Shown one piece after another: positions 1-64,000 of a stretch of 64,000 nt of DNA. A model generated the notes under the pieces. That model was given only the letters and a program-made list of their open reading frames with translations. It made no database searches and was not told where the DNA came from. The first letter of the stretch is position 1. Each line of letters opens with the position of its first letter. Source of the stretch: Nitrospirota bacterium (lineage in GTDB: Bacteria > Nitrospirota > Thermodesulfovibrionia > Thermodesulfovibrionales > Dissulfurispiraceae); NCBI GenBank assembly GCA_963790025.1, contig CAWBMP010000002.1, positions 128,001 to 192,000 of the forward strand, written 5' to 3'. The position numbers were made by a program, and so were the translations under genes.

Positions 1-28
1 CTGCAGTGATATTACAGAGAGTAATGTC

Positions 29-2353
29 TTGGGCGCTATAGAAGGAACTGAGATAAAAAAAGTTAATTTTGACTCAAAAGATACTGTTCAGTTACTTCGT
101 TACCAGGATTCCCGACCAGTCCGTTACCCGGTTGCTGCCGACGATATCGCATCAATCATCTATACGTCGGGCACTACCGGAAAACCAAAAGGCGTGCTGC
201 TAACACACGGCAATTTCTGTTCCGATGCCGAAGCGTTAATCCAGACGAATCTTGTGACGCATGGCGATAACGCGCTGGCGGTCCTCCCTCTGCACCACAC
301 TTATCCGTTTATGTGCACCTTTCTGTTCCCCCTTTTCCTTGGTGCAACCATAACTTTCGGCGCCGGACTGAAAGCCCCCGATTTGCTGTCAGCAATAAAG
401 GAAAACGGCGTTACAGTGCTGGTCGGCGTGCCGAGGCTGTTTGATATGCTCAGAAACGGCATAGTGTCCAAAATCAGTGGGCGGGGTGTGCTGTCGGGCG
501 TACTTTTCGGAATGCTCAGGCTGTCGGGACTGCTCAGAAGGAGACTTGGTCTCAATATCGGAAAAATCGCTTTCGCCTCCATTCATAAAAATTTTCCGGC
601 AATAAAATTCTTTGCAAGTGGCGGAGCGCGCCTCGATCCAACGGTAATGAGCGACCTCGAGGCACTGGGCTTTACTGTGCTGGAAGGGTACGGATTGACC
701 GAAACGTCGCCGGTACTCACTTTTAACCCTATTGAGAAAAGGAAGCCGGGTTCAGCAGGAAAACCGCTGCCGGGCGTCGGAATAAAGATAGGGGACGACG
801 GCGAAATTATTGCCAAAGGGCCGATGGTAATGAAGGGATACTATAATAATGAAGAAGCTACCATTCAGGCCCTGAAGGATGGATGGCTGTTTACCGGAGA
901 CTTAGGCCATGTCGATCAAGAGGGCTATCTTTTTATTACGGGAAGAAAGAAAGAGGTCATTGTGCTGAGTTCCGGTAAAAACGTATATCCTGAAGAGGTT
1001 GAGACGGCGTATACGTCCATACCCCTGATAAAAGAGCTATGCGTTACAGGCAGTGAACGCGATGATGCAGTCCAGGCAGTAATAGTACCCGATTTCGAGT
1101 ATGCTCGACAGCACTCAATAGGAAGCATAAACGATGAACTCGGGTGGAAGATAAATGAGGTCTCTGCGCGGTTGCCCGAGTATATGAGGATCAGGGGGTA
1201 CATCCTTTCCTCAGAGCCGTTGCCCCGCACTCTGCTAGGCAAATTAAGGCGATTTATGGTTCAGGATTTATTTCGGAAGCAGCGGCAAGCTGAACAGGCC
1301 GGCCAAAAAGATGATGATCATCGGCTCATAGCAGACCCGGCAGGCAAAAAGGTCGCAGATTGCATTAGGGACCTGGTGGGTGACAATGCTGTCATCCATG
1401 CCTCCGACAATCTTGAACTCGACCTAGGCTTCGACTCCTTAAGAAAAATAGAACTGATAGCATCTCTGGAGAGCGTATTCGACACAGACCTTCCCGAGAC
1501 CTTTATTTCGGAAGCGCATACGGTGGCGGATGTAGTTGCCAAAATGAAAGAATATACAAAATCCCCCCCCCTGCCTTTGCCAAAGGAAGGGCAAGGTGGG
1601 CTTAAGGAAGAAGCCGGCACGGTATCGTGGCAAGCAATTCTTGACAAAGGACTGTCGCCGACAGATGCAAATAAAATCGGTTATGAGCACAGTCATTTTG
1701 ATCTTGCCCTCATTTATGTGGTGTTTATGGTGCTGAAGTTTTTATCCAAAATCCTGTTCAGGCTCAAAGTGGATGGTCTGGAACATATACCCGAAGAAGG
1801 CCCCTTTGTTATTACTCCAAATCATGCCAGCTATCTGGACGGTTTTATTATGGCAGTGTCTTTGCCTTTCAGCTCTTTCAGGAAGCTTTATTTTCTGGGA
1901 ATGAAGGAGTTCTTTACCGGAGGGATTAAGTCGTGGTTTGCACGCTTGAGCCACGTCATCCCCATCGATGCCGAGATGTACCTGAACAAGGCACTGCAAC
2001 TGTCTTCATATATCATGAAAAGCGGGCGCTCGCTCTGCGTATTTCCAGAAGGAGGCCGCTCATTTGACGGCAGTGTCATGCCGTTCAAAAAGGGCATCGG
2101 AGTGCTGGCGCTTGAGATAAATGTGCCGGTTATTCCAGCATACATCGATGGGACTTTCAGGGCGTTTCCGAGGGGGACTTATATTATACGGCCGATAAAG
2201 ATAAGGGTCGCATTCGGAGAAAAAATGCTGCCCTCAGGCATTTCAGAGGACAGCCATCCTGACCGTGACAAGTACCAGATGTTTGCCGATACCCTGAGAG
2301 AGAATGTCATCATGCTGTCAAGAAAATCAGGCAAAGGCAGAGGTATAGGTTAA
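29..2353 (+). CDS. Long-chain acyl-CoA/ACP synthetase + acyl carrier domain + PlsC acyltransferase fusion (Aas-like); 5' end probably outside window
   Basis: AMP-binding YTSGTTGKPKG and GYGLTE; phosphopantetheine site LGFDSL; acyltransferase NHASYLD and FPEGGRS; frame is open back to position 2. Confidence 0.9.
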   Translation: MGAIEGTEIKKVNFDSKDTVQLLRYQDSRPVRYPVAADDIASIIYTSGTTGKPKGVLLTHGNFCSDAEALIQTNLVTHGDNALAVLPLHHTYPFMCTFLFPLFLGATITFGAGLKAPDLLSAIKENGVTVLVGVPRLFDMLRNGIVSKISGRGVLSGVLFGMLRLSGLLRRRLGLNIGKIAFASIHKNFPAIKFFASGGARLDPTVMSDLEALGFTVLEGYGLTETSPVLTFNPIEKRKPGSAGKPLPGVGIKIGDDGEIIAKGPMVMKGYYNNEEATIQALKDGWLFTGDLGHVDQEGYLFITGRKKEVIVLSSGKNVYPEEVETAYTSIPLIKELCVTGSERDDAVQAVIVPDFEYARQHSIGSINDELGWKINEVSARLPEYMRIRGYILSSEPLPRTLLGKLRRFMVQDLFRKQRQAEQAGQKDDDHRLIADPAGKKVADCIRDLVGDNAVIHASDNLELDLGFDSLRKIELIASLESVFDTDLPETFISEAHTVADVVAKMKEYTKSPPLPLPKEGQGGLKEEAGTVSWQAILDKGLSPTDANKIGYEHSHFDLALIYVVFMVLKFLSKILFRLKVDGLEHIPEEGPFVITPNHASYLDGFIMAVSLPFSSFRKLYFLGMKEFFTGGIKSWFARLSHVIPIDAEMYLNKALQLSSYIMKSGRSLCVFPEGGRSFDGSVMPFKKGIGVLALEINVPVIPAYIDGTFRAFPRGTYIIRPIKIRVAFGEKMLPSGISEDSHPDRDKYQMFADTLRENVIMLSRKSGKGRGIG
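1558..1603. repeat. REP-like C-run/G-run palindromic insert, in frame in the interdomain linker
   Basis: aaaatcccccccctgcctttgccaaaggaagggcaaggtggg with core CCTTTGCCAAAGG; translates as KSPPLPLPKEGQGG. Confidence 0.5.
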
Positions 2354-2377
2354 GAAAAAGAAAAAAACCTTTGCCTG
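2328..2377. repeat. Degenerate hexamer (AGGYAW) inverted repeat overlapping a stop codon
   Basis: aggcaaaggcagaggtataggtt ... aacctttgcct. Confidence 0.6.
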
Positions 2378-2480
2378 TCCAGTTAGCCAAAAGCACTATA
2401 TATATGTTAAATTTAACGTATATTTACAAATTAAGGCTGTCCCGTTTGCGGGCTAACCGACTCATTATTGAGGTGATATT

Positions 2481-2834
2481 GTGGCTGATTTCAAATATAA
2501 GGACTATACTCCGGAAGAGAGCGCGCTTTATGATGCCGCTATGATAAAGATAAGAGAAGGAATGAAAAACGGGCTAAGCTTCAGCGAGGCCTGCAGCGTT
2601 ATCGATGTACAGGACCCTGACCTGAAACACTTTATTGCAGACGATGCCCTTAAAGTGATGATTGCCGAGATGCATTACGAGAAGGGAATTCCCCTGCAGC
2701 AGGTAGCGGATACTTTGAAAGTACCTTTAAAACAGCTGAATACCGCAAACATGGAGATGCTTGAGGATGTCGGGACAACTGCAGCTGCGATGTACCGGGA
2801 AAGCGATCCCGATGGCCCGATTGGCAATGCCTAG
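2481..2834 (+). CDS. Hypothetical protein (117 aa, possible helix-turn-helix)
   Basis: GTG start with GAGGTG RBS; first gene of the run with grx and ftr. Confidence 0.75.
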   Translation: MADFKYKDYTPEESALYDAAMIKIREGMKNGLSFSEACSVIDVQDPDLKHFIADDALKVMIAEMHYEKGIPLQQVADTLKVPLKQLNTANMEMLEDVGTTAAAMYRESDPDGPIGNA

Positions 2835-2842
2835 GAGAGCCG

Positions 2843-3103
2843 GTGGAGGAACAAAAAAAGAAAGTTAGAGTATACGCGTTGAGCACTTGCCCCGCGTGCA
2901 ATAAGGTGAAGCGGTTCCTCGATACTCACGGAATCATCTATGAATGCATCGAAGTGGACCTGCTTGAGAGCAGTGAGCAGTGGCTGGTATCAAAAGAATT
3001 GAAAAAATATAATCCCATGGCTACTTATCCTACCGTTGTGATCGAAGAGGTGATTACAGGCCCCGATGAGAAAAAATTGAGCGAGGCGCTTGGGGCCGCA
3101 TGA
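2843..3103 (+). CDS. Glutaredoxin/NrdH-like redoxin
   Basis: YALSTCPAC active site; TYPTVV cis-Pro motif. Confidence 0.88.
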   Translation: MEEQKKKVRVYALSTCPACNKVKRFLDTHGIIYECIEVDLLESSEQWLVSKELKKYNPMATYPTVVIEEVITGPDEKKLSEALGAA

Positions 3104-3423
3104 CACCTGAAAGCCTTTACCCGGTACTGCAGAAATATGCCGCATCTCAGGGGATAGAGCTTAATAATGACAGGGGTTTTGTTTTGGACATACTGGGAGG
3201 ACTCCTTAAAAATGAAGCCCGGTACGGGTACCGTTCTTGTCCATGCCGTCTGGCTTCGGGTATAAGGGAAAAGGATGCCGATATAATCTGTCCCTGTGTT
3301 TACAGGGGACCGGATATTGAAGAGTACGGGAGTTGCTATTGCGGGCTCTATGTATCAACCCAATGGAATGATGGGAGCACAGAGCATGGATATGTGCCGG
3401 AGAGACGGCCAATCAGTGAATGA
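3100..3423 (+). CDS. Ferredoxin:thioredoxin reductase catalytic subunit
   Basis: CPC...CPC...CYC signature; ATGA overlap with the grx stop. Confidence 0.92.
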   Translation: MTPESLYPVLQKYAASQGIELNNDRGFVLDILGGLLKNEARYGYRSCPCRLASGIREKDADIICPCVYRGPDIEEYGSCYCGLYVSTQWNDGSTEHGYVPERRPISE

Positions 3424-3513
3424 GTGAATGAGTGGATGAGTAAATGGGTAAGTGAGTGGATGAGTTAAATGGTGTTTTACTCATTCAACCATATACACAT
3501 TTACTCATTCACT
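3415..3513. repeat. Degenerate octamer (TGAGTGRA) inverted repeat hairpin
   Basis: Terminal 11-bp IR AGTGAATGAGT / ACTCATTCACT; tandem 8-mers in each arm. Confidence 0.8.
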
Positions 3514-3534
3514 AAAAAAGGGAGGTAATTTTAT

Positions 3535-3906
3535 ATGATGTTTAGCGATGTTTTGACTTTGGAGCAGATAAAAAAAGAACCGTTTGTTATAGAACACATA
3601 CTGTGGGACCTCCAGCCGAAGGATTTGATGGAGCCGCGTGCCAAAGTGACGGCCGAAGGGACGAAATTAAGGGACCAGATCAAAGGTTATATATTCTATA
3701 TAGACACAACGGATAAGAAACCGGTTCTTTTTTTGATGCGCCACACTTCAGCCGATTTTGCAGAAACGCTGGCAAAAATTGACGAAATTCCCGGGGAGAT
3801 GCTGGAGGGAGCGATAGTGGAGAACAAAGATAAAGAATATTTCAAGATGTACCCCATTAACAGCCAGATAGAGGCCTGGCTGAAGAAAGAGTTGGGGATC
3901 AAATAG
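3535..3906 (+). CDS. DVU0772-like hypothetical protein
   Basis: GGGAGGT RBS; WDL.P, YIFYID, PVLFL and YPIN..I..WL..EL pattern recalled for the DVU0772 family. Confidence 0.6.
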   Translation: MMFSDVLTLEQIKKEPFVIEHILWDLQPKDLMEPRAKVTAEGTKLRDQIKGYIFYIDTTDKKPVLFLMRHTSADFAETLAKIDEIPGEMLEGAIVENKDKEYFKMYPINSQIEAWLKKELGIK

Positions 3907-4005
3907 CAAAGGTGGAGGCATAGGTAAAGGCAAAGCAAAAAGTCCACAGCAGAGATTTTGCCTTTGCTTCTGCCTTTGCCTCTACCTCTACCTTTACCTT
4001 TGCCT
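3906..4005. repeat. Degenerate hexamer inverted repeat hairpin
   Basis: aggtggaggcataggtaaaggcaaagc ... gcctttgcttctgcctttgcctctacctctacctttacctttgcct. Confidence 0.8.
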
Positions 4006-4077
4006 GCGGTATTATTGTTAACTGAAAGATAACATTCCTGTAATATACCGGTAACGTTCTTTTGCTATTAATATTAC

Positions 4078-6522
4078 ATGGCTAAATTTTACAAGGCCGA
4101 TCTTCATGTACATTCGAGCCATTCCAACAAGCCCGCCATCTGGGCGCTCAGAAAGTTCAATTGTCCCGAAAGCTACACATCTCCAATGTACATTTATAAT
4201 ACCGCCAGGAAGAAGGAGATGGATTATGTGACCATAACAGACCATAACTCCATAAACGGCGCCCTCGAAATAGCCCATCTCCCCGGTGCCTTCATAAGCA
4301 CCGAAATAACGACGTACCTCCCCGACGACGGTAGCAAACTGCATACAGTCGTCCTGGACATTAATAAAGACATTTTTAACGACCTGATGCATTTGAGGAA
4401 GAATATTTATGACCTCGTAGGATACCTCCAGCAGCACAATATCGTGCATTATATTGCCCACCCTCTTTACGACATGAACGGGCGGGTTTCAGTTGTAACG
4501 ATAGAAAAGCTTCTCCTTCTGTTTGAGGTATTTGAGACTAAAAACGGCTCGAGGGCCAAACGCTACGGAAGATTGATTGCCAACGTGCTCTCATCGCTTA
4601 CGCCGGAGAAGATGGAACAACTTGCAAATAAACACGGCATCGTCCCCTACGGCAAAACACCCTGGATAAAGTCTGTTGTTGCCGGGTCCGACGATCACAG
4701 CGGTTTCTTTATTGGAAGGGCCCACACTGTCTCGAAAAACGGCGAGACCCTTAAAGATTTTGTCATGTCGATCAAAGAGCAAAAGACATGGGCCGCCGGT
4801 GACGACGGCGATGCGCTGACCCTCGCCCACAGCATTTACGGTGTAGGATACCGCTTCTTCAAGGAACGCCTTGAAACGAAGAAAGGTAATTCCTTTCCCT
4901 TTATCACCGCGCTGTTAAACAGGGTGTTCAGCGGGGACCAGGGTAAATCATCGCTTTTCGATAAGATCAATCTTCTTATCAGAAAGAACATCCCCGAGTT
5001 GTATAGCGGGTATGACGGCAAGACATTTGAAGAAATCCTCGACCGTGAGGCCAGACTATTGCTGAACGATGCCAAATTCCTGCAAACCATCAGCTCGGGC
5101 AGCATAAACAGGAAGGTGTTTACTGTGACAAGCTATCTTGCAAACAGGCTGATATACATATACACCGAGCGATTGACCAAAATACATCTGTCAAATGGCA
5201 TACTTAGTATCGCAAATTCGTTGAGTACCATAGGCTTCGTTCATCTCCTCGCCTCTCCTTATTATGTTTCCTTCCATCACCAGCACAGAAGCAAGCAGTT
5301 GATGAAGTCCCTTGAAGAGGCGTTCCTGCCGGGCGGCAAATCCGGAGCAAAACAGAAGATCGCACTCTTTACCGATACGCTTCATGAAATAAACGGCGTT
5401 GCCATTACAATAAAACGACTTCTCGAGACAGCAAGAAAGCAGGGCATAGAGTTCGTGGTCATCACTTCGACCCATGAGGAAACAGGCCACAAAGAAGGCG
5501 TAATGAACTTTAAATCGATCGGCGACTTCGCGCTCCCCGAATATCCGGACCTCAAACTCCACTTCCCTCCTATTCTCGATATCATCGATTACTTCGAAAG
5601 GGAAGAATTCACCAGAATACATGTGAGCACGCCGGGCACGCTCGGGCTCCTCTCCCTTTTCATTGCCAAGCTTATGGATATTCCGATATCCGGCACCTAT
5701 CACACCGACATCCCCCAATACGTGAAGAGTCTCACCAATGATACCTTTCTGGAGAATGTTGCCTGGAATTACATGATATGGTTTTACAATCTTCTTGAAG
5801 AGGTGATGGTCCCCTCTTCAAGCACCAGACAGCAGCTCATACAAAACGGGCTCGATGCCGGAAAAGCGAAACCGCTGCCCAGATGGGTAGATACTGATAT
5901 TTTTTCTCCTGCAAAGAAAGATCCTTACCTCTGGCGCAGATACGGGTTGGATGATTCGGTCAAATTCCTTTATGTGGGACGGGTTTCACGAGAGAAGAAT
6001 CTCGAGGTCCTGGCCCGGTCTTTTATGGCTGTTATTGATGCCGGAAATATTTGCGATCTCATTGTTGCAGGTGACGGCCCTTACAGAAAAGAGCTTGAAG
6101 AACTGCTGGAAGGTTATCCGGTGCTGTTCACCGGTTTTTTGTCTGGTGAAGAATTGCATGCCACATATGCGTCATCTGATGTCTTTCTTTTTCCGAGCAC
6201 TACGGACACCTTCGGCAATGTCGTGCTTGAGGCACAGGCATCCGGCCTGCCTGTTATTGTATCCGACGAAGGGGGACCGAAAGAGCTGATAGTAAATGGC
6301 AAAACGGGTCTGGTCGTAAAGGCCCACAGCAGCCAGGCGCTGATTAATGCCATGACCTTCTTCGTGAACGACAGACGCAGTATATCCCAAATGGGGATGG
6401 AAGCGCGCTATTTCACCGAAACTAACGGAATCCATGCCGACGAAGCATACTGTACTATTCTGCGGAGCAATATCATGAACGAAGAGTCATGTCCTGCACA
6501 AGAAAGCCGGGTATGGGTATAA
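4078..6522 (+). CDS. PHP-domain + GT4 glycosyltransferase fusion
   Basis: N-terminal DLHVHS, ITDHN, AHP, GSDDH (PHP); C-terminal YVGRVSREKN and DTFGNVVLEAQASG (GT4). Confidence 0.9.
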   Translation: MAKFYKADLHVHSSHSNKPAIWALRKFNCPESYTSPMYIYNTARKKEMDYVTITDHNSINGALEIAHLPGAFISTEITTYLPDDGSKLHTVVLDINKDIFNDLMHLRKNIYDLVGYLQQHNIVHYIAHPLYDMNGRVSVVTIEKLLLLFEVFETKNGSRAKRYGRLIANVLSSLTPEKMEQLANKHGIVPYGKTPWIKSVVAGSDDHSGFFIGRAHTVSKNGETLKDFVMSIKEQKTWAAGDDGDALTLAHSIYGVGYRFFKERLETKKGNSFPFITALLNRVFSGDQGKSSLFDKINLLIRKNIPELYSGYDGKTFEEILDREARLLLNDAKFLQTISSGSINRKVFTVTSYLANRLIYIYTERLTKIHLSNGILSIANSLSTIGFVHLLASPYYVSFHHQHRSKQLMKSLEEAFLPGGKSGAKQKIALFTDTLHEINGVAITIKRLLETARKQGIEFVVITSTHEETGHKEGVMNFKSIGDFALPEYPDLKLHFPPILDIIDYFEREEFTRIHVSTPGTLGLLSLFIAKLMDIPISGTYHTDIPQYVKSLTNDTFLENVAWNYMIWFYNLLEEVMVPSSSTRQQLIQNGLDAGKAKPLPRWVDTDIFSPAKKDPYLWRRYGLDDSVKFLYVGRVSREKNLEVLARSFMAVIDAGNICDLIVAGDGPYRKELEELLEGYPVLFTGFLSGEELHATYASSDVFLFPSTTDTFGNVVLEAQASGLPVIVSDEGGPKELIVNGKTGLVVKAHSSQALINAMTFFVNDRRSISQMGMEARYFTETNGIHADEAYCTILRSNIMNEESCPAQESRVWV

Positions 6523-7760
6523 GACATATTCTTTTCCCGCTTCTGGGCAAAAGGGTGCCCGGGCAAGTTATCATCCAGTATACCGACAAATGTAATGCAC
6601 GATGTCCCCAGTGCGGCATGAGAGTTACGGAACTGTTCAGACGCTCGACACTTGAGCGCGATACAGTCAAAAAAATGATAGACCATGCTGCAGATAACGG
6701 TGTTAATGCCCTTTCCTTCACCGGGGGAGAGCCGTTTCTCTTCTTTGATGACATTATGGAACTTGTCAGGTATGCGGGCGATGCCGGAATAAAATACACG
6801 AGGACCGGCACCAATGGTTTTATGTTTATGCATTCCGACAGACCTGACTTCAAATCACGGATAAGGCGGATTGCCGAGGGCATTGCCGCAGCGGGGCTCT
6901 ATACGTTTTGGATAAGCGTCGATTCCGCCGTACCTCTTTTGCATGAACAAATGCGGGGACTCCCGGGAGTTATTGAGGGCATAGAAAAGGCGCTGCCTAT
7001 ATTTAGCGAATATGGGATCTATCCTTCCGCCAACCTCGGCATAAACAGGAATACCGGCGGAGTTTTTCAACCGGCAGCAGCAGAAGCAAGCTCCGAACAG
7101 CTTTACGACTCATTTAAAAAAGCGTTTGAAAAATTTTACAGTGCTGTAATCGATCTGGGATTTACAATAGTCAATGCCTGTTATCCCATGAGCATTGGCG
7201 CGGATGAAGCAGGCGAGCTGAATGCAGTATATGGAGCAACCTCCGCGGCCTCGCTCATACAGTTCAACAGGCGGGAGCGTGCCATTGTATTCAAGGCACT
7301 TTTTGATACTATACCGGCTTACAGATCAAAGGTGCGGATATTCTCGCCGAAGACCTCTCTTTATTCACTTGTCAGGCAATATACAGCAGATGAGGCATAC
7401 AGCTATTCCTGCCGGGGCGGTATTGAATTCTTTTTTGTCAACGCAAGTGACGGCAATACCTATCCATGCGGCTACCGGGGGACAGACAATCTGGGCAAAT
7501 TCTGGGAGCTTGACTTCGGGAAGCTCGATAAAAAAACTGAATGCAGAAGATGTGACTGGGAGTGCTTCAGGGACCCGTCTGAACTGTTCGGCCCTCTGCT
7601 TTCGCTTTTCGGTAATCCGGCATTCTTTTTCAAACGTGTTATCACGGATACATCGTATGTTAAGTTATGGATCGAGGACCTTCGATATTTTGCCGCCTGC
7701 AATTTCTTCGATGGAAGAAGCGCACCGGATTATAAAAAAATGTCAGGTTTTGGACTATAA
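6513..7760 (+). CDS. Radical SAM protein with SPASM-like C-terminus
   Basis: CNARCPQC, FTGGEP, C-terminal CRGG..PCGY..CRRCDWEC; ATG at 6513 overlaps the upstream gene end. Confidence 0.88.
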   Translation: MGIRHILFPLLGKRVPGQVIIQYTDKCNARCPQCGMRVTELFRRSTLERDTVKKMIDHAADNGVNALSFTGGEPFLFFDDIMELVRYAGDAGIKYTRTGTNGFMFMHSDRPDFKSRIRRIAEGIAAAGLYTFWISVDSAVPLLHEQMRGLPGVIEGIEKALPIFSEYGIYPSANLGINRNTGGVFQPAAAEASSEQLYDSFKKAFEKFYSAVIDLGFTIVNACYPMSIGADEAGELNAVYGATSAASLIQFNRRERAIVFKALFDTIPAYRSKVRIFSPKTSLYSLVRQYTADEAYSYSCRGGIEFFFVNASDGNTYPCGYRGTDNLGKFWELDFGKLDKKTECRRCDWECFRDPSELFGPLLSLFGNPAFFFKRVITDTSYVKLWIEDLRYFAACNFFDGRSAPDYKKMSGFGL

Positions 7761-7767
7761 CTTGGGA

Positions 7768-8451
7768 GTGCACGCATTCTCATCGAAATACATGTATTCG
7801 TTTTGTGCCTTTTTATTGGTCTTTACATTGTCGCCTGCTGCAAAGGCTGCGGACGGCCGCGACATTGCGGTCGGTTTTGACGGCGCGGTAGAAAACAACG
7901 GCATACCCAGGGCGTGGAAACTCACCATTAATTCAGGGCACGCAGATGCGGACGTTGTCAACAGGAACAATATGAACATTCTGCACATCAAGTGCATAGA
8001 TTCCTCATTTTCTTTAGAGCATATAGTGCCGGTTGATCCGGCTGATTACAACTCTATCATCTGGACTTGGAAAGCGGTACGGCTGCCGGAATCCGGTGAT
8101 GTACGCAAAAAAAGGCGCAACGATCAGGCTCTCCAACTGCTCGTCGGTTTTGAAAATAAAAAAGTACTCAGTTATGTCTGGGACACCAACGCCCCGGAAG
8201 GGACTGTAGCTCATGAGCACGTCATGTGGCCGATCAGCGTGTCGATTGCAGTTATCGTAGTGGAGTCGGGTGCCGCCAACCTGGGTAAATGGGTGACCCA
8301 GACTAGAAATATCTACGAGGATTACGAGAAATTTTTCAACGAACAGCCCCCTCGCGTCAAGGGTGTGAGGGTCCAGTCGAATACGCAGCATACAAGGGAT
8401 ACCGCCGAAGGATATGTGCGGGACATTATTTTCAGCAGATCGTCGCAGTAG
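7768..8451 (+). CDS. DUF3047-like exported protein (start 7768 GTG or 7792 ATG)
   Basis: Signal peptide ending AKA; W.WK...LP..GD.R, LSYVWD, W....RNIYEDY..FF motifs; the upstream part of ORF 7222 overlaps the radical SAM gene and is taken as spurious. Confidence 0.75.
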   Translation: MHAFSSKYMYSFCAFLLVFTLSPAAKAADGRDIAVGFDGAVENNGIPRAWKLTINSGHADADVVNRNNMNILHIKCIDSSFSLEHIVPVDPADYNSIIWTWKAVRLPESGDVRKKRRNDQALQLLVGFENKKVLSYVWDTNAPEGTVAHEHVMWPISVSIAVIVVESGAANLGKWVTQTRNIYEDYEKFFNEQPPRVKGVRVQSNTQHTRDTAEGYVRDIIFSRSSQ

Positions 8452-8542
8452 AACACGACATAGCCGTTGACTTTTTTATTCCGTTCAATAACAATTAGCT
8501 GATGAAACTCTGCATTCCCGTCACATTTGCAGCCTGACAGTC

Positions 8543-10231
8543 ATGAAAAGAAACATACAGTTCTTAGTCATTTTCGTGCTGACAGTGCTCACTGTCCTGC
8601 TGCTGTATGCATTCCGCAGTATGGATGACAACCGGCTGACGAGCTGGGAATCTGTATTCGGCGCAGTAAGCATTGTCCGTATAATCGCCCTCCTCGTGCC
8701 CGGCGGCATTCTGGCTTTTATGCTTTCAAAAAGTCCGCTGCCGGAGCGTTACCCCGTACTTTTTCTTTTCGTCGTGTCTTTTGCCGCTGCTGCCCTGCTC
8801 TGGAAAGAGCCGGAAATGAACGTAGATGCCTCACGGTATTTCACACAGGCCAAACATCTTGAACTCTATGGGGCCGGCTACTTCCTGGGAGAATGGGGAA
8901 AGACTATCGGGGCCTGGACAGACCTGCCGTTAATTCCTTTTATCTTTGGGCTTGCCTTCAGATGCCTGGGCGAAGCTAGAATATGTGTCCAGGTGATTAC
9001 AACACTCCTCTTTTCGTTCACCGTTGTGCTCACCTGTCTGATCGGCAAAACTCTCTGGGACAGGGAAACCGGTTTCTATGGCGGCATGTTCCTGCTCGGC
9101 ATCCCCTATCTTTTAACACAGGTGCCGCTTATGCTTGTGGATACTTCGACAATGTTCTTCTTCGCCCTTGCCGTATTTGTGTTTATTAGAGCGCTCGATC
9201 GGGGGGGGGGCTGGGTCCCGGCCTCATCCGCAGCCCTGTTTCTGGTCATTTTTTCCAAATATTCAGCGTGGCTGATGCTCTCTTTATTTATTATTATTGC
9301 GGCAGTGCGACTGTTTCAGGCTTACCGTACGCCTGGTGAGGTCCCGCTCAAGGGCTGCTGCTTCCGCATCATTGTCCCGTTCCTGACTGCTGCGCTTGCC
9401 GCCGGAGCCGTAATGCTCTTCAGATATGATGTCATCTCCTCAAACATAGAACTCCTTTTTTCTTTTCAAAGACCGGGGCTCAGAAGATGGGGAGAAAGCT
9501 TTGTCTCCACATTCCTGTTTCAGGTGCATCCATTTATTACCGCAGCCGCAGTTCTCTCCTTTTACAGTGCCTGGAGAAAAAGGGACCCTAAGCACCTGAT
9601 CATAAGCTGGCTCATAGTGCTCATCATCGCGCTCAGGATCGAACGGATACGCTATACAATAATCGCATTCCCCATGCTTTCTCTCATGGCCGCATACGGG
9701 CTCAATACCATTAAGGACAGAGGACTGAAAAGGTGCGTCGCTTTTTCGGCAGCAAGCTGTTCACTCATCCTCGCGGTTTTTGCCTATCTTCCCTTTCTGC
9801 AACAGACAAGCGCTCAGAATTTGAAAAATTCCGGGGCATTCCTCAATACTCTTCCTGGAAAAGACATCGAAGTAGTGACACTCCCCCGAAAAGACGACGA
9901 AGTCAATATAGCTGTTTTCGTACCTCTCCTCGATATTTTTACCGACAAGAAAATTCATTACGACTATGATCTTGACTATGCTCCACCGCCTGCAGAAATT
10001 GCGGTGTCTCCATTCCGCTTCAGCTGGATATATAGAAACCCGGCATATTATGCTGAAAATTATAGTGACATGGCTTATTCCTATGCCGCTGTTACAGTCA
10101 TTGCAGGAGAGCCGATATCCGCGCTTCCCGAAGAAGTCGCGTGGAAGGTGAGAAAATTCAGAAACTCAAAGTCCTTCTCTGTCCAGGATGATGTTTTCGA
10201 TCACCAGACGCTGGTCATTGTATATTACTAA
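8543..10231 (+). CDS. ArnT/PMT-like (GT-C, family 39) membrane glycosyltransferase
   Basis: Many TM segments; D..RYF loop, LP.IP, LMLVD, SKY and RY motifs. Confidence 0.78.
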   Translation: MKRNIQFLVIFVLTVLTVLLLYAFRSMDDNRLTSWESVFGAVSIVRIIALLVPGGILAFMLSKSPLPERYPVLFLFVVSFAAAALLWKEPEMNVDASRYFTQAKHLELYGAGYFLGEWGKTIGAWTDLPLIPFIFGLAFRCLGEARICVQVITTLLFSFTVVLTCLIGKTLWDRETGFYGGMFLLGIPYLLTQVPLMLVDTSTMFFFALAVFVFIRALDRGGGWVPASSAALFLVIFSKYSAWLMLSLFIIIAAVRLFQAYRTPGEVPLKGCCFRIIVPFLTAALAAGAVMLFRYDVISSNIELLFSFQRPGLRRWGESFVSTFLFQVHPFITAAAVLSFYSAWRKRDPKHLIISWLIVLIIALRIERIRYTIIAFPMLSLMAAYGLNTIKDRGLKRCVAFSAASCSLILAVFAYLPFLQQTSAQNLKNSGAFLNTLPGKDIEVVTLPRKDDEVNIAVFVPLLDIFTDKKIHYDYDLDYAPPPAEIAVSPFRFSWIYRNPAYYAENYSDMAYSYAAVTVIAGEPISALPEEVAWKVRKFRNSKSFSVQDDVFDHQTLVIVYY

Positions 10232-10478
10232 TCACAAAAGGACCTTTGGCAGCGAGCCTCACTACATCGAGCATACTGCACAGAAAAAAATATCATCCCA
10301 TGCTTCCATCCGTTTACCACTCTCCCTATCTCTACTGCTACCGCTGCTGCTTCGGTCAGAAACCGGAAACATGCGGTCTCGACTGCTAAGAGTATCTTGA
10401 AAGGCTCTTCCGGCATCTTGTCCCGGCTGAGGAGGTTGCGTGCATCATCGAAGTCCGCGACACCCGTCACCCACTGCG

Positions 10479-10508
10479 TTGACAAAATAAAAGCTCTATT
10501 TCTATACT
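10479..10508 (+). promoter_or_regulatory. Sigma70-type promoter for yeeE
   Basis: TTGACA-N18-TATACT, 25 nt before the start codon. Confidence 0.6.
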
Positions 10509-10533
10509 AGTGTGAAAAAAAAGAGCTCGGAGG

Positions 10534-11619
10534 ATGATGGCAATGGAAGAAACTGTGACACAAAGTGTAACCCTCGGCTTTATTCTTTCGGGGTTGTTAT
10601 GCGGAGGGTTTGTAGGGCTTATCCTGCAACGCGGCAGATTTTGCATGAACTCTGCATTCAGGGATTGCATTTTTATCCAGGATTATACACTGTTCCGCGG
10701 CTTCCTTATTGCCCTGGCTGTCATGGTCGTCGGTTCGAATCTCCTTAATGATATGGGATTGATCCAGCTGAAAAGCCAGACCTTTTATCCACTGGCGAAT
10801 ATCATCGGCGGCTATCTTTTCGGCATGGGCATGGTTCTGGCGAGCGGATGCGGAAGCGGTATTGTATACAAAGGCGGTGAAGGGCAGCTCGCAGCCATCA
10901 TCGGCGTTATCTTCTTTTTCCTCGGCATCGGGGCTACCAATTACGGCGTTTTAAACCCTCTCTATGTGGCACTAAGAAGCGTTACATATGAAATTGGCGG
11001 GAAGACCAATACTACTTTATGGGAGCTTTTCGGCGACGGAATGGCGGTCAAGTGGACAGTAATCATCATTTTTGCGTTGTTTTTATTCGTCATGACGCTC
11101 CAGGATAAACCATTTCGCATGGGGAAACAGAAAGGATTTTATTGGTCGGTGACAGGCCTGCTGCTGGGGATCGCAGGGCTGCTCACCTTTTGGGCCTCCG
11201 AACACTGGGGCGGCGGCTTTGCGCGCGGAATGAACTTCACCACTCCTACCGGTGAACTCGGATTTACACTACTCACGGGTAATGCAAAATCACGGTTCTT
11301 CCCAATGTTTGACCTGGGGTTGTTCAAGGTCACCTGGGGCGAATTCTTTGTTCTTGGTGTTCCCCTCGGTGCATATATCAGCGCCAAAATTTTAAAGGAA
11401 TTTTCATGGAAAGTCCCTTCGGCAAGCGAACTCCTTACGGTAATCGGCGGAAGTCTGCTGATGGGATTCAGTGCTTCGGTAGCAGGAGGTTGTAATATAG
11501 GTCAGGGACTTACAGGGTCATCAACTCTATCTCTTGGCAGCCTGGCGTCAATTATTGCGATGGTCCTCGGCAACTGGACAATGGTCTATTTCAAATTTAT
11601 CAAACCGATGCAGGACTAA
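10534..11619 (+). CDS. YeeE/YedE family sulfur-compound (thiosulfate) transporter
   Basis: RGRFCM, SGCGSG and GGCNIG conserved Cys motifs; multi-TM; GGAGG RBS. Confidence 0.9.
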   Translation: MMAMEETVTQSVTLGFILSGLLCGGFVGLILQRGRFCMNSAFRDCIFIQDYTLFRGFLIALAVMVVGSNLLNDMGLIQLKSQTFYPLANIIGGYLFGMGMVLASGCGSGIVYKGGEGQLAAIIGVIFFFLGIGATNYGVLNPLYVALRSVTYEIGGKTNTTLWELFGDGMAVKWTVIIIFALFLFVMTLQDKPFRMGKQKGFYWSVTGLLLGIAGLLTFWASEHWGGGFARGMNFTTPTGELGFTLLTGNAKSRFFPMFDLGLFKVTWGEFFVLGVPLGAYISAKILKEFSWKVPSASELLTVIGGSLLMGFSASVAGGCNIGQGLTGSSTLSLGSLASIIAMVLGNWTMVYFKFIKPMQD

Positions 11620-11653
11620 TAAAAAACAGGATGGGGGAATAGAGGAATTGCTC

Positions 11654-13006
11654 ATGGACAACGTATTAAAAAAAGTTGAAGCGCTCGCTTTGCAGCATGA
11701 CAGGCTCGACCCGAAAATCATAAAAGAAAGAAATATCAAGCTGGGCCTCAGAAATGAAGACGGCACCGGTGTTTTTGTCGGCATAACGAGCAAGGGCCAG
11801 GTAATGGGGTATGAGAAAATCATCTCCAGTGACGGCACTGCAAAAGTCCATCCTATTCCGGGAAAGCTGTTCTACTGCGGCTATGATGTTGGGGACCTTG
11901 TTGCCGGAAAAGAGCAGGAGGACCGGTTCGGGTTCGATGAGACAGTCTATCTTCTCCTGACCGGCGAACTGCCCTCTGAAGAGGACCTGAAGGGCTTTTC
12001 CCATGAGCTTGCCCTGAGGCGGTCGCTCCCGAAAGAAGTAAAAGAGATGATCCTGAGCGCCCCGCAGCACGACGACCAAATGGGCTCGTTGCATACGATC
12101 ATATCCGCAATGCATCTGTTCGATAAACACCCTAACTCAATGGACATGAAGGATGTTACCCGTCAGTGCATCGATCTGATAGCGAAGTTCCCCACCATCA
12201 TAGCGTACAACTATCAGAAAACGCTTATGAAAAAGAGATCTATGAGAAAACTGCTCGAACCGGACTATAATCTGGGCACCGCGGCTAATTTCTTGTATAT
12301 GCTCTCGGGCAACAGGCCCGACAAAGCAACTGCGGAATTATTCGATACTATGCTCATATTTCATGCCGAACACGGCGGCGGCAATAACTCCACGTTTTCG
12401 ACACGATGCGTCTCATCCTCCGGCGCCAATACCTACATGGCTATCTGCGCGGGTATCGGCTCGCTTTCCGGCCATCTCCACGGCGGCGCTAACGAAGCGG
12501 TGGTAAGAATGATGGATGACATTAAACGCAAAGTCCTGAACTGGGAAGACGACAAAGAAATTGCTAATTACATCTCACAAATCCTTGGAAATGAGGCGGG
12601 GGACAAAAGCGGTAAAATTTATGGCCTCGGCCATGCGGTCTATACCATATCGGACCCGCGTGCCGTATATCTGGAAAAACGGGCAGGCGGACTTGCCGAG
12701 GCGGTCGGCAGGGAAAAGGAATTCGGATTATATAAGAAAGTAGCGGAACTTGCTCCTCAGCTCGTAAAAGAGAAGAAGGGGAAAGTCGTTTGTACGAATG
12801 TCGATTTCTACTCGGGATTTGTCTACCAGTGCATGGGAATTCCGAAAGAACTGTTTACTCCTATTTTTGCCCTGGCCAGAGTATCAGGCTGGTGCGCACA
12901 CAGGATAGAAGAGATGATCCAGGGAAGAATAATAAGGCCTTCCTATGTGTCGTCACTCAAGGGAACTCACAAGTACTTACCCTTGCATAAACGCAAAACA
13001 GAATAG
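11654..13006 (+). CDS. gltA: Citrate synthase
   Basis: HAEHGGGNNST, LHGGANE, GLGHAVY, NVDFYSG, IIRP; GAGGA RBS before ATG 11654. Confidence 0.92.
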   Translation: MDNVLKKVEALALQHDRLDPKIIKERNIKLGLRNEDGTGVFVGITSKGQVMGYEKIISSDGTAKVHPIPGKLFYCGYDVGDLVAGKEQEDRFGFDETVYLLLTGELPSEEDLKGFSHELALRRSLPKEVKEMILSAPQHDDQMGSLHTIISAMHLFDKHPNSMDMKDVTRQCIDLIAKFPTIIAYNYQKTLMKKRSMRKLLEPDYNLGTAANFLYMLSGNRPDKATAELFDTMLIFHAEHGGGNNSTFSTRCVSSSGANTYMAICAGIGSLSGHLHGGANEAVVRMMDDIKRKVLNWEDDKEIANYISQILGNEAGDKSGKIYGLGHAVYTISDPRAVYLEKRAGGLAEAVGREKEFGLYKKVAELAPQLVKEKKGKVVCTNVDFYSGFVYQCMGIPKELFTPIFALARVSGWCAHRIEEMIQGRIIRPSYVSSLKGTHKYLPLHKRKTE

Positions 13007-13023
13007 TTATTTAGTATAGTTGA

Positions 13024-13275
13024 TCACAGACCGAGAGCCTCCCTGATTTCCTTTTCGCTGAATCCGACAATTACCTTATCTCCTATAATTATGGTCGGGA
13101 ATGAACATCTGGGGTTGATTTTTTTTATCCTTTCAAGAATTGCACGGCTCTCTTCCTCAGTCAGCAAATCCACATCCGTGAAATCATATTTTATTGAACA
13201 ATCCGACATCAATTTTTTTGCAGCATTGCAGTGGCAGCAGGTGCTAAGAGTATACATCGTTACGGATTGCATCAT
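13024..13275 (-). CDS. Glutaredoxin-like protein
   Basis: YTLSTCCHC, SFPTIIIG, VIVGF. Confidence 0.85.
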   Translation of the reverse strand: MMQSVTMYTLSTCCHCNAAKKLMSDCSIKYDFTDVDLLTEEESRAILERIKKINPRCSFPTIIIGDKVIVGFSEKEIREALGL

Positions 13276-13503
13276 ATGTTCTCCTTCTCCTCAAGTCTTC
13301 AAAACATTTTAGCACAGACAGAGGCAATTTTATGTCACATTAGTCTGTACAATTTCACTAAAGGGCGATATACTTTTATTACGGTACAATCCAATAGCGA
13401 CCGCCATTTTTCAAGGGCAAAGTGATCCTCACCCATTTTATGGTCTACGTTGATTAGATGAATAATGAGCATGTTACGGCAAAACTGGGGATAGTAGACG
13501 GCC

Positions 13504-14547
13504 ATGAGACGAATTCTTCATATAGATATGGACGCTTTCTTTGCCGCTGTGGAGGAAGGACGTCATCCTGAGCTAAAAGGTAAACCTGTAGTCATAGGAG
13601 GCTCCGGCGACCCTACAAAACGAGGGGTGGTTTCCACCGCATCCTATGAGGCCAGGAAGTATGGAGTACATTCCGCATTGCCCTTGAGAACGACATATAA
13701 ACTCTGTCCCCATGCAGTCTTCCTTCCCGTAGATTATGAGGAGTACTCAAGGGTTTCCGGAATAATTAAAAGCATTCTCAGAGAAATCACCCCCGTAATG
13801 GAAGATGTAGGTATTGATGAGGCATTCCTCGACATATCCGCGATCGATATGCCATCAGAGATAATATCACAGGAAATCAAAAAGAGAATCAAAGCGGCAA
13901 CAGGTCTCAGCTGTTCCATAGGCATTGCTCAAAATAAGCTCCTTGCAAAGATTGCCTCTGATATGCAGAAGCCCGATGGTCTAACTATCATTGAGGAGCA
14001 TGACATTGAAGGCAGAATCTGGACATTGCCGGTCAGAAAGCTTTGGGGTGTGGGGCCCAAAACAGAGGAACGCTTCAAAAACATGGGGATACACACTATT
14101 GGAGAGCTTGCTGGACGTCCCCTTGATAAACTTACTGAGGATTTTGGAGAATACTATGGACATTTCCTCTATGAGGCTTCACACGGAAGGGACGAAAGTC
14201 CTCTGGTAACCCATTGGGAGCCCAAATCGGTAAGCAGGGAAACCACATTTGAAACAGATATCAGCAATTGGCAGAGTATTGCAAAGACCATAGCCGAGCT
14301 GACTAAAGAAGTAGTCAACGACATTAAACAGAGGGGCTATAAGGGGAGGACCGTCACACTCAAGGTGCGTTTCAGCGATTTTAAAACACTGACCAGGGCC
14401 AAGACGCTTGATGCGCCCACTGACTCGACCGATGTAATAAGAAAGGCTGCCTTTTTTTGCCTTCAAAAGATTGAGCTCAAGGGAAAAAGAGTGCGGCTTA
14501 TCGGAGTGAGGGTCACCGGACTGGAGCAAGGAGCCACCAAGAATTAA
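13504..14547 (+). CDS. dinB: DNA polymerase IV
   Basis: HIDMDAFFA, SYEAR, IDEAFLD, KPDG, LWGVG, RLIGV. Confidence 0.95.
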   Translation: MRRILHIDMDAFFAAVEEGRHPELKGKPVVIGGSGDPTKRGVVSTASYEARKYGVHSALPLRTTYKLCPHAVFLPVDYEEYSRVSGIIKSILREITPVMEDVGIDEAFLDISAIDMPSEIISQEIKKRIKAATGLSCSIGIAQNKLLAKIASDMQKPDGLTIIEEHDIEGRIWTLPVRKLWGVGPKTEERFKNMGIHTIGELAGRPLDKLTEDFGEYYGHFLYEASHGRDESPLVTHWEPKSVSRETTFETDISNWQSIAKTIAELTKEVVNDIKQRGYKGRTVTLKVRFSDFKTLTRAKTLDAPTDSTDVIRKAAFFCLQKIELKGKRVRLIGVRVTGLEQGATKN

Positions 14548-14621
14548 ACTTTCCCTATATCCCCCCGATAATAATATTGCCAGGGATGATGACATCCTAA
14601 TACTAAACCGGGAGGTATTAA

Positions 14622-14681
14622 ATGGCTACAAAGAAAGCGCCGGCTAAAAAAGCGGCAAAGAAAGCGGCAAAGAAGAAGTAG
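14622..14681 (+). CDS. 19-aa Lys/Ala-rich histone-H1-like microprotein MATKKAPAKKAAKKAAKKK
   Basis: GGAGGT RBS at 14611, ATG 14622, TAG 14679-14681, followed by a terminator; not in the ORF track. Confidence 0.7.
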   Translation: MATKKAPAKKAAKKAAKKK

Positions 14682-14706
14682 CTTATTGGAGCCGGCAGTA
14701 TTTTTG

Positions 14707-14752
14707 TAAAGGGAAGGCGGCCTGATTCACTTTGGACCGCCTTCCCTTTATT
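14707..14752. terminator. Intrinsic terminator (possibly bidirectional)
   Basis: taaagggaaggcgg ... ccgccttcccttta stem. Confidence 0.75.
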
Positions 14753-15073
14753 ATTGGCATCGCAAGCTCCGTTCATGCTTCATAAAACCTGAAATGGACA
14801 TTGTTGACAATAGAGCGTAAGATGTCGGGATGGTAAAGACAAGAAGACTGAGCGTTGCGGTGGTGATTATAGCTGTCATTGTCGTGATGGCGCTCCGAGG
14901 TTGTCCCAGAGTCCGGAGAAGCACAAGCATAGCATGCGACTGGGTAACGGCAAACATAACCGGCAGTGCAATGACGGGTACGAACGGCGGATTTCAGTAA
15001 AGAAGCAGATAACATGGAAAATTATCTGGCATTAAATGTAAACTAAATAAGCTATAAGGTATATCGATTTTTC

Positions 15074-16552
15074 ATGCTGACACCACATAAAAACGAATTC
15101 ACTACCGTCATTATGGGCGGCGGTCTTACAGGCCTTTCTGCAGGTTACGCCCTGACAAAAGCAGGGCTCAAGGTGGAACTGTTCGAGAATGAAGCCTCTG
15201 TGGGCGGACTATCAAAAACAATCGTGAGCAGAGGGTTCCGCTTTGACCTTGGCGGTCATCGCTTCTTTACTAAAAATCAGCGGATTAATAGCTTTATAAA
15301 CGACCTTATGGAAGGAGAATTGATTTCCGTCCCCCGAAAAAGCACTATCTATCTGCGCGACAGGTATTTCGATTATCCGTTAAAACCTGTCAATGCACTA
15401 TTCGGAATGGGTATCCAAACCACAGTAAAAATAGTCGAAGATTATATAGCTGAAAAAATACAGGGTCTTGCCAAGGTGCGCCCGCAGCTCTCTCTGGAGG
15501 ACTGGGTGGTCAGTAATTTCGGACGCACTATGTTCGACATCTACTTCCGGGAATACAGTGAGAAAGTATGGGGCATAAACTGCGCGCGCATAAGCGTCGA
15601 TTGGGTGGCGCAACGTATCAGGGGGCTTTCACTTGCCGGTGCGATCAAAAACGCTTTTTTTAAATTCACGGGAAAGGACATCCCCTCTCTTGTGGATAAG
15701 TTTACTTACCCGCAGCTGGGTATAGGACGTATTGCCGAAAGGCTCAGCGAAGAAATAGAAAAGGATAACATTGTGTTTACGGGCTCACCCATAGTAAAGG
15801 TAAAATACTCCGGTTCACGGATAGAAAGTATCGAAGCCGGTGGGCGCTCCACTACGCACCTTGCGTCGGGGGACGCCTTCATATCGAGTATCCCGATCAC
15901 CAAACTGGTACAACTGCTGGACCCTCCCGCTCCGGCTTATGTAATGGACGCAGTTTCAAAACTGATGTTTAGGGACCTCGTCGTTGTTGCCGTTATGGTC
16001 GATAGAAAGCGCGTTACCGGACAAACGTGGATTTATATTCCGGAGAAAAAAATACCCTTCGGCAGGATTCATGAACCGACGAACTGGAGCAACAAAATGG
16101 CCCCTGAAGGAAAGACGCTTCTGGTAGTGGAATACTTCAGTTTTCAGGGAGACCACATTTGGAATGCTTCTGATGAGCGCCTCACCGATATAACTGTCCG
16201 GGGTCTCGAGAAACTCGAATTTATCAAAAAAAGCGAGGTGTCCGGAAGTGCCGTTGTGCGGGCGAAAAAAGCTTACCCACTATTTGAAATCGGCTATGCG
16301 GAACAGTGCGCGCTTCTTTATGATTACCTGAGCACCTTCAGGAACCTTCACCTGGCAGGGAGGGTAGGCATGTTCAGATATTACAATATGGACCACGCGT
16401 TAGAGTCGGGGTTTAATGCAGCAGAGGCGGTGATACAGAAGGCAGGTGAAGGTATAGGCAAAGGTAAAGATAGGGAAGACGACAATTCCGACTTTGCTTT
16501 TGCCTCTACCTCTGCCTCTGCCTTTACCCCGCCCTTAAGGGGCATGCAATGA
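15074..16552 (+). CDS. FAD-dependent oxidoreductase (protoporphyrinogen oxidase/UDP-galactopyranose mutase-like)
   Basis: GGGLTGL, VGGLS, FDLGGHRFF, YSEKVWG, GR.GMFRYYNMD. Confidence 0.85.
   Translation: MLTPHKNEFTTVIMGGGLTGLSAGYALTKAGLKVELFENEASVGGLSKTIVSRGFRFDLGGHRFFTKNQRINSFINDLMEGELISVPRKSTIYLRDRYFDYPLKPVNALFGMGIQTTVKIVEDYIAEKIQGLAKVRPQLSLEDWVVSNFGRTMFDIYFREYSEKVWGINCARISVDWVAQRIRGLSLAGAIKNAFFKFTGKDIPSLVDKFTYPQLGIGRIAERLSEEIEKDNIVFTGSPIVKVKYSGSRIESIEAGGRSTTHLASGDAFISSIPITKLVQLLDPPAPAYVMDAVSKLMFRDLVVVAVMVDRKRVTGQTWIYIPEKKIPFGRIHEPTNWSNKMAPEGKTLLVVEYFSFQGDHIWNASDERLTDITVRGLEKLEFIKKSEVSGSAVVRAKKAYPLFEIGYAEQCALLYDYLSTFRNLHLAGRVGMFRYYNMDHALESGFNAAEAVIQKAGEGIGKGKDREDDNSDFAFASTSASAFTPPLRGMQ
16441..16528. 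repeat. Hexamer inverted repeat embedded in the CDS 3' end
   Basis: aggtgaaggtataggcaaaggtaaag ... gcttttgcctctacctctgcctctgcctttacc. Confidence 0.75.
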
Positions 16553-17997
16553 AGTGCGCACTGGTGATACCTGCATGGGTGCCCGAGGACATCTTCTCTT
16601 CGAAAACCGCGAGCTCTCAAATAAATTACTGGCAGCCGTTGGGCACTCTCTATGTTGCTGCTGTCTTGCGGCAGGCAGGGCATGAAGTCCGTTTTTTTAA
16701 CGGTGCATTCCTTACTCACGCCGCTATATGCGCCGGACTGAAGACGTTCAACCCGGGATTTATAGGGCTCTATTCTACGACTTTCGGCTGGGGAAAAGCC
16801 AAAAAAGCAGCAGAGGATTTCAAAATAATGCTGGGCAGACAGGTTTTCATCTGTGCCGGAGGTCCTTATCCTATTGCCGTGCAGGAAGAGTGTCTGGCAG
16901 ACGCCGGGACCTCGGTGGATGCAATAATCACGGGTGAAGGTGAATACTCCACCCTCGAACTCATTGAGCGACTGGAGACAGGCAAGGGCCTTGAAGGTGT
17001 TGAAGGCGTTGTTTACCATTACCGTGACATGATTGTAAAAAACCAGCCGAGGCCATTAATATCCGACCTCGATGCACTTCCCTTTCCGGCAAGAGACCTG
17101 CTCGGCGACGCAGGACAGTATATTCCGCCGCCGGCCACGTATCGCAGAAAGCCTGTCGCCGTGCTCATGACTTCCAGGGGATGCAACAGAAACTGCATCT
17201 ATTGCTTTCAAATTGATAAAACCAGAAAAAGCGGCATACGCTACCGTAGCGTTGAAAGCGTGCTCAAAGAAATCGAGCACTGTCTCAACCAGGGATACCG
17301 GGAGATTAAATTCATTGATGACACACTTGCAGCCGATTACAACCGGGCGCTGCGGATGGCCCGCGGGATAAAGGCCGCGGGATTCGACTTCACATGGTTT
17401 GCCTCGGCCTGTGTCAACCAGGTTGATAAGCCGCTGCTTCAGGCATTTAAAGATGCGGGGTGCTGGGCTATCCTGTTCGGTGCTGAAAGCGGCATTCAGA
17501 AGAACCTGAACACAATCAGGAAAGGCACAACTCTCGCACAGATACGGGCGGCAGTTAAAGCGGCCCGGGAGGTGGGATTAAAGGTAAGTACGCCATTTAT
17601 GTTCGGCATTCCCGGAGAAACATATGAGGAGGGGCTGCAGACGATAGATTTTGCAATAGACCTGAACCCCGACATTGCAAATTTTCACGCGATCACCCCC
17701 TTCCCCGGCACCTACCTTTATGATAATCTTGAAAAATTCGGTCATCTGTCCGATGAACTCACTGACTTCACTTATCAGGGTGCGGCCTTCGTCCCGTATA
17801 CGATGACAAGAGAGCAAATCATAAGGCTGCGCCGCATAGCGTTCAGAAAATTTTACGGCAGACCGTTATTTATGCTCAAAAAACTGCTCGAATTGAGGAC
17901 CCCTCACGATTTCGCTGTAGCGTTGAAAAGCATGAGGAGCCTGTTCAATATCTTAATACACAACAAAGACAAGCTAAAAGCGCAAGGCAGTGCTTGA
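16549..17997 (+). CDS. Cobalamin-binding radical SAM protein (class B methyltransferase-like)
   Basis: PLGTLY, GGPYP, GEGE, TSRGCNRNCIYC, GAESG, PFPGT. Confidence 0.9.
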   Translation: MKCALVIPAWVPEDIFSSKTASSQINYWQPLGTLYVAAVLRQAGHEVRFFNGAFLTHAAICAGLKTFNPGFIGLYSTTFGWGKAKKAAEDFKIMLGRQVFICAGGPYPIAVQEECLADAGTSVDAIITGEGEYSTLELIERLETGKGLEGVEGVVYHYRDMIVKNQPRPLISDLDALPFPARDLLGDAGQYIPPPATYRRKPVAVLMTSRGCNRNCIYCFQIDKTRKSGIRYRSVESVLKEIEHCLNQGYREIKFIDDTLAADYNRALRMARGIKAAGFDFTWFASACVNQVDKPLLQAFKDAGCWAILFGAESGIQKNLNTIRKGTTLAQIRAAVKAAREVGLKVSTPFMFGIPGETYEEGLQTIDFAIDLNPDIANFHAITPFPGTYLYDNLEKFGHLSDELTDFTYQGAAFVPYTMTREQIIRLRRIAFRKFYGRPLFMLKKLLELRTPHDFAVALKSMRSLFNILIHNKDKLKAQGSA

Positions 17998-18054
17998 CTC
18001 CTTCTCCTTCTCATGGTAAGTTTTAACAGACGTTATATTAAACAGGAGGCTGTT

Positions 18055-18252
18055 ATGGACAGAAGAGACAGTAACTTGGGCATGGTTGCAGCTTTTTCCT
18101 TTCTTATCGGTGGTGCAGTGGGTGCCGGTATCGCGCTCCTTTTGGCTCCCCAGTCGGGCAAGAAGACAAGAAAACAGATAAGAGATATGGCCGAAGATAT
18201 TACTGATCAGGCTACCGATTACGCAGAGATAGTGAAAAAGAAAATCTTTTAA
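18055..18252 (+). CDS. YtxH domain protein
   Basis: FLIGGAVGAGIALLLAPQSGKKTR; AGGAGG RBS. Confidence 0.88.
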   Translation: MDRRDSNLGMVAAFSFLIGGAVGAGIALLLAPQSGKKTRKQIRDMAEDITDQATDYAEIVKKKIF

Positions 18253-18301
18253 GATACTTTTAAGATAAAAATTGCAGATTGTGCTGCGTTGAGGACCCGC
18301 C

Positions 18302-19288
18302 TCATGCCGCCTGGAGGCGGCCGGGTTTATCAGCGCATGCACTTTCTATGATTGCCGTCATCTGCTCTACTGATTCTGCGCGGAAGGCCTTATCTTTTAG
18401 CAATCTTGTTTCGGAAAGCCCCCTCGTATACCAGGCAAAAAATTTGCGGAACAGAATCGTCCCCACTCTATCCCCGCAATGATCGGCGCAGAGACGCAAA
18501 TGAGTCAGCATGGTTGTGCAAACTTCGTGAAGAGAGGGATGTTGCTGCACGGCTCCGGTGTTCAAAAAAGCTGCCGTTTCCCTGAAAATCCATGGATTGC
18601 CCAGTGCGCCCCGTGCCATGACTATGCCATCGCAGCCTGTCTCATCAAACATTTTTTTCGCCAATTCCGGGGATAGAATATCTCCGCTGGCAATAACAGG
18701 AATGTCGAGTGCCTCCTTCACCTCTCCAATGATACGATAGTCCACCCTCCCTCTGTATCCCTGGACCTTCGTCCTCCCGTGGATAAATAACCCTTGTATC
18801 CCGGCATCGCGTGCGCGGAGAGCCACATCCCTTGCATTAACAGATGTCTCATCCCACCCGGTCCTGATCTTGATTGTAACAGGCGCTATAGCAGCGGTCA
18901 CCACGAGCTTCAGAAGTTCCTGTAACTTGTTCGGCTCCCTGAGAAGGCCCGCACCCTCCCCTCGGGCGGTGACCTTACCGACCGGACAGGCAGCGTTGAT
19001 ATTTATAACATCGAAATTATATTTTCCTATAATATCCAGAGCTGTTTTTATTGTGTAGGGGTCGCTTCCCAGCAGTTGTACACCCAGCGGCTTATCGCAT
19101 GACACTGTTGCGAGCATAGCCTCGGTCTTTTTGCTTTTATAGACAAGGGCGCGTGCGCTGATCATCTCGACAAACGCAAGCTCACAACCGAACGAGCGAT
19201 TGATGAGACGGAACGGCAGGTCACTGATTCCCGCAAGCGGAGCAAGAATAAACGGTGATGATAATTTTAAATTTCCTATTTTCAGCAA
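18302..19288 (-). CDS. dusB: tRNA-dihydrouridine synthase
   Basis: LAPLAGISD, NAACP, KIRTGW, HGRT, GDI, RGALGNPW. Confidence 0.92.
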   Translation of the reverse strand: MLKIGNLKLSSPFILAPLAGISDLPFRLINRSFGCELAFVEMISARALVYKSKKTEAMLATVSCDKPLGVQLLGSDPYTIKTALDIIGKYNFDVININAACPVGKVTARGEGAGLLREPNKLQELLKLVVTAAIAPVTIKIRTGWDETSVNARDVALRARDAGIQGLFIHGRTKVQGYRGRVDYRIIGEVKEALDIPVIASGDILSPELAKKMFDETGCDGIVMARGALGNPWIFRETAAFLNTGAVQQHPSLHEVCTTMLTHLRLCADHCGDRVGTILFRKFFAWYTRGLSETRLLKDKAFRAESVEQMTAIIESACADKPGRLQAA

Positions 19289-19390
19289 GAATTATATATT
19301 ACAGACAAGACGAAAGACATGTCAAACCGCGTTCTGTCTTGACAATGCGCTGTGCCTACCCGTAAAATTGCCTGTTACCAAGTGCAAACC

Positions 19391-20182
19391 GTGACTCTAA
19401 AACGCTATACGATCTTTCATCCCTTGTACATGTCTTTCTTCTCAAAATCCCTGTATCGGGACGTTGCGAGGAACTGGAAGGGGCTGTGCTTTACCTATCT
19501 CCTCATAGTGCTTACCTTAAATCTTATTCCCGATATGGTCAGGCTTCACGATCATGTTATTGATTTCCTTACTGAAGAAGCGCCCAAAGTCGTGCGTCAG
19601 GTCCCGACTATCACTATTTCCAAAGGCATTGCCTCTATAAAAGACCCGGTCCCTTACATTATAAATGCTCCCTGGAGCAAATTGCCCTTTGCCGCTATCG
19701 ATACTTCAGACAGAACCACGCCCGCGACGGACTTAAAGGCGACTATTACTCTGACAAAAACAAAACTTATAGTCAAAGACGACATATCCGATACACACTC
19801 TATAGATCTTTCACAAATACAAAATATCGTAATTGACCAAAACCTGATCTTTCAGTGGATAGAGGAGTTTAAGCTTTATTTTATTTTTGCGGTTTTTCCT
19901 TTTGCACTCTTTTTCTCCTTCTTGTACTATGTTATTCAGGTCCTGATCTGCGCTTCGATAGGTAAGCTCTTTGCCAGAATGCATGATCTCAAACTGGCAT
20001 CCAATGCATTGGTACGTCTCTCAGTCATCTCGTTCACTCCGCCGCTTGCGCTTCAGACAATGCATTCCTTGCTGGACATAGAGTTCCCTAACAGTTCGGT
20101 GATATCCCTTTTATTGGCAGTATGCTATCTTTATTTCGCTGTAGGCTCGTGTTTTGAGAAAACAGTGTCGAAAACCATTTAA
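19391..20182 (+). CDS. DUF1189-like membrane protein
   Basis: SFFSK.LY.DV...WKG..F.YL N-terminus, soluble middle, C-terminal TMs; start uncertain. Confidence 0.65.
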   Translation: MTLKRYTIFHPLYMSFFSKSLYRDVARNWKGLCFTYLLIVLTLNLIPDMVRLHDHVIDFLTEEAPKVVRQVPTITISKGIASIKDPVPYIINAPWSKLPFAAIDTSDRTTPATDLKATITLTKTKLIVKDDISDTHSIDLSQIQNIVIDQNLIFQWIEEFKLYFIFAVFPFALFFSFLYYVIQVLICASIGKLFARMHDLKLASNALVRLSVISFTPPLALQTMHSLLDIEFPNSSVISLLLAVCYLYFAVGSCFEKTVSKTI

Positions 20183-20196
20183 AATAGGAGGACAAA

Positions 20197-20745
20197 ATGC
20201 CACGAGTTGCCGTGTTGTTAGCAGATGGGTTCGAGGAAGTCGAAGCAATGGCGATTATCGATGTTTTGCGCAGGGCCGATATAACGGTGGTTATTGCGGG
20301 CTTGCATGGAGGGCATATTGAAGGTGCTCATTATGTGAAGGTCATTCCCGATACTACTGTCGATGCCATTCACGTCGATAATTTTGACATGCTCGTGCTC
20401 CCCGGAGGTCAGCCTGGGGCAGACAACCTCAATGCTGATGGGCGTGTCATAGACCTTATCCGGGATTTCCATACTAAAGGAAAGCTGACCGGAGCTATAT
20501 GCGCAGCGCCATATGTGCTGGCAAACGCCGGAATACTTGACGGAAAACAGGCCACTGCTTATCCCTCATTCGGCGACAAGCTCGGTAAGGCCCGCTACGT
20601 GGACAAGAATGTTGTATCAGACGGGCAAGTACTAACGAGTAAAGGTCCTGGAACAGCGCTGCAGTTCGGCATTGCCATTGTAGAGAGGCTCATGAGCAAA
20701 GAGAGAGCGGAAGCCATAAAAGAAGCGATGCTTATGCAGCATTAA
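20197..20745 (+). CDS. DJ-1/PfpI (YajL/ThiJ-like) protein
   Basis: GFEEVE, LPGG.PG, AICAAP, TSKGPGTA. Confidence 0.92.
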   Translation: MPRVAVLLADGFEEVEAMAIIDVLRRADITVVIAGLHGGHIEGAHYVKVIPDTTVDAIHVDNFDMLVLPGGQPGADNLNADGRVIDLIRDFHTKGKLTGAICAAPYVLANAGILDGKQATAYPSFGDKLGKARYVDKNVVSDGQVLTSKGPGTALQFGIAIVERLMSKERAEAIKEAMLMQH

Positions 20746-21998
20746 AGATAGCGGTCGACAGTAACGTTCACTCTCGTGCCTTTTCCAGGCTCGCTCTCGA
20801 TCCTCATGCTCCAGCCGTGAGCGCTTACAAGGTGCTTCACAATGGCGAGTCCGAGTCCGGTGCCTCCAAGTTCTCTCGAACGTGCGCTGTCGACCCGGTA
20901 AAACCTTTCCCCAAGCCTGTTCAAGTATCGTTGAGGGATGCCTATTCCGCTATCCTGGACAAAAATGACAACTCTCCCACCGGTTTCATCGATACCGGCA
21001 GTAACGCCTCCTTTGTCGGTAAATTTAATGCCGTTATCAACGAGATTGATCACGATTTGGATCAGCTTATCTTTGTCGGCAGAAATAGACTGAGCACTTT
21101 GGGGCAATGCCTTCCTCAGATAGAGCCCTTTTTTGTCAGCCTTGTCTTTCAGCGTTAAAAAAACGGTATCGACCACCTGTTCGAGATTGACCTCGGTTTT
21201 GTTCATTTTTACATCGCCGAGTTCGATGCCGGACAGTACGAGCAGGTCATCCACAAGGCTGTTAAGCCGTTCACTGTGGTTTTTTATCATCGTAAGGAAA
21301 CGTGCGGCATTTTCCTTGTCATCAAGGGCACCATCAAGTAATGTCTCCGCAAACCCCTTTATAGCTGTTATCGGCGTTTTTATTTCATGTGATACATTGG
21401 CAACAAAGTCCTTTCGCATTTCTTCAAGCTGTCGCAACCTCGTGATATCATGAAGTGTCAGCACGGTACCCCTCACCGAGTTCTCAGTGTAAATCGGTAC
21501 TACAGTTGCAATCAGGTGCATGTCCTTACTACCCCTCACGACAGAGATCTCTTCAGACATAATCTCCCATGACTCCATCGCTCCCCGCACAATTTCGATA
21601 AGCTGCATATTGCGCAGGACATCCAGCAGTTGCTTGCCTTCGATATTCTCGGTCACAGAGAGCAGCTTTTTGAAAGTACGATTGGCAAGGATTACCACAT
21701 CATGCGTATCGGTTATCAGTACGCCATCCGACATCGCCCTGAGTATGGCCTCCATTCTCTGCATCTCGGCTTCGGCAAACCCGAGCCGCATGCTTGTTTT
21801 CTCCATAAGGGCAACAATGTCTCCGGCAATGGCATCAAGTTTGCCGGAGCCGCCGGTGAAAAGCCGCGCGTTCATGTTGCCTGCGGAAAATTCTTTGAGC
21901 AGATTGGAAATTGCATCGACAGACCGGTATATACGGCTTTGGCGGAAGATAAAAAACAAGATAATCAGAGAGAGAATGACAATAACAAGGGTCCCCAT
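20742..21998 (-). CDS. phoR: PAS sensor histidine kinase, PhoR-like
   Basis: FVANVSHEIKTP, ERFYRVD.ARSRELGGTGLGLAIVKH. Confidence 0.85.
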   Translation of the reverse strand: MGTLVIVILSLIILFFIFRQSRIYRSVDAISNLLKEFSAGNMNARLFTGGSGKLDAIAGDIVALMEKTSMRLGFAEAEMQRMEAILRAMSDGVLITDTHDVVILANRTFKKLLSVTENIEGKQLLDVLRNMQLIEIVRGAMESWEIMSEEISVVRGSKDMHLIATVVPIYTENSVRGTVLTLHDITRLRQLEEMRKDFVANVSHEIKTPITAIKGFAETLLDGALDDKENAARFLTMIKNHSERLNSLVDDLLVLSGIELGDVKMNKTEVNLEQVVDTVFLTLKDKADKKGLYLRKALPQSAQSISADKDKLIQIVINLVDNGIKFTDKGGVTAGIDETGGRVVIFVQDSGIGIPQRYLNRLGERFYRVDSARSRELGGTGLGLAIVKHLVSAHGWSMRIESEPGKGTRVNVTVDRYL

Positions 21999-22709
21999 TT
22001 ATCCCTCGAAAAAGTAGCCGATTCCCCTCATTGTCTTTATATACTTGGGATTGTTCGGGTCGTCCTCTATTTTTGTCCGCAACCGCCGGATATGTACATC
22101 GACCGTCCTCGGCTCGACAAAAACATCGTCACCCCATACCGCATCAAGCAGGTGTTCCCTGTTGTATATCTTATTGGGCCGCTCACAGAGATAAAGCAGC
22201 AGTTTGAATTCGGTGGCGCTCAATTTGAGATTTTTTTCCCCTACGGTAACAATGTATTTTTCTTTATCGATGCTTATGTCCCTTATCATCAGCAGGTGCC
22301 CGGTCCTCTTCTCCTCATCAACCGGCGCCGTCTTCTGGTGCTCCGATCTCCTTAAAATGGCCTTAATCCTGGCAACCAGCTCCCTCGGACTGAAAGGTTT
22401 AATCATATAATCATCGGCCCCTATTTCCAGTCCGAGCACCTTGTCCACCTCTTCTCCTTTTGCCGTAAGCATGACTATAGGAGTATCGGCGACAGAAGGA
22501 TCATTTCGTATCATCCTGCATAATTCAAGGCCCTGAACGCCCGGCAGCATAAGATCGAGGACTATAAGATCGTAAGGTCCGGCCCTGACCATGTTCAGGG
22601 CAGTCTCGCCGTCATAAGCCGCATCTACGGCGAAGCCTTCTTTCTTTAAATTGTAAGAGACGAGTTCAACGATATCTGCTTCGTCATCAATAACAAGTAC
22701 GGTTTTCAA
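21999..22709 (-). CDS. phoB: OmpR/PhoB family response regulator
   Basis: Receiver LDLMLP, KPFS; winged helix RTVDVHIRRLR. Confidence 0.85.
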   Translation of the reverse strand: MKTVLVIDDEADIVELVSYNLKKEGFAVDAAYDGETALNMVRAGPYDLIVLDLMLPGVQGLELCRMIRNDPSVADTPIVMLTAKGEEVDKVLGLEIGADDYMIKPFSPRELVARIKAILRRSEHQKTAPVDEEKRTGHLLMIRDISIDKEKYIVTVGEKNLKLSATEFKLLLYLCERPNKIYNREHLLDAVWGDDVFVEPRTVDVHIRRLRTKIEDDPNNPKYIKTMRGIGYFFEG

Positions 22710-23785
22710 TTTTCCAATATACCCTTCAGCGTTTTCAGATCAACTCCCTTATGTATTACAACGCTACCTATGGTCTCAGGCAGAATAAATTTCATTTCGC
22801 CGGCCACTGCCTTCTTGTCCCTGAATATTAGCGAAAGTAGTTTATCACCATTCGCTTCTTTTGGCAATTCAGAAGGAAGGCCGTATGCGCCGACAACAGA
22901 CTTTATTCTGTCGGCGTGAGCACTCTCCATGATTCCAAGTTCTTCAGAAAGACGCGCAGCCAGACACATACCGATGGCGACAGCCTCGCCGTGAAAGTAT
23001 TTTGAATATCCCGTTTCGGTTTCCACCGCATGGCCTATGGAATGTCCGTAATTCAGGATCGCCCTCAGTCCGGACTCCCGTTCATCTTTCGATACCACTT
23101 CCGCCTTTATCTCGCAGGAGCGTTTTATAATATAGCTCACTACGTCCCTGTCAAGATCGAGTATCGCTTCCCGCTTCTCTTCAAGGAGATCGAACAGGCC
23201 CGCATCCCATATCACGCCGTATTTTATGATCTCCGCTATACCGGACAATAATTGACTCCTGGGAAGCGTATCGAGGGTGCTGATATCGGTCCATACCAAC
23301 CTGGGTTGATAGAACGTTCCGATCATGTTTTTTCCGGCAGGGTGATTTACACCGGTTTTTCCACCCACAGAGCTATCCACCTGCGCAAGCAGAGTTGTAG
23401 GGACCTGGATAAAATGAATACCGCGCATATAGAGGGACGCGGTAAATCCTGTAATATCGCCAATCACCCCTCCGCCAAGGGCCACAACGCAGGAATTTCG
23501 GTCAAGCCTGTTTTTCAGGAGTTCGGTCAGGATGTGGTAACTCCAGAAATAGTCCTTATATTCCTCTCCATCAGGGACCAGAGAGCTGAAACAGTTGAAT
23601 CCGGCATCCCCCAGTGAGCGCATTACATCTGCGCCGTAGAGTCCGAAAACAGTGGGGTTGCTAACAACTGCAATCGTGGGGCTGAACCCGAACCTGGCAG
23701 CACTTTCTCCGATGCCTGAAAGCGTGCCGTTGCCGATCACAATGTCATAACTTCTGTCTCCCAATCCAACTATGACCTTTTGCAT
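22706..23785 (-). CDS. aroB: 3-dehydroquinate synthase
   Basis: GGGVIGD, PTTLLAQVDSSVGGKT, LNYGH. Confidence 0.97.
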   Translation of the reverse strand: MQKVIVGLGDRSYDIVIGNGTLSGIGESAARFGFSPTIAVVSNPTVFGLYGADVMRSLGDAGFNCFSSLVPDGEEYKDYFWSYHILTELLKNRLDRNSCVVALGGGVIGDITGFTASLYMRGIHFIQVPTTLLAQVDSSVGGKTGVNHPAGKNMIGTFYQPRLVWTDISTLDTLPRSQLLSGIAEIIKYGVIWDAGLFDLLEEKREAILDLDRDVVSYIIKRSCEIKAEVVSKDERESGLRAILNYGHSIGHAVETETGYSKYFHGEAVAIGMCLAARLSEELGIMESAHADRIKSVVGAYGLPSELPKEANGDKLLSLIFRDKKAVAGEMKFILPETIGSVVIHKGVDLKTLKGILEN

Positions 23786-23793
23786 AATCCCGT

Positions 23794-23826
23794 ACCTATG
23801 CCTATGCCTTTGCCTTTACCTGCCTT
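23794..23826. repeat. Hexamer tandem repeat overlapping the aroK stop
   Basis: tacctatgcctatgcctttgcctttacctgcct. Confidence 0.65.
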
Positions 23827-24320
23827 ATTATTTCCTCCGCTACCTGAAGGGGCGACATATCGTCCGTATTTATTATTATATCCGCTTTCTCATAATAAGG
23901 TCTTCTGTAATCATACAACTCCTTTATCTTCTGAAGCGGATCATCGACCTGCAGGAGCGGCCTGTGTTTACTCGAACTCGTTCTTCTGAGGATTGTCTCG
24001 GGAGATGCCGACAGGCAGACAATGGTCCCGTTTTTCCTGAGAGCATCTATGTTCTCATCTCTTAACACCGCACCGCCCCCTGTAGACAACACCGCATTTA
24101 TAATTCCGGAAAGCTTTTTTATCATAGCGGATTCGATATCCCTGAATGCAACCTCTCCGCGCTGCCTGAAAATATCAGTTATCGTTGTCTTTTGCTCTCT
24201 TTCTATTTCACCATCTACATCGACCAGAACAAAACCAAGCCTTCGCGCCAGTATTTTCCCCACTGCCGTCTTTCCGGTACCCATGAAACCGGTCAGAACA
24301 ATATTGTTCCTTTTACCCAT
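23802..24320 (-). CDS. aroK: Shikimate kinase
   Basis: GFMGTGKT, GE..FR..E, STGGG, RPLL. Confidence 0.96.
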   Translation of the reverse strand: MGKRNNIVLTGFMGTGKTAVGKILARRLGFVLVDVDGEIEREQKTTITDIFRQRGEVAFRDIESAMIKKLSGIINAVLSTGGGAVLRDENIDALRKNGTIVCLSASPETILRRTSSSKHRPLLQVDDPLQKIKELYDYRRPYYEKADIIINTDDMSPLQVAEEIIRQVKAKA

Positions 24321-24365
24321 CGCCTATTGCCTACAGCCTGTCTTTTATATGTTAAAATATCGAAC

Positions 24366-24932
24366 ATGAAATCTTTCTATTATACAAAAATTTTATTCAT
24401 AATTATCATTCTTTTCTTATCCGGCTCCACCTCCTCTTTTGCTGCTGCGCCGGGCACGCTTTTTCATGTGACACAGGTGAACGATGGAAATATTATCAGC
24501 ATTCGTGTCAAGAGCTTCGCAGGCATCCCCCTGAAGATCGAGCGTGTCAGGCTCATAGGCATCGATGCACCGGAACTCAAACAAGAGCAATGGGGAAGAC
24601 CGGCAAAAAAATACCTTAAAAAGCTCATCAGTGAAAACGACTGGGTTGTCAATGTCGAGTTTGACGTGCAGAGGCGAGACAATTATGGAAGAATCCCGGC
24701 CTATCTCTGGAACAAAAAGGGTGAATTGATCAACGAAAAACTTCTTGAAGCGGGACTTGCAGTGCTCTATACACAGCCGCCCAATGTGAAGTATGTTGAC
24801 CGCCTTTCCGCCGCAGAGAAAAAAGCACAGTCGGAAAAGGCAGGCCTCTGGAAAAACGGCGGTCTTAAAGAAACACCCGAACAGTGGAGGAAAAAACATC
24901 AGCGCAAGTCAGGAGTAAGCAATAGGCAGTAA
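24366..24932 (+). CDS. Secreted thermonuclease (SNase) family protein
   Basis: Signal peptide; RLIGIDAPE, D.YGR, GLA, GLW. Confidence 0.88.
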   Translation: MKSFYYTKILFIIIILFLSGSTSSFAAAPGTLFHVTQVNDGNIISIRVKSFAGIPLKIERVRLIGIDAPELKQEQWGRPAKKYLKKLISENDWVVNVEFDVQRRDNYGRIPAYLWNKKGELINEKLLEAGLAVLYTQPPNVKYVDRLSAAEKKAQSEKAGLWKNGGLKETPEQWRKKHQRKSGVSNRQ

Positions 24933-24963
24933 CTGCCTACTGCTTACCATTTGCTGCTTACTT
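24910..24963. repeat. Degenerate heptamer (AGYARGC) inverted repeat between convergent genes
   Basis: agtaagcaataggcagt aactgcctactgcttac. Confidence 0.65.
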
Positions 24964-25375
24964 ACACGATTCCTTTACCGTTAAAGTAAGGTCCATATTT
25001 CTTGTCGGTCCCAAGTATATGATTTGACAGCCAGTCCTTCAGAAATTTCATAAGTTCAACAGTAAGCACCGGCTTGGCTTCCTGAAACTGTTTCTGGAGA
25101 TCGACGGCCTGCTTTGTAAGCGCATCATGCTCCTTCTTATGTTTTAGATATTCCGGATAGGCATTAGCTTGCATGAGCTTTTCTTCGGCAGCAAAATGTG
25201 ACGCTACATACTGTATCAGACCGGAAAGCACCTGGCCGGTGACATCACTGCCTTTGCCCTGTTTCATAGCATCATGCAGATCATTCAGCATTCCCACGAG
25301 TTTTTTGTGCTGCTCATCAAATTCCTTGACATTTACACTAAGGCTCTCATTCCAGGTCATTAATGCCATCTTCAT
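24962..25375 (-). CDS. Bacteriohemerythrin
   Basis: DEQH, HF..EE, HKKEH, HILGTD di-iron ligands. Confidence 0.93.
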   Translation of the reverse strand: MKMALMTWNESLSVNVKEFDEQHKKLVGMLNDLHDAMKQGKGSDVTGQVLSGLIQYVASHFAAEEKLMQANAYPEYLKHKKEHDALTKQAVDLQKQFQEAKPVLTVELMKFLKDWLSNHILGTDKKYGPYFNGKGIV

Positions 25376-25480
25376 CTCTCCTTTTCAATTCAATAGTTAC
25401 ATCAGAATCTTTATTCTTGTTATATATTATCGATAGAAATTCTTGTCACTTGAATTTAATTGTCCATGCATACATAGCCC

Positions 25481-25618
25481 CTATCTCTTCCGCCGCTGCT
25501 TTTTCAGAGTTATCAGTATAACGATCAGGGCCAATAAGACGAGCCCGCCGAAAAACTTTGCGAGTTTGAAGGCGATCATAAGAACAAGCGCTGCGGCTAT
25601 TAGCAGATAGAAAGGCAC
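25481..25618 (-). CDS. 45-aa small membrane protein (MPFYLLIAAALVLMIAFKLAKFFGGLVLLALIVILITLKKQRRKR)
   Basis: GTG directly after the atpI stop; two hydrophobic stretches and a basic tail; not in the ORF track. Confidence 0.55.
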   Translation of the reverse strand: MPFYLLIAAALVLMIAFKLAKFFGGLVLLALIVILITLKKQRRKR

Positions 25619-26002
25619 TTAATTATTATTGTTCGCGGCTTTTTGCTCAGCCTCTTTTTTAGCAGCAACAAGGCCCTCTTTTAAGGTAAGCACAACAACG
25701 ATAGTGAAGCCCGCAAGCAACCCAAAAGCGTTGATAAGCTTCAACACCGCCAGTATCACCAGTATGGAAAAAATGGCGAGCAATTTGAAAATGCTCAAAA
25801 ATACCATCTTTCCCCGCGCCTTTTCTCCAGCAAGCAACGCATTTACACTCCACTCAAGCCCGCTCAGGTTGCCTACGCCCACCATCCCCCCCACCGCCAT
25901 GCTGAAGGAAAAACGCCATTCAACAAAAAAAAGAGAAATCAGGCAAAGCGGGGCAAGGATGAGCAGCGCCTGTTTATAAACCCGGCTTGTTATTCCTGTC
26001 AT
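25619..26002 (-). CDS. atpI: ATP synthase protein I
   Basis: About 127 aa, four TMs, follows an AtpZ-like gene. Confidence 0.75.
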   Translation of the reverse strand: MTGITSRVYKQALLILAPLCLISLFFVEWRFSFSMAVGGMVGVGNLSGLEWSVNALLAGEKARGKMVFLSIFKLLAIFSILVILAVLKLINAFGLLAGFTIVVVLTLKEGLVAAKKEAEQKAANNNN

Positions 26003-26261
26003 TTTCCACCTCGGCCCCCTTGTCCTCTTCTCTCTTGGAAATCCTGAACAACTCTTTGAACCCGGCGATTATGCCGATAACAAGAAAAATCAATTTAAGA
26101 TACGGCGACGTGCCGAGCCAGCGGTCAAGAAAATAACCTATCAGGAACCCGGCAAAAGTACAGAGGACAAGCTGTATACCGACACTGCTGGCATCGAGTA
26201 ACTGGCCGAAGAGTGATTTCTCAGGTTTCTTATCTTCCAATATTTCCCTCTTTTTCATCAT
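25974..26261 (-). CDS. atpZ: AtpZ/AtpI family (ATPase gene 1) protein
   Basis: GYFLDRWLGTSP....IFL..GI.AGF motif. Confidence 0.82.
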   Translation of the reverse strand: MMKKREILEDKKPEKSLFGQLLDASSVGIQLVLCTFAGFLIGYFLDRWLGTSPYLKLIFLVIGIIAGFKELFRISKREEDKGAEVENDRNNKPGL

Positions 26262-27495
26262 AACTGAAAACCGGGAAAAGCTTGCTCATTATCCAGAAAA
26301 GAAGAAACGGCATCGCCGCTACAGTCAAAGCGCCACAGAGTCCCTCTTTGAACGTTTCGAGACTATGCGGGATAAGCGGCAACTGGTAATGCATATATCC
26401 TGCAAAGGTGAGCGAAAAAGACTGGCCGCCGATGACAACATTCCACCGCATCATGAAAACACCGAAAAGTACCAGTATAGTGCCGAGGACCACCCGTCTT
26501 ATGGTGAGGCGTGGGACCAGGAAGAGCACGAGCGGTACGAGGTTGCCCAGACCATATTGCAGGACGAATATATCTACGAAATCTTTACCGTAAATTACGC
26601 TCCTCAAAACATCCCATGATTTCACTGCGGTATATCCCCTGAAGACAAGGTCGAGCATTTCAAGCGATATGGCAAATACGAGGAAAAGAAGAAGGTACTT
26701 CGCCGTTATGCTTATCACCTGAATCTCCGCGCCCTTGAGTTCCTCTTTTGTCCGGGCTGCGGACGATACAGGCTTTCTGGCAGAGAGGAATTTCCGTATT
26801 TCCATGGTTACAATATAGGTGAGCATGCAAAGGGCAATGCCTGAGACGATTGCAGACATAATAAAAATCACCGGCATGAGGGGGGTCATCCAGAGTGCAT
26901 TGGCCTTTACCGAACCAAAGATAAAGCCTGCATACCCGTGGAGAAAGCACGCTACCGGTATACCGATGGCAGCCAGGATTTTTACCGCCTTTTCATCACC
27001 CTTCAGTGCCTTTTCGCTTACGTCGTAAGAGCCGAGCGTCAGAATAGAAAAGATACCCTGCCTTATTTTTTCCAGGAAGCTTTTGTCCGCCTTGCTCCGC
27101 AAGAAAAGGACAGTATCAATAAAATGCCGGCGGTATACAAACCACAACTCTGATGCCACTATAGCGGCATAGGTGGAAAATACAATGCCGAAGGCCGCAA
27201 TAGCCGACGTGAAATGGGGTGTCATAAAAACGTTGACGCCTCTGAGAGGCTGCTGCAGGTGGAGTTGCAACGGGATCGGCGCAACCAGCAAAAGGGCAAA
27301 GGAAAACACAAGCGAGAAACGCGCCATATCTTTAAGTTGCTTTATCCCGAAGACATGATACAGCGAAGACAGAACAAAGGCCCCTGCAACAAGTCCGGTC
27401 ATAAAAGGATACATAACAATCTGAACGCTCCAGTAAATATATTCATTCGGATAAACAAAGAGCTCCTTTATCGTCCACGCTTCTCCATGCACCAT
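26230..27495 (-). CDS. NrfD/PsrC family membrane quinol-interacting subunit
   Basis: W...IVMYPFMTGLVAG, HL.QP.R, MRWNVVIGGQ; GGAGG RBS before ATG 27495. Confidence 0.9.
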   Translation of the reverse strand: MVHGEAWTIKELFVYPNEYIYWSVQIVMYPFMTGLVAGAFVLSSLYHVFGIKQLKDMARFSLVFSFALLLVAPIPLQLHLQQPLRGVNVFMTPHFTSAIAAFGIVFSTYAAIVASELWFVYRRHFIDTVLFLRSKADKSFLEKIRQGIFSILTLGSYDVSEKALKGDEKAVKILAAIGIPVACFLHGYAGFIFGSVKANALWMTPLMPVIFIMSAIVSGIALCMLTYIVTMEIRKFLSARKPVSSAARTKEELKGAEIQVISITAKYLLLFLVFAISLEMLDLVFRGYTAVKSWDVLRSVIYGKDFVDIFVLQYGLGNLVPLVLFLVPRLTIRRVVLGTILVLFGVFMMRWNVVIGGQSFSLTFAGYMHYQLPLIPHSLETFKEGLCGALTVAAMPFLLFWIMSKLFPVFSYDEKEGNIGR

Positions 27496-27497
27496 GA

Positions 27498-28283
27498 CTA
27501 TCGCACCTCCTTGCTGAGGCCTATATAATATACCTGCGGTTTCGTCCCGTACTCTTCTTTCAAAATCCCGACCCGCTCGGTTGAGATGATCTTTGTAACC
27601 GGGTCGTTCGGATCTTTCATATTGCCTATTTTTCTCGCGCCGAACGGGCATGCATCTACGCAGGCCGTCTTCATGCCTTTTGTTATGCGGTGGTAACAGA
27701 AATTGCATTTTTCGGCAACATGGTATACGGGATGGAAAAACCTGACGCCGTAAGGACATGCCATAATACAGTAACCGCAGCCGATACACCACTTCCTGTC
27801 GACAAGCACAACACCGTCAGGGGTCTGATAGGTGGCGCCAACCGGGCACACCTGCACACAAGGCGGGTTTTGGCACTGGTTGCAGAGTTTCGGCACAAAA
27901 AAGGCTTTTTCGATTTCTTCTTTCTTGATATCCTGGTATTCCCCCCGGCCCAGATCTATTTTGTCCGATATAAAACCGTCACGCGCGCCTTTTGGGGAAT
28001 CCGCGTGTACTTTGCCGTCTTTTGTCAGGACATAGCGCTCGACCCATGTTCTCGTCACATTCTCATTATATGGAATTTCGTTCTCAAGTTTGCATGCCTT
28101 TACACACAGACCGCAGCCCACACATTTAAGCGTATCGACCAAAAACACCCACCGCACCCCGGAGGGGTCATACTTCTCTGCAAAGAGTTTGCCGGGGGCT
28201 ATTATTTCAAAGGCGGCAAAGGGCACCGCAAGTCCCGCCGCTCCCTTCAGCGTATATTTTAAAAAATTTCTCCTCGTTATCAT
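27498..28283 (-). CDS. Tat-exported 4Fe-4S dicluster protein (NrfC/DmsB-like)
   Basis: TRRNFLK; CVGCGLCVKAC, CNQCQNPPCVQVCP, CIGCGYCIMACP, KCNFC. Confidence 0.93.
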   Translation of the reverse strand: MITRRNFLKYTLKGAAGLAVPFAAFEIIAPGKLFAEKYDPSGVRWVFLVDTLKCVGCGLCVKACKLENEIPYNENVTRTWVERYVLTKDGKVHADSPKGARDGFISDKIDLGRGEYQDIKKEEIEKAFFVPKLCNQCQNPPCVQVCPVGATYQTPDGVVLVDRKWCIGCGYCIMACPYGVRFFHPVYHVAEKCNFCYHRITKGMKTACVDACPFGARKIGNMKDPNDPVTKIISTERVGILKEEYGTKPQVYYIGLSKEVR

Positions 28284-28293
28284 CGCATCCCTC

Positions 28294-28764
28294 CTATCGT
28301 ACGCTCAGATTCGGTTTGTGAGGGTTATGGCAAGTCGAGCATGTAAAATCAGGGTTGTGGTGCTCAGGATCAATTCCCCTGATTTTTGCCCTTCCGCTTG
28401 TCGGATAAGGCAAAGGGAAGTGGCATCTGAGGCAGAGTTCCCTGCTCCTGTCTATAGTCAATTTTGGGGGGGCATCAGGATGGTCCAACGCAGGTCCATG
28501 GCAGTTTTCACAGTTAATGATTGCATGTGGAGACCTCATGATCATGGCCAGCTTATCGCTATGGCAGTCTTCGCAGTATACGGCAGTTTTGTATTTGACC
28601 TTTACCGCCTTCCAATCCGCGACATTATTCTTCCGGTGCCAGCCGTACATATACCCGCTCCTGCCAACACCAAAATCCTTCGGCACAACAAAGTGACGCG
28701 CAAGAAGAACAAGCAGGACGAGAACTATGACAACAAACAGAGGCCTCAGAACATGATTGCCCAT
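28294..28764 (-). CDS. Membrane-anchored tetraheme cytochrome c
   Basis: Four CXXCH (CEDCH, CENCH, CLRCH, CSTCH) after an N-terminal TM. Confidence 0.9.
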   Translation of the reverse strand: MGNHVLRPLFVVIVLVLLVLLARHFVVPKDFGVGRSGYMYGWHRKNNVADWKAVKVKYKTAVYCEDCHSDKLAMIMRSPHAIINCENCHGPALDHPDAPPKLTIDRSRELCLRCHFPLPYPTSGRAKIRGIDPEHHNPDFTCSTCHNPHKPNLSVR

Positions 28765-28833
28765 ATGCTACCCCCTGGATTATTCGGTTATAAATAGGGA
28801 GAGGCTGGGTGCCCCTCCCTGCCGTTTGCTTTT

Positions 28834-29835
28834 TCAGGAACCGATAAAAGTCTTCGGGTCCCTGTATTCGTGGCACTTTATGCAATCTTTCTTTGCCTGG
28901 GCCACCGTTACCCTCCACTGGTGGGGTTTGTGGCAGTCCATACATTTCATGTTCATCGTTTTGATATGCAAATCGTGTTTGCCCACATTGGGCTCAATAC
29001 GATGACATTTGAGGCAGTCGTTCATATCCGGCTTCACCTTTGCATGCGGCTTGTGGCAGACATAGCAGTAGAACTGCATCGGCGCATCTGCCGGCACGTT
29101 GATCTTATGCGCCTTATTAACAACTTCAGGCGAGGGTTGAAAATACTTGACATCAATGCTGCCGGAGGCTATCAGCTCTTTTCTGTCCTGCTCGCTTCCG
29201 TGGCAAAAGAGACATTTCTTTCTCTCAGGTTTCAGGTCCATGGTCCTGTCCGTATGGCAGTTAAGACATGCGAATTTTTCCATGCCCGTTCCATGGACAT
29301 CCTTGCCCTTGTGGCAATTAAGGCAGAAGCGCTCTTCGGGAAGAAATTGATGGACCATATAGCCGTGGCATTTTGTACATTCTATATTTTCAATAAACGC
29401 ATGTTTTGCGTGAAACGGCGAACGGTTTACCAATGGCGCATTCGGATACTTAGGGTTTCTTTCCCAGTGACACTCCGAGCAGATCTTGCGAGCTACTATT
29501 ATTGCGCCGTGTCTTGGAGTAACAGTTTTCCGGCCGAGCACCGCAAATTTGTAGATCTGCAGGACTTGCTCTTTTTTCGTTGCATGATGGCACTCATGGC
29601 AAGTGACACCATGATGGACACTCTTTGCCCATGTCTTCTGTGCCTGGTCATGCACATGGCACATCATACAGGCATTAGGATTGGTTTCGAAATAATTGTT
29701 GATCTTATAAGCACCTATGCCCATGCCCGCAAATAACATTAAAACAAAGAGTGATATTATAACTTTGGCGCGAACGGAAATTTCTTCAGTGAACCAGTTA
29801 ATCAGCCGTCCAAACCATTTAAAAGGATTGAACAT
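28834..29835 (-). CDS. Membrane-anchored 11-heme cytochrome c (NapC/NirT-like N-terminus)
   Basis: Eleven CXXCH motifs counted; N-terminal TM. Confidence 0.9.
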   Translation of the reverse strand: MFNPFKWFGRLINWFTEEISVRAKVIISLFVLMLFAGMGIGAYKINNYFETNPNACMMCHVHDQAQKTWAKSVHHGVTCHECHHATKKEQVLQIYKFAVLGRKTVTPRHGAIIVARKICSECHWERNPKYPNAPLVNRSPFHAKHAFIENIECTKCHGYMVHQFLPEERFCLNCHKGKDVHGTGMEKFACLNCHTDRTMDLKPERKKCLFCHGSEQDRKELIASGSIDVKYFQPSPEVVNKAHKINVPADAPMQFYCYVCHKPHAKVKPDMNDCLKCHRIEPNVGKHDLHIKTMNMKCMDCHKPHQWRVTVAQAKKDCIKCHEYRDPKTFIGS

Positions 29836-29906
29836 CAGATACCTCCCCAGTGTATAAATAAGGCTCTCAAAAGTATAAATGCTTTACCCTGGAGCTTTTT
29901 ATTTAA

Positions 29907-31196
29907 TTAGCCTCTAAGCCCTTTCAATGACGCATACGCCGCTGCAACTGTCTTGTCTATATCGGCCAGTGTATGGGCAAGGGAAATGAACCCAGCCTCG
30001 AATTGCGATGGCGCAATATTTATTCCACGATCCAGCATCCCCTTAAAAAATTGAGAAAACCTTATAGTATCTGAAGTCTTGGCAGAGGCATAATCAGTAA
30101 CATCGGTGCCTGTGAAATAAGTGCAGAACATCGTGCCGGCCCTGTAAAACCTTGTTGCAACGCCTGACTTCTTCGCAGCATCTTTCAACCCCTCTTCGAG
30201 ATGCTGCATGGTCTTTTCAAGCTTCTTATATGTGTCGCTTTTCGAGAGGACCTTTATCGTCTCTATTCCCGCTGTCATAGCCAGCGGGTTGCCGGAGAGT
30301 GTGCCGGCCTGATAGACCGGTCCTTCCGGGGAAATAACAGACATTATCTCTTTCTTGCCGCCGTAGGCACCTACCGGCAGGCCTCCTCCGATGACCTTAC
30401 CGAGACAGGTCATATCCGGTTTGATTCCATAATAGGCCTGCGCCCCTCCGAAGGCCACTCTGAAGCCGGTCATCACCTCATCGAAAATGAGAACAATCCC
30501 GTATTTCTTTGTCTCTGCCTTTAACGTCTCAAGAAAGCCCGGTTTCGGCAGGACACAACCAATATTCCCCACCACCGGTTCAACTATTACGCAGGCAATA
30601 TCCCTCCACTCTTTTGCGATTAGGCGTTTAAAAGCCGCACTGTTGTTGAAAGACAGTGTGAGTGTTTCTTGAGCATATGACGCAGGCACTCCGGGGCTGT
30701 CGGGAACGCCGAAGGTTGCCGCTCCCGAGCCGGCCTTAACCAGCAGGCCATCGGCATGACCATGGTAGCATCCTTCAAATTTGAGGACCTTGTCCCTTTT
30801 GGTGAACCCCCTTGCAGCCCTTATGGCGCTCATGGTCGCCTCGGTCCCCGAATTGACCATACGCACCTTTTCTATTGATGGATATGCCTTTACCACCATC
30901 TGGGCCAGTTCCACTTCAAGAGCGGTCGGCGCCCCAAAACTCGTACCTTTTTCAACAGCAGTCTTGAGTGCCTTGACAACAGACGGGTACGCATGCCCCA
31001 AAATCATAGGTCCCCATGACAGGACATAATCGATATATTCGTTTCCATCGGCATCGTAAATCCTTGACCCTTTCGCCTTCGTGACAAACATCGGCGAGCC
31101 GCCGACCGCCTTGAAGGCCCTCACAGGACTGTTTACTCCGCCAGGCATCAGCCGGAGTGCTTTTGCGAACAATGCCTTAGACTTTGTTAGACCCAT
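29907..31196 (-). CDS. hemL: Glutamate-1-semialdehyde 2,1-aminomutase
   Basis: [37 protein letters not shown]. Confidence 0.97.
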
Positions 31197-31308
31197 ATGT
31201 ATACCTATACTCCAGATTACAGGATGAAACGTAGTAATCTATCATAATCAGTGAACATTTTGGAAGAAGAATATATAATAGTGTCAATACCTTTATCCTG
31301 AATATACT

Positions 31309-32112
31309 TTGATACTGACTGGGGGACACCTGGAAAAACTCCCTTTTCATGACGGCACTTATAAAACAGATCCAGCCAAGGCCTCTGCATTTGCAAAGAG
31401 AACGCCTTCATTCTCTTTTTACCGGCGGATGGCGGCTATAGTGTTCAGGTCGAGTTCTCTCGCAAAACGCGGACGCTATGGCAACGAAGGCTGGTCAAAC
31501 AGCAGTCTGGATGTTATTAAAGCCCTGGAACACGCCGGAGTAGTTTTCGAAGTGACTGGGGCCGATCATTTCATCAATCTTGGCGCACCCTGCGTGTTTA
31601 TCGGCAACCATATGAGCGCGCTTGAAACGTTCATTCTGCCTTGTATCATCGAGCCGTTCAAGGATGTCACCTTTGTGGTAAAAAAAAGCCTCATCGATTA
31701 CCCGGTTTTCAGGCATGTAATGCGTTCAAGAAACCCCGTCGTTGTCGACCGCTTGAACCCACGCGAAGATTTAAGGGCCGTACTGGAAGGCGGAACAGAG
31801 AGACTGAATGCCGGAAGGTCGATTATCATTTTCCCGCAGACAACAAGGACGACTGTTTTTGATCCTGCATCATTCAACACCATCGGCATTAAGCTTGCAC
31901 GGAAAGCCGGTGTACTGGTAATACCCATTGCTCTGAAAACCGATGCATGGGGGAACGGAAAACAGTTCAAGGATTTCGGCAGGATCGACCCTTCTAAAAA
32001 AGTATATTTCGCTTTCGGCGAGCCGCTCAGCATCAAGGGAAACGGTGCCGGAGAACACCACAAAATTATCGAATTCATAACGAGCAAGCTGCAAACCTGG
32101 GAAGCAAGTTGA
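31309..32112 (+). CDS. Lysophospholipid acyltransferase family protein
   Basis: Variant motifs NHMSALE and FPQTTR; start uncertain. Confidence 0.8.
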   Translation: MILTGGHLEKLPFHDGTYKTDPAKASAFAKRTPSFSFYRRMAAIVFRSSSLAKRGRYGNEGWSNSSLDVIKALEHAGVVFEVTGADHFINLGAPCVFIGNHMSALETFILPCIIEPFKDVTFVVKKSLIDYPVFRHVMRSRNPVVVDRLNPREDLRAVLEGGTERLNAGRSIIIFPQTTRTTVFDPASFNTIGIKLARKAGVLVIPIALKTDAWGNGKQFKDFGRIDPSKKVYFAFGEPLSIKGNGAGEHHKIIEFITSKLQTWEAS

Positions 32113-32193
32113 AAGTCGCAATTATATGTGATAGATTATTAATTATATGTGGAGGATGGACCTGAAGCGCCAGGTTTTCAAAGGAGGGAGATC

Positions 32194-32379
32194 ATGACGT
32201 TGCAAGAGATTAAAAAGATTGCAAAGGAGAAAAACATTGCGACTGATAAAAAAATGAAAAAAGCGGACCTTATCAGGACAATACAAAGGCAGGAGGGCAA
32301 TCCTGAATGTTTTGGAAAGTCAACAAAGGACGAGTGTGCAGAGATAAGCTGTTTATGGCGCAAGGATTGTTTGAAATAG
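32194..32379 (+). CDS. Small SAP/Rho-N-like protein with a Cys cluster
   Basis: KKADLIRTIQRQEGN..CF...C....CLWRKDC; AGGAGG RBS. Confidence 0.8.
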   Translation: MTLQEIKKIAKEKNIATDKKMKKADLIRTIQRQEGNPECFGKSTKDECAEISCLWRKDCLK

Positions 32380-32436
32380 CCTGTTCAGCCTATCAAAGGC
32401 CCAAAGACTTTTATCCTCTTGCACTTTGACGCTGAC

Positions 32437-33249
32437 ATGGACCAAGAGCTAAGAGCTGAAAAAGCTCGAATCGGTCTTATAGGCGGAAGCGGACTATACG
32501 ATATAGACGAATTTCAAATAAGAGAGGAAATCTCACTCTCCACTCCTTACGGTCCACCGTCATCTCTTTATAAACGTGGCAGCCTCGGCGGCACGGAATT
32601 GGTGTTCCTTGCACGCCACGGCATTCCGCACAGTACCCCTCCCCACAAGGTAAACTACCGCGCGAACATATGGGGGTTCAAATCCCTGGGTGTGGAAAGA
32701 ATAATCTCGATCAGTGCAGTGGGAGGCATAAACAGCGAAATGCCGCCAGGCTCCACCGTTATTCTCGACCAGATCATTGATATGACGATGGGCGCAAGAA
32801 CAGCTACGTTCTATGATGAGGGCAAGGTTGTGCACATCGATTTTACGCATCCCTATTGCACCGGGTTGAGGGATATTCTGATACAAGCGGCAGGCGCTGT
32901 CGGCCTCCCTGTTAAAAAAACCGGGACTTATGTCTGCGTCAATGGTCCGCGACTCGAGACAGCGAAGGAAATACAGTTTTTTTCGTTGATAGGTGCAGAC
33001 GTGGTCGGTATGACGGCGATGCCGGAAGCGGCCCTGGCTCGGGAGCTTGAGATGTGTTGTGCCGGGCTTTCCATTGTGACGAATTATGCCGCGGGAATTG
33101 CCGGTGAGAGGCTGACAACCACTGAGGTGGTGGAGACAATGAGAAATTCTCTCGATGCTCTAAAATCACTGCTCAGTGCAACTGTTGCCCTGATACCCGC
33201 AAAGCGGTCATGCATATGTAAAGATGCACTCAAAGATGCGGGAATGTAA
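32437..33249 (+). CDS. mtnP: S-methyl-5'-thioadenosine phosphorylase
   Basis: IGGSGLY, TPYG.PS, RHG..H..PPH.VNYRANI, GPRLET, GMT..PE..LARE. Confidence 0.9.
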   Translation: MDQELRAEKARIGLIGGSGLYDIDEFQIREEISLSTPYGPPSSLYKRGSLGGTELVFLARHGIPHSTPPHKVNYRANIWGFKSLGVERIISISAVGGINSEMPPGSTVILDQIIDMTMGARTATFYDEGKVVHIDFTHPYCTGLRDILIQAAGAVGLPVKKTGTYVCVNGPRLETAKEIQFFSLIGADVVGMTAMPEAALARELEMCCAGLSIVTNYAAGIAGERLTTTEVVETMRNSLDALKSLLSATVALIPAKRSCICKDALKDAGM

Positions 33250-33360
33250 GCAGTAAAGAAAGTCAGCAGTAGGCAGTGGGCAGGAAAAAAAAGGGTAAAA
33301 ATTGATTCAGAGTAGTCTTTTCTATTTGTCTTTGCTGCCTACTACTTACTGCTTACTTTC
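33246..33360. repeat. Degenerate heptamer inverted repeat after mtnP
   Basis: gtaagcagtaa..cagcagtaggcagtgggcag ... gctgcctactacttactgcttac. Confidence 0.7.
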
Positions 33361-33509
33361 TTTATTGCTTCCTTCGAACGCCTTGACAGTGTCTGCATAA
33401 TCCTACTATCATAATATATAATGTATTATTTATTTCAGTATTACCGGATCGCTATTTTTTTTCGCTATACCGCTGAACGCTCAACTCTCAGCTCTCACGG
33501 AGGACCAAT

Positions 33510-34262
33510 ATGTCGGGGCATTCCAAATGGTCACAGATAAAACATAAAAAAGCGAATACCGATGCCAAAAGAGGCAAATCTTTCACAAAAATCGTTAAGG
33601 AGATCTCCGTTGCTGCACGGGCCGGAGGCGGCGATCCAAACGGGAACCCTCGCCTAAGGACCGCCATTGAAAAAGCCAAAGAAGCAAACATGCCCTCCGA
33701 CAATATTAAAAAAGCCATCATGAAAGGCACGGGTGAATTGCCTGGTACGACCTATGAAGAAAGCACCTATGAGGGTTATGGACCCGGCGGTGCAGCCCTG
33801 CTCATAGAAACATTGTCCGATAACAAGAACAGGACCGTCTCGGAAATAAGGTATATCCTCTCAAAAAAAGGAGGCAGCCTAGGTGAGGCCGGGTGTGTTG
33901 CATGGATGTTTGAGAAAAAAGGGTATATCCTGGTCGAGAAATCCAAAGCTGATGAAGACACCCTGTTATCGCTGGCCCTTGACGCGGGGGCCGAAGACAT
34001 GAAAAACGACCCCGGAGAAGACAATTATGAGATCATAACACTACCGGAAAGCCTGAACTCCGTCAAAGAGGCCCTCGTCAAAGGGGGCGTGGAGGTCCAG
34101 GTTGCGGAAATAACCATGCTTCCGAAAAGTTATGTGCCTCTTGAAGGAAGCACGTCCGACCAGATGGTACGTTTGCTTGATGCACTGGAAGATAATGACG
34201 ATGTGCAAAACGTCTACAGCAATTTTGACATATCCGATGAAACAGTAAGCAACACGAAGTAG
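33510..34262 (+). CDS. yebC: YebC/PmpR family protein
   Basis: [28 protein letters not shown]. Confidence 0.96.
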
Positions 34263-34345
34263 ATGAGTATATGGACGAATGAGAACATGGGTTGGACGAA
34301 TGAGTTTTTAACTCGGGTGCTCATTCTCGCATAAACTCATCTACT
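34258..34345. repeat. Degenerate octamer inverted repeat after yebC
   Basis: Terminal 11-bp IR AGTAGATGAGT / ACTCATCTACT overlapping the stop. Confidence 0.75.
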
Positions 34346-34372
34346 GCCTTTTACTGAGTTGAGAAGGAATCT

Positions 34373-35035
34373 ATGGACGAATCCATTCGTATTACCTTTA
34401 GAAGGAAGTTCCTGGCGGGGCTCATCATCACCGTTCCTGTAGTTTTCACGGTGCTTGTCCTTGCAGGTCTTTTTAAGTTCGTCGACGGCATATTGAGTCC
34501 GTTCTTCGATATTCTTCTGGACAGACATATTGCCGGACTTGGCTTCATCGCCGCCATAGGGATCGTGTTCCTCATCGGCATAATTTCCACGAACGTCTTC
34601 GGTAAAAAACTGCTGGACCTTCTGGAGAAGATTTTCCTGAATATTCCAGTATTTAAGAGTATCTACACGTCGATCAAACAACTCGTCGACGCTTTTTCAC
34701 CCGAAAATAACAGCGCTTTCAAGCAATTTGTCATTGCCGAGTACCCCAGGACGGGTGCTTACGCCTTCGGCTTCCTGACCAAAGAATGCACTATCAAGTC
34801 AGATGGCCGGGACCTCTGCCTGAAAGCCGTATATATTCCTACCAATAACCTTTACCTCGGCGATATTGTTTTACTGGATGACAAAAGCATAACTTATACC
34901 GGTATCCCAATAGAAGAAGGGATCAGGATTATCCTCTCAGGTGGCATCGCTGCGCCTTCAATAATAACTGAATCGGGGTATGCCCTGAAAAATATCCCGT
35001 CCACCGCGCTGATGACTTCAAAGGGGACGCACTAA
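34373..35035 (+). CDS. DUF502 membrane protein
   Basis: FLAGL....P...T, IP..KSIY.SIKQL, EYPR.G, VYIPT. Confidence 0.88.
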   Translation: MDESIRITFRRKFLAGLIITVPVVFTVLVLAGLFKFVDGILSPFFDILLDRHIAGLGFIAAIGIVFLIGIISTNVFGKKLLDLLEKIFLNIPVFKSIYTSIKQLVDAFSPENNSAFKQFVIAEYPRTGAYAFGFLTKECTIKSDGRDLCLKAVYIPTNNLYLGDIVLLDDKSITYTGIPIEEGIRIILSGGIAAPSIITESGYALKNIPSTALMTSKGTH

Positions 35036-35036
35036 G

Positions 35037-36443
35037 ATGAAACTGGCAGCGGTTGTCCTTTCGGCAGGACTCGGCACACGCATGAAATCTGCACTGCCCA
35101 AGGTGCTTCATCCACTTTCGGGTAAACCGATGGTGCAGTATGTTGTAGAGGCGCTCTGCGCATTGAAACCTCAAAAAATTATCTCTGTCATCGGCATGCA
35201 TGGTGACGGAATAAGGGATGCACTGCGGGGCTATCCCGTCTCTTTTGCCGTCCAGAAGGAACCTAAAGGAACGGGCGACGCCCTTAAGTCGGCGGCAAAA
35301 AAACTGCGTGGTTTTAAAGGCACTTTGCTGGTGGTAAGCGGTGATACCCCGCTTATTAAACCTTCCACTCTCCAGGATTTTTTGAGACTCCACCGGAAAC
35401 AGAGGAAGGCCCTCTCCCTGATCTCTTTCATTGCTGGCAACGCGAATTCCTACGGCAGGATCGTCAGGGAAGGGAATACGCTGAGCGCAATTATTGAGGA
35501 AAAAGATGCAAATGAGGAACAGAAAAGGATACGGGAAGTGAACAGCGGCATTTACGCCATTGAATCTCCTTTGCTGAAACTCCTGAACAAAATTGCCATG
35601 AACAATACCAAGGGCGAATACTATCTGACCGATATAGTCAGGATAGCAGTGGGTGCAGGACACCGCGCCGGCGCTTTTGTGCTGAGCAATGAAAACGAAT
35701 TGACTGGAATCAATACGCGCCAGGACCTTTACAGGGCATCTCATTATCTCAGGGATGAAATTGTGGCCGGGTTCATGGAGAAAGGTGTCACATTTATCGA
35801 TAAGACCTCTGTGTTTATACATCCCGAATCGGTTATCGGCGCTGAAACAGTGATCTACCCCAATGTGCAACTGGAAGGAAAGACCTCCATCGGCAGCGGG
35901 TGCATGGTGTATCCGAACTCCAGAATTATAGACAGCAGGATCGATAATAACGTCATCATCAAAGACTCGACGCTGATCGAATCATCTGCAGTCAATGAAG
36001 GTGCTTCGGTAGGGCCGTTTGCTCATATCAGGCCCGGGTCGGTCATCGGTGCTCATGCCAAAATAGGAAACTTTGTCGAAGTGAAAAAATCAGTAATCGG
36101 CGCCGGCTCAAAAGCATCGCATTTGAGTTACCTCGGAGATGCCGAGATCGGAGAGGAGGTCAACATCGGGGCAGGCACTATCACCTGCAATTATGATGGA
36201 AAGTTAAAGCATAAGACCCTGATAGAGGACAATGTATTTATCGGAAGTGACACACAGCTTGTTGCGCCGGTGAGAATCGGGAAAGGCTCTTATGTGGGCG
36301 CCGGCTCAACCATCACTAAAAATGTGCCCTCACTTGCCCTCGCCATCAGCAGAACACGACAAAGAAATATTGCGAATTGGACATCAAGAAGACCAGTGGG
36401 AAATGAGAAATCAGGAGTAAGAAATGACAAAAAGAAAAAATAA
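35037..36443 (+). CDS. glmU: Bifunctional UDP-GlcNAc pyrophosphorylase/GlcN-1-P acetyltransferase
   Basis: LSAGLGTRMKS..PKVLH, EYYLTD, GNFVEVK, HLSYLGD, NYDG. Confidence 0.97.
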   Translation: MKLAAVVLSAGLGTRMKSALPKVLHPLSGKPMVQYVVEALCALKPQKIISVIGMHGDGIRDALRGYPVSFAVQKEPKGTGDALKSAAKKLRGFKGTLLVVSGDTPLIKPSTLQDFLRLHRKQRKALSLISFIAGNANSYGRIVREGNTLSAIIEEKDANEEQKRIREVNSGIYAIESPLLKLLNKIAMNNTKGEYYLTDIVRIAVGAGHRAGAFVLSNENELTGINTRQDLYRASHYLRDEIVAGFMEKGVTFIDKTSVFIHPESVIGAETVIYPNVQLEGKTSIGSGCMVYPNSRIIDSRIDNNVIIKDSTLIESSAVNEGASVGPFAHIRPGSVIGAHAKIGNFVEVKKSVIGAGSKASHLSYLGDAEIGEEVNIGAGTITCNYDGKLKHKTLIEDNVFIGSDTQLVAPVRIGKGSYVGAGSTITKNVPSLALAISRTRQRNIANWTSRRPVGNEKSGVRNDKKKK

Positions 36444-36467
36444 CAAAAGGAGATAAAGTAAAAGACA

Positions 36468-38294
36468 GTGTGCGGAATAATCGGCTATATCGGCAGCAGG
36501 AATGCCATCCCCATAGTGATGGAGGGGCTTAAGCGCCTCGAGTACAGGGGGTACGATTCAGCAGGGATCGCCTTTTTAGAGGATGGCAAGATAAGCGTCA
36601 AGCGTTGCAAAGGAAAGATCAGCGCGCTGGATGCAATAACCTGCGAGATCGCGAAACCGAGCAATCTGGCCATAGGTCATACACGATGGGCCACTCACGG
36701 CAAACCTTCCGATGAAAATGCACATCCGCACCGCTCTGACGGGATAGTAGTCGTCCATAACGGCATAATTGAAAACTACGTGGAACTCAAACATACACTG
36801 CAGGGTGAAGGCTTTATCTTCACCTCCGAAACCGACACCGAGGTCCTCTGCCACCTGATCAACAAGCATGCGGCCAGGGAACCTTTTGAAGAGGCAGTGC
36901 GGAGGGCAATAAAGGAAGTAAAGGGCGCCTATGCATTTGCTGTAATCAATGAAAAGGAACCTGACAAAATCATTGTAGTGAGGAAAGAAAGTCCTCTGGT
37001 AATCGGGCTGGGTGATGGAGAATACTTTTTGGCCTCCGATGTGCCGGCCTTTCTGAATTATTCCAGAGAGGTGATATTCCTTGACAACAATGAAATAGCG
37101 GTGCTCCATAAAGAAGGAGTCACGGTGACGGATTTTGATGGGAAACCTTTGCATAAAAATGTTTCCACGATATCGTGGAACCCCTCGATGGCCGAGAAAG
37201 GCGGATACCGCCACTATATGCTCAAGGAAATATATGAGCAGCCCAGGGCGATCTCCGATACCATACGCGGAAGGATATTCCCTGATAAAGGCGAGGTGGC
37301 TCTGGATGAATTCGGACTGACGCCGGAGGAGATCACCGGTATCGACAAGATATTCATAGTCGCCTGCGGCACCTCCTACCATGCCGGCATGACAGGTAAG
37401 TACATGATCGAAGAACTGGCCAGGATTCCCGTGGAAGTCGATATCGCTTCGGAGTTCCGGTACAGGGACCCCATCATAACCGGCAGCACGTTATTTATCG
37501 CAATCACACAGTCCGGGGAGACCGCAGATACTCTGGCGGCCTCAAGGGAAGTTAAACGGCTGGGGGCCAAAGTATTGAGCATCTGCAATGTGATCGGCAG
37601 CACTGCCTCGCGGGAATCGGATTTTGTCTTCTATACACATTCAGGTCCGGAGATCGGTGTTGCTTCTACCAAGGCCTTCACCACTCAGGTGGTTGCGCTG
37701 TATCTTCTGGCAATCGCGCTAGGCGGCGTAAGAGGCACACTGGAGAAATCAGCGGCCTCGAAGCTGCTTGAGGACCTGCTTCACCTACCCCTGCAAGTAG
37801 AGCAGACGCTTGAAATGGACCCCTCCATAAACACCATAGCCAAAGAGCTTTTCAAGACAAAAGAATTTCTCTTCCTCGGCAGGGGCATAAATTATCCTAT
37901 TGCACTTGAAGGCGCCCTGAAACTAAAAGAGATATCATATATTCATGCTGAAGGGTATGCTGCCGGAGAAATGAAGCACGGTCCGATAGCTCTAATTGAC
38001 GAAGACCTTCCGGTTGTCGTCCTTGCACCCTCCGGAAAGCTTTACGACAAGGTCGTCTCCAATATGGAAGAGGTCAAGAGCAGGGGAGGCACCATAATAG
38101 CAGTCACCTCGGGTCATGGCGAACTGTTGAGGAGACTCGCAAAATACTCAATCTTTATAGAAGAAAGCAACCCTTTTTTGAATACAATTTTTTTGACGGT
38201 CTCGCTGCAGCTCCTTGCCTACCATATCGCTGTATTGAGGGGATGCGACGTGGACCAGCCGAGGAATTTGGCGAAAAGTGTAACGGTGGAATAA
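36468..38294 (+). CDS. glmS: Glutamine-fructose-6-phosphate aminotransferase
   Basis: CGIIG, LEYRGYDSAG, HTRWATHG, PRNLAKSVTVE. Confidence 0.98.
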   Translation: MCGIIGYIGSRNAIPIVMEGLKRLEYRGYDSAGIAFLEDGKISVKRCKGKISALDAITCEIAKPSNLAIGHTRWATHGKPSDENAHPHRSDGIVVVHNGIIENYVELKHTLQGEGFIFTSETDTEVLCHLINKHAAREPFEEAVRRAIKEVKGAYAFAVINEKEPDKIIVVRKESPLVIGLGDGEYFLASDVPAFLNYSREVIFLDNNEIAVLHKEGVTVTDFDGKPLHKNVSTISWNPSMAEKGGYRHYMLKEIYEQPRAISDTIRGRIFPDKGEVALDEFGLTPEEITGIDKIFIVACGTSYHAGMTGKYMIEELARIPVEVDIASEFRYRDPIITGSTLFIAITQSGETADTLAASREVKRLGAKVLSICNVIGSTASRESDFVFYTHSGPEIGVASTKAFTTQVVALYLLAIALGGVRGTLEKSAASKLLEDLLHLPLQVEQTLEMDPSINTIAKELFKTKEFLFLGRGINYPIALEGALKLKEISYIHAEGYAAGEMKHGPIALIDEDLPVVVLAPSGKLYDKVVSNMEEVKSRGGTIIAVTSGHGELLRRLAKYSIFIEESNPFLNTIFLTVSLQLLAYHIAVLRGCDVDQPRNLAKSVTVE

Positions 38295-38306
38295 CGTACG
38301 GCAAGC

Positions 38307-38338
38307 CTGGATGCCCGACTAATAACTTCGGGTATGAC
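38307..38338. repeat. Single REP-like palindrome after glmS
   Basis: Minus strand reads GTCATACCCGA-agttattag-TCGGGCATCCAG. Confidence 0.5.
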
Positions 38339-38400
38339 CTTTATAAACACGGAACGCAGAACGCAGAACGTTATTTATGGTATAATTAGAAGAGTATTGT

Positions 38401-40518
38401 ATGGCAAAAGACGCCTTATTAGAAGAACTCAATACCCAACAAAAAGAAGCTATCCTGCATTCAAAGGGTCCGCTCCTTGTCCTTGCAGGAGCAGGCAGCG
38501 GAAAGACCAGGGTAATCGCGCATAAGTTCGCCTATCTTTTAAAAAAGAAAAAACTTTCTCCCGCATCAATTTTTACCGTCACTTTCACAAATAGGGCAGC
38601 CGATGAGATGAAAGCAAGAATCTGCCAGTGTATCGAAGAGGAAGTCAAAAATGCATGGATAGGTACCTTTCATTCACTGTGCAATAGAATATTGCGAAAA
38701 GAGATAAAGGCCCTCGGCTTCAAGCCTGATTTTACCATCTACGACGAAGATGATGAGTGCAACCTTATACGCCACATCCTAAAAGAGTTCAATATTTACG
38801 AGGCCCTTTATAAAGGAGTGGCTTCAAGAATAAGCATTCTGAAATCATCCCTTATTTCTCCCGAAGAATTCCTGTCGCAGGGGGACGGGTTCAGTTTTGA
38901 CGAAAAGCTCGGGAGGGTCTACCTCAAATATCAGGATGAGTTGAAACGGTGCAATGCCCTCGATTTCGATGATCTGATCATGCTGACCGCCAAATTATTC
39001 AGAGAGAACCCGAAGATACTCGAAAAGTATGCGGACATGTTTCCTTATATTCTTGTGGACGAATTTCAGGACACCAACCACGCTCAATACCGTCTCCTGC
39101 AACTGATGGTGTCGTCGCACAGGAATATCTGCGCTGTTGGAGACGATGATCAGAGCATATGCAAGTTCAGAGGGGCCGATGTCAGCAATCTGCTGAAGTT
39201 CGAAAAAGATTTTCCTGATGCTCAGGTCGTAAGACTCGAGCAGAATTACCGCTCTACACAGAACATCCTTCACGTTTCGAGTTCGGTGATCGCAAAAAAC
39301 GGAAACAGAAAGCCGAAAAGCCTTTGGACGGACAAAGGCCATGGAGAGAAAGTAATCTATTGCAGGCTGACTACGGAGGAGGAAGAGGCAAAATATGTTG
39401 CGAGGACCATAAAAGACCTCTACCTGAAAAACAACTACGACTACGACAGTTTTGCTATCCTCTACCGGGTCAATCCTCAGGCGAGAGCGATCGAGGACGC
39501 GCTCAGGGAAGAAGATATCCCTTACAAAGTGCTCAGCGGGATAAGCTTTTATCACAGGCGGGAAATAAAAGACCTCATTTCCTATATGCGGGTCGTATTA
39601 AACCGCGATGATAATGTCAGCCTGCGGCGTATTATCAATAGCCCTCCGAGAAACATCGGTGCAGCAGCCCTGTCAAAAATTGAGCAGGAAGCGAAAAAGA
39701 ACTCGGTTGGCCTCCTGTCCGCGGCCCAGACTATGCTCAAAGCAAATGTGCTGGCGGCATCCGTTAAAGAGAAATTGAGTGAATTTGTTAAAATCATCGC
39801 TCACCTGTCAACTACGACTTACAAGACCGCTGCGGACATGCTTAAGGATATTGTGGAGTTAACAGGCTATATTACGGACATTGAGGAAGATCGCCTGCAA
39901 AATATAATGGAGTTGATCGCCTATGCCGAAACAATACCGGTAAAGGATTTCGTCGAGAAGACGTCGCTGGCCCATACAACGGGCAATGGCGCGGCCCCGA
40001 AAAAGGCCACTGTGTCGCTTATGACGCTGCACTGCGCGAAAGGGCTGGAATTCCCGGTCGTATTCATTATCGGCATCGAAGAGGGTATCCTTCCTTATTT
40101 CAAGGCCGTGGACGACGAAGCCGAAATGCATGAGGAGCGAAGACTTTTCTATGTCGGCATGACCAGGGCCAAAGACATTCTCTGTCTGAATGGGGTCAAG
40201 AAAAGAAAACTGTATTCGAGGACCCAGGACCAGGAGCCTTCGCGGTTCCTTTGCGATATACCAAAAGATTGCTGTCACTGGGTGGAAAAAACGGTAGTTT
40301 CCAAGATGACTGCGTTGCCGCCCAGACCGGTCAAGCTCTGCGCCAAGAGGACTGCCCTTGTGTATTTGGTGGGAAGCAAGGTAAAACACCCGGCATGGGG
40401 GATCGGGATAGTCCGCGATTGCTGCGGTGACGAAAATGATTTGAAAGTAACGGTTAATTTCCAGAGTGTAGGACTGAAACGTCTTTCCGTCCGGCATGTG
40501 CACCTGGAAAGGGTATAA
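38401..40518 (+). CDS. uvrD: UvrD/PcrA ATP-dependent DNA helicase
   Basis: AGAGSGKT, DEFQD, VGDDDQSI, LEQNYRS, KGLEF, EERRLFYVGMTRA; C-terminal Tudor-like domain. Confidence 0.93.
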   Translation: MAKDALLEELNTQQKEAILHSKGPLLVLAGAGSGKTRVIAHKFAYLLKKKKLSPASIFTVTFTNRAADEMKARICQCIEEEVKNAWIGTFHSLCNRILRKEIKALGFKPDFTIYDEDDECNLIRHILKEFNIYEALYKGVASRISILKSSLISPEEFLSQGDGFSFDEKLGRVYLKYQDELKRCNALDFDDLIMLTAKLFRENPKILEKYADMFPYILVDEFQDTNHAQYRLLQLMVSSHRNICAVGDDDQSICKFRGADVSNLLKFEKDFPDAQVVRLEQNYRSTQNILHVSSSVIAKNGNRKPKSLWTDKGHGEKVIYCRLTTEEEEAKYVARTIKDLYLKNNYDYDSFAILYRVNPQARAIEDALREEDIPYKVLSGISFYHRREIKDLISYMRVVLNRDDNVSLRRIINSPPRNIGAAALSKIEQEAKKNSVGLLSAAQTMLKANVLAASVKEKLSEFVKIIAHLSTTTYKTAADMLKDIVELTGYITDIEEDRLQNIMELIAYAETIPVKDFVEKTSLAHTTGNGAAPKKATVSLMTLHCAKGLEFPVVFIIGIEEGILPYFKAVDDEAEMHEERRLFYVGMTRAKDILCLNGVKKRKLYSRTQDQEPSRFLCDIPKDCCHWVEKTVVSKMTALPPRPVKLCAKRTALVYLVGSKVKHPAWGIGIVRDCCGDENDLKVTVNFQSVGLKRLSVRHVHLERV

Positions 40519-40521
40519 AAA

Positions 40522-40809
40522 ATGAAGATAACCGAGGACCAGGCTAAACATATTGTAAAACTCGCGAGGCTCTCTCTCTCTGAAGAAGAGCTGTCAACGT
40601 ATAGCGGGCAACTGAACACGATCATTGAGCATGTTGAACAATTAAACACGCTCGACACCAGCGGAATCGAACCCACCTCGCATGTGCTGCCTATCAACAA
40701 TGTTATGAGAGATGATATGCGGGAGCCATCGCTTTCGAACGAGGAAGCGTTAAAAAACGCCCCTGACCAGGCAGACAAGTTCTACAGGGTCCCGAAGATC
40801 ATCGAATAA
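40522..40809 (+). CDS. gatC: Asp/Glu-tRNA amidotransferase subunit C
   Basis: HIVKLARL, EPTSH, MRDD, NAP, VPKIIE. Confidence 0.95.
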   Translation: MKITEDQAKHIVKLARLSLSEEELSTYSGQLNTIIEHVEQLNTLDTSGIEPTSHVLPINNVMRDDMREPSLSNEEALKNAPDQADKFYRVPKIIE

Positions 40810-40871
40810 GCATCGTCGGGCGCAAAAAACCAAAACGGAAAAATAAGGCGACAAATAAGGTATAATAAATT

Positions 40872-41219
40872 ATGCTTAGATGTTTTTTAAGATCGAAAAT
40901 ACATAGAGCCAGGATCACGGAAGCGGACCTGGCCTATGAGGGAAGCATTACTATTGACAGGGAAATCATGGACCGTGCCGGAATGCTCCCGTATGAGCAG
41001 GTTATGATAAGCAACCTGAACAACGGAGAGCGGTTTGAAACATATGTAATACCCGGCAAGCCGGGCTCCCGCGAATTCTGCCTGAACGGCCCCACTGCCC
41101 GCAAGGGCATGGTAGGCGATATAATCATCATATTTTCTTACTGCTACCTCGCCGAACAGGAGATTAAAGGGTTCGAACCCACAATCATTAAAATCGACAG
41201 CAACAATAACCCCGTCTGA
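40872..41219 (+). CDS. panD: Aspartate 1-decarboxylase
   Basis: SKIHRA, YEGSITID autocleavage site, RFETY, LNG. Confidence 0.96.
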   Translation: MLRCFLRSKIHRARITEADLAYEGSITIDREIMDRAGMLPYEQVMISNLNNGERFETYVIPGKPGSREFCLNGPTARKGMVGDIIIIFSYCYLAEQEIKGFEPTIIKIDSNNNPV

Positions 41220-41239
41220 ATACAAGTCAATAGCGTATT

Positions 41240-41271
41240 AAAAAGGGAGAGAGCGAAATCGCTCTCTCCCT
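41240..41271 (-). terminator. Intrinsic terminator after the mtrB-like gene
   Basis: agggagagagcga-aa-tcgctctctccct stem with a T-run on the minus strand. Confidence 0.8.
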
Positions 41272-41293
41272 GCTCACAGGTCAAAACTATTAC

Positions 41294-43456
41294 TTAAAAC
41301 TTATAAGCGGCACTCAGGAAGACTATGCTTGCATTGTAACTCGGGTTTGCATAGGCGCCTGTCAGGTAAGTGTTGCTGGCCGCATTGAAATACTGATAAT
41401 TGGGGTTGGAAAGCGCATAATCGTTGTACTTGAACTGCTCGAATGAAGCCCCGACTGCCATCGTGAATGAGTTCGACAAGGCGTAGCTCAACTTGCACAT
41501 AAGAGAGCTCTTATGGTACGCATCCACGTCGCCCAGGTTGGGGTTGCCGACAGGGCCACTTGCTACGTTCGAGTTCACCCCGCCCACTTGATTGGGAACA
41601 GCGCTAAAGAAGCCGAAATCCTCGGTACCGTCCGAATTTACGTAATCGTACTGCACCCTGAGTGTCAGCTTTTTAGGCACCAGATAGACATCGACCCCTG
41701 CCCCGAATTCATAGGTATTGTCCTTCTGGGACAGGTTCCAGAGGTAGCCGTTGTTGCTGCTGCTGGTATAAAAATCCGAGGAAGTGTTGCAGACGCCGCT
41801 TGCGCTGGTGGTGTCGCAATCATGTAAATTCTGCTTGATATACTGTAAATCAAAATAGGCGTTCAGACGCACTATACCCCCGATCAGGTAATCGCCGTAA
41901 GTTTCCAGTTCATTCGTCGTGGCATTTTGAACGCCCAACAAGACATCCGGATATGTCGACTTCTTGTATTTGTAAGCAATCCCGACATTCAGATTGTCGA
42001 GAGGGGAGGAATCCGCCGCAACCTTGTATGTGTCCCTCCTCTGCGTCGCTGCATCAAAGATGGTGAACTGAGGGTAGTTAATATGTGACGTTGTAGAATC
42101 AATAGCATAAGGAGAACCAATTATAGCCTCCCTCGCCAGATGTTCATAGCCCATCTTCGGTGTCAGAAAATCCAGACCGTTCCACTTCAGTTCAGCGGAA
42201 TATACATTGTCTTTGGTGGAAGGGATATCTGGCCTGATTCTGTCTGTATCGATATAGGAATATCCTGCGTTCAAGCGAAATTGCGCAGGCAGTTTGAACC
42301 CGAAATCAGCGCCGTAGTTGTTCTTTTTGTAGTCAAAAAGAGGGACGACAATAGTAGGGGGGGTATTGCCGGCAATCGTCTGGTATATAGTGTCAGACTT
42401 GTTCGTCGTGCTGTAGTATTTGTAAAACAGCTTCACATCAAGAAACCTGACCGGATTGGAGGTCAGCGAAAAGGCATAATTCTCGACGTCCTTGCGTCCG
42501 TTGAAGGTAGTTGAACTCAAAGTGGTCTGGGCGTTACCGGGCACTGAATTGTTGAAATTAAGAATGGGGCTGAGATTGAAACTGGAACTCTCACGAGAGT
42601 TCGCAAGACTAACATTGAACCTGGTGTTCAGCGGAAGCTGCAATACGCCTTTAAACCCCAGTTTGTAAAAATGGTTGTCGGGTGGAAGCGACATCAGAGA
42701 AGCGGTAGAATTGGATATCGGGCCGGACCCGGCAATCAGCATGGTTTGGTTCGAATTTGTGAAATCGCCGTAGGAGAAAGTAAGCGCCGCAAACAACGGC
42801 TTGGCCCTGTATCCGATCTCACCTATGTAGTTGGTCGTCTCGTATTGGACAGGAGCAGGGATTTCAATCCCGTTCCCGTTACTATAAGGCAGAAGGCCGC
42901 TTCTGTCCTCCCTGGCCGCTGAGAAATCGACATAAAAAGGATTGAGCAAATCAACTTTGAGCCCGCCTCCGTACTGGTTCCTCTGGATAGAGTAATTAAA
43001 ACTGTTCCAGGTCGACGGATTGGTATTCGCAGGTAAATGCGAAGCGTTGAGCGTAGTTGTAAGCGAGTTGCCGCCCACGCCGGAATAAGGTGTCAGGGCG
43101 CCGAAAGTCGTATTATGCACAATCGAATTTTCGAAAGCGTTGAATTTGAATTTCCCGTACATCCCGGTGTCAAGGTTATAGCTTTGCGTATTATAGCCCA
43201 TATCAGAGGACCTGAACTTCAGGAAAAAGTCATCGCTGTCATAGCCCAGCCTGATGTTGTCGTAAAAGCCGCCCTGATTCACCATATCTCTGTATTCGCT
43301 GAATTTCGCCTTGCTGCCGTTTACATCAACAACCTCGGCAGTACCGCCTATCTCTCCATAAAATGTCCCGCCTGATCCGGTAGCATCGGCCGAAAACGCA
43401 CTGGCAAATGGCAGGAGGACAAATGCTGCTGCTAATGTCATTATTCTGAATTTCAT
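41294..43456 (-). CDS. mtrB: MtrB/PioB/MtoB family outer-membrane beta-barrel
   Basis: Signal peptide, KF.EYRD, LPPDN motif, amphipathic beta-strands, C-terminal YKF; adjacent to a decaheme gene. Confidence 0.85.
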   Translation of the reverse strand: MKFRIMTLAAAFVLLPFASAFSADATGSGGTFYGEIGGTAEVVDVNGSKAKFSEYRDMVNQGGFYDNIRLGYDSDDFFLKFRSSDMGYNTQSYNLDTGMYGKFKFNAFENSIVHNTTFGALTPYSGVGGNSLTTTLNASHLPANTNPSTWNSFNYSIQRNQYGGGLKVDLLNPFYVDFSAAREDRSGLLPYSNGNGIEIPAPVQYETTNYIGEIGYRAKPLFAALTFSYGDFTNSNQTMLIAGSGPISNSTASLMSLPPDNHFYKLGFKGVLQLPLNTRFNVSLANSRESSSFNLSPILNFNNSVPGNAQTTLSSTTFNGRKDVENYAFSLTSNPVRFLDVKLFYKYYSTTNKSDTIYQTIAGNTPPTIVVPLFDYKKNNYGADFGFKLPAQFRLNAGYSYIDTDRIRPDIPSTKDNVYSAELKWNGLDFLTPKMGYEHLAREAIIGSPYAIDSTTSHINYPQFTIFDAATQRRDTYKVAADSSPLDNLNVGIAYKYKKSTYPDVLLGVQNATTNELETYGDYLIGGIVRLNAYFDLQYIKQNLHDCDTTSASGVCNTSSDFYTSSSNNGYLWNLSQKDNTYEFGAGVDVYLVPKKLTLRVQYDYVNSDGTEDFGFFSAVPNQVGGVNSNVASGPVGNPNLGDVDAYHKSSLMCKLSYALSNSFTMAVGASFEQFKYNDYALSNPNYQYFNAASNTYLTGAYANPSYNASIVFLSAAYKF

Positions 43457-43468
43457 CTTTATCCCCTC

Positions 43469-44440
43469 CTATTCTCTGAAAGAGCAGCCATTCGCAGATT
43501 TTAAACCGTTGCTGCCATGAATGGATGGATGGCAGTTCAGGCAGGCACGTCCGAACATATGGTTCGACTGGTTTGCGGCGGCAACGGCAGGATTTGATGT
43601 TGTGAAGAAGGTAAACGGCTGTCCACCCATGCCACTGCCATGACTACCCCCGGTTGCATGGCACTGCTCGCACAGCACCGGCACCCTCTGCGTCAGCATT
43701 CTGTCGTGATTGCTCCCGTGAGGGTTATGGCAATTCAGGCAATTCTCTTCGACAGGAGGATGTTCGTTCATATATGGACCTCTTTTTTCGGCGTGACACT
43801 TATAACAGAGCTCGTTGACGGAATCGGCCCTCAGCATCTTATCATTAAGCTCACCATGAGGGTTATGACAGTCAACGCATGCCACTTTGCCCTCCTTGAT
43901 GGGATGGTGGGACTGTTTGTTTACCATAGTCTTGATGTCCCTGTGGCACTGGAAGCAGACCTCGGACTTTTCAGCTTTCAGGAGTTTATCTCCCCCTTTG
44001 TGGGGCGAATGGCAATTGTCGCAGGAAACATCCTCCATTTTATGCTTGCTGGAATTCCAGAAAGCCTGGTCCTTCATAACTTCATGGCAGGCAAGACACT
44101 TTGCTGTCTTGGCCTTTGGATCAGTTTTTTTGTCAAAGGCAAAGATATCTACGCCCCTGCCGCCGCCTTTCTCAACATGCTTTGCACCTGGACCGTGGCA
44201 GGTCTCGCAGGCATCCTGCGATGCAGGCCCCTTCACATGTTTCTTGGAATGGATGGTCTTTGCATAAGACGCATATTGGGCCTCGTGACAGCCCTGACAG
44301 GTTTCAGCGCCGATGAAACCTTCTTTTTCCATCGTTCCTTCCTTTGTTTCCTTTTCACTGCTCCTGGACATGGAGACAAAGGTGAATAGAAAGACAAGAG
44401 GCATTAAAAGAAAAACTATGTATTTTTTTTGCATCTCCAA
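43469..44440 (-). CDS. mtrA: DmsE/MtrA/MtoA family decaheme cytochrome c
   Basis: Ten CXXCH motifs; CHAEKRGP, EHPPV.E.C..CH.PHGS and IHGSN signatures. Confidence 0.92.
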   Translation of the reverse strand: MEMQKKYIVFLLMPLVFLFTFVSMSRSSEKETKEGTMEKEGFIGAETCQGCHEAQYASYAKTIHSKKHVKGPASQDACETCHGPGAKHVEKGGGRGVDIFAFDKKTDPKAKTAKCLACHEVMKDQAFWNSSKHKMEDVSCDNCHSPHKGGDKLLKAEKSEVCFQCHRDIKTMVNKQSHHPIKEGKVACVDCHNPHGELNDKMLRADSVNELCYKCHAEKRGPYMNEHPPVEENCLNCHNPHGSNHDRMLTQRVPVLCEQCHATGGSHGSGMGGQPFTFFTTSNPAVAAANQSNHMFGRACLNCHPSIHGSNGLKSANGCSFRE

Positions 44441-44486
44441 CCTCCGCTGTAATTTTTTCTATACAAAAAACCTGATAAGAGAAACA

Positions 44487-45314
44487 TCATTTGACCATCA
44501 CAAGGCGGAACCCGAGTGCATGATGACCGAATGTCGGAGTGAGAGGAACGCGATGAGAAACCCTTATACCCATGGGTCCGTTGCTCCAGCAGCCCCCACG
44601 CTCGACATGATACTCTCCGGACCCCGTGTATACGGGGTTGTTTTTCGGGAGCTGGGTATAGGCCGAACTGCTATAAACATCCTCGACCCACTGCCAGACA
44701 TTGCCGAGCATGTCGTATAGTCCAAAACCGTTTGGCTGAAAACTGCCGACAGGGGATGAGACCAGAAACTTGTCATCACAGTAAAAGGCCGTCCAGTTCT
44801 TCCAGCGCTTCTTTGCACTTATATCAGCCACGTTTGCATATTTACAGGCGTCGTCGGGATTATCGCCCCAGAAACGGCTTGTCTTTGTTCCCGCACGGGC
44901 AGCATATTCCCACTCGGCTTCTGTCGGCAGCCTATAGGTATGCCCTGTTTTTCCTGAAAGCCATTTGGCAAACGCAACGGCATCATACCATGAAACATCC
45001 ACTACCGGCTGTTTATCACCATTCAGCGATAAGCCGTCAAAATTGGCGCTTTTATGTTCTGGCTGAAATTTTCTGAACTGCTCATTGGTCACATCATACT
45101 TGCCCAAGAAGAAATCATTGACACATACCTCATGGACCGGCCTCTCGTTGCTGTCACCATCGCCGACCGAGTCCCCCATGTCATAACAGCCGCCTTTAAT
45201 AAATATAAACTCCATGCCTGTTTCGGAGTCCGTATTCGAAGTTTCTGCTTTGACAATGGCGGGAGAGACAATAAGGAAGAACATCAATGCGACAAACGGA
45301 ATTTTTAAAGACAT
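44487..45314 (-). CDS. Exported FGE-sulfatase (SUMF1/NirV-like) domain protein
   Basis: MG....E.P.H.V, RLPTEAEWEYAARAG, NGFGLYDMLGNVWQW, GFRLV. Confidence 0.92.
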   Translation of the reverse strand: MSLKIPFVALMFFLIVSPAIVKAETSNTDSETGMEFIFIKGGCYDMGDSVGDGDSNERPVHEVCVNDFFLGKYDVTNEQFRKFQPEHKSANFDGLSLNGDKQPVVDVSWYDAVAFAKWLSGKTGHTYRLPTEAEWEYAARAGTKTSRFWGDNPDDACKYANVADISAKKRWKNWTAFYCDDKFLVSSPVGSFQPNGFGLYDMLGNVWQWVEDVYSSSAYTQLPKNNPVYTGSGEYHVERGGCWSNGPMGIRVSHRVPLTPTFGHHALGFRLVMVK

Positions 45315-45358
45315 TTTACACCCCCCTGATCCAAAAAATCAGATTTTGTGGCTTCGTT

Positions 45359-45381
45359 ATATGTTTCATATCGTAACATAT
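45359..45381. promoter_or_regulatory. Palindromic operator candidate upstream of the FGE-mtrA-mtrB genes
   Basis: ATATGTTTC-ATATC-GTAACATAT; a further half-site ATATGTTAC at 45472. Confidence 0.5.
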
Positions 45382-45520
45382 ATTATTATTTCTACAATTA
45401 TACAATAATTGTTTATATTGTCAACAGTTATGTCAGTAATAACGTCGGGGTCACCGTCACTACGGAGGTTCATATGTTACACATCAAGAAATAGGCTGAT
45501 GCACCCGGATTTTTGTCTAT

Positions 45521-46216
45521 CTAAATCATTAAGCTCACCGCTTCATCGCCCAATGCATCTGCAACGGCATCGATAACACCAAGGGACGAAATGTGGGGCC
45601 CCATCCACGATATTGGCCCTATTATCGGTACAGGACATATGCGACGCAGCACATCTGGGTTTGTCCGCTCAGCCATTGTATCCCCTGAGGGCCCGCTGCT
45701 GTTGATAATGACCCCCCGTACTTCTATCCCTTCTCTAAGGGCATGGATGACTGTCAAGAGTGTATGATTGATAGTGCCCAATCCCTCTCTTGCAACTATA
45801 ACGGCAGGCAGGTCCAACATCTTGATCAGATCGGAGATAAAAAAAGATTCCTTTAGCGGCACCATAAGGCCGCCCGCTCCCTCCACGACGAGGAATTCAT
45901 ATTTTGCTTTAAGGACATCATACGCATGCATTATAGCATCCAGCTCAACGTGCTTCCCTTCCAGTTCCGCGGCAACCATAGGCGCAAGCGGGTTTGAAAA
46001 ACAAAGGGGCGTTATAAGCTCAACTGGGTCATCCATTCCGGCAATCTCCCTCAAAAACGTCCCGTCAGCAGGTATTGATTGAATGCAGCCTGTCTCGACA
46101 GGCTTCATTGCACCTACCTTAATCCCTTTCCGGCCCAGGGCGCGTATCAACCCGGCAGCTATGACCGTCTTGCCGACTCCTGTGTCCGTCCCAGTTATAA
46201 AAATGTCTTTTGCCAT
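45521..46216 (-). CDS. bioD: Dethiobiotin synthase
   Basis: ITGTDTGVGKT, KPVETG, VEGAGGL, LGTINHT. Confidence 0.96.
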   Translation of the reverse strand: MAKDIFITGTDTGVGKTVIAAGLIRALGRKGIKVGAMKPVETGCIQSIPADGTFLREIAGMDDPVELITPLCFSNPLAPMVAAELEGKHVELDAIMHAYDVLKAKYEFLVVEGAGGLMVPLKESFFISDLIKMLDLPAVIVAREGLGTINHTLLTVIHALREGIEVRGVIINSSGPSGDTMAERTNPDVLRRICPVPIIGPISWMGPHISSLGVIDAVADALGDEAVSLMI

Positions 46217-46362
46217 ATCCCTTCCCAGTCCTCAAGCTCCGTCTGTTATCACCATTGTCTTGTTCGTCACAATCATACGTATTCATGTTATAATTTCAAA
46301 CAATTTAAATCAAATGCGTTATAAGCTGTGAGAGGCTTACGGTTTTTTTGAGGGGAGGTATC

Positions 46363-46920
46363 ATGACACGTTTTGAAGAAGTGCAAATGAAGATCGCAGA
46401 ATCTGCAAAAAATTATCTTGAGATATTCAATATGCAGGTTTTCATAGAGCAGTTCACACTTGACAGGGAGAGCAGGTTCTCGCTCGTGCTGCCTCAGATG
46501 GAGCCGCCTTATGCACTGACAGCAACCGTATCCTTTACATACGACGCCTTTCAGACAGGAATGACTCTTTACGAGGAGGATGCTGAAGAAAGCACGATGG
46601 ACGCCGATACCTCGCTGGAACTCGAATTCGAAATAAAATTGCCTATGATGGAAGATCATCCGAATATTGAGGCATTGCTTACGGAAGTCGAAGAGGAATA
46701 TCCTGACACCCAGCCCGTGCTCTTTGTAAAAGAAATAATACCCAGCGAGCAGCCATCCAGGGAATACGAAATTTCTTACGTATATGATATCGAGGCAAAC
46801 GATCTGGACGATGATAAACTGTTCGATGAGATTTTCGAGGAACTCAGGGGCATTCTTGAACTCATCAACAAAAGGACGCGGGATTATATAGACCACTCCT
46901 GGTACAGCGCCGAAGAATGA
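46363..46920 (+). CDS. Acidic hypothetical protein
   Basis: GGGGAGGT RBS; 185-codon ORF in tandem with the HAD gene. Confidence 0.75.
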   Translation: MTRFEEVQMKIAESAKNYLEIFNMQVFIEQFTLDRESRFSLVLPQMEPPYALTATVSFTYDAFQTGMTLYEEDAEESTMDADTSLELEFEIKLPMMEDHPNIEALLTEVEEEYPDTQPVLFVKEIIPSEQPSREYEISYVYDIEANDLDDDKLFDEIFEELRGILELINKRTRDYIDHSWYSAEE

Positions 46921-46930
46921 TGACGGTCTC

Positions 46931-47599
46931 GTGTCAAAAATGATACCGATGAAGCAAATCGATTGCATACTGCTGGACATGGACGGGACTCTGCTGGACA
47001 AGTATTTCGATGATTATTTCTGGGAGCACCTTGTGCCTGAAAAATACGCTGAAAAGCATGGCGTCACTTTCGGGAAGGCAAAAGAAATATTGCTCGCCCT
47101 GTACAAATCCCACGAAGGCACTTTGAACTGGACCGATATCGATTTCTGGTCAAAGGAACTTCATCTGGACATCCCGGCGCTCAAGGAACAGATTAAACAC
47201 CTCATCGAAGTACATCCCCATGTCGAGGATTTCCTTAAAGCAATGAAGCAGCATAAAAAAAGAGTTTACATGCTCACTAATGCCCATTATAAGGTACTGG
47301 ACATCAAATTAAAAAAGACCGACATAGGCAGATACTTCGACAACTGCATCACGTCTTGTGAGATGGGCTATCCCAAGGAGATGATCGAATTCTGGGAGAA
47401 AGTAGCACTGATGCTGAAATTCGATAAGGAACGCACGCTCTTTATCGACGATACAGCCGAAGTACTGAAAACGGCAAAAACCTTCGGAATAAAATACCTC
47501 TTACTCAAAACAGGTGCAAGCTCAAAGAAAAAAGACAAGGTAACACACGAATTCCCTGTCCTGAAAGATTACCGTGAACTGATCAACGCTGCGGGCTGA
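46931..47599 (+). CDS. HAD-family hydrolase (GMP/IMP nucleotidase YrfG-like)
   Basis: DMDGTLLD.YFD..FW, TNAH, FIDD. Confidence 0.88.
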   Translation: MSKMIPMKQIDCILLDMDGTLLDKYFDDYFWEHLVPEKYAEKHGVTFGKAKEILLALYKSHEGTLNWTDIDFWSKELHLDIPALKEQIKHLIEVHPHVEDFLKAMKQHKKRVYMLTNAHYKVLDIKLKKTDIGRYFDNCITSCEMGYPKEMIEFWEKVALMLKFDKERTLFIDDTAEVLKTAKTFGIKYLLLKTGASSKKKDKVTHEFPVLKDYRELINAAG

Positions 47600-47612
47600 T
47601 TCAGGGGTTGCC

Positions 47613-49808
47613 TTAAGGCAAATAGCTCTCGAACCCGCCAATTCTCCAGAAATCCCAGATGTTCATATAGAAAGCGTCAAAGCGCCTATGCCGCACCTGT
47701 TCCTCCTCGCGGCGCCAGAAAAAAAGATCGCTTGCAGTAAAGAGATAACCGAAATGATAGGCAGTGAAGTCCTTTCGCTGCCTGGCAATAAGGCTGACCG
47801 GATACCGGTAAATCTTCTCCTGAAGGTGTACTATCATCAGGGTTTTCTGTCGAACGCGCGCAGCCTGCTGCAGCAGCATTTCGGCCTCGGGGGTCGCTGG
47901 TTGCCACCATTGCCCTTTTCTCTGGGCCAGAAGAGCTCTAAGGGTCAAAGCACGGTGCTGTGCCCTGAGTGAGGTCACTTTAAGCGCCCATGTCAATTCG
48001 TGCGCTATCAAGGGAAGATCAGGAGTCATCCGGCTATTCCCCTCGTAAATCCGGCCGGTTTCACGTTCAAGCCCTTCCACCGCTGCGTTCATCTCATTGG
48101 CGTACATTTCCAGTTCTGATACAGTAGATGCCACGATGCGTTTTGCTTCCTCATCAGATGCTTGATATAGCAGCCACGAATTGGTAAAGGCCGGTCTCGG
48201 CTGAAAAGGGCTGTTAAAGGGCCAGGGAAGCTCTGCTGAAGGGTCACGTGCAGACATAAAAGCGATAAGTCCCCTGCCCTTCAACCAGTAGTTCTGAATG
48301 GACAGGGCCCTCTGAAATAACCGGTATATACGGGCATCTGGAAACAGGTCCTGCAGCACACTGAGAGGGGATGTCTTCTGCAAAGAACCGTTTTTATAAT
48401 GGTCCCAGGACCACCTGGCAATACTCCAGTTCACGAGCCAGTAGCCCCATTCCCAGCCCGAACTGAACGTGAGGTGATTATCAATGCCTGCCCTTTTCAT
48501 TGTTTGCATATCGGACCACCGCGCATCAAGATACGGAAGGAGAAGCAGCGGAACAGAATTATCGAAGGAGACCCAGTACGCTGCTTCAGGCCAGTACCAG
48601 GTCTCCCGCCGTTTGTTTTCCCATGTTGCACTGGCAAGCATATACCGAAGATTCCTGTTTCCATAGACAGGTGCACTTGTCTCGTCGATTGAATAAAACA
48701 TGACAGTATGTATCAATGTGCCCGCCTTGAAAGATTTGCCGTTTTGGCCGCCATGCTGACCGTTAATGACATGGGTCGGGACCATCACCTTGGTTTTATA
48801 TCTCTCATTGACCTGTCTGATGAGATACGTTTTCAGTTCAGGCATCAATTCACCAAGATTGGGCATATATTCACCCATACTGAAATCAACGGTGATAAAA
48901 TCCCAGTTCACCCGGAATATCCATGCTAGAGTGTTATCGATTTGCTGTTTATAGGAAGGAAGAAACCTTAATAGCTTTATGCTCTGAAAAGCCTTTTGCT
49001 GAACCATGAAGAGAGAGAATTCAATACCTGCAAGTATGCCTCTTTTATGCGCATATGCTGCGAGGTCACCGGCGTGCGTGATCCAGCGCGCACGATCAAT
49101 GTCCCTTAAAAGGTAAAACTGAAACACATTCTGCTGGTTTCTCGCCAGCCAGTCTATATACTCTCTGAGGTCTTCGGCAGCATGAGGGTAATCAGGATTA
49201 TGAAGTTGCTCGGTAAGTTCGACAGGATGAAGGGAATGGATATGAAACCCTTTCTTGTCAAAGCGCGGAAAGGCGTCCCACCGAAAGTTCACCGGCAGCG
49301 GCCAGTGTTTATGGAAAGGGACAAGGGTCCTTTTGGGATGGTAAAATTTAAACCCGAGTTTCTCCTGGAGCAGTGCGTAAAGTCCGCAACTCACCCCCTG
49401 AAAAGAGGGTGATGTAAGGGCAAGGACCACACCGCCGCCTTTGCCGGAGGAAACCCAGTGATACTCGTGGTCCGGGTATTGCAAATAATCGTAGACTCTT
49501 CCCTTTGCAAAACGGTCAGTTAGGGCTGTGTTTTCTCCGCCGCTTCTTGAAACAGCTATATGCACCCCGGCAGAAGGATTATTCAGAGACACGGACGCGG
49601 AGGGAAATCCCTTCTTCAGAAGACTTACAACGTCCCTTATCGTAATGGCAGTAATGGAATTATTGAGGAATACCTGCGGGACGTCGATACTGATGGAGCG
49701 CACAGGAACCCCTTTGCCGGAGGCAAGCCCATCAGATGCGGAAATAAAAATCAGAATAAAAAGCAAGGCACATTTTACAATCATATAGTTAAAGTTTTTA
49801 TCCATCAC
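47613..49808 (-). CDS. Exported hypothetical protein, possibly glycoside-hydrolase-like
   Basis: Signal peptide; G...GLY.LL...LG..F.HP and P.F..KGFH.H reminiscent of GH20/GH67 N-terminal regions. Confidence 0.6.
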   Translation of the reverse strand: MMDKNFNYMIVKCALLFILIFISASDGLASGKGVPVRSISIDVPQVFLNNSITAITIRDVVSLLKKGFPSASVSLNNPSAGVHIAVSRSGGENTALTDRFAKGRVYDYLQYPDHEYHWVSSGKGGGVVLALTSPSFQGVSCGLYALLQEKLGFKFYHPKRTLVPFHKHWPLPVNFRWDAFPRFDKKGFHIHSLHPVELTEQLHNPDYPHAAEDLREYIDWLARNQQNVFQFYLLRDIDRARWITHAGDLAAYAHKRGILAGIEFSLFMVQQKAFQSIKLLRFLPSYKQQIDNTLAWIFRVNWDFITVDFSMGEYMPNLGELMPELKTYLIRQVNERYKTKVMVPTHVINGQHGGQNGKSFKAGTLIHTVMFYSIDETSAPVYGNRNLRYMLASATWENKRRETWYWPEAAYWVSFDNSVPLLLLPYLDARWSDMQTMKRAGIDNHLTFSSGWEWGYWLVNWSIARWSWDHYKNGSLQKTSPLSVLQDLFPDARIYRLFQRALSIQNYWLKGRGLIAFMSARDPSAELPWPFNSPFQPRPAFTNSWLLYQASDEEAKRIVASTVSELEMYANEMNAAVEGLERETGRIYEGNSRMTPDLPLIAHELTWALKVTSLRAQHRALTLRALLAQRKGQWWQPATPEAEMLLQQAARVRQKTLMIVHLQEKIYRYPVSLIARQRKDFTAYHFGYLFTASDLFFWRREEEQVRHRRFDAFYMNIWDFWRIGGFESYLP

Positions 49809-50009
49809 CAGATTGCCTTATTTTTATCGATTACTATATGTAATATTGTGATAAAACGCAAGATAGACAGGTGCGGGGCAGTGGGGTGTCGGCAGAGTGC
49901 ACCCCACAATATTGTCTAAAATATTTGGAATAGTGTATAATTATGGAAATTATATGGAGCACCTTAGTTGCTCTGTTTTTAAATTACAATATAAGGAGGT
50001 GAACAAAGC

Positions 50010-50276
50010 ATGAGGATGAAATCAATTATCGCTTTATTAGTAGCTTTGGTATTTACGCTCGGTATGGTCAGCTTTACATTTGCAGCTGATATGAAGGAAA
50101 TGAAGGGCACCGTTACAAAGATGGACGCTAAGTCCGTCACCATTAAGGACGCAGCCGGAAAAGAGACAAAGGTCGATGCGGTATGCAAAGATGTAAAGGT
50201 CGGCGATAAGATCACTGTTAAAGACGGCAAGTGCATGAAAGAAGCGCCTGCTAAGAAGAAGAGCAGCGGTTATTAA
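50010..50276 (+). CDS. Small secreted Lys-rich protein (OB-fold-like)
   Basis: AAGGAGGT RBS, signal peptide ending TFA, GTVTK.D...VTIKD, VKVGDKITV. Confidence 0.8.
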   Translation: MRMKSIIALLVALVFTLGMVSFTFAADMKEMKGTVTKMDAKSVTIKDAAGKETKVDAVCKDVKVGDKITVKDGKCMKEAPAKKKSSGY

Positions 50277-50296
50277 TAGCAGTTGTCGCAGTACAT

Positions 50297-50334
50297 AAGA
50301 GGGTGAGAGTCCAAAGCTTTCACCCTTTTTTATT
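50297..50334 (+). terminator. Intrinsic terminator
   Basis: aagagggtgagag ... ctttcacccttttttatt. Confidence 0.75.
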
Positions 50335-50341
50335 AAGAGAC

Positions 50342-50434
50342 AGGTATAGGCATAAGTAAAGGTATAGACAAAAATATTGATATCCTTCCTTTGTCTTTTA
50401 TTTTTTTCTTTACCTTTACCTCTACCTTTGCCTA
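50342..50434. repeat. Degenerate hexamer inverted repeat upstream of trmJ
   Basis: aggtataggcataagtaaaggtatagac ... ctttacctttacctctacctttgcct. Confidence 0.7.
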
Positions 50435-50437
50435 ATT

Positions 50438-51196
50438 ATGTCAAACTGGAAAGATAATGTCTCTTTCGTACTCGTCGAGCCGCGTGAGCCCGCCAATATC
50501 GGCGCATCTGCACGGGCAATGAAAAACATGGGCTTCAAGGGCCTCTGCCTTGTAAAGCCGCCAGAAATCAACGACGAGGCACGGTCGCTTGCCCATAACG
50601 CCCTTGATGTCCTGGAAGGGGCAAGGCATTATGCCTGTCTTACTGATGCGCTTGACGATAAATCGCTTGTTGTCGCCGTAGCACGAAGGACCGGCAAGAA
50701 GCGAGGGTTAATCCTCGGACCGGACGAGACCGCGCAAAGAGTGTATGAAATTGCCTCCCATAATAAAGTGGCGCTTCTCTTCGGCAGGGAGGACAGGGGG
50801 TTGTATAACGAAGAGGTCAATGAGTGCGGCCTGCTCCTGACCATTCCTGCAAACAAGGAGCACCCCTCTTTAAACCTCTCCCACGCCATAATGGTTGTGG
50901 CCTATGCCCTTTCGAGGGTCCAATACAGAAAAGATCTTGTCCAAGCCGTGCCGGTGAAATCAAGGCGCGGGCAGAGCGGCCTTATCACCCACGGAGAACT
51001 TTCCGCGCTTTATGAGCGGATGGCAAACATCATCACGCTGCTCGAATACATCCCCCGGGGGGACAGAAACCTGAAGAAGCAAATAATGGATAACTTAAAG
51101 CATTTTATCGGCAGGGCGGGACTCAACGACTGGGAGATGAAAATGCTCCACGGCTTTTGCTCGCAGATAGAGCGCAAGTTGGGGAAAGGTGAGTGA
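50438..51196 (+). CDS. trmJ: TrmJ/LasT family SPOUT RNA methyltransferase
   Basis: VLVEP..PANIGASARAMKNMG, LFGRE.RGL.NEE, SLNLSHA. Confidence 0.88.
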   Translation: MSNWKDNVSFVLVEPREPANIGASARAMKNMGFKGLCLVKPPEINDEARSLAHNALDVLEGARHYACLTDALDDKSLVVAVARRTGKKRGLILGPDETAQRVYEIASHNKVALLFGREDRGLYNEEVNECGLLLTIPANKEHPSLNLSHAIMVVAYALSRVQYRKDLVQAVPVKSRRGQSGLITHGELSALYERMANIITLLEYIPRGDRNLKKQIMDNLKHFIGRAGLNDWEMKMLHGFCSQIERKLGKGE

Positions 51197-51201
51197 AGTT
51201 G

Positions 51202-51290
51202 TGTTCACGAAAAATAAAGTTGGTAACTGAAAAATAAAGTCGGTAATTAGAAAATAGAGTTGGTAATTGAAAAATAAAGTCGGCAACTGA
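51202..51290 (+). mobile_element. Tn7-like transposon right end (TGT terminus + four TnsB-type binding sites)
   Basis: TGTTCACGA then four contiguous 20-mers AAAATARAGTYGGYAAYTRR (51211-51290), in register with the Tn7 right end as I recall it (TGTGGGCGGACAATAAAGTCTTAAACTGA). Confidence 0.8.
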
Positions 51291-51431
51291 AAAACTTCCT
51301 GTATTTACCGGTATTAGCTAATTCAGTAAATTAATCAAGTTGACCAATTTAGTAATATCGTTAAAGTACTATTAAGTGTGGAGTCTGTTATCGGAAGAAA
51401 AATACATTATCGAGCCGTAACAGATGTTTCT

Positions 51432-52130
51432 GTAGAGTAGAGAGCTGGCGTAGTAGTCGGAGACCCTATCTCCAGCTCCCCCTCGTCGAACCGGACGGTC
51501 GCTTTTCGCGAATACGGTTCTCCAATCATCTTCTTCCAGAGGCTTTCGCTCTCGCTTGGCCTTCTGGTATAGCTTCCACTAGAAATTCCGGAACTTCTGG
51601 AGTTTATAGCGTTACCGCAATCTCCTTTCCTTTTTTCCTTCAGAAGCGCGATGAAGGCATTGCCCCTTCCCTCTCCCAAAGTTATGTTGTCTTTGAGATG
51701 CAAACGGTACAATATGAGCAACTCCGATTCCCTTGCCGACCCAGTGAAACTTCGTTACCTTATATCCACCAGTTGCTGCTCTCGCAGCATCGTCAAGGGT
51801 CTCCCGTGTTCATTGTCGTATGACTTCCCCTGCGTGTCACCCCTGACACCCCGGGAGTCCATCTATCGGTTACGGTAGTTTTTGTCAGGATAGATGCTAC
51901 GGCCTTCCCCTTTCTGTGACAGGGTCGGCAACTCCGTCTCGTGTTTCGAGGCTACATCTGGGTTCGCTTGCGCTGCAACCCGCAGGTTTGCTCAACTCCC
52001 TTTAGGAGCCTTTGTCAGGAAACTTAGTGCTTCAGGTTACCCTTTACACCTCCCTCAAGCTACGTGGGCGAGCTACCAAACTCCCACGATCGGACTTTAA
52101 CCGATAAGTCATACGTTTTACACGGCATAC
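51432..52130 (-). mobile_element. Group II intron with the RT ORF deleted (about 700 nt)
   Basis: Domain V at 51520-51488, domain VI hairpin ending CTCTACTCTAC, 5' end GTATG (approximate), RT N-terminal remnant WKLYQKAKRE at 51578-51549. Confidence 0.85.
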
Positions 52131-52198
52131 CACAGAAAAACGCACAGCAGTCATGCCGCCAGGGGCTGCATGTTTCAAATGGAATCCATTTTATTGTA

Positions 52199-52325
52199 GT
52201 CCCCTCCTCAGAGAGGGTTAGGGGTGGGTTTAGGCCGTGGTCGTATTGTCGTCACTGCGAGCGAAGCTTGGCAATCTCGTCTTTTCCCGATCTCTAGATT
52301 CACGAAATCAAGCCTGACCCGATTT
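52199..52325. repeat. Cluster of three different REP-like remnants
   Basis: cccctcctcagagagggttaggggtggg; gtcactgcgagcgaagcttggcaatct; aaatcaagcctgacccgattt. Confidence 0.45.
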
Positions 52326-52396
52326 GCTGCATCTATTTGCTCTGACTTACAGACTGCAAGATAGGCAAACTCAATATGGACCCCGAATTACTAATT

Positions 52397-53869
52397 TCAC
52401 CTGGAGTAAAAACTAGGTTTAGGAAAGCCACCCCGGACAACAACAACTACAATTACAATTGGGGACTGTCCGGTCTGATGAACAAAGACCTCAATATCGT
52501 CTTCTACAACACCAACTGGTGCAGATTTCGGTGAGGCTTCGAGTACGGACAACACGCCAACTCGCTTCCCCAGCCCGATTGCATAAGCTGCTGTCTGATC
52601 AAAAAATTTAGAGAGATCCTTAGGAAACAGAACTTTGCTGTTCTCGACTTTCAATTCGATCGGGATATCCCGGAATGTGAGATCAGTGATCCCACCTGCT
52701 GCTTCGGGGTGACCTTGCAAGTGCTCACCAATATCACACCGGTTTCGAAGCATCTCAGTGGCTTTGTTTTGGAATTGCGATTCTGACGTACCAGCCTCGA
52801 ACAAGCCGCCTTTCAAAGCTTGTGCAGCGATGTTGCCCAACCCACCAAGTACTATCATTGTGTTGGCAACATCATCTGAATGCAAACCGGGGAAGCTTCT
52901 CAACTTGTCGCGAACGCTGAGGAGATGTCTATCAACATTTGAAAACCCAGTCAAAGGGTTTTTAGTAACATCACATCCCTCCAAGAGTAGACGGCGATGC
53001 CCTACAATTGCAACATCCTGGCAATTACTCGTGTCGTCGAATTCAGCTGCGTAAAGGAATTCGTATGGCCTTGAGCCGAACGAATGAGCCACCTCCAGAA
53101 CTGCCCGACCGGTGCCAGTAAGAAAGAAAGGGCCATCACCTTCGGGTTTCTCGAACTTGAAACTGGGCAACCAATCCCGCTCGCGTATGTCGATCGTTAC
53201 AGGTGTTAACGAGAGGACACTGGCACCTGTGGGCCAATTTGAAACCCTGACTTCTATCGTAAGGTCGTAAGACATCCCCGGCTTAAGATAGTTCCAGTGT
53301 TTAGCCGGCTCGCCGTCGATATCAAACTTCAAGAACGCTACGGTCGTTTCGGTTTTCTCAGTCTCTGCTGAACTTCCGTTGGAGACAGGAACGCGGAACC
53401 CTCCAAAACCTCGATCCCGAAGATTGGCGAACAAAAGAAGGGGCAGGGTCCATCGTTTCAACTGATCCTGTATGAGGGTCAATTCGTCCACGTTCTTGAG
53501 ACCTTCGACTTGATCCAGAAACGCGTTCAGCCGCTCATCAGCAGCGAAACTCAAAGACTTGTCAAGCTCTGACGCCTTTAGCTTCGCCGAACTCAAGAAC
53601 CTTTGAGCATCTGGTTCAGCATTGCGTACGGCATGCTTCCACTCAGCCAAGAGCACAAAGATGGCAATGGCCCTGTGATATGAGCGGTACTGATCCTCGA
53701 CATCACCTTGACCGATCTCAGAGATTGTTGCTTCAAGCTCCAAACAGGCTCTTTTTAGGCGCTCAAGGTCATGCGGCGAAGGCTTCAGAGCCCCCGCAAG
53801 TGTTGCAGCAACCTCAATCCTCGAAGAAAAAGCTCGGTGGAAAATCTCGAAGTTTGGCTCGTTTCTCAT
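52397..53869 (-). CDS. Hypothetical protein with a C-terminal PD-(D/E)XK restriction-endonuclease-like domain
   Basis: E..FQ helix, GGITDL...IPIELK, Q...Y; GGAG RBS inside the upstream gene. Confidence 0.75.
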   Translation of the reverse strand: MRNEPNFEIFHRAFSSRIEVAATLAGALKPSPHDLERLKRACLELEATISEIGQGDVEDQYRSYHRAIAIFVLLAEWKHAVRNAEPDAQRFLSSAKLKASELDKSLSFAADERLNAFLDQVEGLKNVDELTLIQDQLKRWTLPLLLFANLRDRGFGGFRVPVSNGSSAETEKTETTVAFLKFDIDGEPAKHWNYLKPGMSYDLTIEVRVSNWPTGASVLSLTPVTIDIRERDWLPSFKFEKPEGDGPFFLTGTGRAVLEVAHSFGSRPYEFLYAAEFDDTSNCQDVAIVGHRRLLLEGCDVTKNPLTGFSNVDRHLLSVRDKLRSFPGLHSDDVANTMIVLGGLGNIAAQALKGGLFEAGTSESQFQNKATEMLRNRCDIGEHLQGHPEAAGGITDLTFRDIPIELKVENSKVLFPKDLSKFFDQTAAYAIGLGKRVGVLSVLEASPKSAPVGVVEDDIEVFVHQTGQSPIVIVVVVVRGGFPKPSFYSR

Positions 53870-56381
53870 TTTCTTTCTCCAAGTCAGACAGAAGGCTGCT
53901 CCATTTTTCGATCAACTCGACAAACGCCCCTCCGCCTCCTATTGTGTGTTCAATCTCGGAAGCCGTCGCGACTAAAGCGGTTTCAAGTCGCCACTGTTCA
54001 TTTCGATCTTCTACTGGGATGCTTGCCATCAGTTCCCTAAAACAAGTGCTTGCAGCTGCATGGTTTCCTGCCTTAGTCAAGGCGGCAGCATAAAGAAGCG
54101 CTTCAACAAAGCCTTCTGGCCTGAATGGCCGGAGTGCTTCGAATGCCTTTTTAATTTCGTCTATACAGTTTTGAAGCTCATTGTGTGGGGCTCTTAAGAT
54201 CGCGGACACGCAGTCGTCGGTAGAAATGGAGCGCGTATAGTCATCTTGAATTGACTTCAGCGCCACTTTGGCAAAGCCAGGAACCTCCCCAAAGCCATAG
54301 TGCAACCGATCAACAGCATGGTAAAGGGCACTTCCCTCCAAGCTGAGCAAGATACCCGAGAGCAGCAGGCCGAGTTTCCCTTTTCTTTCTTCAGGCGAAA
54401 GGCAGAGAAACGCAAATGCGTCGATACAGTCGACAACGAAGTCCTCTTGCTTGCTTTGTTGGGAGTAGTAAACAATCAGGCTCCAGAGCCCGTGCTTAAT
54501 AAGGCTTCGTTTCTCTTTAGGAAATGATCTACGCCTCAGAGAATGAACGGCCGACCGATGAACAATGACATATGGGTCAGTAAGCAAGACGGAAAATGCT
54601 TCAAAGAACAGATCGGGAAAGTTCTTCACCAAGTCGTATGGGACATCCCCCCATGCTTGTACAGCGCTGGCACGGATCAATGTGCTCTCGTCCATAAGTG
54701 CACGATACCAATCGGAGAGCACTATCGTTAGGCTTTCGACCCCGGCCAACAATTTTGAAACATGAACTATCATGTTTCCACGCATTTGCGTTTGGTTCTC
54801 GGGCAACTTCCGATACAGTTCTAGGAGCTGTTCAATTCCTTCACGTCCCTTGGATTTTGCTCCAACTGCAGCCCATTCGATCAGTGCGCTCTGCAAGCCG
54901 TCAATTGCTCCGCGTTTGTTCGTTTTATCCATATGAGCGAGCACATCGCCAGTCAGTTCGAGAGAGCGCTCTGTATCTACTTGCTCATACTTCTCGCTAA
55001 GTGTAGCCGCTGCACCGATCAGATTATCAAAATGCTCGACTGCGAGCTGAGCAAACTCGTCCCAAGAATGTCTGAAGAACTGTCCCGCTTCATCCATGCC
55101 GTTCTCTGGGCTTTCTATGGCAGCCCAAAGCAATCTTCTAAATCCTATCCTTTGTGCTGTTCCTATCTGTGCCTTTTCCCGATAGCTGTGTTTCAGCACT
55201 GATCTATAGGTTCTATTAGCTTCTTCTCTTCCGGTATTGTCGTTGTCAGCAAGGAACGATTGGATGATCTTGTCCGTTTCCTCTGGAAAACGTTCGAGGC
55301 ACTTCGAGGCCGCTTCCCGAAGATAGTAGAGTACGCTGCTATCCCGGCGCACTCTCGGAAGCAGAAATCGCCTGCGCATAAGCTTGGCGAAGATACTTTC
55401 AGTATGTCTTGAAAGCAGCTCGTCACTATCCGTCGCAAGTATGATCTCAACGGCATCCCCAATTTTTTCTGGGTTCGCGTTACTTAGAAGTGCGTCGACC
55501 TCCGCACAAATCTGAGCACGCCTTTTCTGGAAGAGCGCGTGAATTGGCGCAGCATCAAGCCTTATTGGTTCGCTTCCTCCAAAATGCACTCCGGGTGGCG
55601 GTCCTAAGGCCATTGACACAAAGGGACGTAAAACCTTTTTCAAGTCGTCTTGGGAAAGCTTTTCCGCCCCCGACAAAACCAGGTCGATAGCCGCTGAAGA
55701 TTTCTCATAGCTGTTCACCAAGCTCACCGCCACTGAAAGCTTTTCTTCTGATTCTAACGGTGCCCTGAGTAATGCCTTCGCGGCAGGTCTAGAATACGGC
55801 AAGTTCTCGTGTAGCACTGCTGGCAAGAGATGTTCGATCACCTTTCTGGTAAATGTCTCAGGAGCAAGGTTTGCGAGTTGCTCCAGACGCGGATCGTTCC
55901 TTTCTATATCTTCCTGATCAAGCTCATCCAACAGATCGAAAACGAAGGTTTCCTCTAGAGAGAGTTCGTAGCGAAGTTTCGCCCGTTCTTGGCGCCTGTC
56001 GGTCTGCTTCTGCTTTCTCTCCCTTTCTTCTTCTTCGCGCGCTTCCTTTAGGTTTTCGGCAGCTTGTTCCCTCGGGTCAACAAAACTCATAATATTAGGA
56101 AATCCTACGGGAACCCGTTCCTCACAACCCTTGCAGTTGTTCTGGTAGAAGTCATAAGCTGCATCTTCCAGCAGCCAACAATACATGGAGTTTTTCTTAG
56201 AGAATTTGCACTGGACGCCCATGTGCCCAATTGGGAGACCAGTTGCAGCTTCAATCATTCCCCTTCCATGAGACCTTACGAACTCGGCATGGAAACACCA
56301 ATTTCTTAGAAGCTTTGTTGTTCGGAGATTGCGCTGGCCTGCTTCTATTGCATTTTTATAGCTGTCTTCAAAATCATCCAT
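53814..56381 (-). CDS. Large hypothetical protein: N-terminal Cys motif, coiled coil, HEAT/ARM-like helical repeats
   Basis: 855 aa; C...C...CKGC, charged coil, LMDE..LIRASAV and LLTDPYVIVHRSAV HEAT-like motifs. Confidence 0.75.
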   Translation of the reverse strand: MDDFEDSYKNAIEAGQRNLRTTKLLRNWCFHAEFVRSHGRGMIEAATGLPIGHMGVQCKFSKKNSMYCWLLEDAAYDFYQNNCKGCEERVPVGFPNIMSFVDPREQAAENLKEAREEEERERKQKQTDRRQERAKLRYELSLEETFVFDLLDELDQEDIERNDPRLEQLANLAPETFTRKVIEHLLPAVLHENLPYSRPAAKALLRAPLESEEKLSVAVSLVNSYEKSSAAIDLVLSGAEKLSQDDLKKVLRPFVSMALGPPPGVHFGGSEPIRLDAAPIHALFQKRRAQICAEVDALLSNANPEKIGDAVEIILATDSDELLSRHTESIFAKLMRRRFLLPRVRRDSSVLYYLREAASKCLERFPEETDKIIQSFLADNDNTGREEANRTYRSVLKHSYREKAQIGTAQRIGFRRLLWAAIESPENGMDEAGQFFRHSWDEFAQLAVEHFDNLIGAAATLSEKYEQVDTERSLELTGDVLAHMDKTNKRGAIDGLQSALIEWAAVGAKSKGREGIEQLLELYRKLPENQTQMRGNMIVHVSKLLAGVESLTIVLSDWYRALMDESTLIRASAVQAWGDVPYDLVKNFPDLFFEAFSVLLTDPYVIVHRSAVHSLRRRSFPKEKRSLIKHGLWSLIVYYSQQSKQEDFVVDCIDAFAFLCLSPEERKGKLGLLLSGILLSLEGSALYHAVDRLHYGFGEVPGFAKVALKSIQDDYTRSISTDDCVSAILRAPHNELQNCIDEIKKAFEALRPFRPEGFVEALLYAAALTKAGNHAAASTCFRELMASIPVEDRNEQWRLETALVATASEIEHTIGGGGAFVELIEKWSSLLSDLEKENEKRAKLRDFPPSFFFED

Positions 56382-56948
56382 TTTGACTAACCTTCTTGCG
56401 CTTTTTTCAAAAATGCCAGTAGGTAATACGCATTAGCGGCACCCGTAAGAAGAGGAGTTCAGGGTAAGCTCTACTGTTGTTGCTTTGCACCTTTCAGTTG
56501 ACCTTCTTCATTTCTACATAGCCAGTTATTAAGTGATTACCCCGCTAACACCAGGGGATGTTGATTTATGCAAACCCATAAATATTCATGATTTGCTGTA
56601 ACTGTCTGCTTTAATACAATTACTCCCGTGACTAATATTCAACTCCCTACTTCCCTGCCACGAATGTTTGCGAAATAAAATAGTCTATAAACATCGGCGA
56701 GAAAAGTAAAGAGAGTTTATGAGTAGATATCCGGCCGGATTGTGACAGTTATTTTAGGAAACCTCTTCATCTGGCGATATCGCATTAATGCGAAGTATTC
56801 AGGTTACTTTGCCGAGTCAGGTCCTCACAGTACTGTTGAGTTTCGATAAGTCGCAACTCAATGAAGAGTACACGTGGAAATCGTTATGACGGTCGCTGTG
56901 GACCCGCAGGTTGGTATCTATTACGCGCGGATGATAAGGATTTCATTT

Positions 56949-57065
56949 TTAATGACTTGGTAGCGGACCGCCATATTTAACATTTGGCAGCAATGTCAGG
57001 TCATGAAGAGCCCAAACTACAGCACTCATTTCGAGTTGTCCCAATTCCTTGAGGGTGTCCCACAT
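56949..57065 (-). CDS. Possible 38-aa microprotein (MWDTLKELGQLEMSAVVWALHDLTLLPNVKYGGPLPSH)
   Basis: AGGAGGAG RBS shortly before the ATG; no recognisable motif. Confidence 0.35.
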   Translation of the reverse strand: MWDTLKELGQLEMSAVVWALHDLTLLPNVKYGGPLPSH

Positions 57066-57196
57066 TACGTCTCCTCCTATATTAGGATAAATACGACGAA
57101 GCTGATTGAAGTTTAATCTGTTTTCCAACTCAAAATTGTTAACTCGAGAAGCAGTAATAAATACAAAAAGCGAACCTATTAAGATACCAACAGTCT

Positions 57197-58243
57197 GTGT
57201 ATTTTTTCTCATGCCACCAAGAGGAGGTGTTGGACCGGCCGGGGAAAGCGCCAATAATTTATGGAAGAAGCAAAAAGGTAGATAAAGCAATAACTGCGGT
57301 AAAGAATATTTTCTTAAAGTTTGGTTGGGAAGGAGATGGGAAAATACGTGTAATTTGGATCCCACCTTTTTTGGATCAATCTAGTGATCCCAATTATGGC
57401 TCCTTTATTTGGCATGTTAAACAATACAATAACGGAACTTCTTTCTTAGGTTTTAAGGAACCTATTCAATCAGCAAGATTATTAGATCAGAATGTGGTTT
57501 TTAAGCAGAATGATAGAGATGTAAAACCCATAAACCTAATATACACGGAAGAAAAAAACTTATTACTGCAACTCAAAAAAAAGAAAAAACTGCTACAAGA
57601 AGTGATAGGGCATGTAGAATCAAATATTTTGAGTAGCGAATTAATAAACTCGACATTGGGTTATATTCAAAATGACGTGATGTCAGAATTCAACGATTTC
57701 ATTGATGAGTGTTATTTGCAGTATTTGGTACACGTCTTAAGCGATAATAATCCTGACTCTATAAAGCTTAAATCTATAAATGTAAGAATTGGCCTTGATC
57801 ACATTTCGGAACAACCTAGCTTTGGAATAGGAGATAATTGGCTAACAATACGTGAAATTATTAGTAACATTTGGAGGGATTTCAAATTCTTGTCGTTTAA
57901 AGACAAGTTTAAGGAGATAATGAACTGTATAGATTTTAAGTATGATGCAAAACAAATAGCAGATATTAATAAACATGTAGTCATAAGGAACTGCATTCAA
58001 CATCATCAATGGGCATTAGCCGCTGATGTCTTAAAAACAATAGGGTTAAATAAAATAGAAATATTGAATGAAAAAGGAAAATATACAACAATCCAAAAAT
58101 GGAACAAAATTGTGCTGACATCTCAAGAAGTTAGCTCTATAATTGATAACCTCGCCCATTTCTGTGTTGAATATGTAAAGCATGTAAAACATAGAATTAA
58201 AACCAGACATTTTTTGCACAACTTTAAAAAAGAAGATTATTAA
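57197..58243 (+). CDS. AT-rich hypothetical protein with a C-terminal HEPN-like RxxxxH motif
   Basis: RNCIQH in a helical C-terminal half; N-terminal GWEGDG..WIPPF..WHVKQ..NG domain; start uncertain. Confidence 0.7.
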   Translation: MYFFSCHQEEVLDRPGKAPIIYGRSKKVDKAITAVKNIFLKFGWEGDGKIRVIWIPPFLDQSSDPNYGSFIWHVKQYNNGTSFLGFKEPIQSARLLDQNVVFKQNDRDVKPINLIYTEEKNLLLQLKKKKKLLQEVIGHVESNILSSELINSTLGYIQNDVMSEFNDFIDECYLQYLVHVLSDNNPDSIKLKSINVRIGLDHISEQPSFGIGDNWLTIREIISNIWRDFKFLSFKDKFKEIMNCIDFKYDAKQIADINKHVVIRNCIQHHQWALAADVLKTIGLNKIEILNEKGKYTTIQKWNKIVLTSQEVSSIIDNLAHFCVEYVKHVKHRIKTRHFLHNFKKEDY

Positions 58244-58549
58244 GATTTATTAGTTCAAACACTCATGGTTAAAGCAATTGAATGCAATCGTTGAACTATA
58301 GTAAAGGAGATTAAAGAAGGGATTTATCGAGCAAATATCAGAAATTTATGCTGCTATGAACAAACAGGACAAGAAAGGCAAAGAGAATTTTACTGCGTGG
58401 GACTTTCATCTCTTCAGATTAATTCTATGGTAGTTATTTTCGCAAGTCTGCAGCAGTTGCGCGGTCGCGAAACTGTGGATTATTCAGGTACATCCGTACT
58501 GCAAGGCTATTTTCAAATACGAGGATTACAGGAAGAACCACATGTCAGC

Positions 58550-58825
58550 CTATTCTTTTATCCTTGAAAGTCTGTAAGTCACGAAACCGTCCGGACAAAT
58601 GACATTAACGTGCTCAGCCTTCTCCCACTCCATCTTCTCCGACCACCGCATGGCAAATGCCATTGGATGTAAAGAAGCAAATGCCCGACCGCACATCCCG
58701 CTGGGTTCAGGTGTTCGAGCTGTTATTATATAATTTTCTCCCTTTCGGCATTTGGCTGAACCTGGGCAAGTTCCGGATTCACTGCGAACGTCGATAGCTT
58801 CACATTTGATCTTATAATTAGCCAT
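58550..58825 (-). CDS. TIGR04076-like Cys-motif small protein
   Basis: GTCP, GMC..AF..L.P, CPDG.V.Y; GAGGAAG RBS. Confidence 0.75.
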   Translation of the reverse strand: MANYKIKCEAIDVRSESGTCPGSAKCRKGENYIITARTPEPSGMCGRAFASLHPMAFAMRWSEKMEWEKAEHVNVICPDGFVTYRLSRIKE

Positions 58826-59143
58826 TCTTCCTCCTCTTTCCCATTGAGTAATGAATATGAAAAATACTGATTGTATTCCTCACCATTTTAGCAGAGAAGG
58901 CAGATAAATGTTAGGAAGCAAATCACCGGGTATGTTCCGGGATGAAGCCGACGCTTCCCTCGCCAGGGTTGGAAGGTTCGTTTGCTCCGGAAGAGGTGAC
59001 AAATTGGAATGGGCCTGGGCCGTATCATCCTTAGGTCACTTTCAGATATCGCCTACAGCTAATTCTAATATAAATTTAAAATATTCCCAATCTATTTCTC
59101 AATGTGATACAATTCGTTTAAACTAAAATTAAGAGGAGGCAAC

Positions 59144-59254
59144 ATGGCAACAGCAATGAAAGCGAAATGTGCTGGAAAGACGAAAGAAGGAAAGCAATGT
59201 AAGAAGTCCGCAAGTGGGAAATCTAAATTCTGTGCATCTCACAAGAAAAAATAG
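59144..59254 (+). CDS. 36-aa C3H zinc-knuckle-like basic microprotein (DUF5763-like)
   Basis: MATAMKAKCAGKTKEGKQCKKSASGKSKFCASHKKK; GAGGAGG RBS; not in the ORF track. Confidence 0.75.
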   Translation: MATAMKAKCAGKTKEGKQCKKSASGKSKFCASHKKK

Positions 59255-59636
59255 CTGTAAACTGTAAAAGCATTTAAGAAAACTCTCAGAGGAGAGGATT
59301 GTCTATTAACAGCGTGTAAATTCTGATTCTACACGAAATGCTGTTTTATACCTTATTCCAACCAACATATTTCTCAGGGGTGCCAGAGACTCACCAAGTT
59401 CTTCCTGGAAGCCACAGTTTAAGATTGTCGCAACTTTATGCACAATTCTCCAAGTAATCAACTCTCCAGACATCTCAGTAACAGTGTTGATTCCCAAGAG
59501 AATATGTTAAAAACCAGTTGCGTGTTTCATCGCAGTAACAAGCGGTCCGGAAATGCTGTCAAAAAGTATAGGTAGCTATTAATTCTTATTAATGTCATAC
59601 TAACCAAAGAAGGTTCAGAGGTTTTTTAACTAAGAG

Positions 59637-59676
59637 ATGGCCACGGAGACTTTTAGCTCTGTGGCTATTTTATTTT
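59637..59676 (+). terminator. Terminator-like hairpin just upstream of csp
   Basis: atggccacggag-acttttag-ctctgtggctat followed by tttatttt. Confidence 0.5.
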
Positions 59677-59727
59677 GGTTTACTATAAATCTGATACTTT
59701 ACTTTAGTATAAAAGGAGGTATGCACG

Positions 59728-59928
59728 ATGGTTAACGGAACAGTAAAGTGGTTCAATGACTCAAGAGGCTTCGGCTTTATTACAGGCGACGACGGAGGGG
59801 ATGTTTTTGTCCACCACTCGTCGATCCAGGGTGAGGGATTCAAGTCCCTTGCCGAGGGTGACAGGATCAGCTTTGATACGGAAAAAGGCCCTAAGGGTCC
59901 CAAGGCGATCACGGTAATTAAACAGTAA
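59728..59928 (+). CDS. cspA: Cold-shock protein
   Basis: GTVKWFN, RNP1 GFGFI, RNP2 VFVHHS; AAGGAGGT RBS. Confidence 0.95.
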
Positions 59929-59982
59929 GTAACCGAAGGTCCTCTGCGTTAAGCAGGGGACACTCCCCTTCAAGGAGGAATC

Positions 59983-60531
59983 ATGAAGATTAAAAAGCAG
60001 GACAAAAAAAATATGATAAAAGAAACCGGCGAAATCAACGGAAGAATTACTGAAAAAACTCAAACTGTCGAAAAACCTTTAAGAGCCAAGAAACTTCTGG
60101 CGCAGAAAACCTTTTCTGAGAAAGCCAGTTCGACGGAGAAACCCGATACCACCAAGAGCCCCAAAACGGCTGCAAATTCTGCAACCTGTGCAAATCCGAA
60201 ATCGGAACCCCCTGGGATGAAAAAAAAGTATATAGAGTCTCGCAATATCTGCGAAGTTACATTCAGATTGCATAGTGAGGCATCACCCGGGGCAAAGAAG
60301 GCAACCGTAGTAGGAGACTTTAATAATTGGGAGAAAGAGGCCACACCTTTAACGAAACAGGAAAACGGCGACTTCATTATAGCACTCGAACTCGATACAG
60401 GGACTGAATACCGTTTCCGCTATTTCATTGATGGGCAGCGGTGGGAAAATGACTGGCATGCAGACAAATATGTCAAGAGCCCTTATGATGTCGAAGATTC
60501 GGTAGTAGTGTGCGCAGCCATTGAAGGGTAG
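59983..60531 (+). CDS. Isoamylase early-set (CBM48-like) glycogen-binding protein with a basic low-complexity N-terminus
   Basis: VTF, VVGDFNNW, YRFRYFIDG..W.ND..AD.Y. Confidence 0.88.
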   Translation: MKIKKQDKKNMIKETGEINGRITEKTQTVEKPLRAKKLLAQKTFSEKASSTEKPDTTKSPKTAANSATCANPKSEPPGMKKKYIESRNICEVTFRLHSEASPGAKKATVVGDFNNWEKEATPLTKQENGDFIIALELDTGTEYRFRYFIDGQRWENDWHADKYVKSPYDVEDSVVVCAAIEG

Positions 60532-60567
60532 AATGTAATGATTCCGTAAATACGAAGGAGGCATCTA

Positions 60568-60678
60568 ATGAGTAAAGAAAAAGACAAGAAAAGGACAACT
60601 GAAAAGAAAAAACCACAGCATACACTTAAAGAGAAAAAACAATTGAAAAGAGAAAAAAACAGCACGCTAACAACGTAG
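60568..60678 (+). CDS. 36-aa Lys-rich microprotein (MSKEKDKKRTTEKKKPQHTLKEKKQLKREKNSTLTT)
   Basis: AAGGAGG RBS; KKKP..TLKEK..KR.K pattern; not in the ORF track. Confidence 0.7.
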   Translation: MSKEKDKKRTTEKKKPQHTLKEKKQLKREKNSTLTT

Positions 60679-60792
60679 TGCACTGAATAAAAGCGGGGCT
60701 GTCCCCTTTTGTCTGCTCCCAAAGCCATTTGTGCGAGTGTGAAGGACAACTCCAAATAAATATTATTGGCATAGTTTTAGGAGGCACATACC

Positions 60793-61203
60793 ATGATTAA
60801 GGACGTTGTCGAGATTGAAGAGCTTCGCTGCAAGTACGAGGATGGGCAGGAAGAGGAAGAAAGGCAGATGATAGCAAAAGGTAAAGCATTAGATGCAATC
60901 AGGAATGATGGTTTTAATGGTGCAATCATAGAGGCTAAATGGGGCGAGGCGTCAGATAGGCTTGCCGTTAGTTGGGAACCCGGCAGGGAGTTGGAAAACA
61001 CGATGTTTCAGGTTGCCGATGCCGAGCATGATTATTGGGGGGCGGCAAAATTACTGGAGATCGAGGAAGACGGGATCGGGATAATCAACACATATCGTGA
61101 CAACGATAAGAGCCAATGGGTAACGATAGGTAAGGTGTTAGACGCCGACGGTAAAGAAACGTATCTATACAACTCTCAGGAAGAGGAAGATGGCGGACAA
61201 TAA
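60793..61203 (+). CDS. Acidic hypothetical protein
   Basis: AGGAGG RBS; 136 aa. Confidence 0.7.
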   Translation: MIKDVVEIEELRCKYEDGQEEEERQMIAKGKALDAIRNDGFNGAIIEAKWGEASDRLAVSWEPGRELENTMFQVADAEHDYWGAAKLLEIEEDGIGIINTYRDNDKSQWVTIGKVLDADGKETYLYNSQEEEDGGQ

Positions 61204-61230
61204 ATTTCCCTGTTAGAATAAGGAGTGATT

Positions 61231-61464
61231 ATGTCAGATTCCGCAACTAAGAAGCCAAAGATTCAGTCGCTTTTATCGGAACAGATTAAGCTAAACCCTT
61301 TGCAGTTTGTGCAAGGGCTTCGGAGAAAATATTCTTTTGGTCTGCCTGCATCGTGCCACTATCGTAGACTGGTTGCCGAGCATCTGGGTGCCAAGCTTAA
61401 TGCCAAGTTTGATGTGCCACAGGATTTTATAACGGCATATAAGAAAGTCTCCGGGGGTAAATAA
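61231..61464 (+). CDS. Hypothetical protein
   Basis: AAGGAG RBS before ATG 61231; same strand as its neighbours. Confidence 0.55.
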   Translation: MSDSATKKPKIQSLLSEQIKLNPLQFVQGLRRKYSFGLPASCHYRRLVAEHLGAKLNAKFDVPQDFITAYKKVSGGK

Positions 61465-61729
61465 TAGCGCCGTATTTCCAGTAGAAGCGGGTGAAGTCGA
61501 GAAGCGCCAGTTGGACCCCTCTGAAATTTATCTGATTAGCATTGGCGGAAAGATTGCCGATAACATTCACCTGTCACTGTATTGAGGCGTTATGTAACGG
61601 AAATTAAGTGTGCAGCACTGAAGGAATATCTTGAGCCGTTACTATGGAAGGCAGTCACGTAATCTTAAGCACTGCAAATTGTCATCCACATTTCACTCCT
61701 CAAAGGAGGATTCCATACAGGAGAAAATA

Positions 61730-62821
61730 ATGAATAATGCAGATAATGCCATACCGGAGACTCCATCTCCGGAAGAGTGTGCTAACAAGATCTTTGAGAT
61801 CAGCGGCGCCAAGCTTGATTCCGATATCGCTGCGGACCTATGGCAAAAAATATTGCAGCATAAATGGCTCATGTCTGAAAAGCTCAGCCGTGATGTAGGA
61901 TTGAGGACCGCATGTATCGACTTTCTTGAAAACATGGACCAGGCCCTCAGGGAATACATAGACTATAAACGGAAAGATGTTTTAGCCGAAATGGGAGCTC
62001 AAAAGATTAGAGCTGAAATATGGGATACGATATCCGATTCGCAGCCTCCAAAGCAATTGGTACAACGAAGAATTATTCTTCCGCTTAAAGAAGATGGCCT
62101 ATCCAAAAAGCATGGGGTGATTCCTCCTAAAACCATCATCTTCTTTGGACCTCCGGGTACGGGGAAGACTCATTTTGTAAAGGCTATAGCAGGAGTCCTG
62201 TCATGGTGGTACATCGAGATTTTGCCCAGCATGCTTATGGTGGACGGCGTAGAAAGGATAGGCGCTAATTTGCACAACGTAATGGAAAAGGCGCGTACTT
62301 TGGAGGATGTCGTTGTCTTTATAGACGAGTTTGAAGAGATTGCCGCGAGCAGGAATGAAGCAAACCGGATTGACAAGTCCATTACTAACGAATTCCTCAA
62401 ACAGGTTTCTTTGCTGAAAAATCAGGGGAATAAGGTATTATTTATATGTGCGACCAACTATATCCGGCTGTTGGACGCCGCACTGCTTCGACCGGGAAGA
62501 TTTGATTGCATTATTCCTGTCGGCGGGCTGGACGAGGATGGAAGGCGAACTATTTTGGAACAATTCCTGTCCAACCTTAATGCGGAGAACGTCGACCTCA
62601 ATCTCATTGTAAAGATGACAGCACGATTTACGCCGGCTGATATCGAATATCTCTTCCAGCAAGTGGCCCAATTTGCCTTTGAACAGGAGTATGCAAGCAA
62701 ACATAATTATCTTGTTACCACAGATACGTTTGTTGAAATTGTACCGAAAATTAAGCCATCTCTCACCGACGAGATTATTGATGAATTTCAAAAAGACGTT
62801 ATCACATATTCTCGAACATAG
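61730..62821 (+). CDS. AAA+ ATPase with a DUF4032-like N-terminal domain
   Basis: ILQHKWLMSE...RDVG; Walker A GPPGTGKT, Walker B VFIDE, SRH ATN...LDAALLRPGRFD. Confidence 0.88.
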   Translation: MNNADNAIPETPSPEECANKIFEISGAKLDSDIAADLWQKILQHKWLMSEKLSRDVGLRTACIDFLENMDQALREYIDYKRKDVLAEMGAQKIRAEIWDTISDSQPPKQLVQRRIILPLKEDGLSKKHGVIPPKTIIFFGPPGTGKTHFVKAIAGVLSWWYIEILPSMLMVDGVERIGANLHNVMEKARTLEDVVVFIDEFEEIAASRNEANRIDKSITNEFLKQVSLLKNQGNKVLFICATNYIRLLDAALLRPGRFDCIIPVGGLDEDGRRTILEQFLSNLNAENVDLNLIVKMTARFTPADIEYLFQQVAQFAFEQEYASKHNYLVTTDTFVEIVPKIKPSLTDEIIDEFQKDVITYSRT

Positions 62822-62895
62822 GCTTGTGCGTTTTTGGTGTAAGACTTCTCAGGGCGCTGTTTGCTTTCGGGAGATACAAAAGGTGAGATACCAAG

Positions 62896-63966
62896 ATGTT
62901 TGAAGATATTGTAGAGACAGTGCGTGAACCTCTTATTGTACTGGATTCAGACCTGAGGGTCCTTTTAGCAAACCGTAGCTTCTATGATTTATTCAAGGTA
63001 ATGCCCGAATCGACTATAGGTAGTCTGATCTATGATGTCGGAAATCGGCAATGGGATATTCCGAAGCTTCGGACGTTGCTTGAGGATATTCTTCCCGGAA
63101 ACACTAAGTTCGATGACTATGAAGTTGAACATACATTTCCTGATATCGGGCACAAAATAATGCTTCTCAATGCCCGCAGTATCATTCACAAAGAAAAAGG
63201 TTCTCAGATGATCCTCCTTGCTATTGAAGACATTACTGAACGCAGACGGTTAGAAGAGATGGCAAGGCTGTATTCGAAGAAGTTGGAGGAAAGCAACAGA
63301 GAACTGGACAATTTTGCATCGATTGCAGCACATGATTTAGGTGCTCCGCTCCGTGTGGTTTCGGGATTTGCAAGCCTGCTTAAGAAACATTACAAAGACA
63401 AGCTCGATGCCAATGCTGATCAGTACATTTCACATATTGTCGAGGGGACCGAGCGCATGCGCCATCTGATCGATGACCTCCTTCAGTATGCACGGGTAGC
63501 AACACGAGAAAGCCCCCTTGCCCCAGTGAACGTCAACACCATTCTTGAAAACACTTTGGCTAATCTCACGTTTGAGATCAAAGAGAGCAAGGCTGTAATT
63601 ACTGTCGACCCTCTTCCGACGGTATCTGCAGATAGTACGCAGCTCATTCAGTTGTTCCAAAATCTTATTGGGAACGCTATCAAGTATCGCAGCAATACGC
63701 CGAGTATTCATATTTCTGCTGAACTAAAGGATGAGGAGTGGCTTTTTCATATCAGTGACAACGGTATCGGCATTGATCCACAGTACTTTGATAGAATCTT
63801 TCAAATATTCCAGCGCCTGTACGCCAGCGATGAATACTCCGGTACCGGTATAGGGCTGGCAACATGCAAAAAGATTGTGGAGAGGCTTGGAGGACGTATC
63901 TGGGTGGAATCGAAGCCTGGTGAGGGATCAACCTTCTTTTTTACACTCCCGGCAGCAGGGACATAG
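62896..63966 (+). CDS. Cytoplasmic PAS sensor histidine kinase
   Basis: PAS (TVREPLIVLD..LRV..AN.SFY), AAHDL..PLR, QNLIGNAIKY, DNGIGI, GTGIGL. Confidence 0.92.
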   Translation: MFEDIVETVREPLIVLDSDLRVLLANRSFYDLFKVMPESTIGSLIYDVGNRQWDIPKLRTLLEDILPGNTKFDDYEVEHTFPDIGHKIMLLNARSIIHKEKGSQMILLAIEDITERRRLEEMARLYSKKLEESNRELDNFASIAAHDLGAPLRVVSGFASLLKKHYKDKLDANADQYISHIVEGTERMRHLIDDLLQYARVATRESPLAPVNVNTILENTLANLTFEIKESKAVITVDPLPTVSADSTQLIQLFQNLIGNAIKYRSNTPSIHISAELKDEEWLFHISDNGIGIDPQYFDRIFQIFQRLYASDEYSGTGIGLATCKKIVERLGGRIWVESKPGEGSTFFFTLPAAGT

Positions 63967-64000
63967 TCACGGCGGAAATTATTTCGTTAAGAAACTTATA

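Follow-up and report, generated by a model that had tools for sequence, protein, structure and literature searches.

Background

Interest in Tn7-family elements stems from the precision with which they insert and from the prospect of programming it; every newly recognised natural attachment site is a pointer to a new selector protein that reads DNA. The right end of Tn7 is described as an 8-bp terminus followed by four close-packed, partly overlapping sites, and its left end as three spaced sites (PMC9308760). The sequence read by TnsD is given as the last 36 bp of glmS (+23 to +58), with insertion about 25 bp beyond it (PMC2918618). Tn7-like transposons are reported to carry defence systems (Benler et al. 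2021, PMC8649781), and in Acinetobacter baumannii remnants of ancestral Tn7-like insertions are described as marking an attachment site downstream of nrdB (PMC11014353).

Here we examine a stretch of 64,000 nucleotides (the window) from the genome of a Nitrospirota bacterium of the Dissulfurispiraceae, in which an initial annotation had placed a Tn7-like right end 5 bp after the stop codon of trmJ and had proposed the trmJ 3' region as a possible new attachment site. Searches of the full-text literature returned no paper linking Tn7-like elements to trmJ, nor any linking a Tn7-like attachment site to a tRNA methyltransferase. Papers that name both Tn7 and trmJ are, by title and abstract, tRNA-modification studies, none of them on transposon targeting, and the main texts of two Tn7 surveys (PMC10293859, PMC8649781) contain neither 'trm' nor 'SpoU' nor 'methyltransferase'.

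A Tn7-type right end downstream of trmJ

The gene preceding the array is identified as trmJ by profile searches, its product matching TIGR00050 with 200 bits (cut-off 167) as well as Pfam SpoU_methylase. The features of the locus are collected in Table 1. All coordinates given by the initial annotation for the trmJ stop codon, the AGTTG that follows it, the terminal segment and the four exact-period 20-bp repeats were confirmed. The offsets counted from 51202 (AATAAAGT at positions 12-19, AACTGA at 24-29) were likewise right, as was the orientation of the end, which faces the 3' end of trmJ. AGTTG would be one of the two copies of a 5-bp target duplication; the second, beside a left end, does not exist.

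Table 1. Features of the trmJ locus and the region downstream of it (positions in the window)
Feature	Position	Strand	Basis or remark
trmJ (TrmJ/YjtD-family tRNA 2'-O-methyltransferase)	50438-51196	+	Intact ORF; TGA at 51194-51196
Conserved 3' coding block of trmJ, GRAGL..WE.KMLHG.CSQIE	51110-51175	+	Candidate TnsD/TniQ-type recognition sequence
AGTTG, 5 bp between trmJ stop and transposon terminus	51197-51201	+	Read from sequence
Terminal 8 bp of right end, TGTTCACG, with 5'-TGT terminus	51202-51209	+	Sequence and alignment
Four contiguous 20-bp TnsB-type sites (predicted)	51210-51229, 51230-51249, 51250-51269, 51270-51289	+	Repeat finding and alignment
ORF-less group II intron, single copy in the genome	51432-52145	-	Rfam; 5' GTGCG by eye at 52141-52145
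oloB-like gene, Olokun defence pair	52397-53869	-	PADLOC OloB, E 3.6e-56
oloA-like gene, Olokun defence pair	53814-56381	-	PADLOC OloA, E 4.1e-73

Tandem Repeats Finder delimits the array at 51209-51294, with a period of 20, 4.3 copies, 81% matches and a score of 116; a separate repeat search placed the copies at exact 20-nt spacing, and the four units are followed by a partial fifth (AAAAAC). A degenerate pattern of the site has four exact matches in the 64-kb window, all of them on the plus strand and within the array, against a mean of 1.16 from shuffles. One unrelated match with three mismatches occurs at position 1669. The array has the arrangement of a Tn7 right end, that is, a TGT terminus with an 8-bp segment, a first site directly after it, and close-packed sites in the same orientation at a 20-bp phase.

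A scan of public metagenome contigs for two sites in phase yielded 45 loci, many of which are arrays starting with TGT-N5/6 and holding three or four copies of the same site. In several of them the copies are an identical 17-mer, AAATAAAGTTGGTAACT, and in three (L137, L150 and L141) such identical 17-mers stand in triplicate ahead of tnsA. Arrays located just past glmS were found at L113, L125, L150, L141, L124 and L144 (glmS recognised by Pfam) and at L123 (by translation). The genes that follow the arrays encode TnsA and a TnsB-like protein in L137, TnsA in L150 and L141, and TnsA, B, C, D and E in L113. The window array aligns without gaps to the right ends of L137, L150, L141 and L113 over the first 68 columns. 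In the ungapped alignment of eight rows, AATAAAG and TAAC are invariant within each of the three sites and the G of the TGT terminus is invariant in all eight, counting a row that starts a base late and a trmJ-linked end that reads TGA. An element annotated in RefSeq on an IncN plasmid likewise carries TGT-N7-AATAAAGTTGG units repeated every 20 bp, and its annotated genes for TnsA and a Mu-type transposase follow directly.

Given the end architecture described in PMC9308760 and the alignments with ends linked to tnsA and tnsB, the window feature fits a Tn7-type right end. The claim of the initial annotation that this is a Tn7-family end is thus borne out, the in-register comparators being ends of tnsA/tnsB-carrying Tn7-like elements other than canonical Tn7. 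At the level of sequence, these comparisons support 51202-51289 as a Tn7-family right end composed of a TGT terminus and four phased, predicted TnsB sites.

The end is an orphan in its genome

The source genome (G000) is nearly closed, with 5 contigs and 98.81% completeness. Inverted copies of the sites were found neither in the 64-kb window nor downstream on the contig at up to two mismatches, and no second site cluster exists anywhere in the genome at three to four mismatches. The left-end junction that the initial annotation predicted, reverse-complement sites ending in ACA followed by AGTTG, did not materialise: ACAAGTTG has four matches downstream on the contig, with no sites beside any of them. 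A lone end-like match (G000:C2:239288) sits inside a 500-aa ORF and was dismissed as chance.

The proteins are missing as well. A profile search of G000 for TniQ, Mu-transpos_C and rve gave no match (as controls, rve was matched in 6 of 14 genomes and TniQ was found in 7 of 68 genomes of the family), a tblastn search with eight Tns proteins from glmS-linked elements reached a best E value of 0.22, and no cas genes occur among the ORFs scanned near the right end. Of the parts of a complete Tn7-like transposon, G000 thus lacks the left end, the 5-bp duplication on both sides, tnsA/B/C and TniQ. The right end at 51202-51289 is an immobile orphan, not an element, and the proposal of an element inserted at trmJ, with a cognate left end, an AGTTG duplication and tnsABC/tniQ genes, does not hold for this genome. 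Relatives, moreover, have the repeats with unrelated downstream content. Part of what the initial annotation had named as evidence against itself is thereby observed.

Genes downstream of the right end

A group II intron is located between the right end and the defence genes and forms no part of the end. It scores 72.6 bits with RF02005 (gathering score 49), and its catalytic domain V/VI was counted as present along with domains I-IV, although the score of the domain V/VI model RF00029, 34.5 bits, falls short of the gathering score of 40. The search for a reverse-transcriptase ORF was negative. On contigs from wetland, peat and soil sequencing runs the intron has a high summed depth, and those contigs break at the position expected of a reverse-transcriptase ORF, which gives it the appearance of a stripped copy from a family of introns that is abundant.

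The two genes beyond the intron form an Olokun pair, oloA and oloB adjoining and overlapping on the minus strand. Neither has a Pfam or NCBIfam match, and a protein atlas returned only unnamed clusters for the 855-aa ORF, the name having come from PADLOC. The oloB-like gene is probably former cargo or island content. The array is followed by a low-GC stretch. Farther on, at 61631-62821 on the plus strand, lies a gene for an AAA ATPase resembling IetA (PADLOC, E 2.6e-25); since the next gene encodes a PAS histidine kinase and not a protease, no IetAS pair is evident there. Synteny beyond trmJ is disrupted in every member of the genus compared, so the far border of the island could not be placed.

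Right ends recur after trmJ in relatives

TrmJ was matched in 28 of the 31 genomes of a sample of relatives, and the flank could be read in 26, the other two matches being too weak for trmJ. Recognisable end sites follow trmJ in 10 of these 26 genomes, G000 among them, and are lacking in 16, including the close kin G002 and G007. Four sites each occur in G000, G001 and G013, and two in G012 and in G003, whose array has become part of the trmJ ORF by fusion. In G004 a different, second end type comes first, and two sites of the first type follow it; a single degenerate site is left in G008 and in G009, and G005 and G018 have the second end type only.

The exact terminal 18-mer TGTTCACGAAAAATAAAG is also found after trmJ in G001 and G012, and a search at up to two mismatches in 301 genomes of the order recovered arrays in G000, G001 and G012 only. 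An exact scan of public genomes for the same 18-mer gave 30 loci, of which those in two relatives (L067, L077) and on one Desulfuromonadales contig are relevant; the remainder were set aside as chance-like matches. Three more genomes, G232, G136 and G059, came from a pattern search across 401 genomes of the phylum; in all three an array directly follows a trmJ homologue. A metagenome contig (L111) has three sites after a trmJ that is 52% identical. The arrays linked to trmJ have one orientation in all lineages found. At least three site variants occur there, GGTAACT (G000, G001, G012, L111, G232), GGAAACT (G013, G059) and GTATACT (G136), besides the different second end type. No tns genes are present in the available downstream sequence of any trmJ-linked locus (the G059 contig stops inside the array), no other copies of the sites were found in the genomes of G001, G012 and G004, and homology between loci ends within about 100 nt of the arrays. 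Among fragmentary contigs from public sequencing runs, none joins trmJ to another form of the locus.

The second end type (G004 = L017, G005 = L011, G018 = L019) is an end-like array that reads TGTTGAATT.GAC, after which ACAAAAAAG..AACAGTAG units recur about every 20 bp. The G004 copy is placed between trmJ and the partial first-type end. This type, too, is solo in its genomes, with no link to tns genes.

Some of these loci have features of their own. At the G232 locus (L169, G232:C5), two arrays in the same orientation lie 13.6 kb apart, at about 5020 and 18640, with ATAAT before both; as the duplication of a full insertion this pair is unconfirmed, there being no clear left end and no tns genes between the arrays. 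The distal array abuts an IS21-family element (IstA/IstB), and some 50 nt at that junction, possibly an IS21 terminus, also occur just inside the ends of G001 and G004. At the G136 locus (L170, G136:C9), a two-site relic of an end lies by a HigB/HigA-like pair, a SecB-like gene and a CBASS-type set (patatin, DncV-like nucleotidyltransferase, E1/E2 fusion and JAB).

Two further loci concern other genes. At L154 (G484:C37:58591), an end-like array (TGTGGAGAAAAATAAAC...) comes directly after the stop codon of a gene other than trmJ and glmS, whose end reads ...CLKCMSCGETSGCS; it may mark a further attachment site, this one in another family of Nitrospirota. At L061 (Desulfuromonadales, 6710-10018), glmS is followed by one site and, 3.3 kb on, by an inverted end of the left type that terminates in the same 18-mer. 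The interval encloses a hybrid histidine kinase only, with no tns genes, as if an element at attTn7 had been stripped.

A fixed distance from a conserved block

Distances were counted from the first base of the K codon in the KMLHG motif of TrmJ to the transposon terminus. The distance is 62 nt in G000, 61 nt in G001, G012, G013, L111, G136 and G009, 60 nt in G003, 63 nt in G232 and about 63 nt for the second end type in G004. In G059 it is 68 nt, with a GCT microsatellite in between. The terminus thus lies 60-63 nt past the K codon in 10 of the 11 readable arrays (8 at 60-62, 2 at 63) and at 68 nt in one. Meanwhile the stop codon falls anywhere from 0 to 14 nt before the terminus, or beyond it in G003, and the tail sequences vary. 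Across 18 trmJ 3' ends, column identity is about 0.7-0.9 up to about +40 and then 0.4-0.5 around the insertion point, so that conservation drops some 22-32 nt ahead of that point.

One position and one orientation are therefore shared by arrays in separate lineages. The layout of the trmJ loci matches that of TnsD and attTn7, and the region at about 51140-51180, which the initial annotation took to be recognised by a selector, is indeed situated where a TnsD-type site would be; by this analogy, the conserved block may be what a selector reads. No TniQ element adjoining trmJ was encountered in the regions compared. The searches turned up neither an intact element nor a target selector linked to trmJ in any locus or genome covered, so the case for an attachment site is made from recurrence and geometry. 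The proposal of trmJ as an attachment site accordingly stands as far as recurrence, orientation and geometry go, and fails in its expectation of an intact element or selector beside the gene. In Dissulfurispiraceae and their order, the trmJ 3' end is a probable site of recurrent attachment, one for which we found no description in the literature. It has several hallmarks of such a site: a fixed distance from a conserved block, a single orientation, several end types and defence genes alongside.

We consider it probable that the window holds a Tn7-family right end left by site-specific insertion past trmJ, with targeting that was itself probably of the TnsD/TniQ type, and that the rest of the element has been lost or replaced. 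An element would have inserted just past trmJ with its right end towards the gene. Most likely, a TnsD/TniQ-type selector would have read the conserved trmJ 3' block and placed the element about 25 bp beyond it, like Tn7 at glmS. The tns genes and left end would since have been lost or replaced. The remnant would be an orphan end, immobile and bordering a variable region in which the group II intron and the Olokun pair are found today. Against this explanation, a fixed distance would also persist by vertical descent without indels.

Age of the ends and alternative origins

The ends are far more alike than the third codon positions of the genes they follow. Over their first 48 nt, G000 shares 43/48 positions with G001, 42/48 with G012 and 43/48 with L111 (the range quoted between hosts is 42-44/48), whereas trmJ third codon positions are identical at fractions of 0.63, 0.39 and 0.38 for the same three pairs. 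The ends are therefore either younger than the divergence of their hosts or under constraint; on these comparisons, they are not old neutral DNA. More than ten trmJ-linked ends are known, all solo and yet well kept. Such a combination is not what one would expect of simple decay, and selection on the array may play a part.

The orphan array could have been kept by selection, either as a cis-acting decoy for target immunity or as a host regulatory or 3'-UTR element. As a decoy, it would be bound by the TnsB of an arriving cognate element, and insertion in the vicinity of trmJ would be blocked. Several observations would agree with such exaptation: the arrays stay near the site consensus (42-44/48 between hosts) while trmJ synonymous sites are near saturation, every trmJ-linked end found is solo, and the cognate type of TnsB was not found in 317 genomes of the order. 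TnsB sites within a target are also described as giving immunity (PMC9308760, PMC11014353), and an immobile mini-Tn6022 in its att site is reported to bring transposition from about 100% down to about 2e-5% (PMC11014353). Because an immobile element in an att site can confer immunity in that account, selection for an immunity decoy is conceivable. The distribution is patchy, however, with 16 of 26 relatives, including the close kin G002 and G007, having no recognisable site; some arrays are decaying (one site in G008 and G009, fusion into the trmJ ORF in G003); and the site variants are easier to explain by different incoming elements. We regard exaptation as rather unlikely. It is a little less likely still that the trmJ-side right ends are, specifically, domesticated decoys whose TnsB sites shut the landing site and the defence island to cognate transposons.

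We read the distribution as repeated insertion past trmJ by different element lineages, since the site variants are specific to each array and uniform within an end, as in real elements, and presence and absence alternate among close relatives. The contrary possibility, one ancient insertion inherited vertically and lost many times, with trmJ not repeatedly used, would account for the common terminal 18-mer of G000, G001 and G012, for the same distance from the trmJ block everywhere (as without indels) and for the lack of any living donor element found. It seems unlikely to us, as the similarity of the ends is flat against host divergence (43/48 both within the genus and against a host with 52% identity in TrmJ), every array carries a variant of its own (GGTAACT, GGAAACT or GTATACT) in the manner of real elements, an unrelated second end type intervenes between trmJ and the partial first-type end in G004, and presence differs among close relatives. 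A single ancient insertion, combined with homogenisation of the tandem units, is nonetheless conceivable.

Potential donors for repeated insertion were sought by way of TnsB. The TnsB proteins of L137 and L113 are 73% identical to each other. With the L137 protein, representing the cognate type, the best match in 68 genomes of the family is 29% identical, and no match at E<=1e-30 was found in 317 genomes of the order, a search that had no positive control there, the same query having found distant TnsBs in the family. Tn7-like elements with tnsA/B/C and TniQ do occur in the family (G002, G001 contig 59, G232 and G309), and in some of these the selector is of the TniQ+HTH_17 kind. The TnsB type that goes with trmJ-linked sites shares only 28-29% identity with theirs. 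In G059, TnsA is encoded on another contig, which is without these sites.

The Tn7-like elements of G001 contig 59, G002, G012 contig 110, G232, G309, G243 and G004 were considered as donors and rejected, none lying beside trmJ in the regions compared and their ends differing wherever inspected. Two of them (L107 in G232 and L108 in G309) have intact-looking tnsA-tnsB-tnsC-tniQ sets and ATAGCTTAAC-type ends and are inserted inside the 3' part of a SAM-methyltransferase-like gene.

Metagenome-assembled genomes tend to lose mobile DNA. As most of the relatives are genomes of this kind, the absence of elements from them is weak evidence, and such loss may explain part of the missing donors, though G000 is nearly closed.

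A complete non-canonical or non-autonomous element might alternatively still start at 51202, its far end having diverged and its movement being provided in trans. The island-type genes downstream (Olokun), the low-GC stretch and the synteny break at trmJ in every genus member compared would fit such an element. It is nevertheless very improbable: the genome has no second site cluster even at three to four mismatches, no AGTTG-flanked ACA terminus and no transposase able to act on the 51202 end, and G001, G012 and G004 are likewise without second copies of the sites. That the array is a host tandem repeat or iteron resembling Tn7 ends by coincidence is scarcely credible, for although it is AT-rich and tandem with no transposition genes near, its TGT terminus and three of its sites line up in register with those of genuine right ends, the same kind of site stands as identical 17-mers in triplicate before tnsA (L137, L150, L141), and its position after a conserved gene is fixed.

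Comparison with known systems

As this locus shows, a clean right end can persist in many lineages when the remainder of the element is gone. Such outlasting ends bear on the seeding of defence islands and on the protection of sites by leftover ends via target immunity. If no living trmJ-targeting element exists, the trmJ ends are the fossil record of one.

The trmJ ends differ from the Tn7-like elements of their own family (G002, G001 contig 59, G232, G309), which have different ends and none of which lies beside trmJ. With defence-carrying Tn7-like transposons they share the presence of defence genes adjoining the end, Olokun in G000 and a CBASS-type set in G136, both of which are typical Tn7 cargo; unlike in those transposons, there is no left end here, and the Olokun and CBASS genes may be cargo or later arrivals alike.

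Compared with Tn7 itself, the target is trmJ and not glmS, the period is 20 bp as against the 22-bp overlapping sites described for Tn7, and the trmJ-side end is without tns genes, left end or selector. In other respects the resemblance to Tn7 and Tn7-like elements at attTn7 is close: in both cases the right end begins with TGT, has closely packed TnsB sites and is turned towards the 3' end of a conserved gene, the insertion lies about 25 bp past a conserved coding block and leaves the target gene intact, and the site sequence is common to the trmJ ends and the glmS-linked elements with tnsA and tnsB.

The remnants downstream of nrdB in A. baumannii and the solo right ends after glmS in L125, L124 and L144 provide the nearest parallels. 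The latter are followed by cargo-type genes (type I restriction-modification, efflux, Tle1-like). Unlike both, the ends described here stand at trmJ and recur across an order of Nitrospirota in which no TnsB of the cognate type was found. At nrdB, as described, some A. baumannii genomes keep tns genes while the ends are hard to recognise, and the trmJ case is the reverse. In all three settings it is decayed elements that mark the attachment site.

What the first reader, a model, noticed from the sequence alone, without database searches (positions are those of the whole stretch)
52397..56381. Candidate undescribed two-gene defence system: Zn-motif/HEAT-like scaffold + PD-(D/E)XK nuclease protein
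Seen: two minus-strand ORFs (855 and 490 aa) overlapping by 56 nt, with a GGAG RBS for gene 2 inside gene 1. They are the first intact genes inside the Tn7-like end. Gene 1 has a Cys cluster (QC..YC..NCKGC), a charged coiled coil and HEAT-like helices, and I see no Walker motifs. Gene 2 has a helical N-terminus, a beta-rich middle (FLKFDIDG..YDLTIEVRV) and a C-terminal E..FQ / TDL..IELK / Q...Y nuclease-type signature. Known: Tn7-like elements often carry anti-phage cargo, and helical-repeat sensors coupled to REase effectors occur in systems such as Avs. Inference: a sensor-effector pair without an NTPase, which matches no named system I can recall.
Basis: partly seen in the sequence, partly recalled or inferred. 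Interest (0 to 1): 0.85.

Follow-up and report, generated by a model that had tools for sequence, protein, structure and literature searches.

The report
Olokun anti-phage gene pair, already described
The two overlapping genes are a typical copy of Olokun, a known two-gene bacterial anti-phage system made of a helical-repeat scaffold protein and a DNA-cutting enzyme, so the finding is real but not new.

Summary
The two minus-strand ORFs exist as described: 855 aa and 490 aa, with a 56-nt overlap and a GGAG before gene 2. They are not an undescribed system. PADLOC's models for Olokun match both: OloA at E 4.1e-73 and OloB at E 3.6e-56. A 2025 preprint describes Olokun as an adaptin-like OloA plus a PD-(D/E)XK nuclease OloB that form a 2:2 complex.

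My results agree with that description:
- OloA models as a HEAT/karyopherin-like solenoid.
- OloB carries invariant E363, D396, E405-x-K407, Q425 and Y429.
- Neither protein has a Walker A motif.
- The predicted interface joins the OloA C-terminus to the OloB N-terminal helices, score 0.61 against 0.00 for the best control.
- Natural OloA-OloB fusions exist.
- In 19 of 19 related loci from many phyla the genes are adjacent, and in 9 of 16 examined they lie beside strong known defence genes.

The "Tn7-like end" is not supported. The genome has no TnsA, TnsB-type or TniQ match, and the 20-nt repeats also occur in a congener without the pair.

Verdict: ordinary Olokun, low novelty.

The parts
53814..56381 (-). 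oloA, 855 aa. Small N-terminal alpha/beta module with four invariant cysteines, a long helix at residues 98-137, then a HEAT/adaptin-like alpha-solenoid running to the C-terminus.
   Evidence: ORF. PADLOC OloA PDLC03925 at E 4.1e-73, residues 21-853. AlphaFold2 model with pLDDT 91.8 and pTM 0.81, all-alpha. Foldseek matches karyopherin Kap121, PP2A-A, CAND1, importin-beta and AP2, with 141 matches at E <= 1e-3. The family has 666 cluster representatives, typically 840-860 aa long.
56124..56297 (-). Codons for OloA residues 29-86, which hold the invariant C29, C58, C83 and C86. A zinc site is inferred, not shown.
   Evidence: These columns are invariant in an alignment of 75 OloA relatives that are 20-87% identical to the window's protein.
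53814..53869 (-). 56-nt out-of-frame overlap of oloA's 3' end with oloB's 5' end. The GGAG ribosome-binding site lies just upstream at 53880-53877. The arrangement suggests translational coupling (inferred).
   Evidence: Sequence. The 56-nt overlap is conserved in 18 of 19 related loci (65 nt in L020), and GGAG in 18 of 19 (GGAT in L018). An annotated E. coli copy has the same overlap.
52397..53869 (-). oloB, 490 aa. N-terminal helical bundle (7-138), low-confidence linker (153-170), Ig-like beta-sandwich (175-298), helices (310-354), and a C-terminal PD-(D/E)XK-type nuclease unit (about 360-480).
52583..52783 (-). Codons for OloB residues 363-429, the putative catalytic core: E363, Q367, D396, E405-L406-K407, Q425 and Y429.
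   Evidence: All are invariant in 46 sequences, including 8 natural fusions that are 28-35% identical. The predicted order is helix 363-375, strands 384-388, 394-399 and 402-409, helix 416-432, strand 437-444. The preprint calls OloB a PD-(D/E)XK nuclease.
56382..56513 (-). 5' leader and probable promoter region of the operon. This is the only flanking DNA shared with related cassettes.
   Evidence: Nucleotide homology to the 19 loci ends between 56378 and 56513 upstream and between 52329 and 52412 downstream in the 16 loci where the contig reaches past oloB's end (L004, L005 and L007 are cut short). A leader of about 45 nt is shared by the window, L002, L003, L008, L011 and L014. The sigma-70 consensus scan found no promoter-like site here.

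Best explanation
The two genes are oloA and oloB of Olokun, a two-gene anti-phage defence system that is already named and partly characterised.

OloA is a large HEAT/adaptin-like alpha-solenoid. It has a small N-terminal module held by four invariant cysteines, probably a zinc site (inferred).

OloB has an N-terminal helical bundle, an Ig-like beta-sandwich and a C-terminal PD-(D/E)XK nuclease unit. The putative catalytic residues are D396 and E405-x-K407, with E363, Q425 and Y429 also invariant.

The last helices of the OloA solenoid (about residues 725-834) clasp the first helix of OloB (residues 4-22) and residues 138-145. This is predicted here. It fits the natural single-chain OloA-OloB fusions and the published 2:2 complex of a homologue.

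The likely mechanism is taken from the homologue and is not shown for this copy. The heterotetramer holds two nuclease domains side by side and, on infection, cuts phage DNA without any NTPase. OloA acts as the regulatory or sensing scaffold. The trigger is unknown.

The 56-nt overlap with an internal GGAG probably couples translation so that the two subunits are made together (inferred).

The pair sits in a strain-specific insertion of about 8 kb, next to an ORF-less group II intron. It is not inside a Tn7-like element.
For: - Family membership: PADLOC OloA E 4.1e-73 and OloB E 3.6e-56, both covering nearly the whole proteins. It is the only OloB match in the genome.
- Published description, from passages and section 5 part 1 of bioRxiv 10.1101/2025.07.10.664194: Olokun is in the PD-(D/E)XK class. 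PfOlokun is about 278 kDa, a 2:2 OloA-OloB complex. [quoted passage not shown] It degrades T7, SECphi17 and SPO1 DNA in vitro but not E. coli genomic or plasmid DNA. Olokun is not among the systems listed as having P-loop accessory proteins.
- Folds: the OloA model (pLDDT 91.8) matches HEAT solenoids, including AP2. The OloB model (pLDDT 85.9) has the alpha-beta-beta-beta-alpha-beta order around the invariant E/D/ExK/Q..Y residues.
- No Walker A in either protein.
- Binding: complex prediction scored 0.61 (three runs: 0.61, 0.63, 0.61) against 0.00 for the best of 3 controls. That mark was reached by 116 of 157 solved complexes and 2 of 215 mismatched pairs. The runs agree in at least 95% of contacts and the partner's pLDDT is 81. 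The interface includes invariant E811 and near-invariant A777 and W827 of OloA, and F10, F14 and R17 of OloB. No Olokun structure is in the PDB by sequence, so the pass is unlikely to come from memory.
- Natural fusions: 8 of the 150 listed representatives are 1311-1330 aa, and all 8 match both Olokun models. P0141 residues 847-1325 align to OloB 4-490 at E 2e-79.
- Linkage: oloA lies directly upstream of oloB in 19 of 19 related loci, with the 56-nt overlap kept in 18 of 19.
- Defence context elsewhere: 9 of 16 loci examined have neighbours matching defence models at E <= 1e-30. These include type I R-M, SIR2-pAgo, Dsr1, PD-Lambda-5, PifA, AbiEi, Cas2, PDC-S39 and PDC-S53. In E. coli the pair sits in an integrase-borne island at tRNA-Thr, beside a SIR2 protein.
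Against: - No experiment exists on this copy. Defence and nuclease activity are known only for a homologue whose sequence I could not compare directly, because the preprint's supplementary table is closed.
- The nuclease fold itself was not confirmed by fold search. All three PDB searches were filled by the N-terminal bundle and the beta-sandwich. The only nuclease-like fold hit was a weak viral Mrr-domain match at E 2.8e-3, rank 11.
- Pfam finds no nuclease family in P0002 or in any of the 46 family members scanned.
- Within 5 kb on either side of the pair in the window, no ORF tested matched a defence model. Beyond that there is only an IetA-like AAA ATPase about 5 kb away and a generic UvrD helicase about 12 kb away. 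Four of the 16 related loci had no defence neighbour, and three had only weak or generic ones.
- The alignment used for OloB in the complex prediction contained the 8 fusion proteins, and my own alignments were not part of the tool's calibration.
Confidence: 0.9

Rival explanations
1. A so far undescribed two-gene defence system. This is the first reader's reading: a Zn-motif/HEAT scaffold plus a REase-type effector that belongs to no named family.
For: Pfam and NCBIfam give no significant family for either protein. Public records call the homologues 'hypothetical protein'.
Against: Both proteins match PADLOC's Olokun models over nearly their whole length, at E 4.1e-73 and 3.6e-56. The window's OloA scores better against that model than the 18 other family members tested. 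The published domain description of Olokun is the same as what is seen here.
Confidence: 0.02
2. A single oloAB gene broken by a frameshift, that is, a pseudogene of the fused 1311-1330 aa form.
For: Fused single-chain forms exist: 8 of the 150 listed representatives. In P0141 the junction falls within about 20 residues of where the window's two frames overlap, at OloA residue about 839 and OloB residue about 4.
Against: The same split is present in 19 of 19 close relatives from many phyla. The 56-nt overlap, the ATG and TGA are kept in 18, and the GGAG in 18. E. coli has it too. Most family representatives are 840-860 aa, which is the unfused length. The characterised PfOlokun is a two-protein complex whose subunits were also expressed separately. 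Both ORFs are intact and their key residues are conserved.
Confidence: 0.02
3. An Olokun-family pair that in this host does something other than phage defence, for example competition between mobile elements or an addiction module that stabilises the inserted DNA.
For: The pair spreads as a bare two-gene cassette with different flanks in every genome. In the window it lies beside a mobile group II intron remnant and strain-specific low-GC DNA. Within 5 kb on either side, no ORF tested matched a defence model.
Against: Nine of 16 related loci are in clear defence islands. Reviews list Olokun among phage-defence systems, and a paper on E. coli defence islands does too. The preprint states that every operon it tested defended against at least one phage. 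A homologue degrades phage DNA but not host DNA in vitro.
Confidence: 0.05

Closest known systems
Olokun (OloA/OloB). Papers I read attribute its naming to Millman et al. 2022. PfOlokun was characterised in bioRxiv 10.1101/2025.07.10.664194.
   Same: Both PADLOC models match strongly. The gene order, the adaptin/HEAT-like OloA, the helical N-terminus and PD-(D/E)XK-type C-terminus of OloB, the lack of an NTPase, and the OloA contact with OloB's N-terminal helices are all the same.
   Different: Nothing that separates it from the family was found. Three features were not mentioned in the passages I read and may or may not be in print: the invariant Cys4 module of OloA, the Ig-like beta-sandwich in OloB, and the natural OloA-OloB fusions. 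I could not compare directly with the PfOlokun sequence because the supplement is closed.
Lamassu effector subunit LmuA (PADLOC model PDLC03853)
   Same: The last 134 or so residues of OloB (356-489) match the last 143 or so positions of this LmuA model at E 1.8e-9. Two fused OloAB proteins match it at about 1e-11.
   Different: Only the C-terminal domain matches. No SMC-like LmuB partner appeared among the neighbours scanned. I could not establish which domain that part of the LmuA model represents: the model found no protein in 301 genomes of the phylum.
Eukaryotic HEAT/ARM solenoids (karyopherin Kap121, PP2A A subunit, CAND1, AP2 adaptin)
   Same: OloA shares their alpha-solenoid architecture (Foldseek E 2.4e-5 and weaker, 141 matches at E <= 1e-3). 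The fused relatives give weak Adaptin_N and HEAT Pfam hits. AP-3 beta is a weak sequence hit.
   Different: TM-scores are low (0.2-0.3) and identity is 10-15%. This is a likeness of repeat architecture only. It is not evidence of common function or descent.
Tn7-like transposons carrying defence cargo
   Same: glmS is in the window at 36468-38294. A short array of direct repeats lies 1.1 kb from the pair.
   Different: No TnsA, TnsB-type (rve, Mu-transpos_C) or TniQ match was found in the genome. Fourteen kb of ordinary genes lie between glmS and the repeats. The repeats are also present in a congener that has no insertion there.

Membership tests
Olokun | A protein matching the OloA profile | tested here: met
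   PDLC03925 at E 4.1e-73, 245.6 bits. Protein residues 21-853 align to profile positions 11-577 of 596.
Olokun | A protein matching the OloB profile | tested here: met
   PDLC03926 at E 3.6e-56, 189.4 bits. Protein residues 8-490 align to profile positions 2-551 of 556. It is the single match in the genome.
Olokun | oloA and oloB adjacent on one strand as an operon | tested here: met
   56-nt overlap on the same strand. The same arrangement is seen in 19 of 19 related loci.
Olokun | OloA is adaptin/HEAT-like and has no NTPase motif | tested here: met
   No Walker A pattern was found. The preprint calls OloA 'adaptin-like'.
Olokun | OloB carries a PD-(D/E)XK nuclease domain | tested here: inconclusive
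   For: D396 and E405-x-K407 are invariant, together with E363, Q425 and Y429, and the predicted order is alpha-beta-beta-beta-alpha-beta. However, fold searches of the whole model did not reach this domain. The only nuclease-like hit is a weak viral Mrr-domain match at E 2.8e-3, and Pfam finds no nuclease family.
Olokun | OloA and OloB form a complex through OloB's N-terminal helical domain | tested here: met
   In silico only. Score 0.61 against 0.00 for the best control. The mark was reached by 116 of 157 solved complexes and 2 of 215 mismatched pairs. The interface is OloA 725-834 with OloB 4-22, 56-57 and 138-145. Natural fusions support it.
Olokun | Protects against phage infection | not testable with these tools
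   This needs expression and phage challenge. Defence-island context is seen in 9 of 16 related loci.
Tn7-like transposon (as context of the pair) | TnsA, TnsB (DDE/rve), TnsC and TnsD/TniQ genes | tested here: not met
   PF08722, PF09299, PF06527 and PF00665 gave no match in the 98.8%-complete genome. The rve control rang in 6 of 14 known genomes. The other three controls rang in none, so those three negatives are weak on their own. TnsC was not searched.
Tn7-like transposon (as context of the pair) | Element ends with arrays of transposase-binding repeats that bound the inserted DNA | tested here: not met
   The 4 x 20-nt array at 51211-51290 is also found after the orthologous SpoU gene in G001 (4 copies) and G003 (1 copy), which lack the pair there. 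In G001 it is followed by MCP and CheW genes. No inverted partner array was found in 49800-60000.
Lamassu | LmuA effector together with an SMC-like LmuB | tested here: not met
   Only the C-terminal 134 residues of OloB match one LmuA model. None of the 12 neighbouring ORFs scanned matched LmuB.

The most novel reading that the evidence does not exclude
The evidence does not exclude that Olokun works by a sensing route still undescribed. In that reading, the invariant Cys4 (probably zinc) module at the N-terminus of OloA, together with the Ig-like beta-sandwich of OloB, is the part that recognises a phage cue. It would release the paired nuclease domains without any NTP hydrolysis.

A second open point is how the bare 4-kb two-gene cassette moves between distant phyla. 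It is 68-89% identical in nucleotides from E. coli to very distant lineages, and homology stops within about 130 nt of the genes. The means of transfer has not been identified.

A programmed +1 frameshift in the conserved overlap, making a fused OloAB like the natural fusions, is a remote further possibility. I saw no slippery site.
Probability: 0.15. Interest if true: 0.5.

Novelty: already known. Interest (0 to 1): 0.15.

Why it matters
As a discovery it matters little. A standard defence-system annotator would label this pair Olokun.

It still has some use as a well-conserved natural example for work on a system whose trigger and regulation are unknown.
- four invariant cysteines in OloA;
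- the invariant E/D/ExK/Q..Y set in OloB;
- a predicted interface between the end of the OloA solenoid and the first helix of OloB;
- natural single-chain fusions that could ease structural work.

It also shows that RefSeq still labels these genes 'hypothetical protein', even in E. coli.

Tried and rejected
- Pfam and NCBIfam on both proteins gave nothing significant.
- Sequence searches of the PDB with each protein and with the OloB alignment returned only weak HEAT-like or chance hits and no nuclease.
- Three fold searches of the whole OloB model against the PDB (Foldseek, VIA wide, VIA second look) were filled by the N-terminal helix bundle and the beta-sandwich. They say nothing about the nuclease domain.
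- The viral library gave only one weak Mrr-domain match.
- The ESM Atlas search with OloB 340-490 gave unnamed clusters at 0.92 and a DpnII-MboI restriction enzyme cluster at 0.85, which is a lead only.
- Pfam on all 46 members of the OloB alignment found no nuclease family.
- I tried to learn what the matched end of the LmuA model is by finding LmuA proteins. There were none in 301 genomes of the phylum. A second try centred on another locus was not accepted by the tool, and I dropped it.
- The Tn7 idea was rejected. The nearest tyrosine integrase is about 97 kb from the pair.
- The promoter and terminator scan of 52100-56800 found no more sites than shuffled sequence.
- Alignment of the cassette flanks across loci showed no shared terminal repeats. 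Only a leader of about 45 nt is shared within the closest subgroup.
- Plasmid collection: only 3 partial hits to OloB.
- Earlier notes of this scan had nothing for this place.
- Millman et al. 2022 itself was not found in the paper library. I know it only through papers that cite it.


Full report
**1. Observation**

They overlap by 56 nt, with gene 2 in the +1 frame. A GGAG lies at 53880-53877, 7 nt before the ATG of gene 2. Neither protein has a Walker A pattern.

**2. Identity**

Pfam and NCBIfam give nothing significant. PADLOC's defence models do: P0001 matches OloA (PDLC03925) at E 4.1e-73 over residues 21-853, and P0002 matches OloB (PDLC03926) at E 3.6e-56 over residues 8-490. The C-terminus of P0002 also matches the end of one LmuA model at E 1.8e-9. 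It is the only OloB match in the 3.45-Mb, 98.8%-complete genome.

Olokun is a named anti-phage system. Two reviews and a paper on E. coli defence islands list it and attribute it to Millman et al. 2022 (passages read). I could not find that paper itself in the library.

I read passages and section 5 part 1 of a 2025 preprint, bioRxiv 10.1101/2025.07.10.664194. It reports the following:
- Olokun belongs among the PD-(D/E)XK systems.
- PfOlokun is about 278 kDa, a 2:2 complex.
- The complex degrades T7, SECphi17 and SPO1 DNA in vitro but not E. coli genomic or plasmid DNA.
- Olokun is absent from the list of systems with P-loop accessory proteins.

**3. Family and anatomy**

A search of 1.84 billion cluster representatives with OloA found 666 at E <= 1e-3, 477 at E <= 1e-10 and 196 at E <= 1e-30. 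Most are 840-860 aa, so 855 aa is the family norm.

In an alignment of 75 of them (20-87% identical to the window's protein), C29, C58, C83 and C86 are invariant. So are G41, P50, R570, P589, D602 and E811.

The AlphaFold2 model of OloA (pLDDT 91.8, pTM 0.81) has a small N-terminal alpha/beta module, a long helix and an alpha-solenoid. Foldseek matches karyopherins, the PP2A A subunit, CAND1, importin-beta and AP2, with 141 matches at E <= 1e-3 but low TM-scores. This shows likeness of repeat architecture only.

For OloB, 46 sequences, including eight fusions at 28-35% identity, keep E363, Q367, D396, E405, L406, K407, Q425 and Y429 invariant. The model (pLDDT 85.9) contains:
- a helical bundle at 7-138;
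- a low-confidence linker;
- a beta-sandwich at 175-298;
- helices at 310-354;
- an alpha-beta-beta-beta-alpha-beta unit that carries the invariant residues.

**4. The two proteins belong together**

- In 19 of 19 related loci from public genomes, an OloA homologue lies directly upstream of the OloB homologue. The hosts include Geomobilimonas, Sulfurospirillum, Marinobacter, Yersinia, Denitrificimonas and metagenome-assembled genomes labelled Nitrospirota, Pirellulaceae, Arenicellales, Chlorobiaceae, Sphaerochaeta and Calditrichia. L004 and L005 are cut by contig ends, and L007 has a frame break near OloA residue 60.
- The 56-nt overlap is kept in 18 of 19 loci (65 nt in L020) and the GGAG in 18 of 19.
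- Eight of the 150 listed OloA representatives are 1311-1330 aa. All eight match both Olokun models, and P0141 residues 847-1325 align to OloB 4-490 at E 2e-79. These are natural fusions in which the end of the OloA solenoid is joined by a short linker to the start of OloB.
- A complex prediction with full OloA and OloB 1-145 scored 0.61 (runs 0.61, 0.63, 0.61) against 0.00 for the best of three controls. That mark was reached by 116 of 157 solved complexes and 2 of 215 mismatched pairs. The runs agree in at least 95% of contacts and the partner's pLDDT is 81. The interface is OloA 725-834 with OloB 4-22, 56-57 and 138-145.

This prediction supports binding but does not show it. My own alignments were used, and the OloB alignment contained the fusions. 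No Olokun structure is in the PDB by sequence.

The split form is thus the conserved, functional state, not a frameshifted gene.

**5. Context**

Nucleotide homology between the window and the 19 loci is confined to 52329-56513 at most. That is the two genes plus at most 132 nt upstream and at most 68 nt downstream. The flanks differ everywhere, including in the one congener of 20 relatives searched that has the pair (G008, 89% identity). No shared terminal repeats were seen. Only a leader of about 45 nt is shared within the closest subgroup.

I scanned 134 flanking ORFs from 16 of the 19 loci. L004 has no flank. L007, L016 and one far ORF of L017 were left out to fit the size limit. The result:
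- 9 of 16 loci have neighbours matching defence models at E <= 1e-30: type I R-M, SIR2-pAgo, Dsr1, PD-Lambda-5, PifA, AbiEi, Cas2, PDC-S39 and PDC-S53;
- 3 of 16 have only weak or generic matches;
- 4 of 16 have none.

In the window itself, within 5 kb on either side of the pair, no ORF tested matched a defence model. Further out there is only an IetA-like AAA ATPase about 5 kb away and a generic UvrD helicase about 12 kb away.

**6. The Tn7 claim**

- glmU and glmS are at 35037-38294. They are followed by a helicase, an MtrB-type porin, a multihaem cytochrome, and FGE-sulfatase, BioD-like, HAD and SpoU genes before the pair.
- The genome has no match to TnsA_N, Mu-transpos_C, TniQ or rve. The rve control rang in 6 of 14 known genomes. 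The other three controls rang in none.
- The nearest tyrosine integrase is about 97 kb away.
- The feature most like a transposon end is four 20-nt tandem repeats at 51211-51290, just after the SpoU gene. The same array follows the orthologous gene in congener G001 (4 copies) and G003 (1 copy). Homology to the window stops at 51290 in G001, where MCP and CheW genes follow. The repeats therefore belong to the resident DNA next to the insertion point, not to a Tn7-like element.
- The inserted, strain-specific DNA runs from about 51291 to somewhere between 58500 and 59700. It contains an ORF-less group II intron, the Olokun pair and about 2 kb of low-GC DNA with unassigned ORFs.

**7. Verdict**

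This is a typical, intact Olokun pair. The mechanism I consider most likely rests on the homologue's biochemistry and on predictions, not on any test of this copy. An NTPase-free 2:2 complex has OloA's solenoid end holding OloB's N-terminal bundle, and the paired PD-(D/E)XK domains cut phage DNA after an unknown cue.

Novelty is low and interest is 0.15.

Noticed in passing
window 51423-52145 (minus strand); Rfam matches at 51839-52098 and 51432-51522: A group II intron RNA lies directly downstream of oloB (RF02005 at 72.6 bits, E 3.9e-19; RF00029 at 34.5 bits, below its gathering score of 40). The same element is multi-copy in congeners, for example at least 4 copies at 86% identity in G007. 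There its two parts are separated by about 1.24 kb that the window's copy lacks, so the window's copy appears to be an ORF-less derivative. That the missing part encodes the intron's protein was not checked.
   Followed up: partly
window 51211-51290: Four tandem 20-nt repeats (unit AAAATAAAGTYGGTAAYTGA) lie right after the SpoU-type methylase gene (50438-51196). The array is conserved after the orthologous gene in congener G001 (4 copies), with 1 copy in G003. Synteny with relatives breaks exactly at its end, so it marks an insertion point. Its function is unknown.
   Followed up: partly
window 56396-58500: Low-GC stretch (32-40% against about 48% around it) with no match in 20 relatives. Its ORFs, 56949-57365(-) of 138 aa and 57197-58243(+) of 348 aa, have no Pfam or PADLOC match. 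The Atlas gives only weak leads for the 348-aa ORF (best 0.87; a HEPN RiboL-PSP cluster at 0.85). It could be further unrecognised cargo of the same insertion.
   Followed up: partly
P0141, P0147, P0150, P0192, P0224, P0238, P0240, P0263: These are natural single-chain OloA-OloB fusions of 1311-1330 aa, 24-31% identical to the window's OloA. All match both Olokun models. They could be useful for structural work. I did not see them mentioned in the passages I read.
   Followed up: yes
window 61631-62821 (+): An AAA ATPase matches PADLOC IetA models (best E 2.6e-25) and Pfam AAA and nSTAND3. The next gene is a PAS histidine kinase, not a protease partner, so an Iet system is not evident.
   Followed up: no
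window 47613-49808 (-): A 731-aa ORF next to the SpoU gene has no Pfam or PADLOC match.
   Followed up: no
window 58915-59411, and 59553-59987: The first stretch has a 97% identical copy on contig C4 of the same genome and copies in congeners. The second is a multi-copy cold-shock protein gene region (CSD domain ORF at 59728-59928, with a weak cspA thermoregulator match).
   Followed up: no
window 41294-44440 (-): An MtrB/PioB-type outer-membrane porin gene lies next to a multihaem cytochrome gene. This is a porin-cytochrome pair of the kind used for extracellular electron transfer.
   Followed up: no
[not shown]
   Followed up: partly
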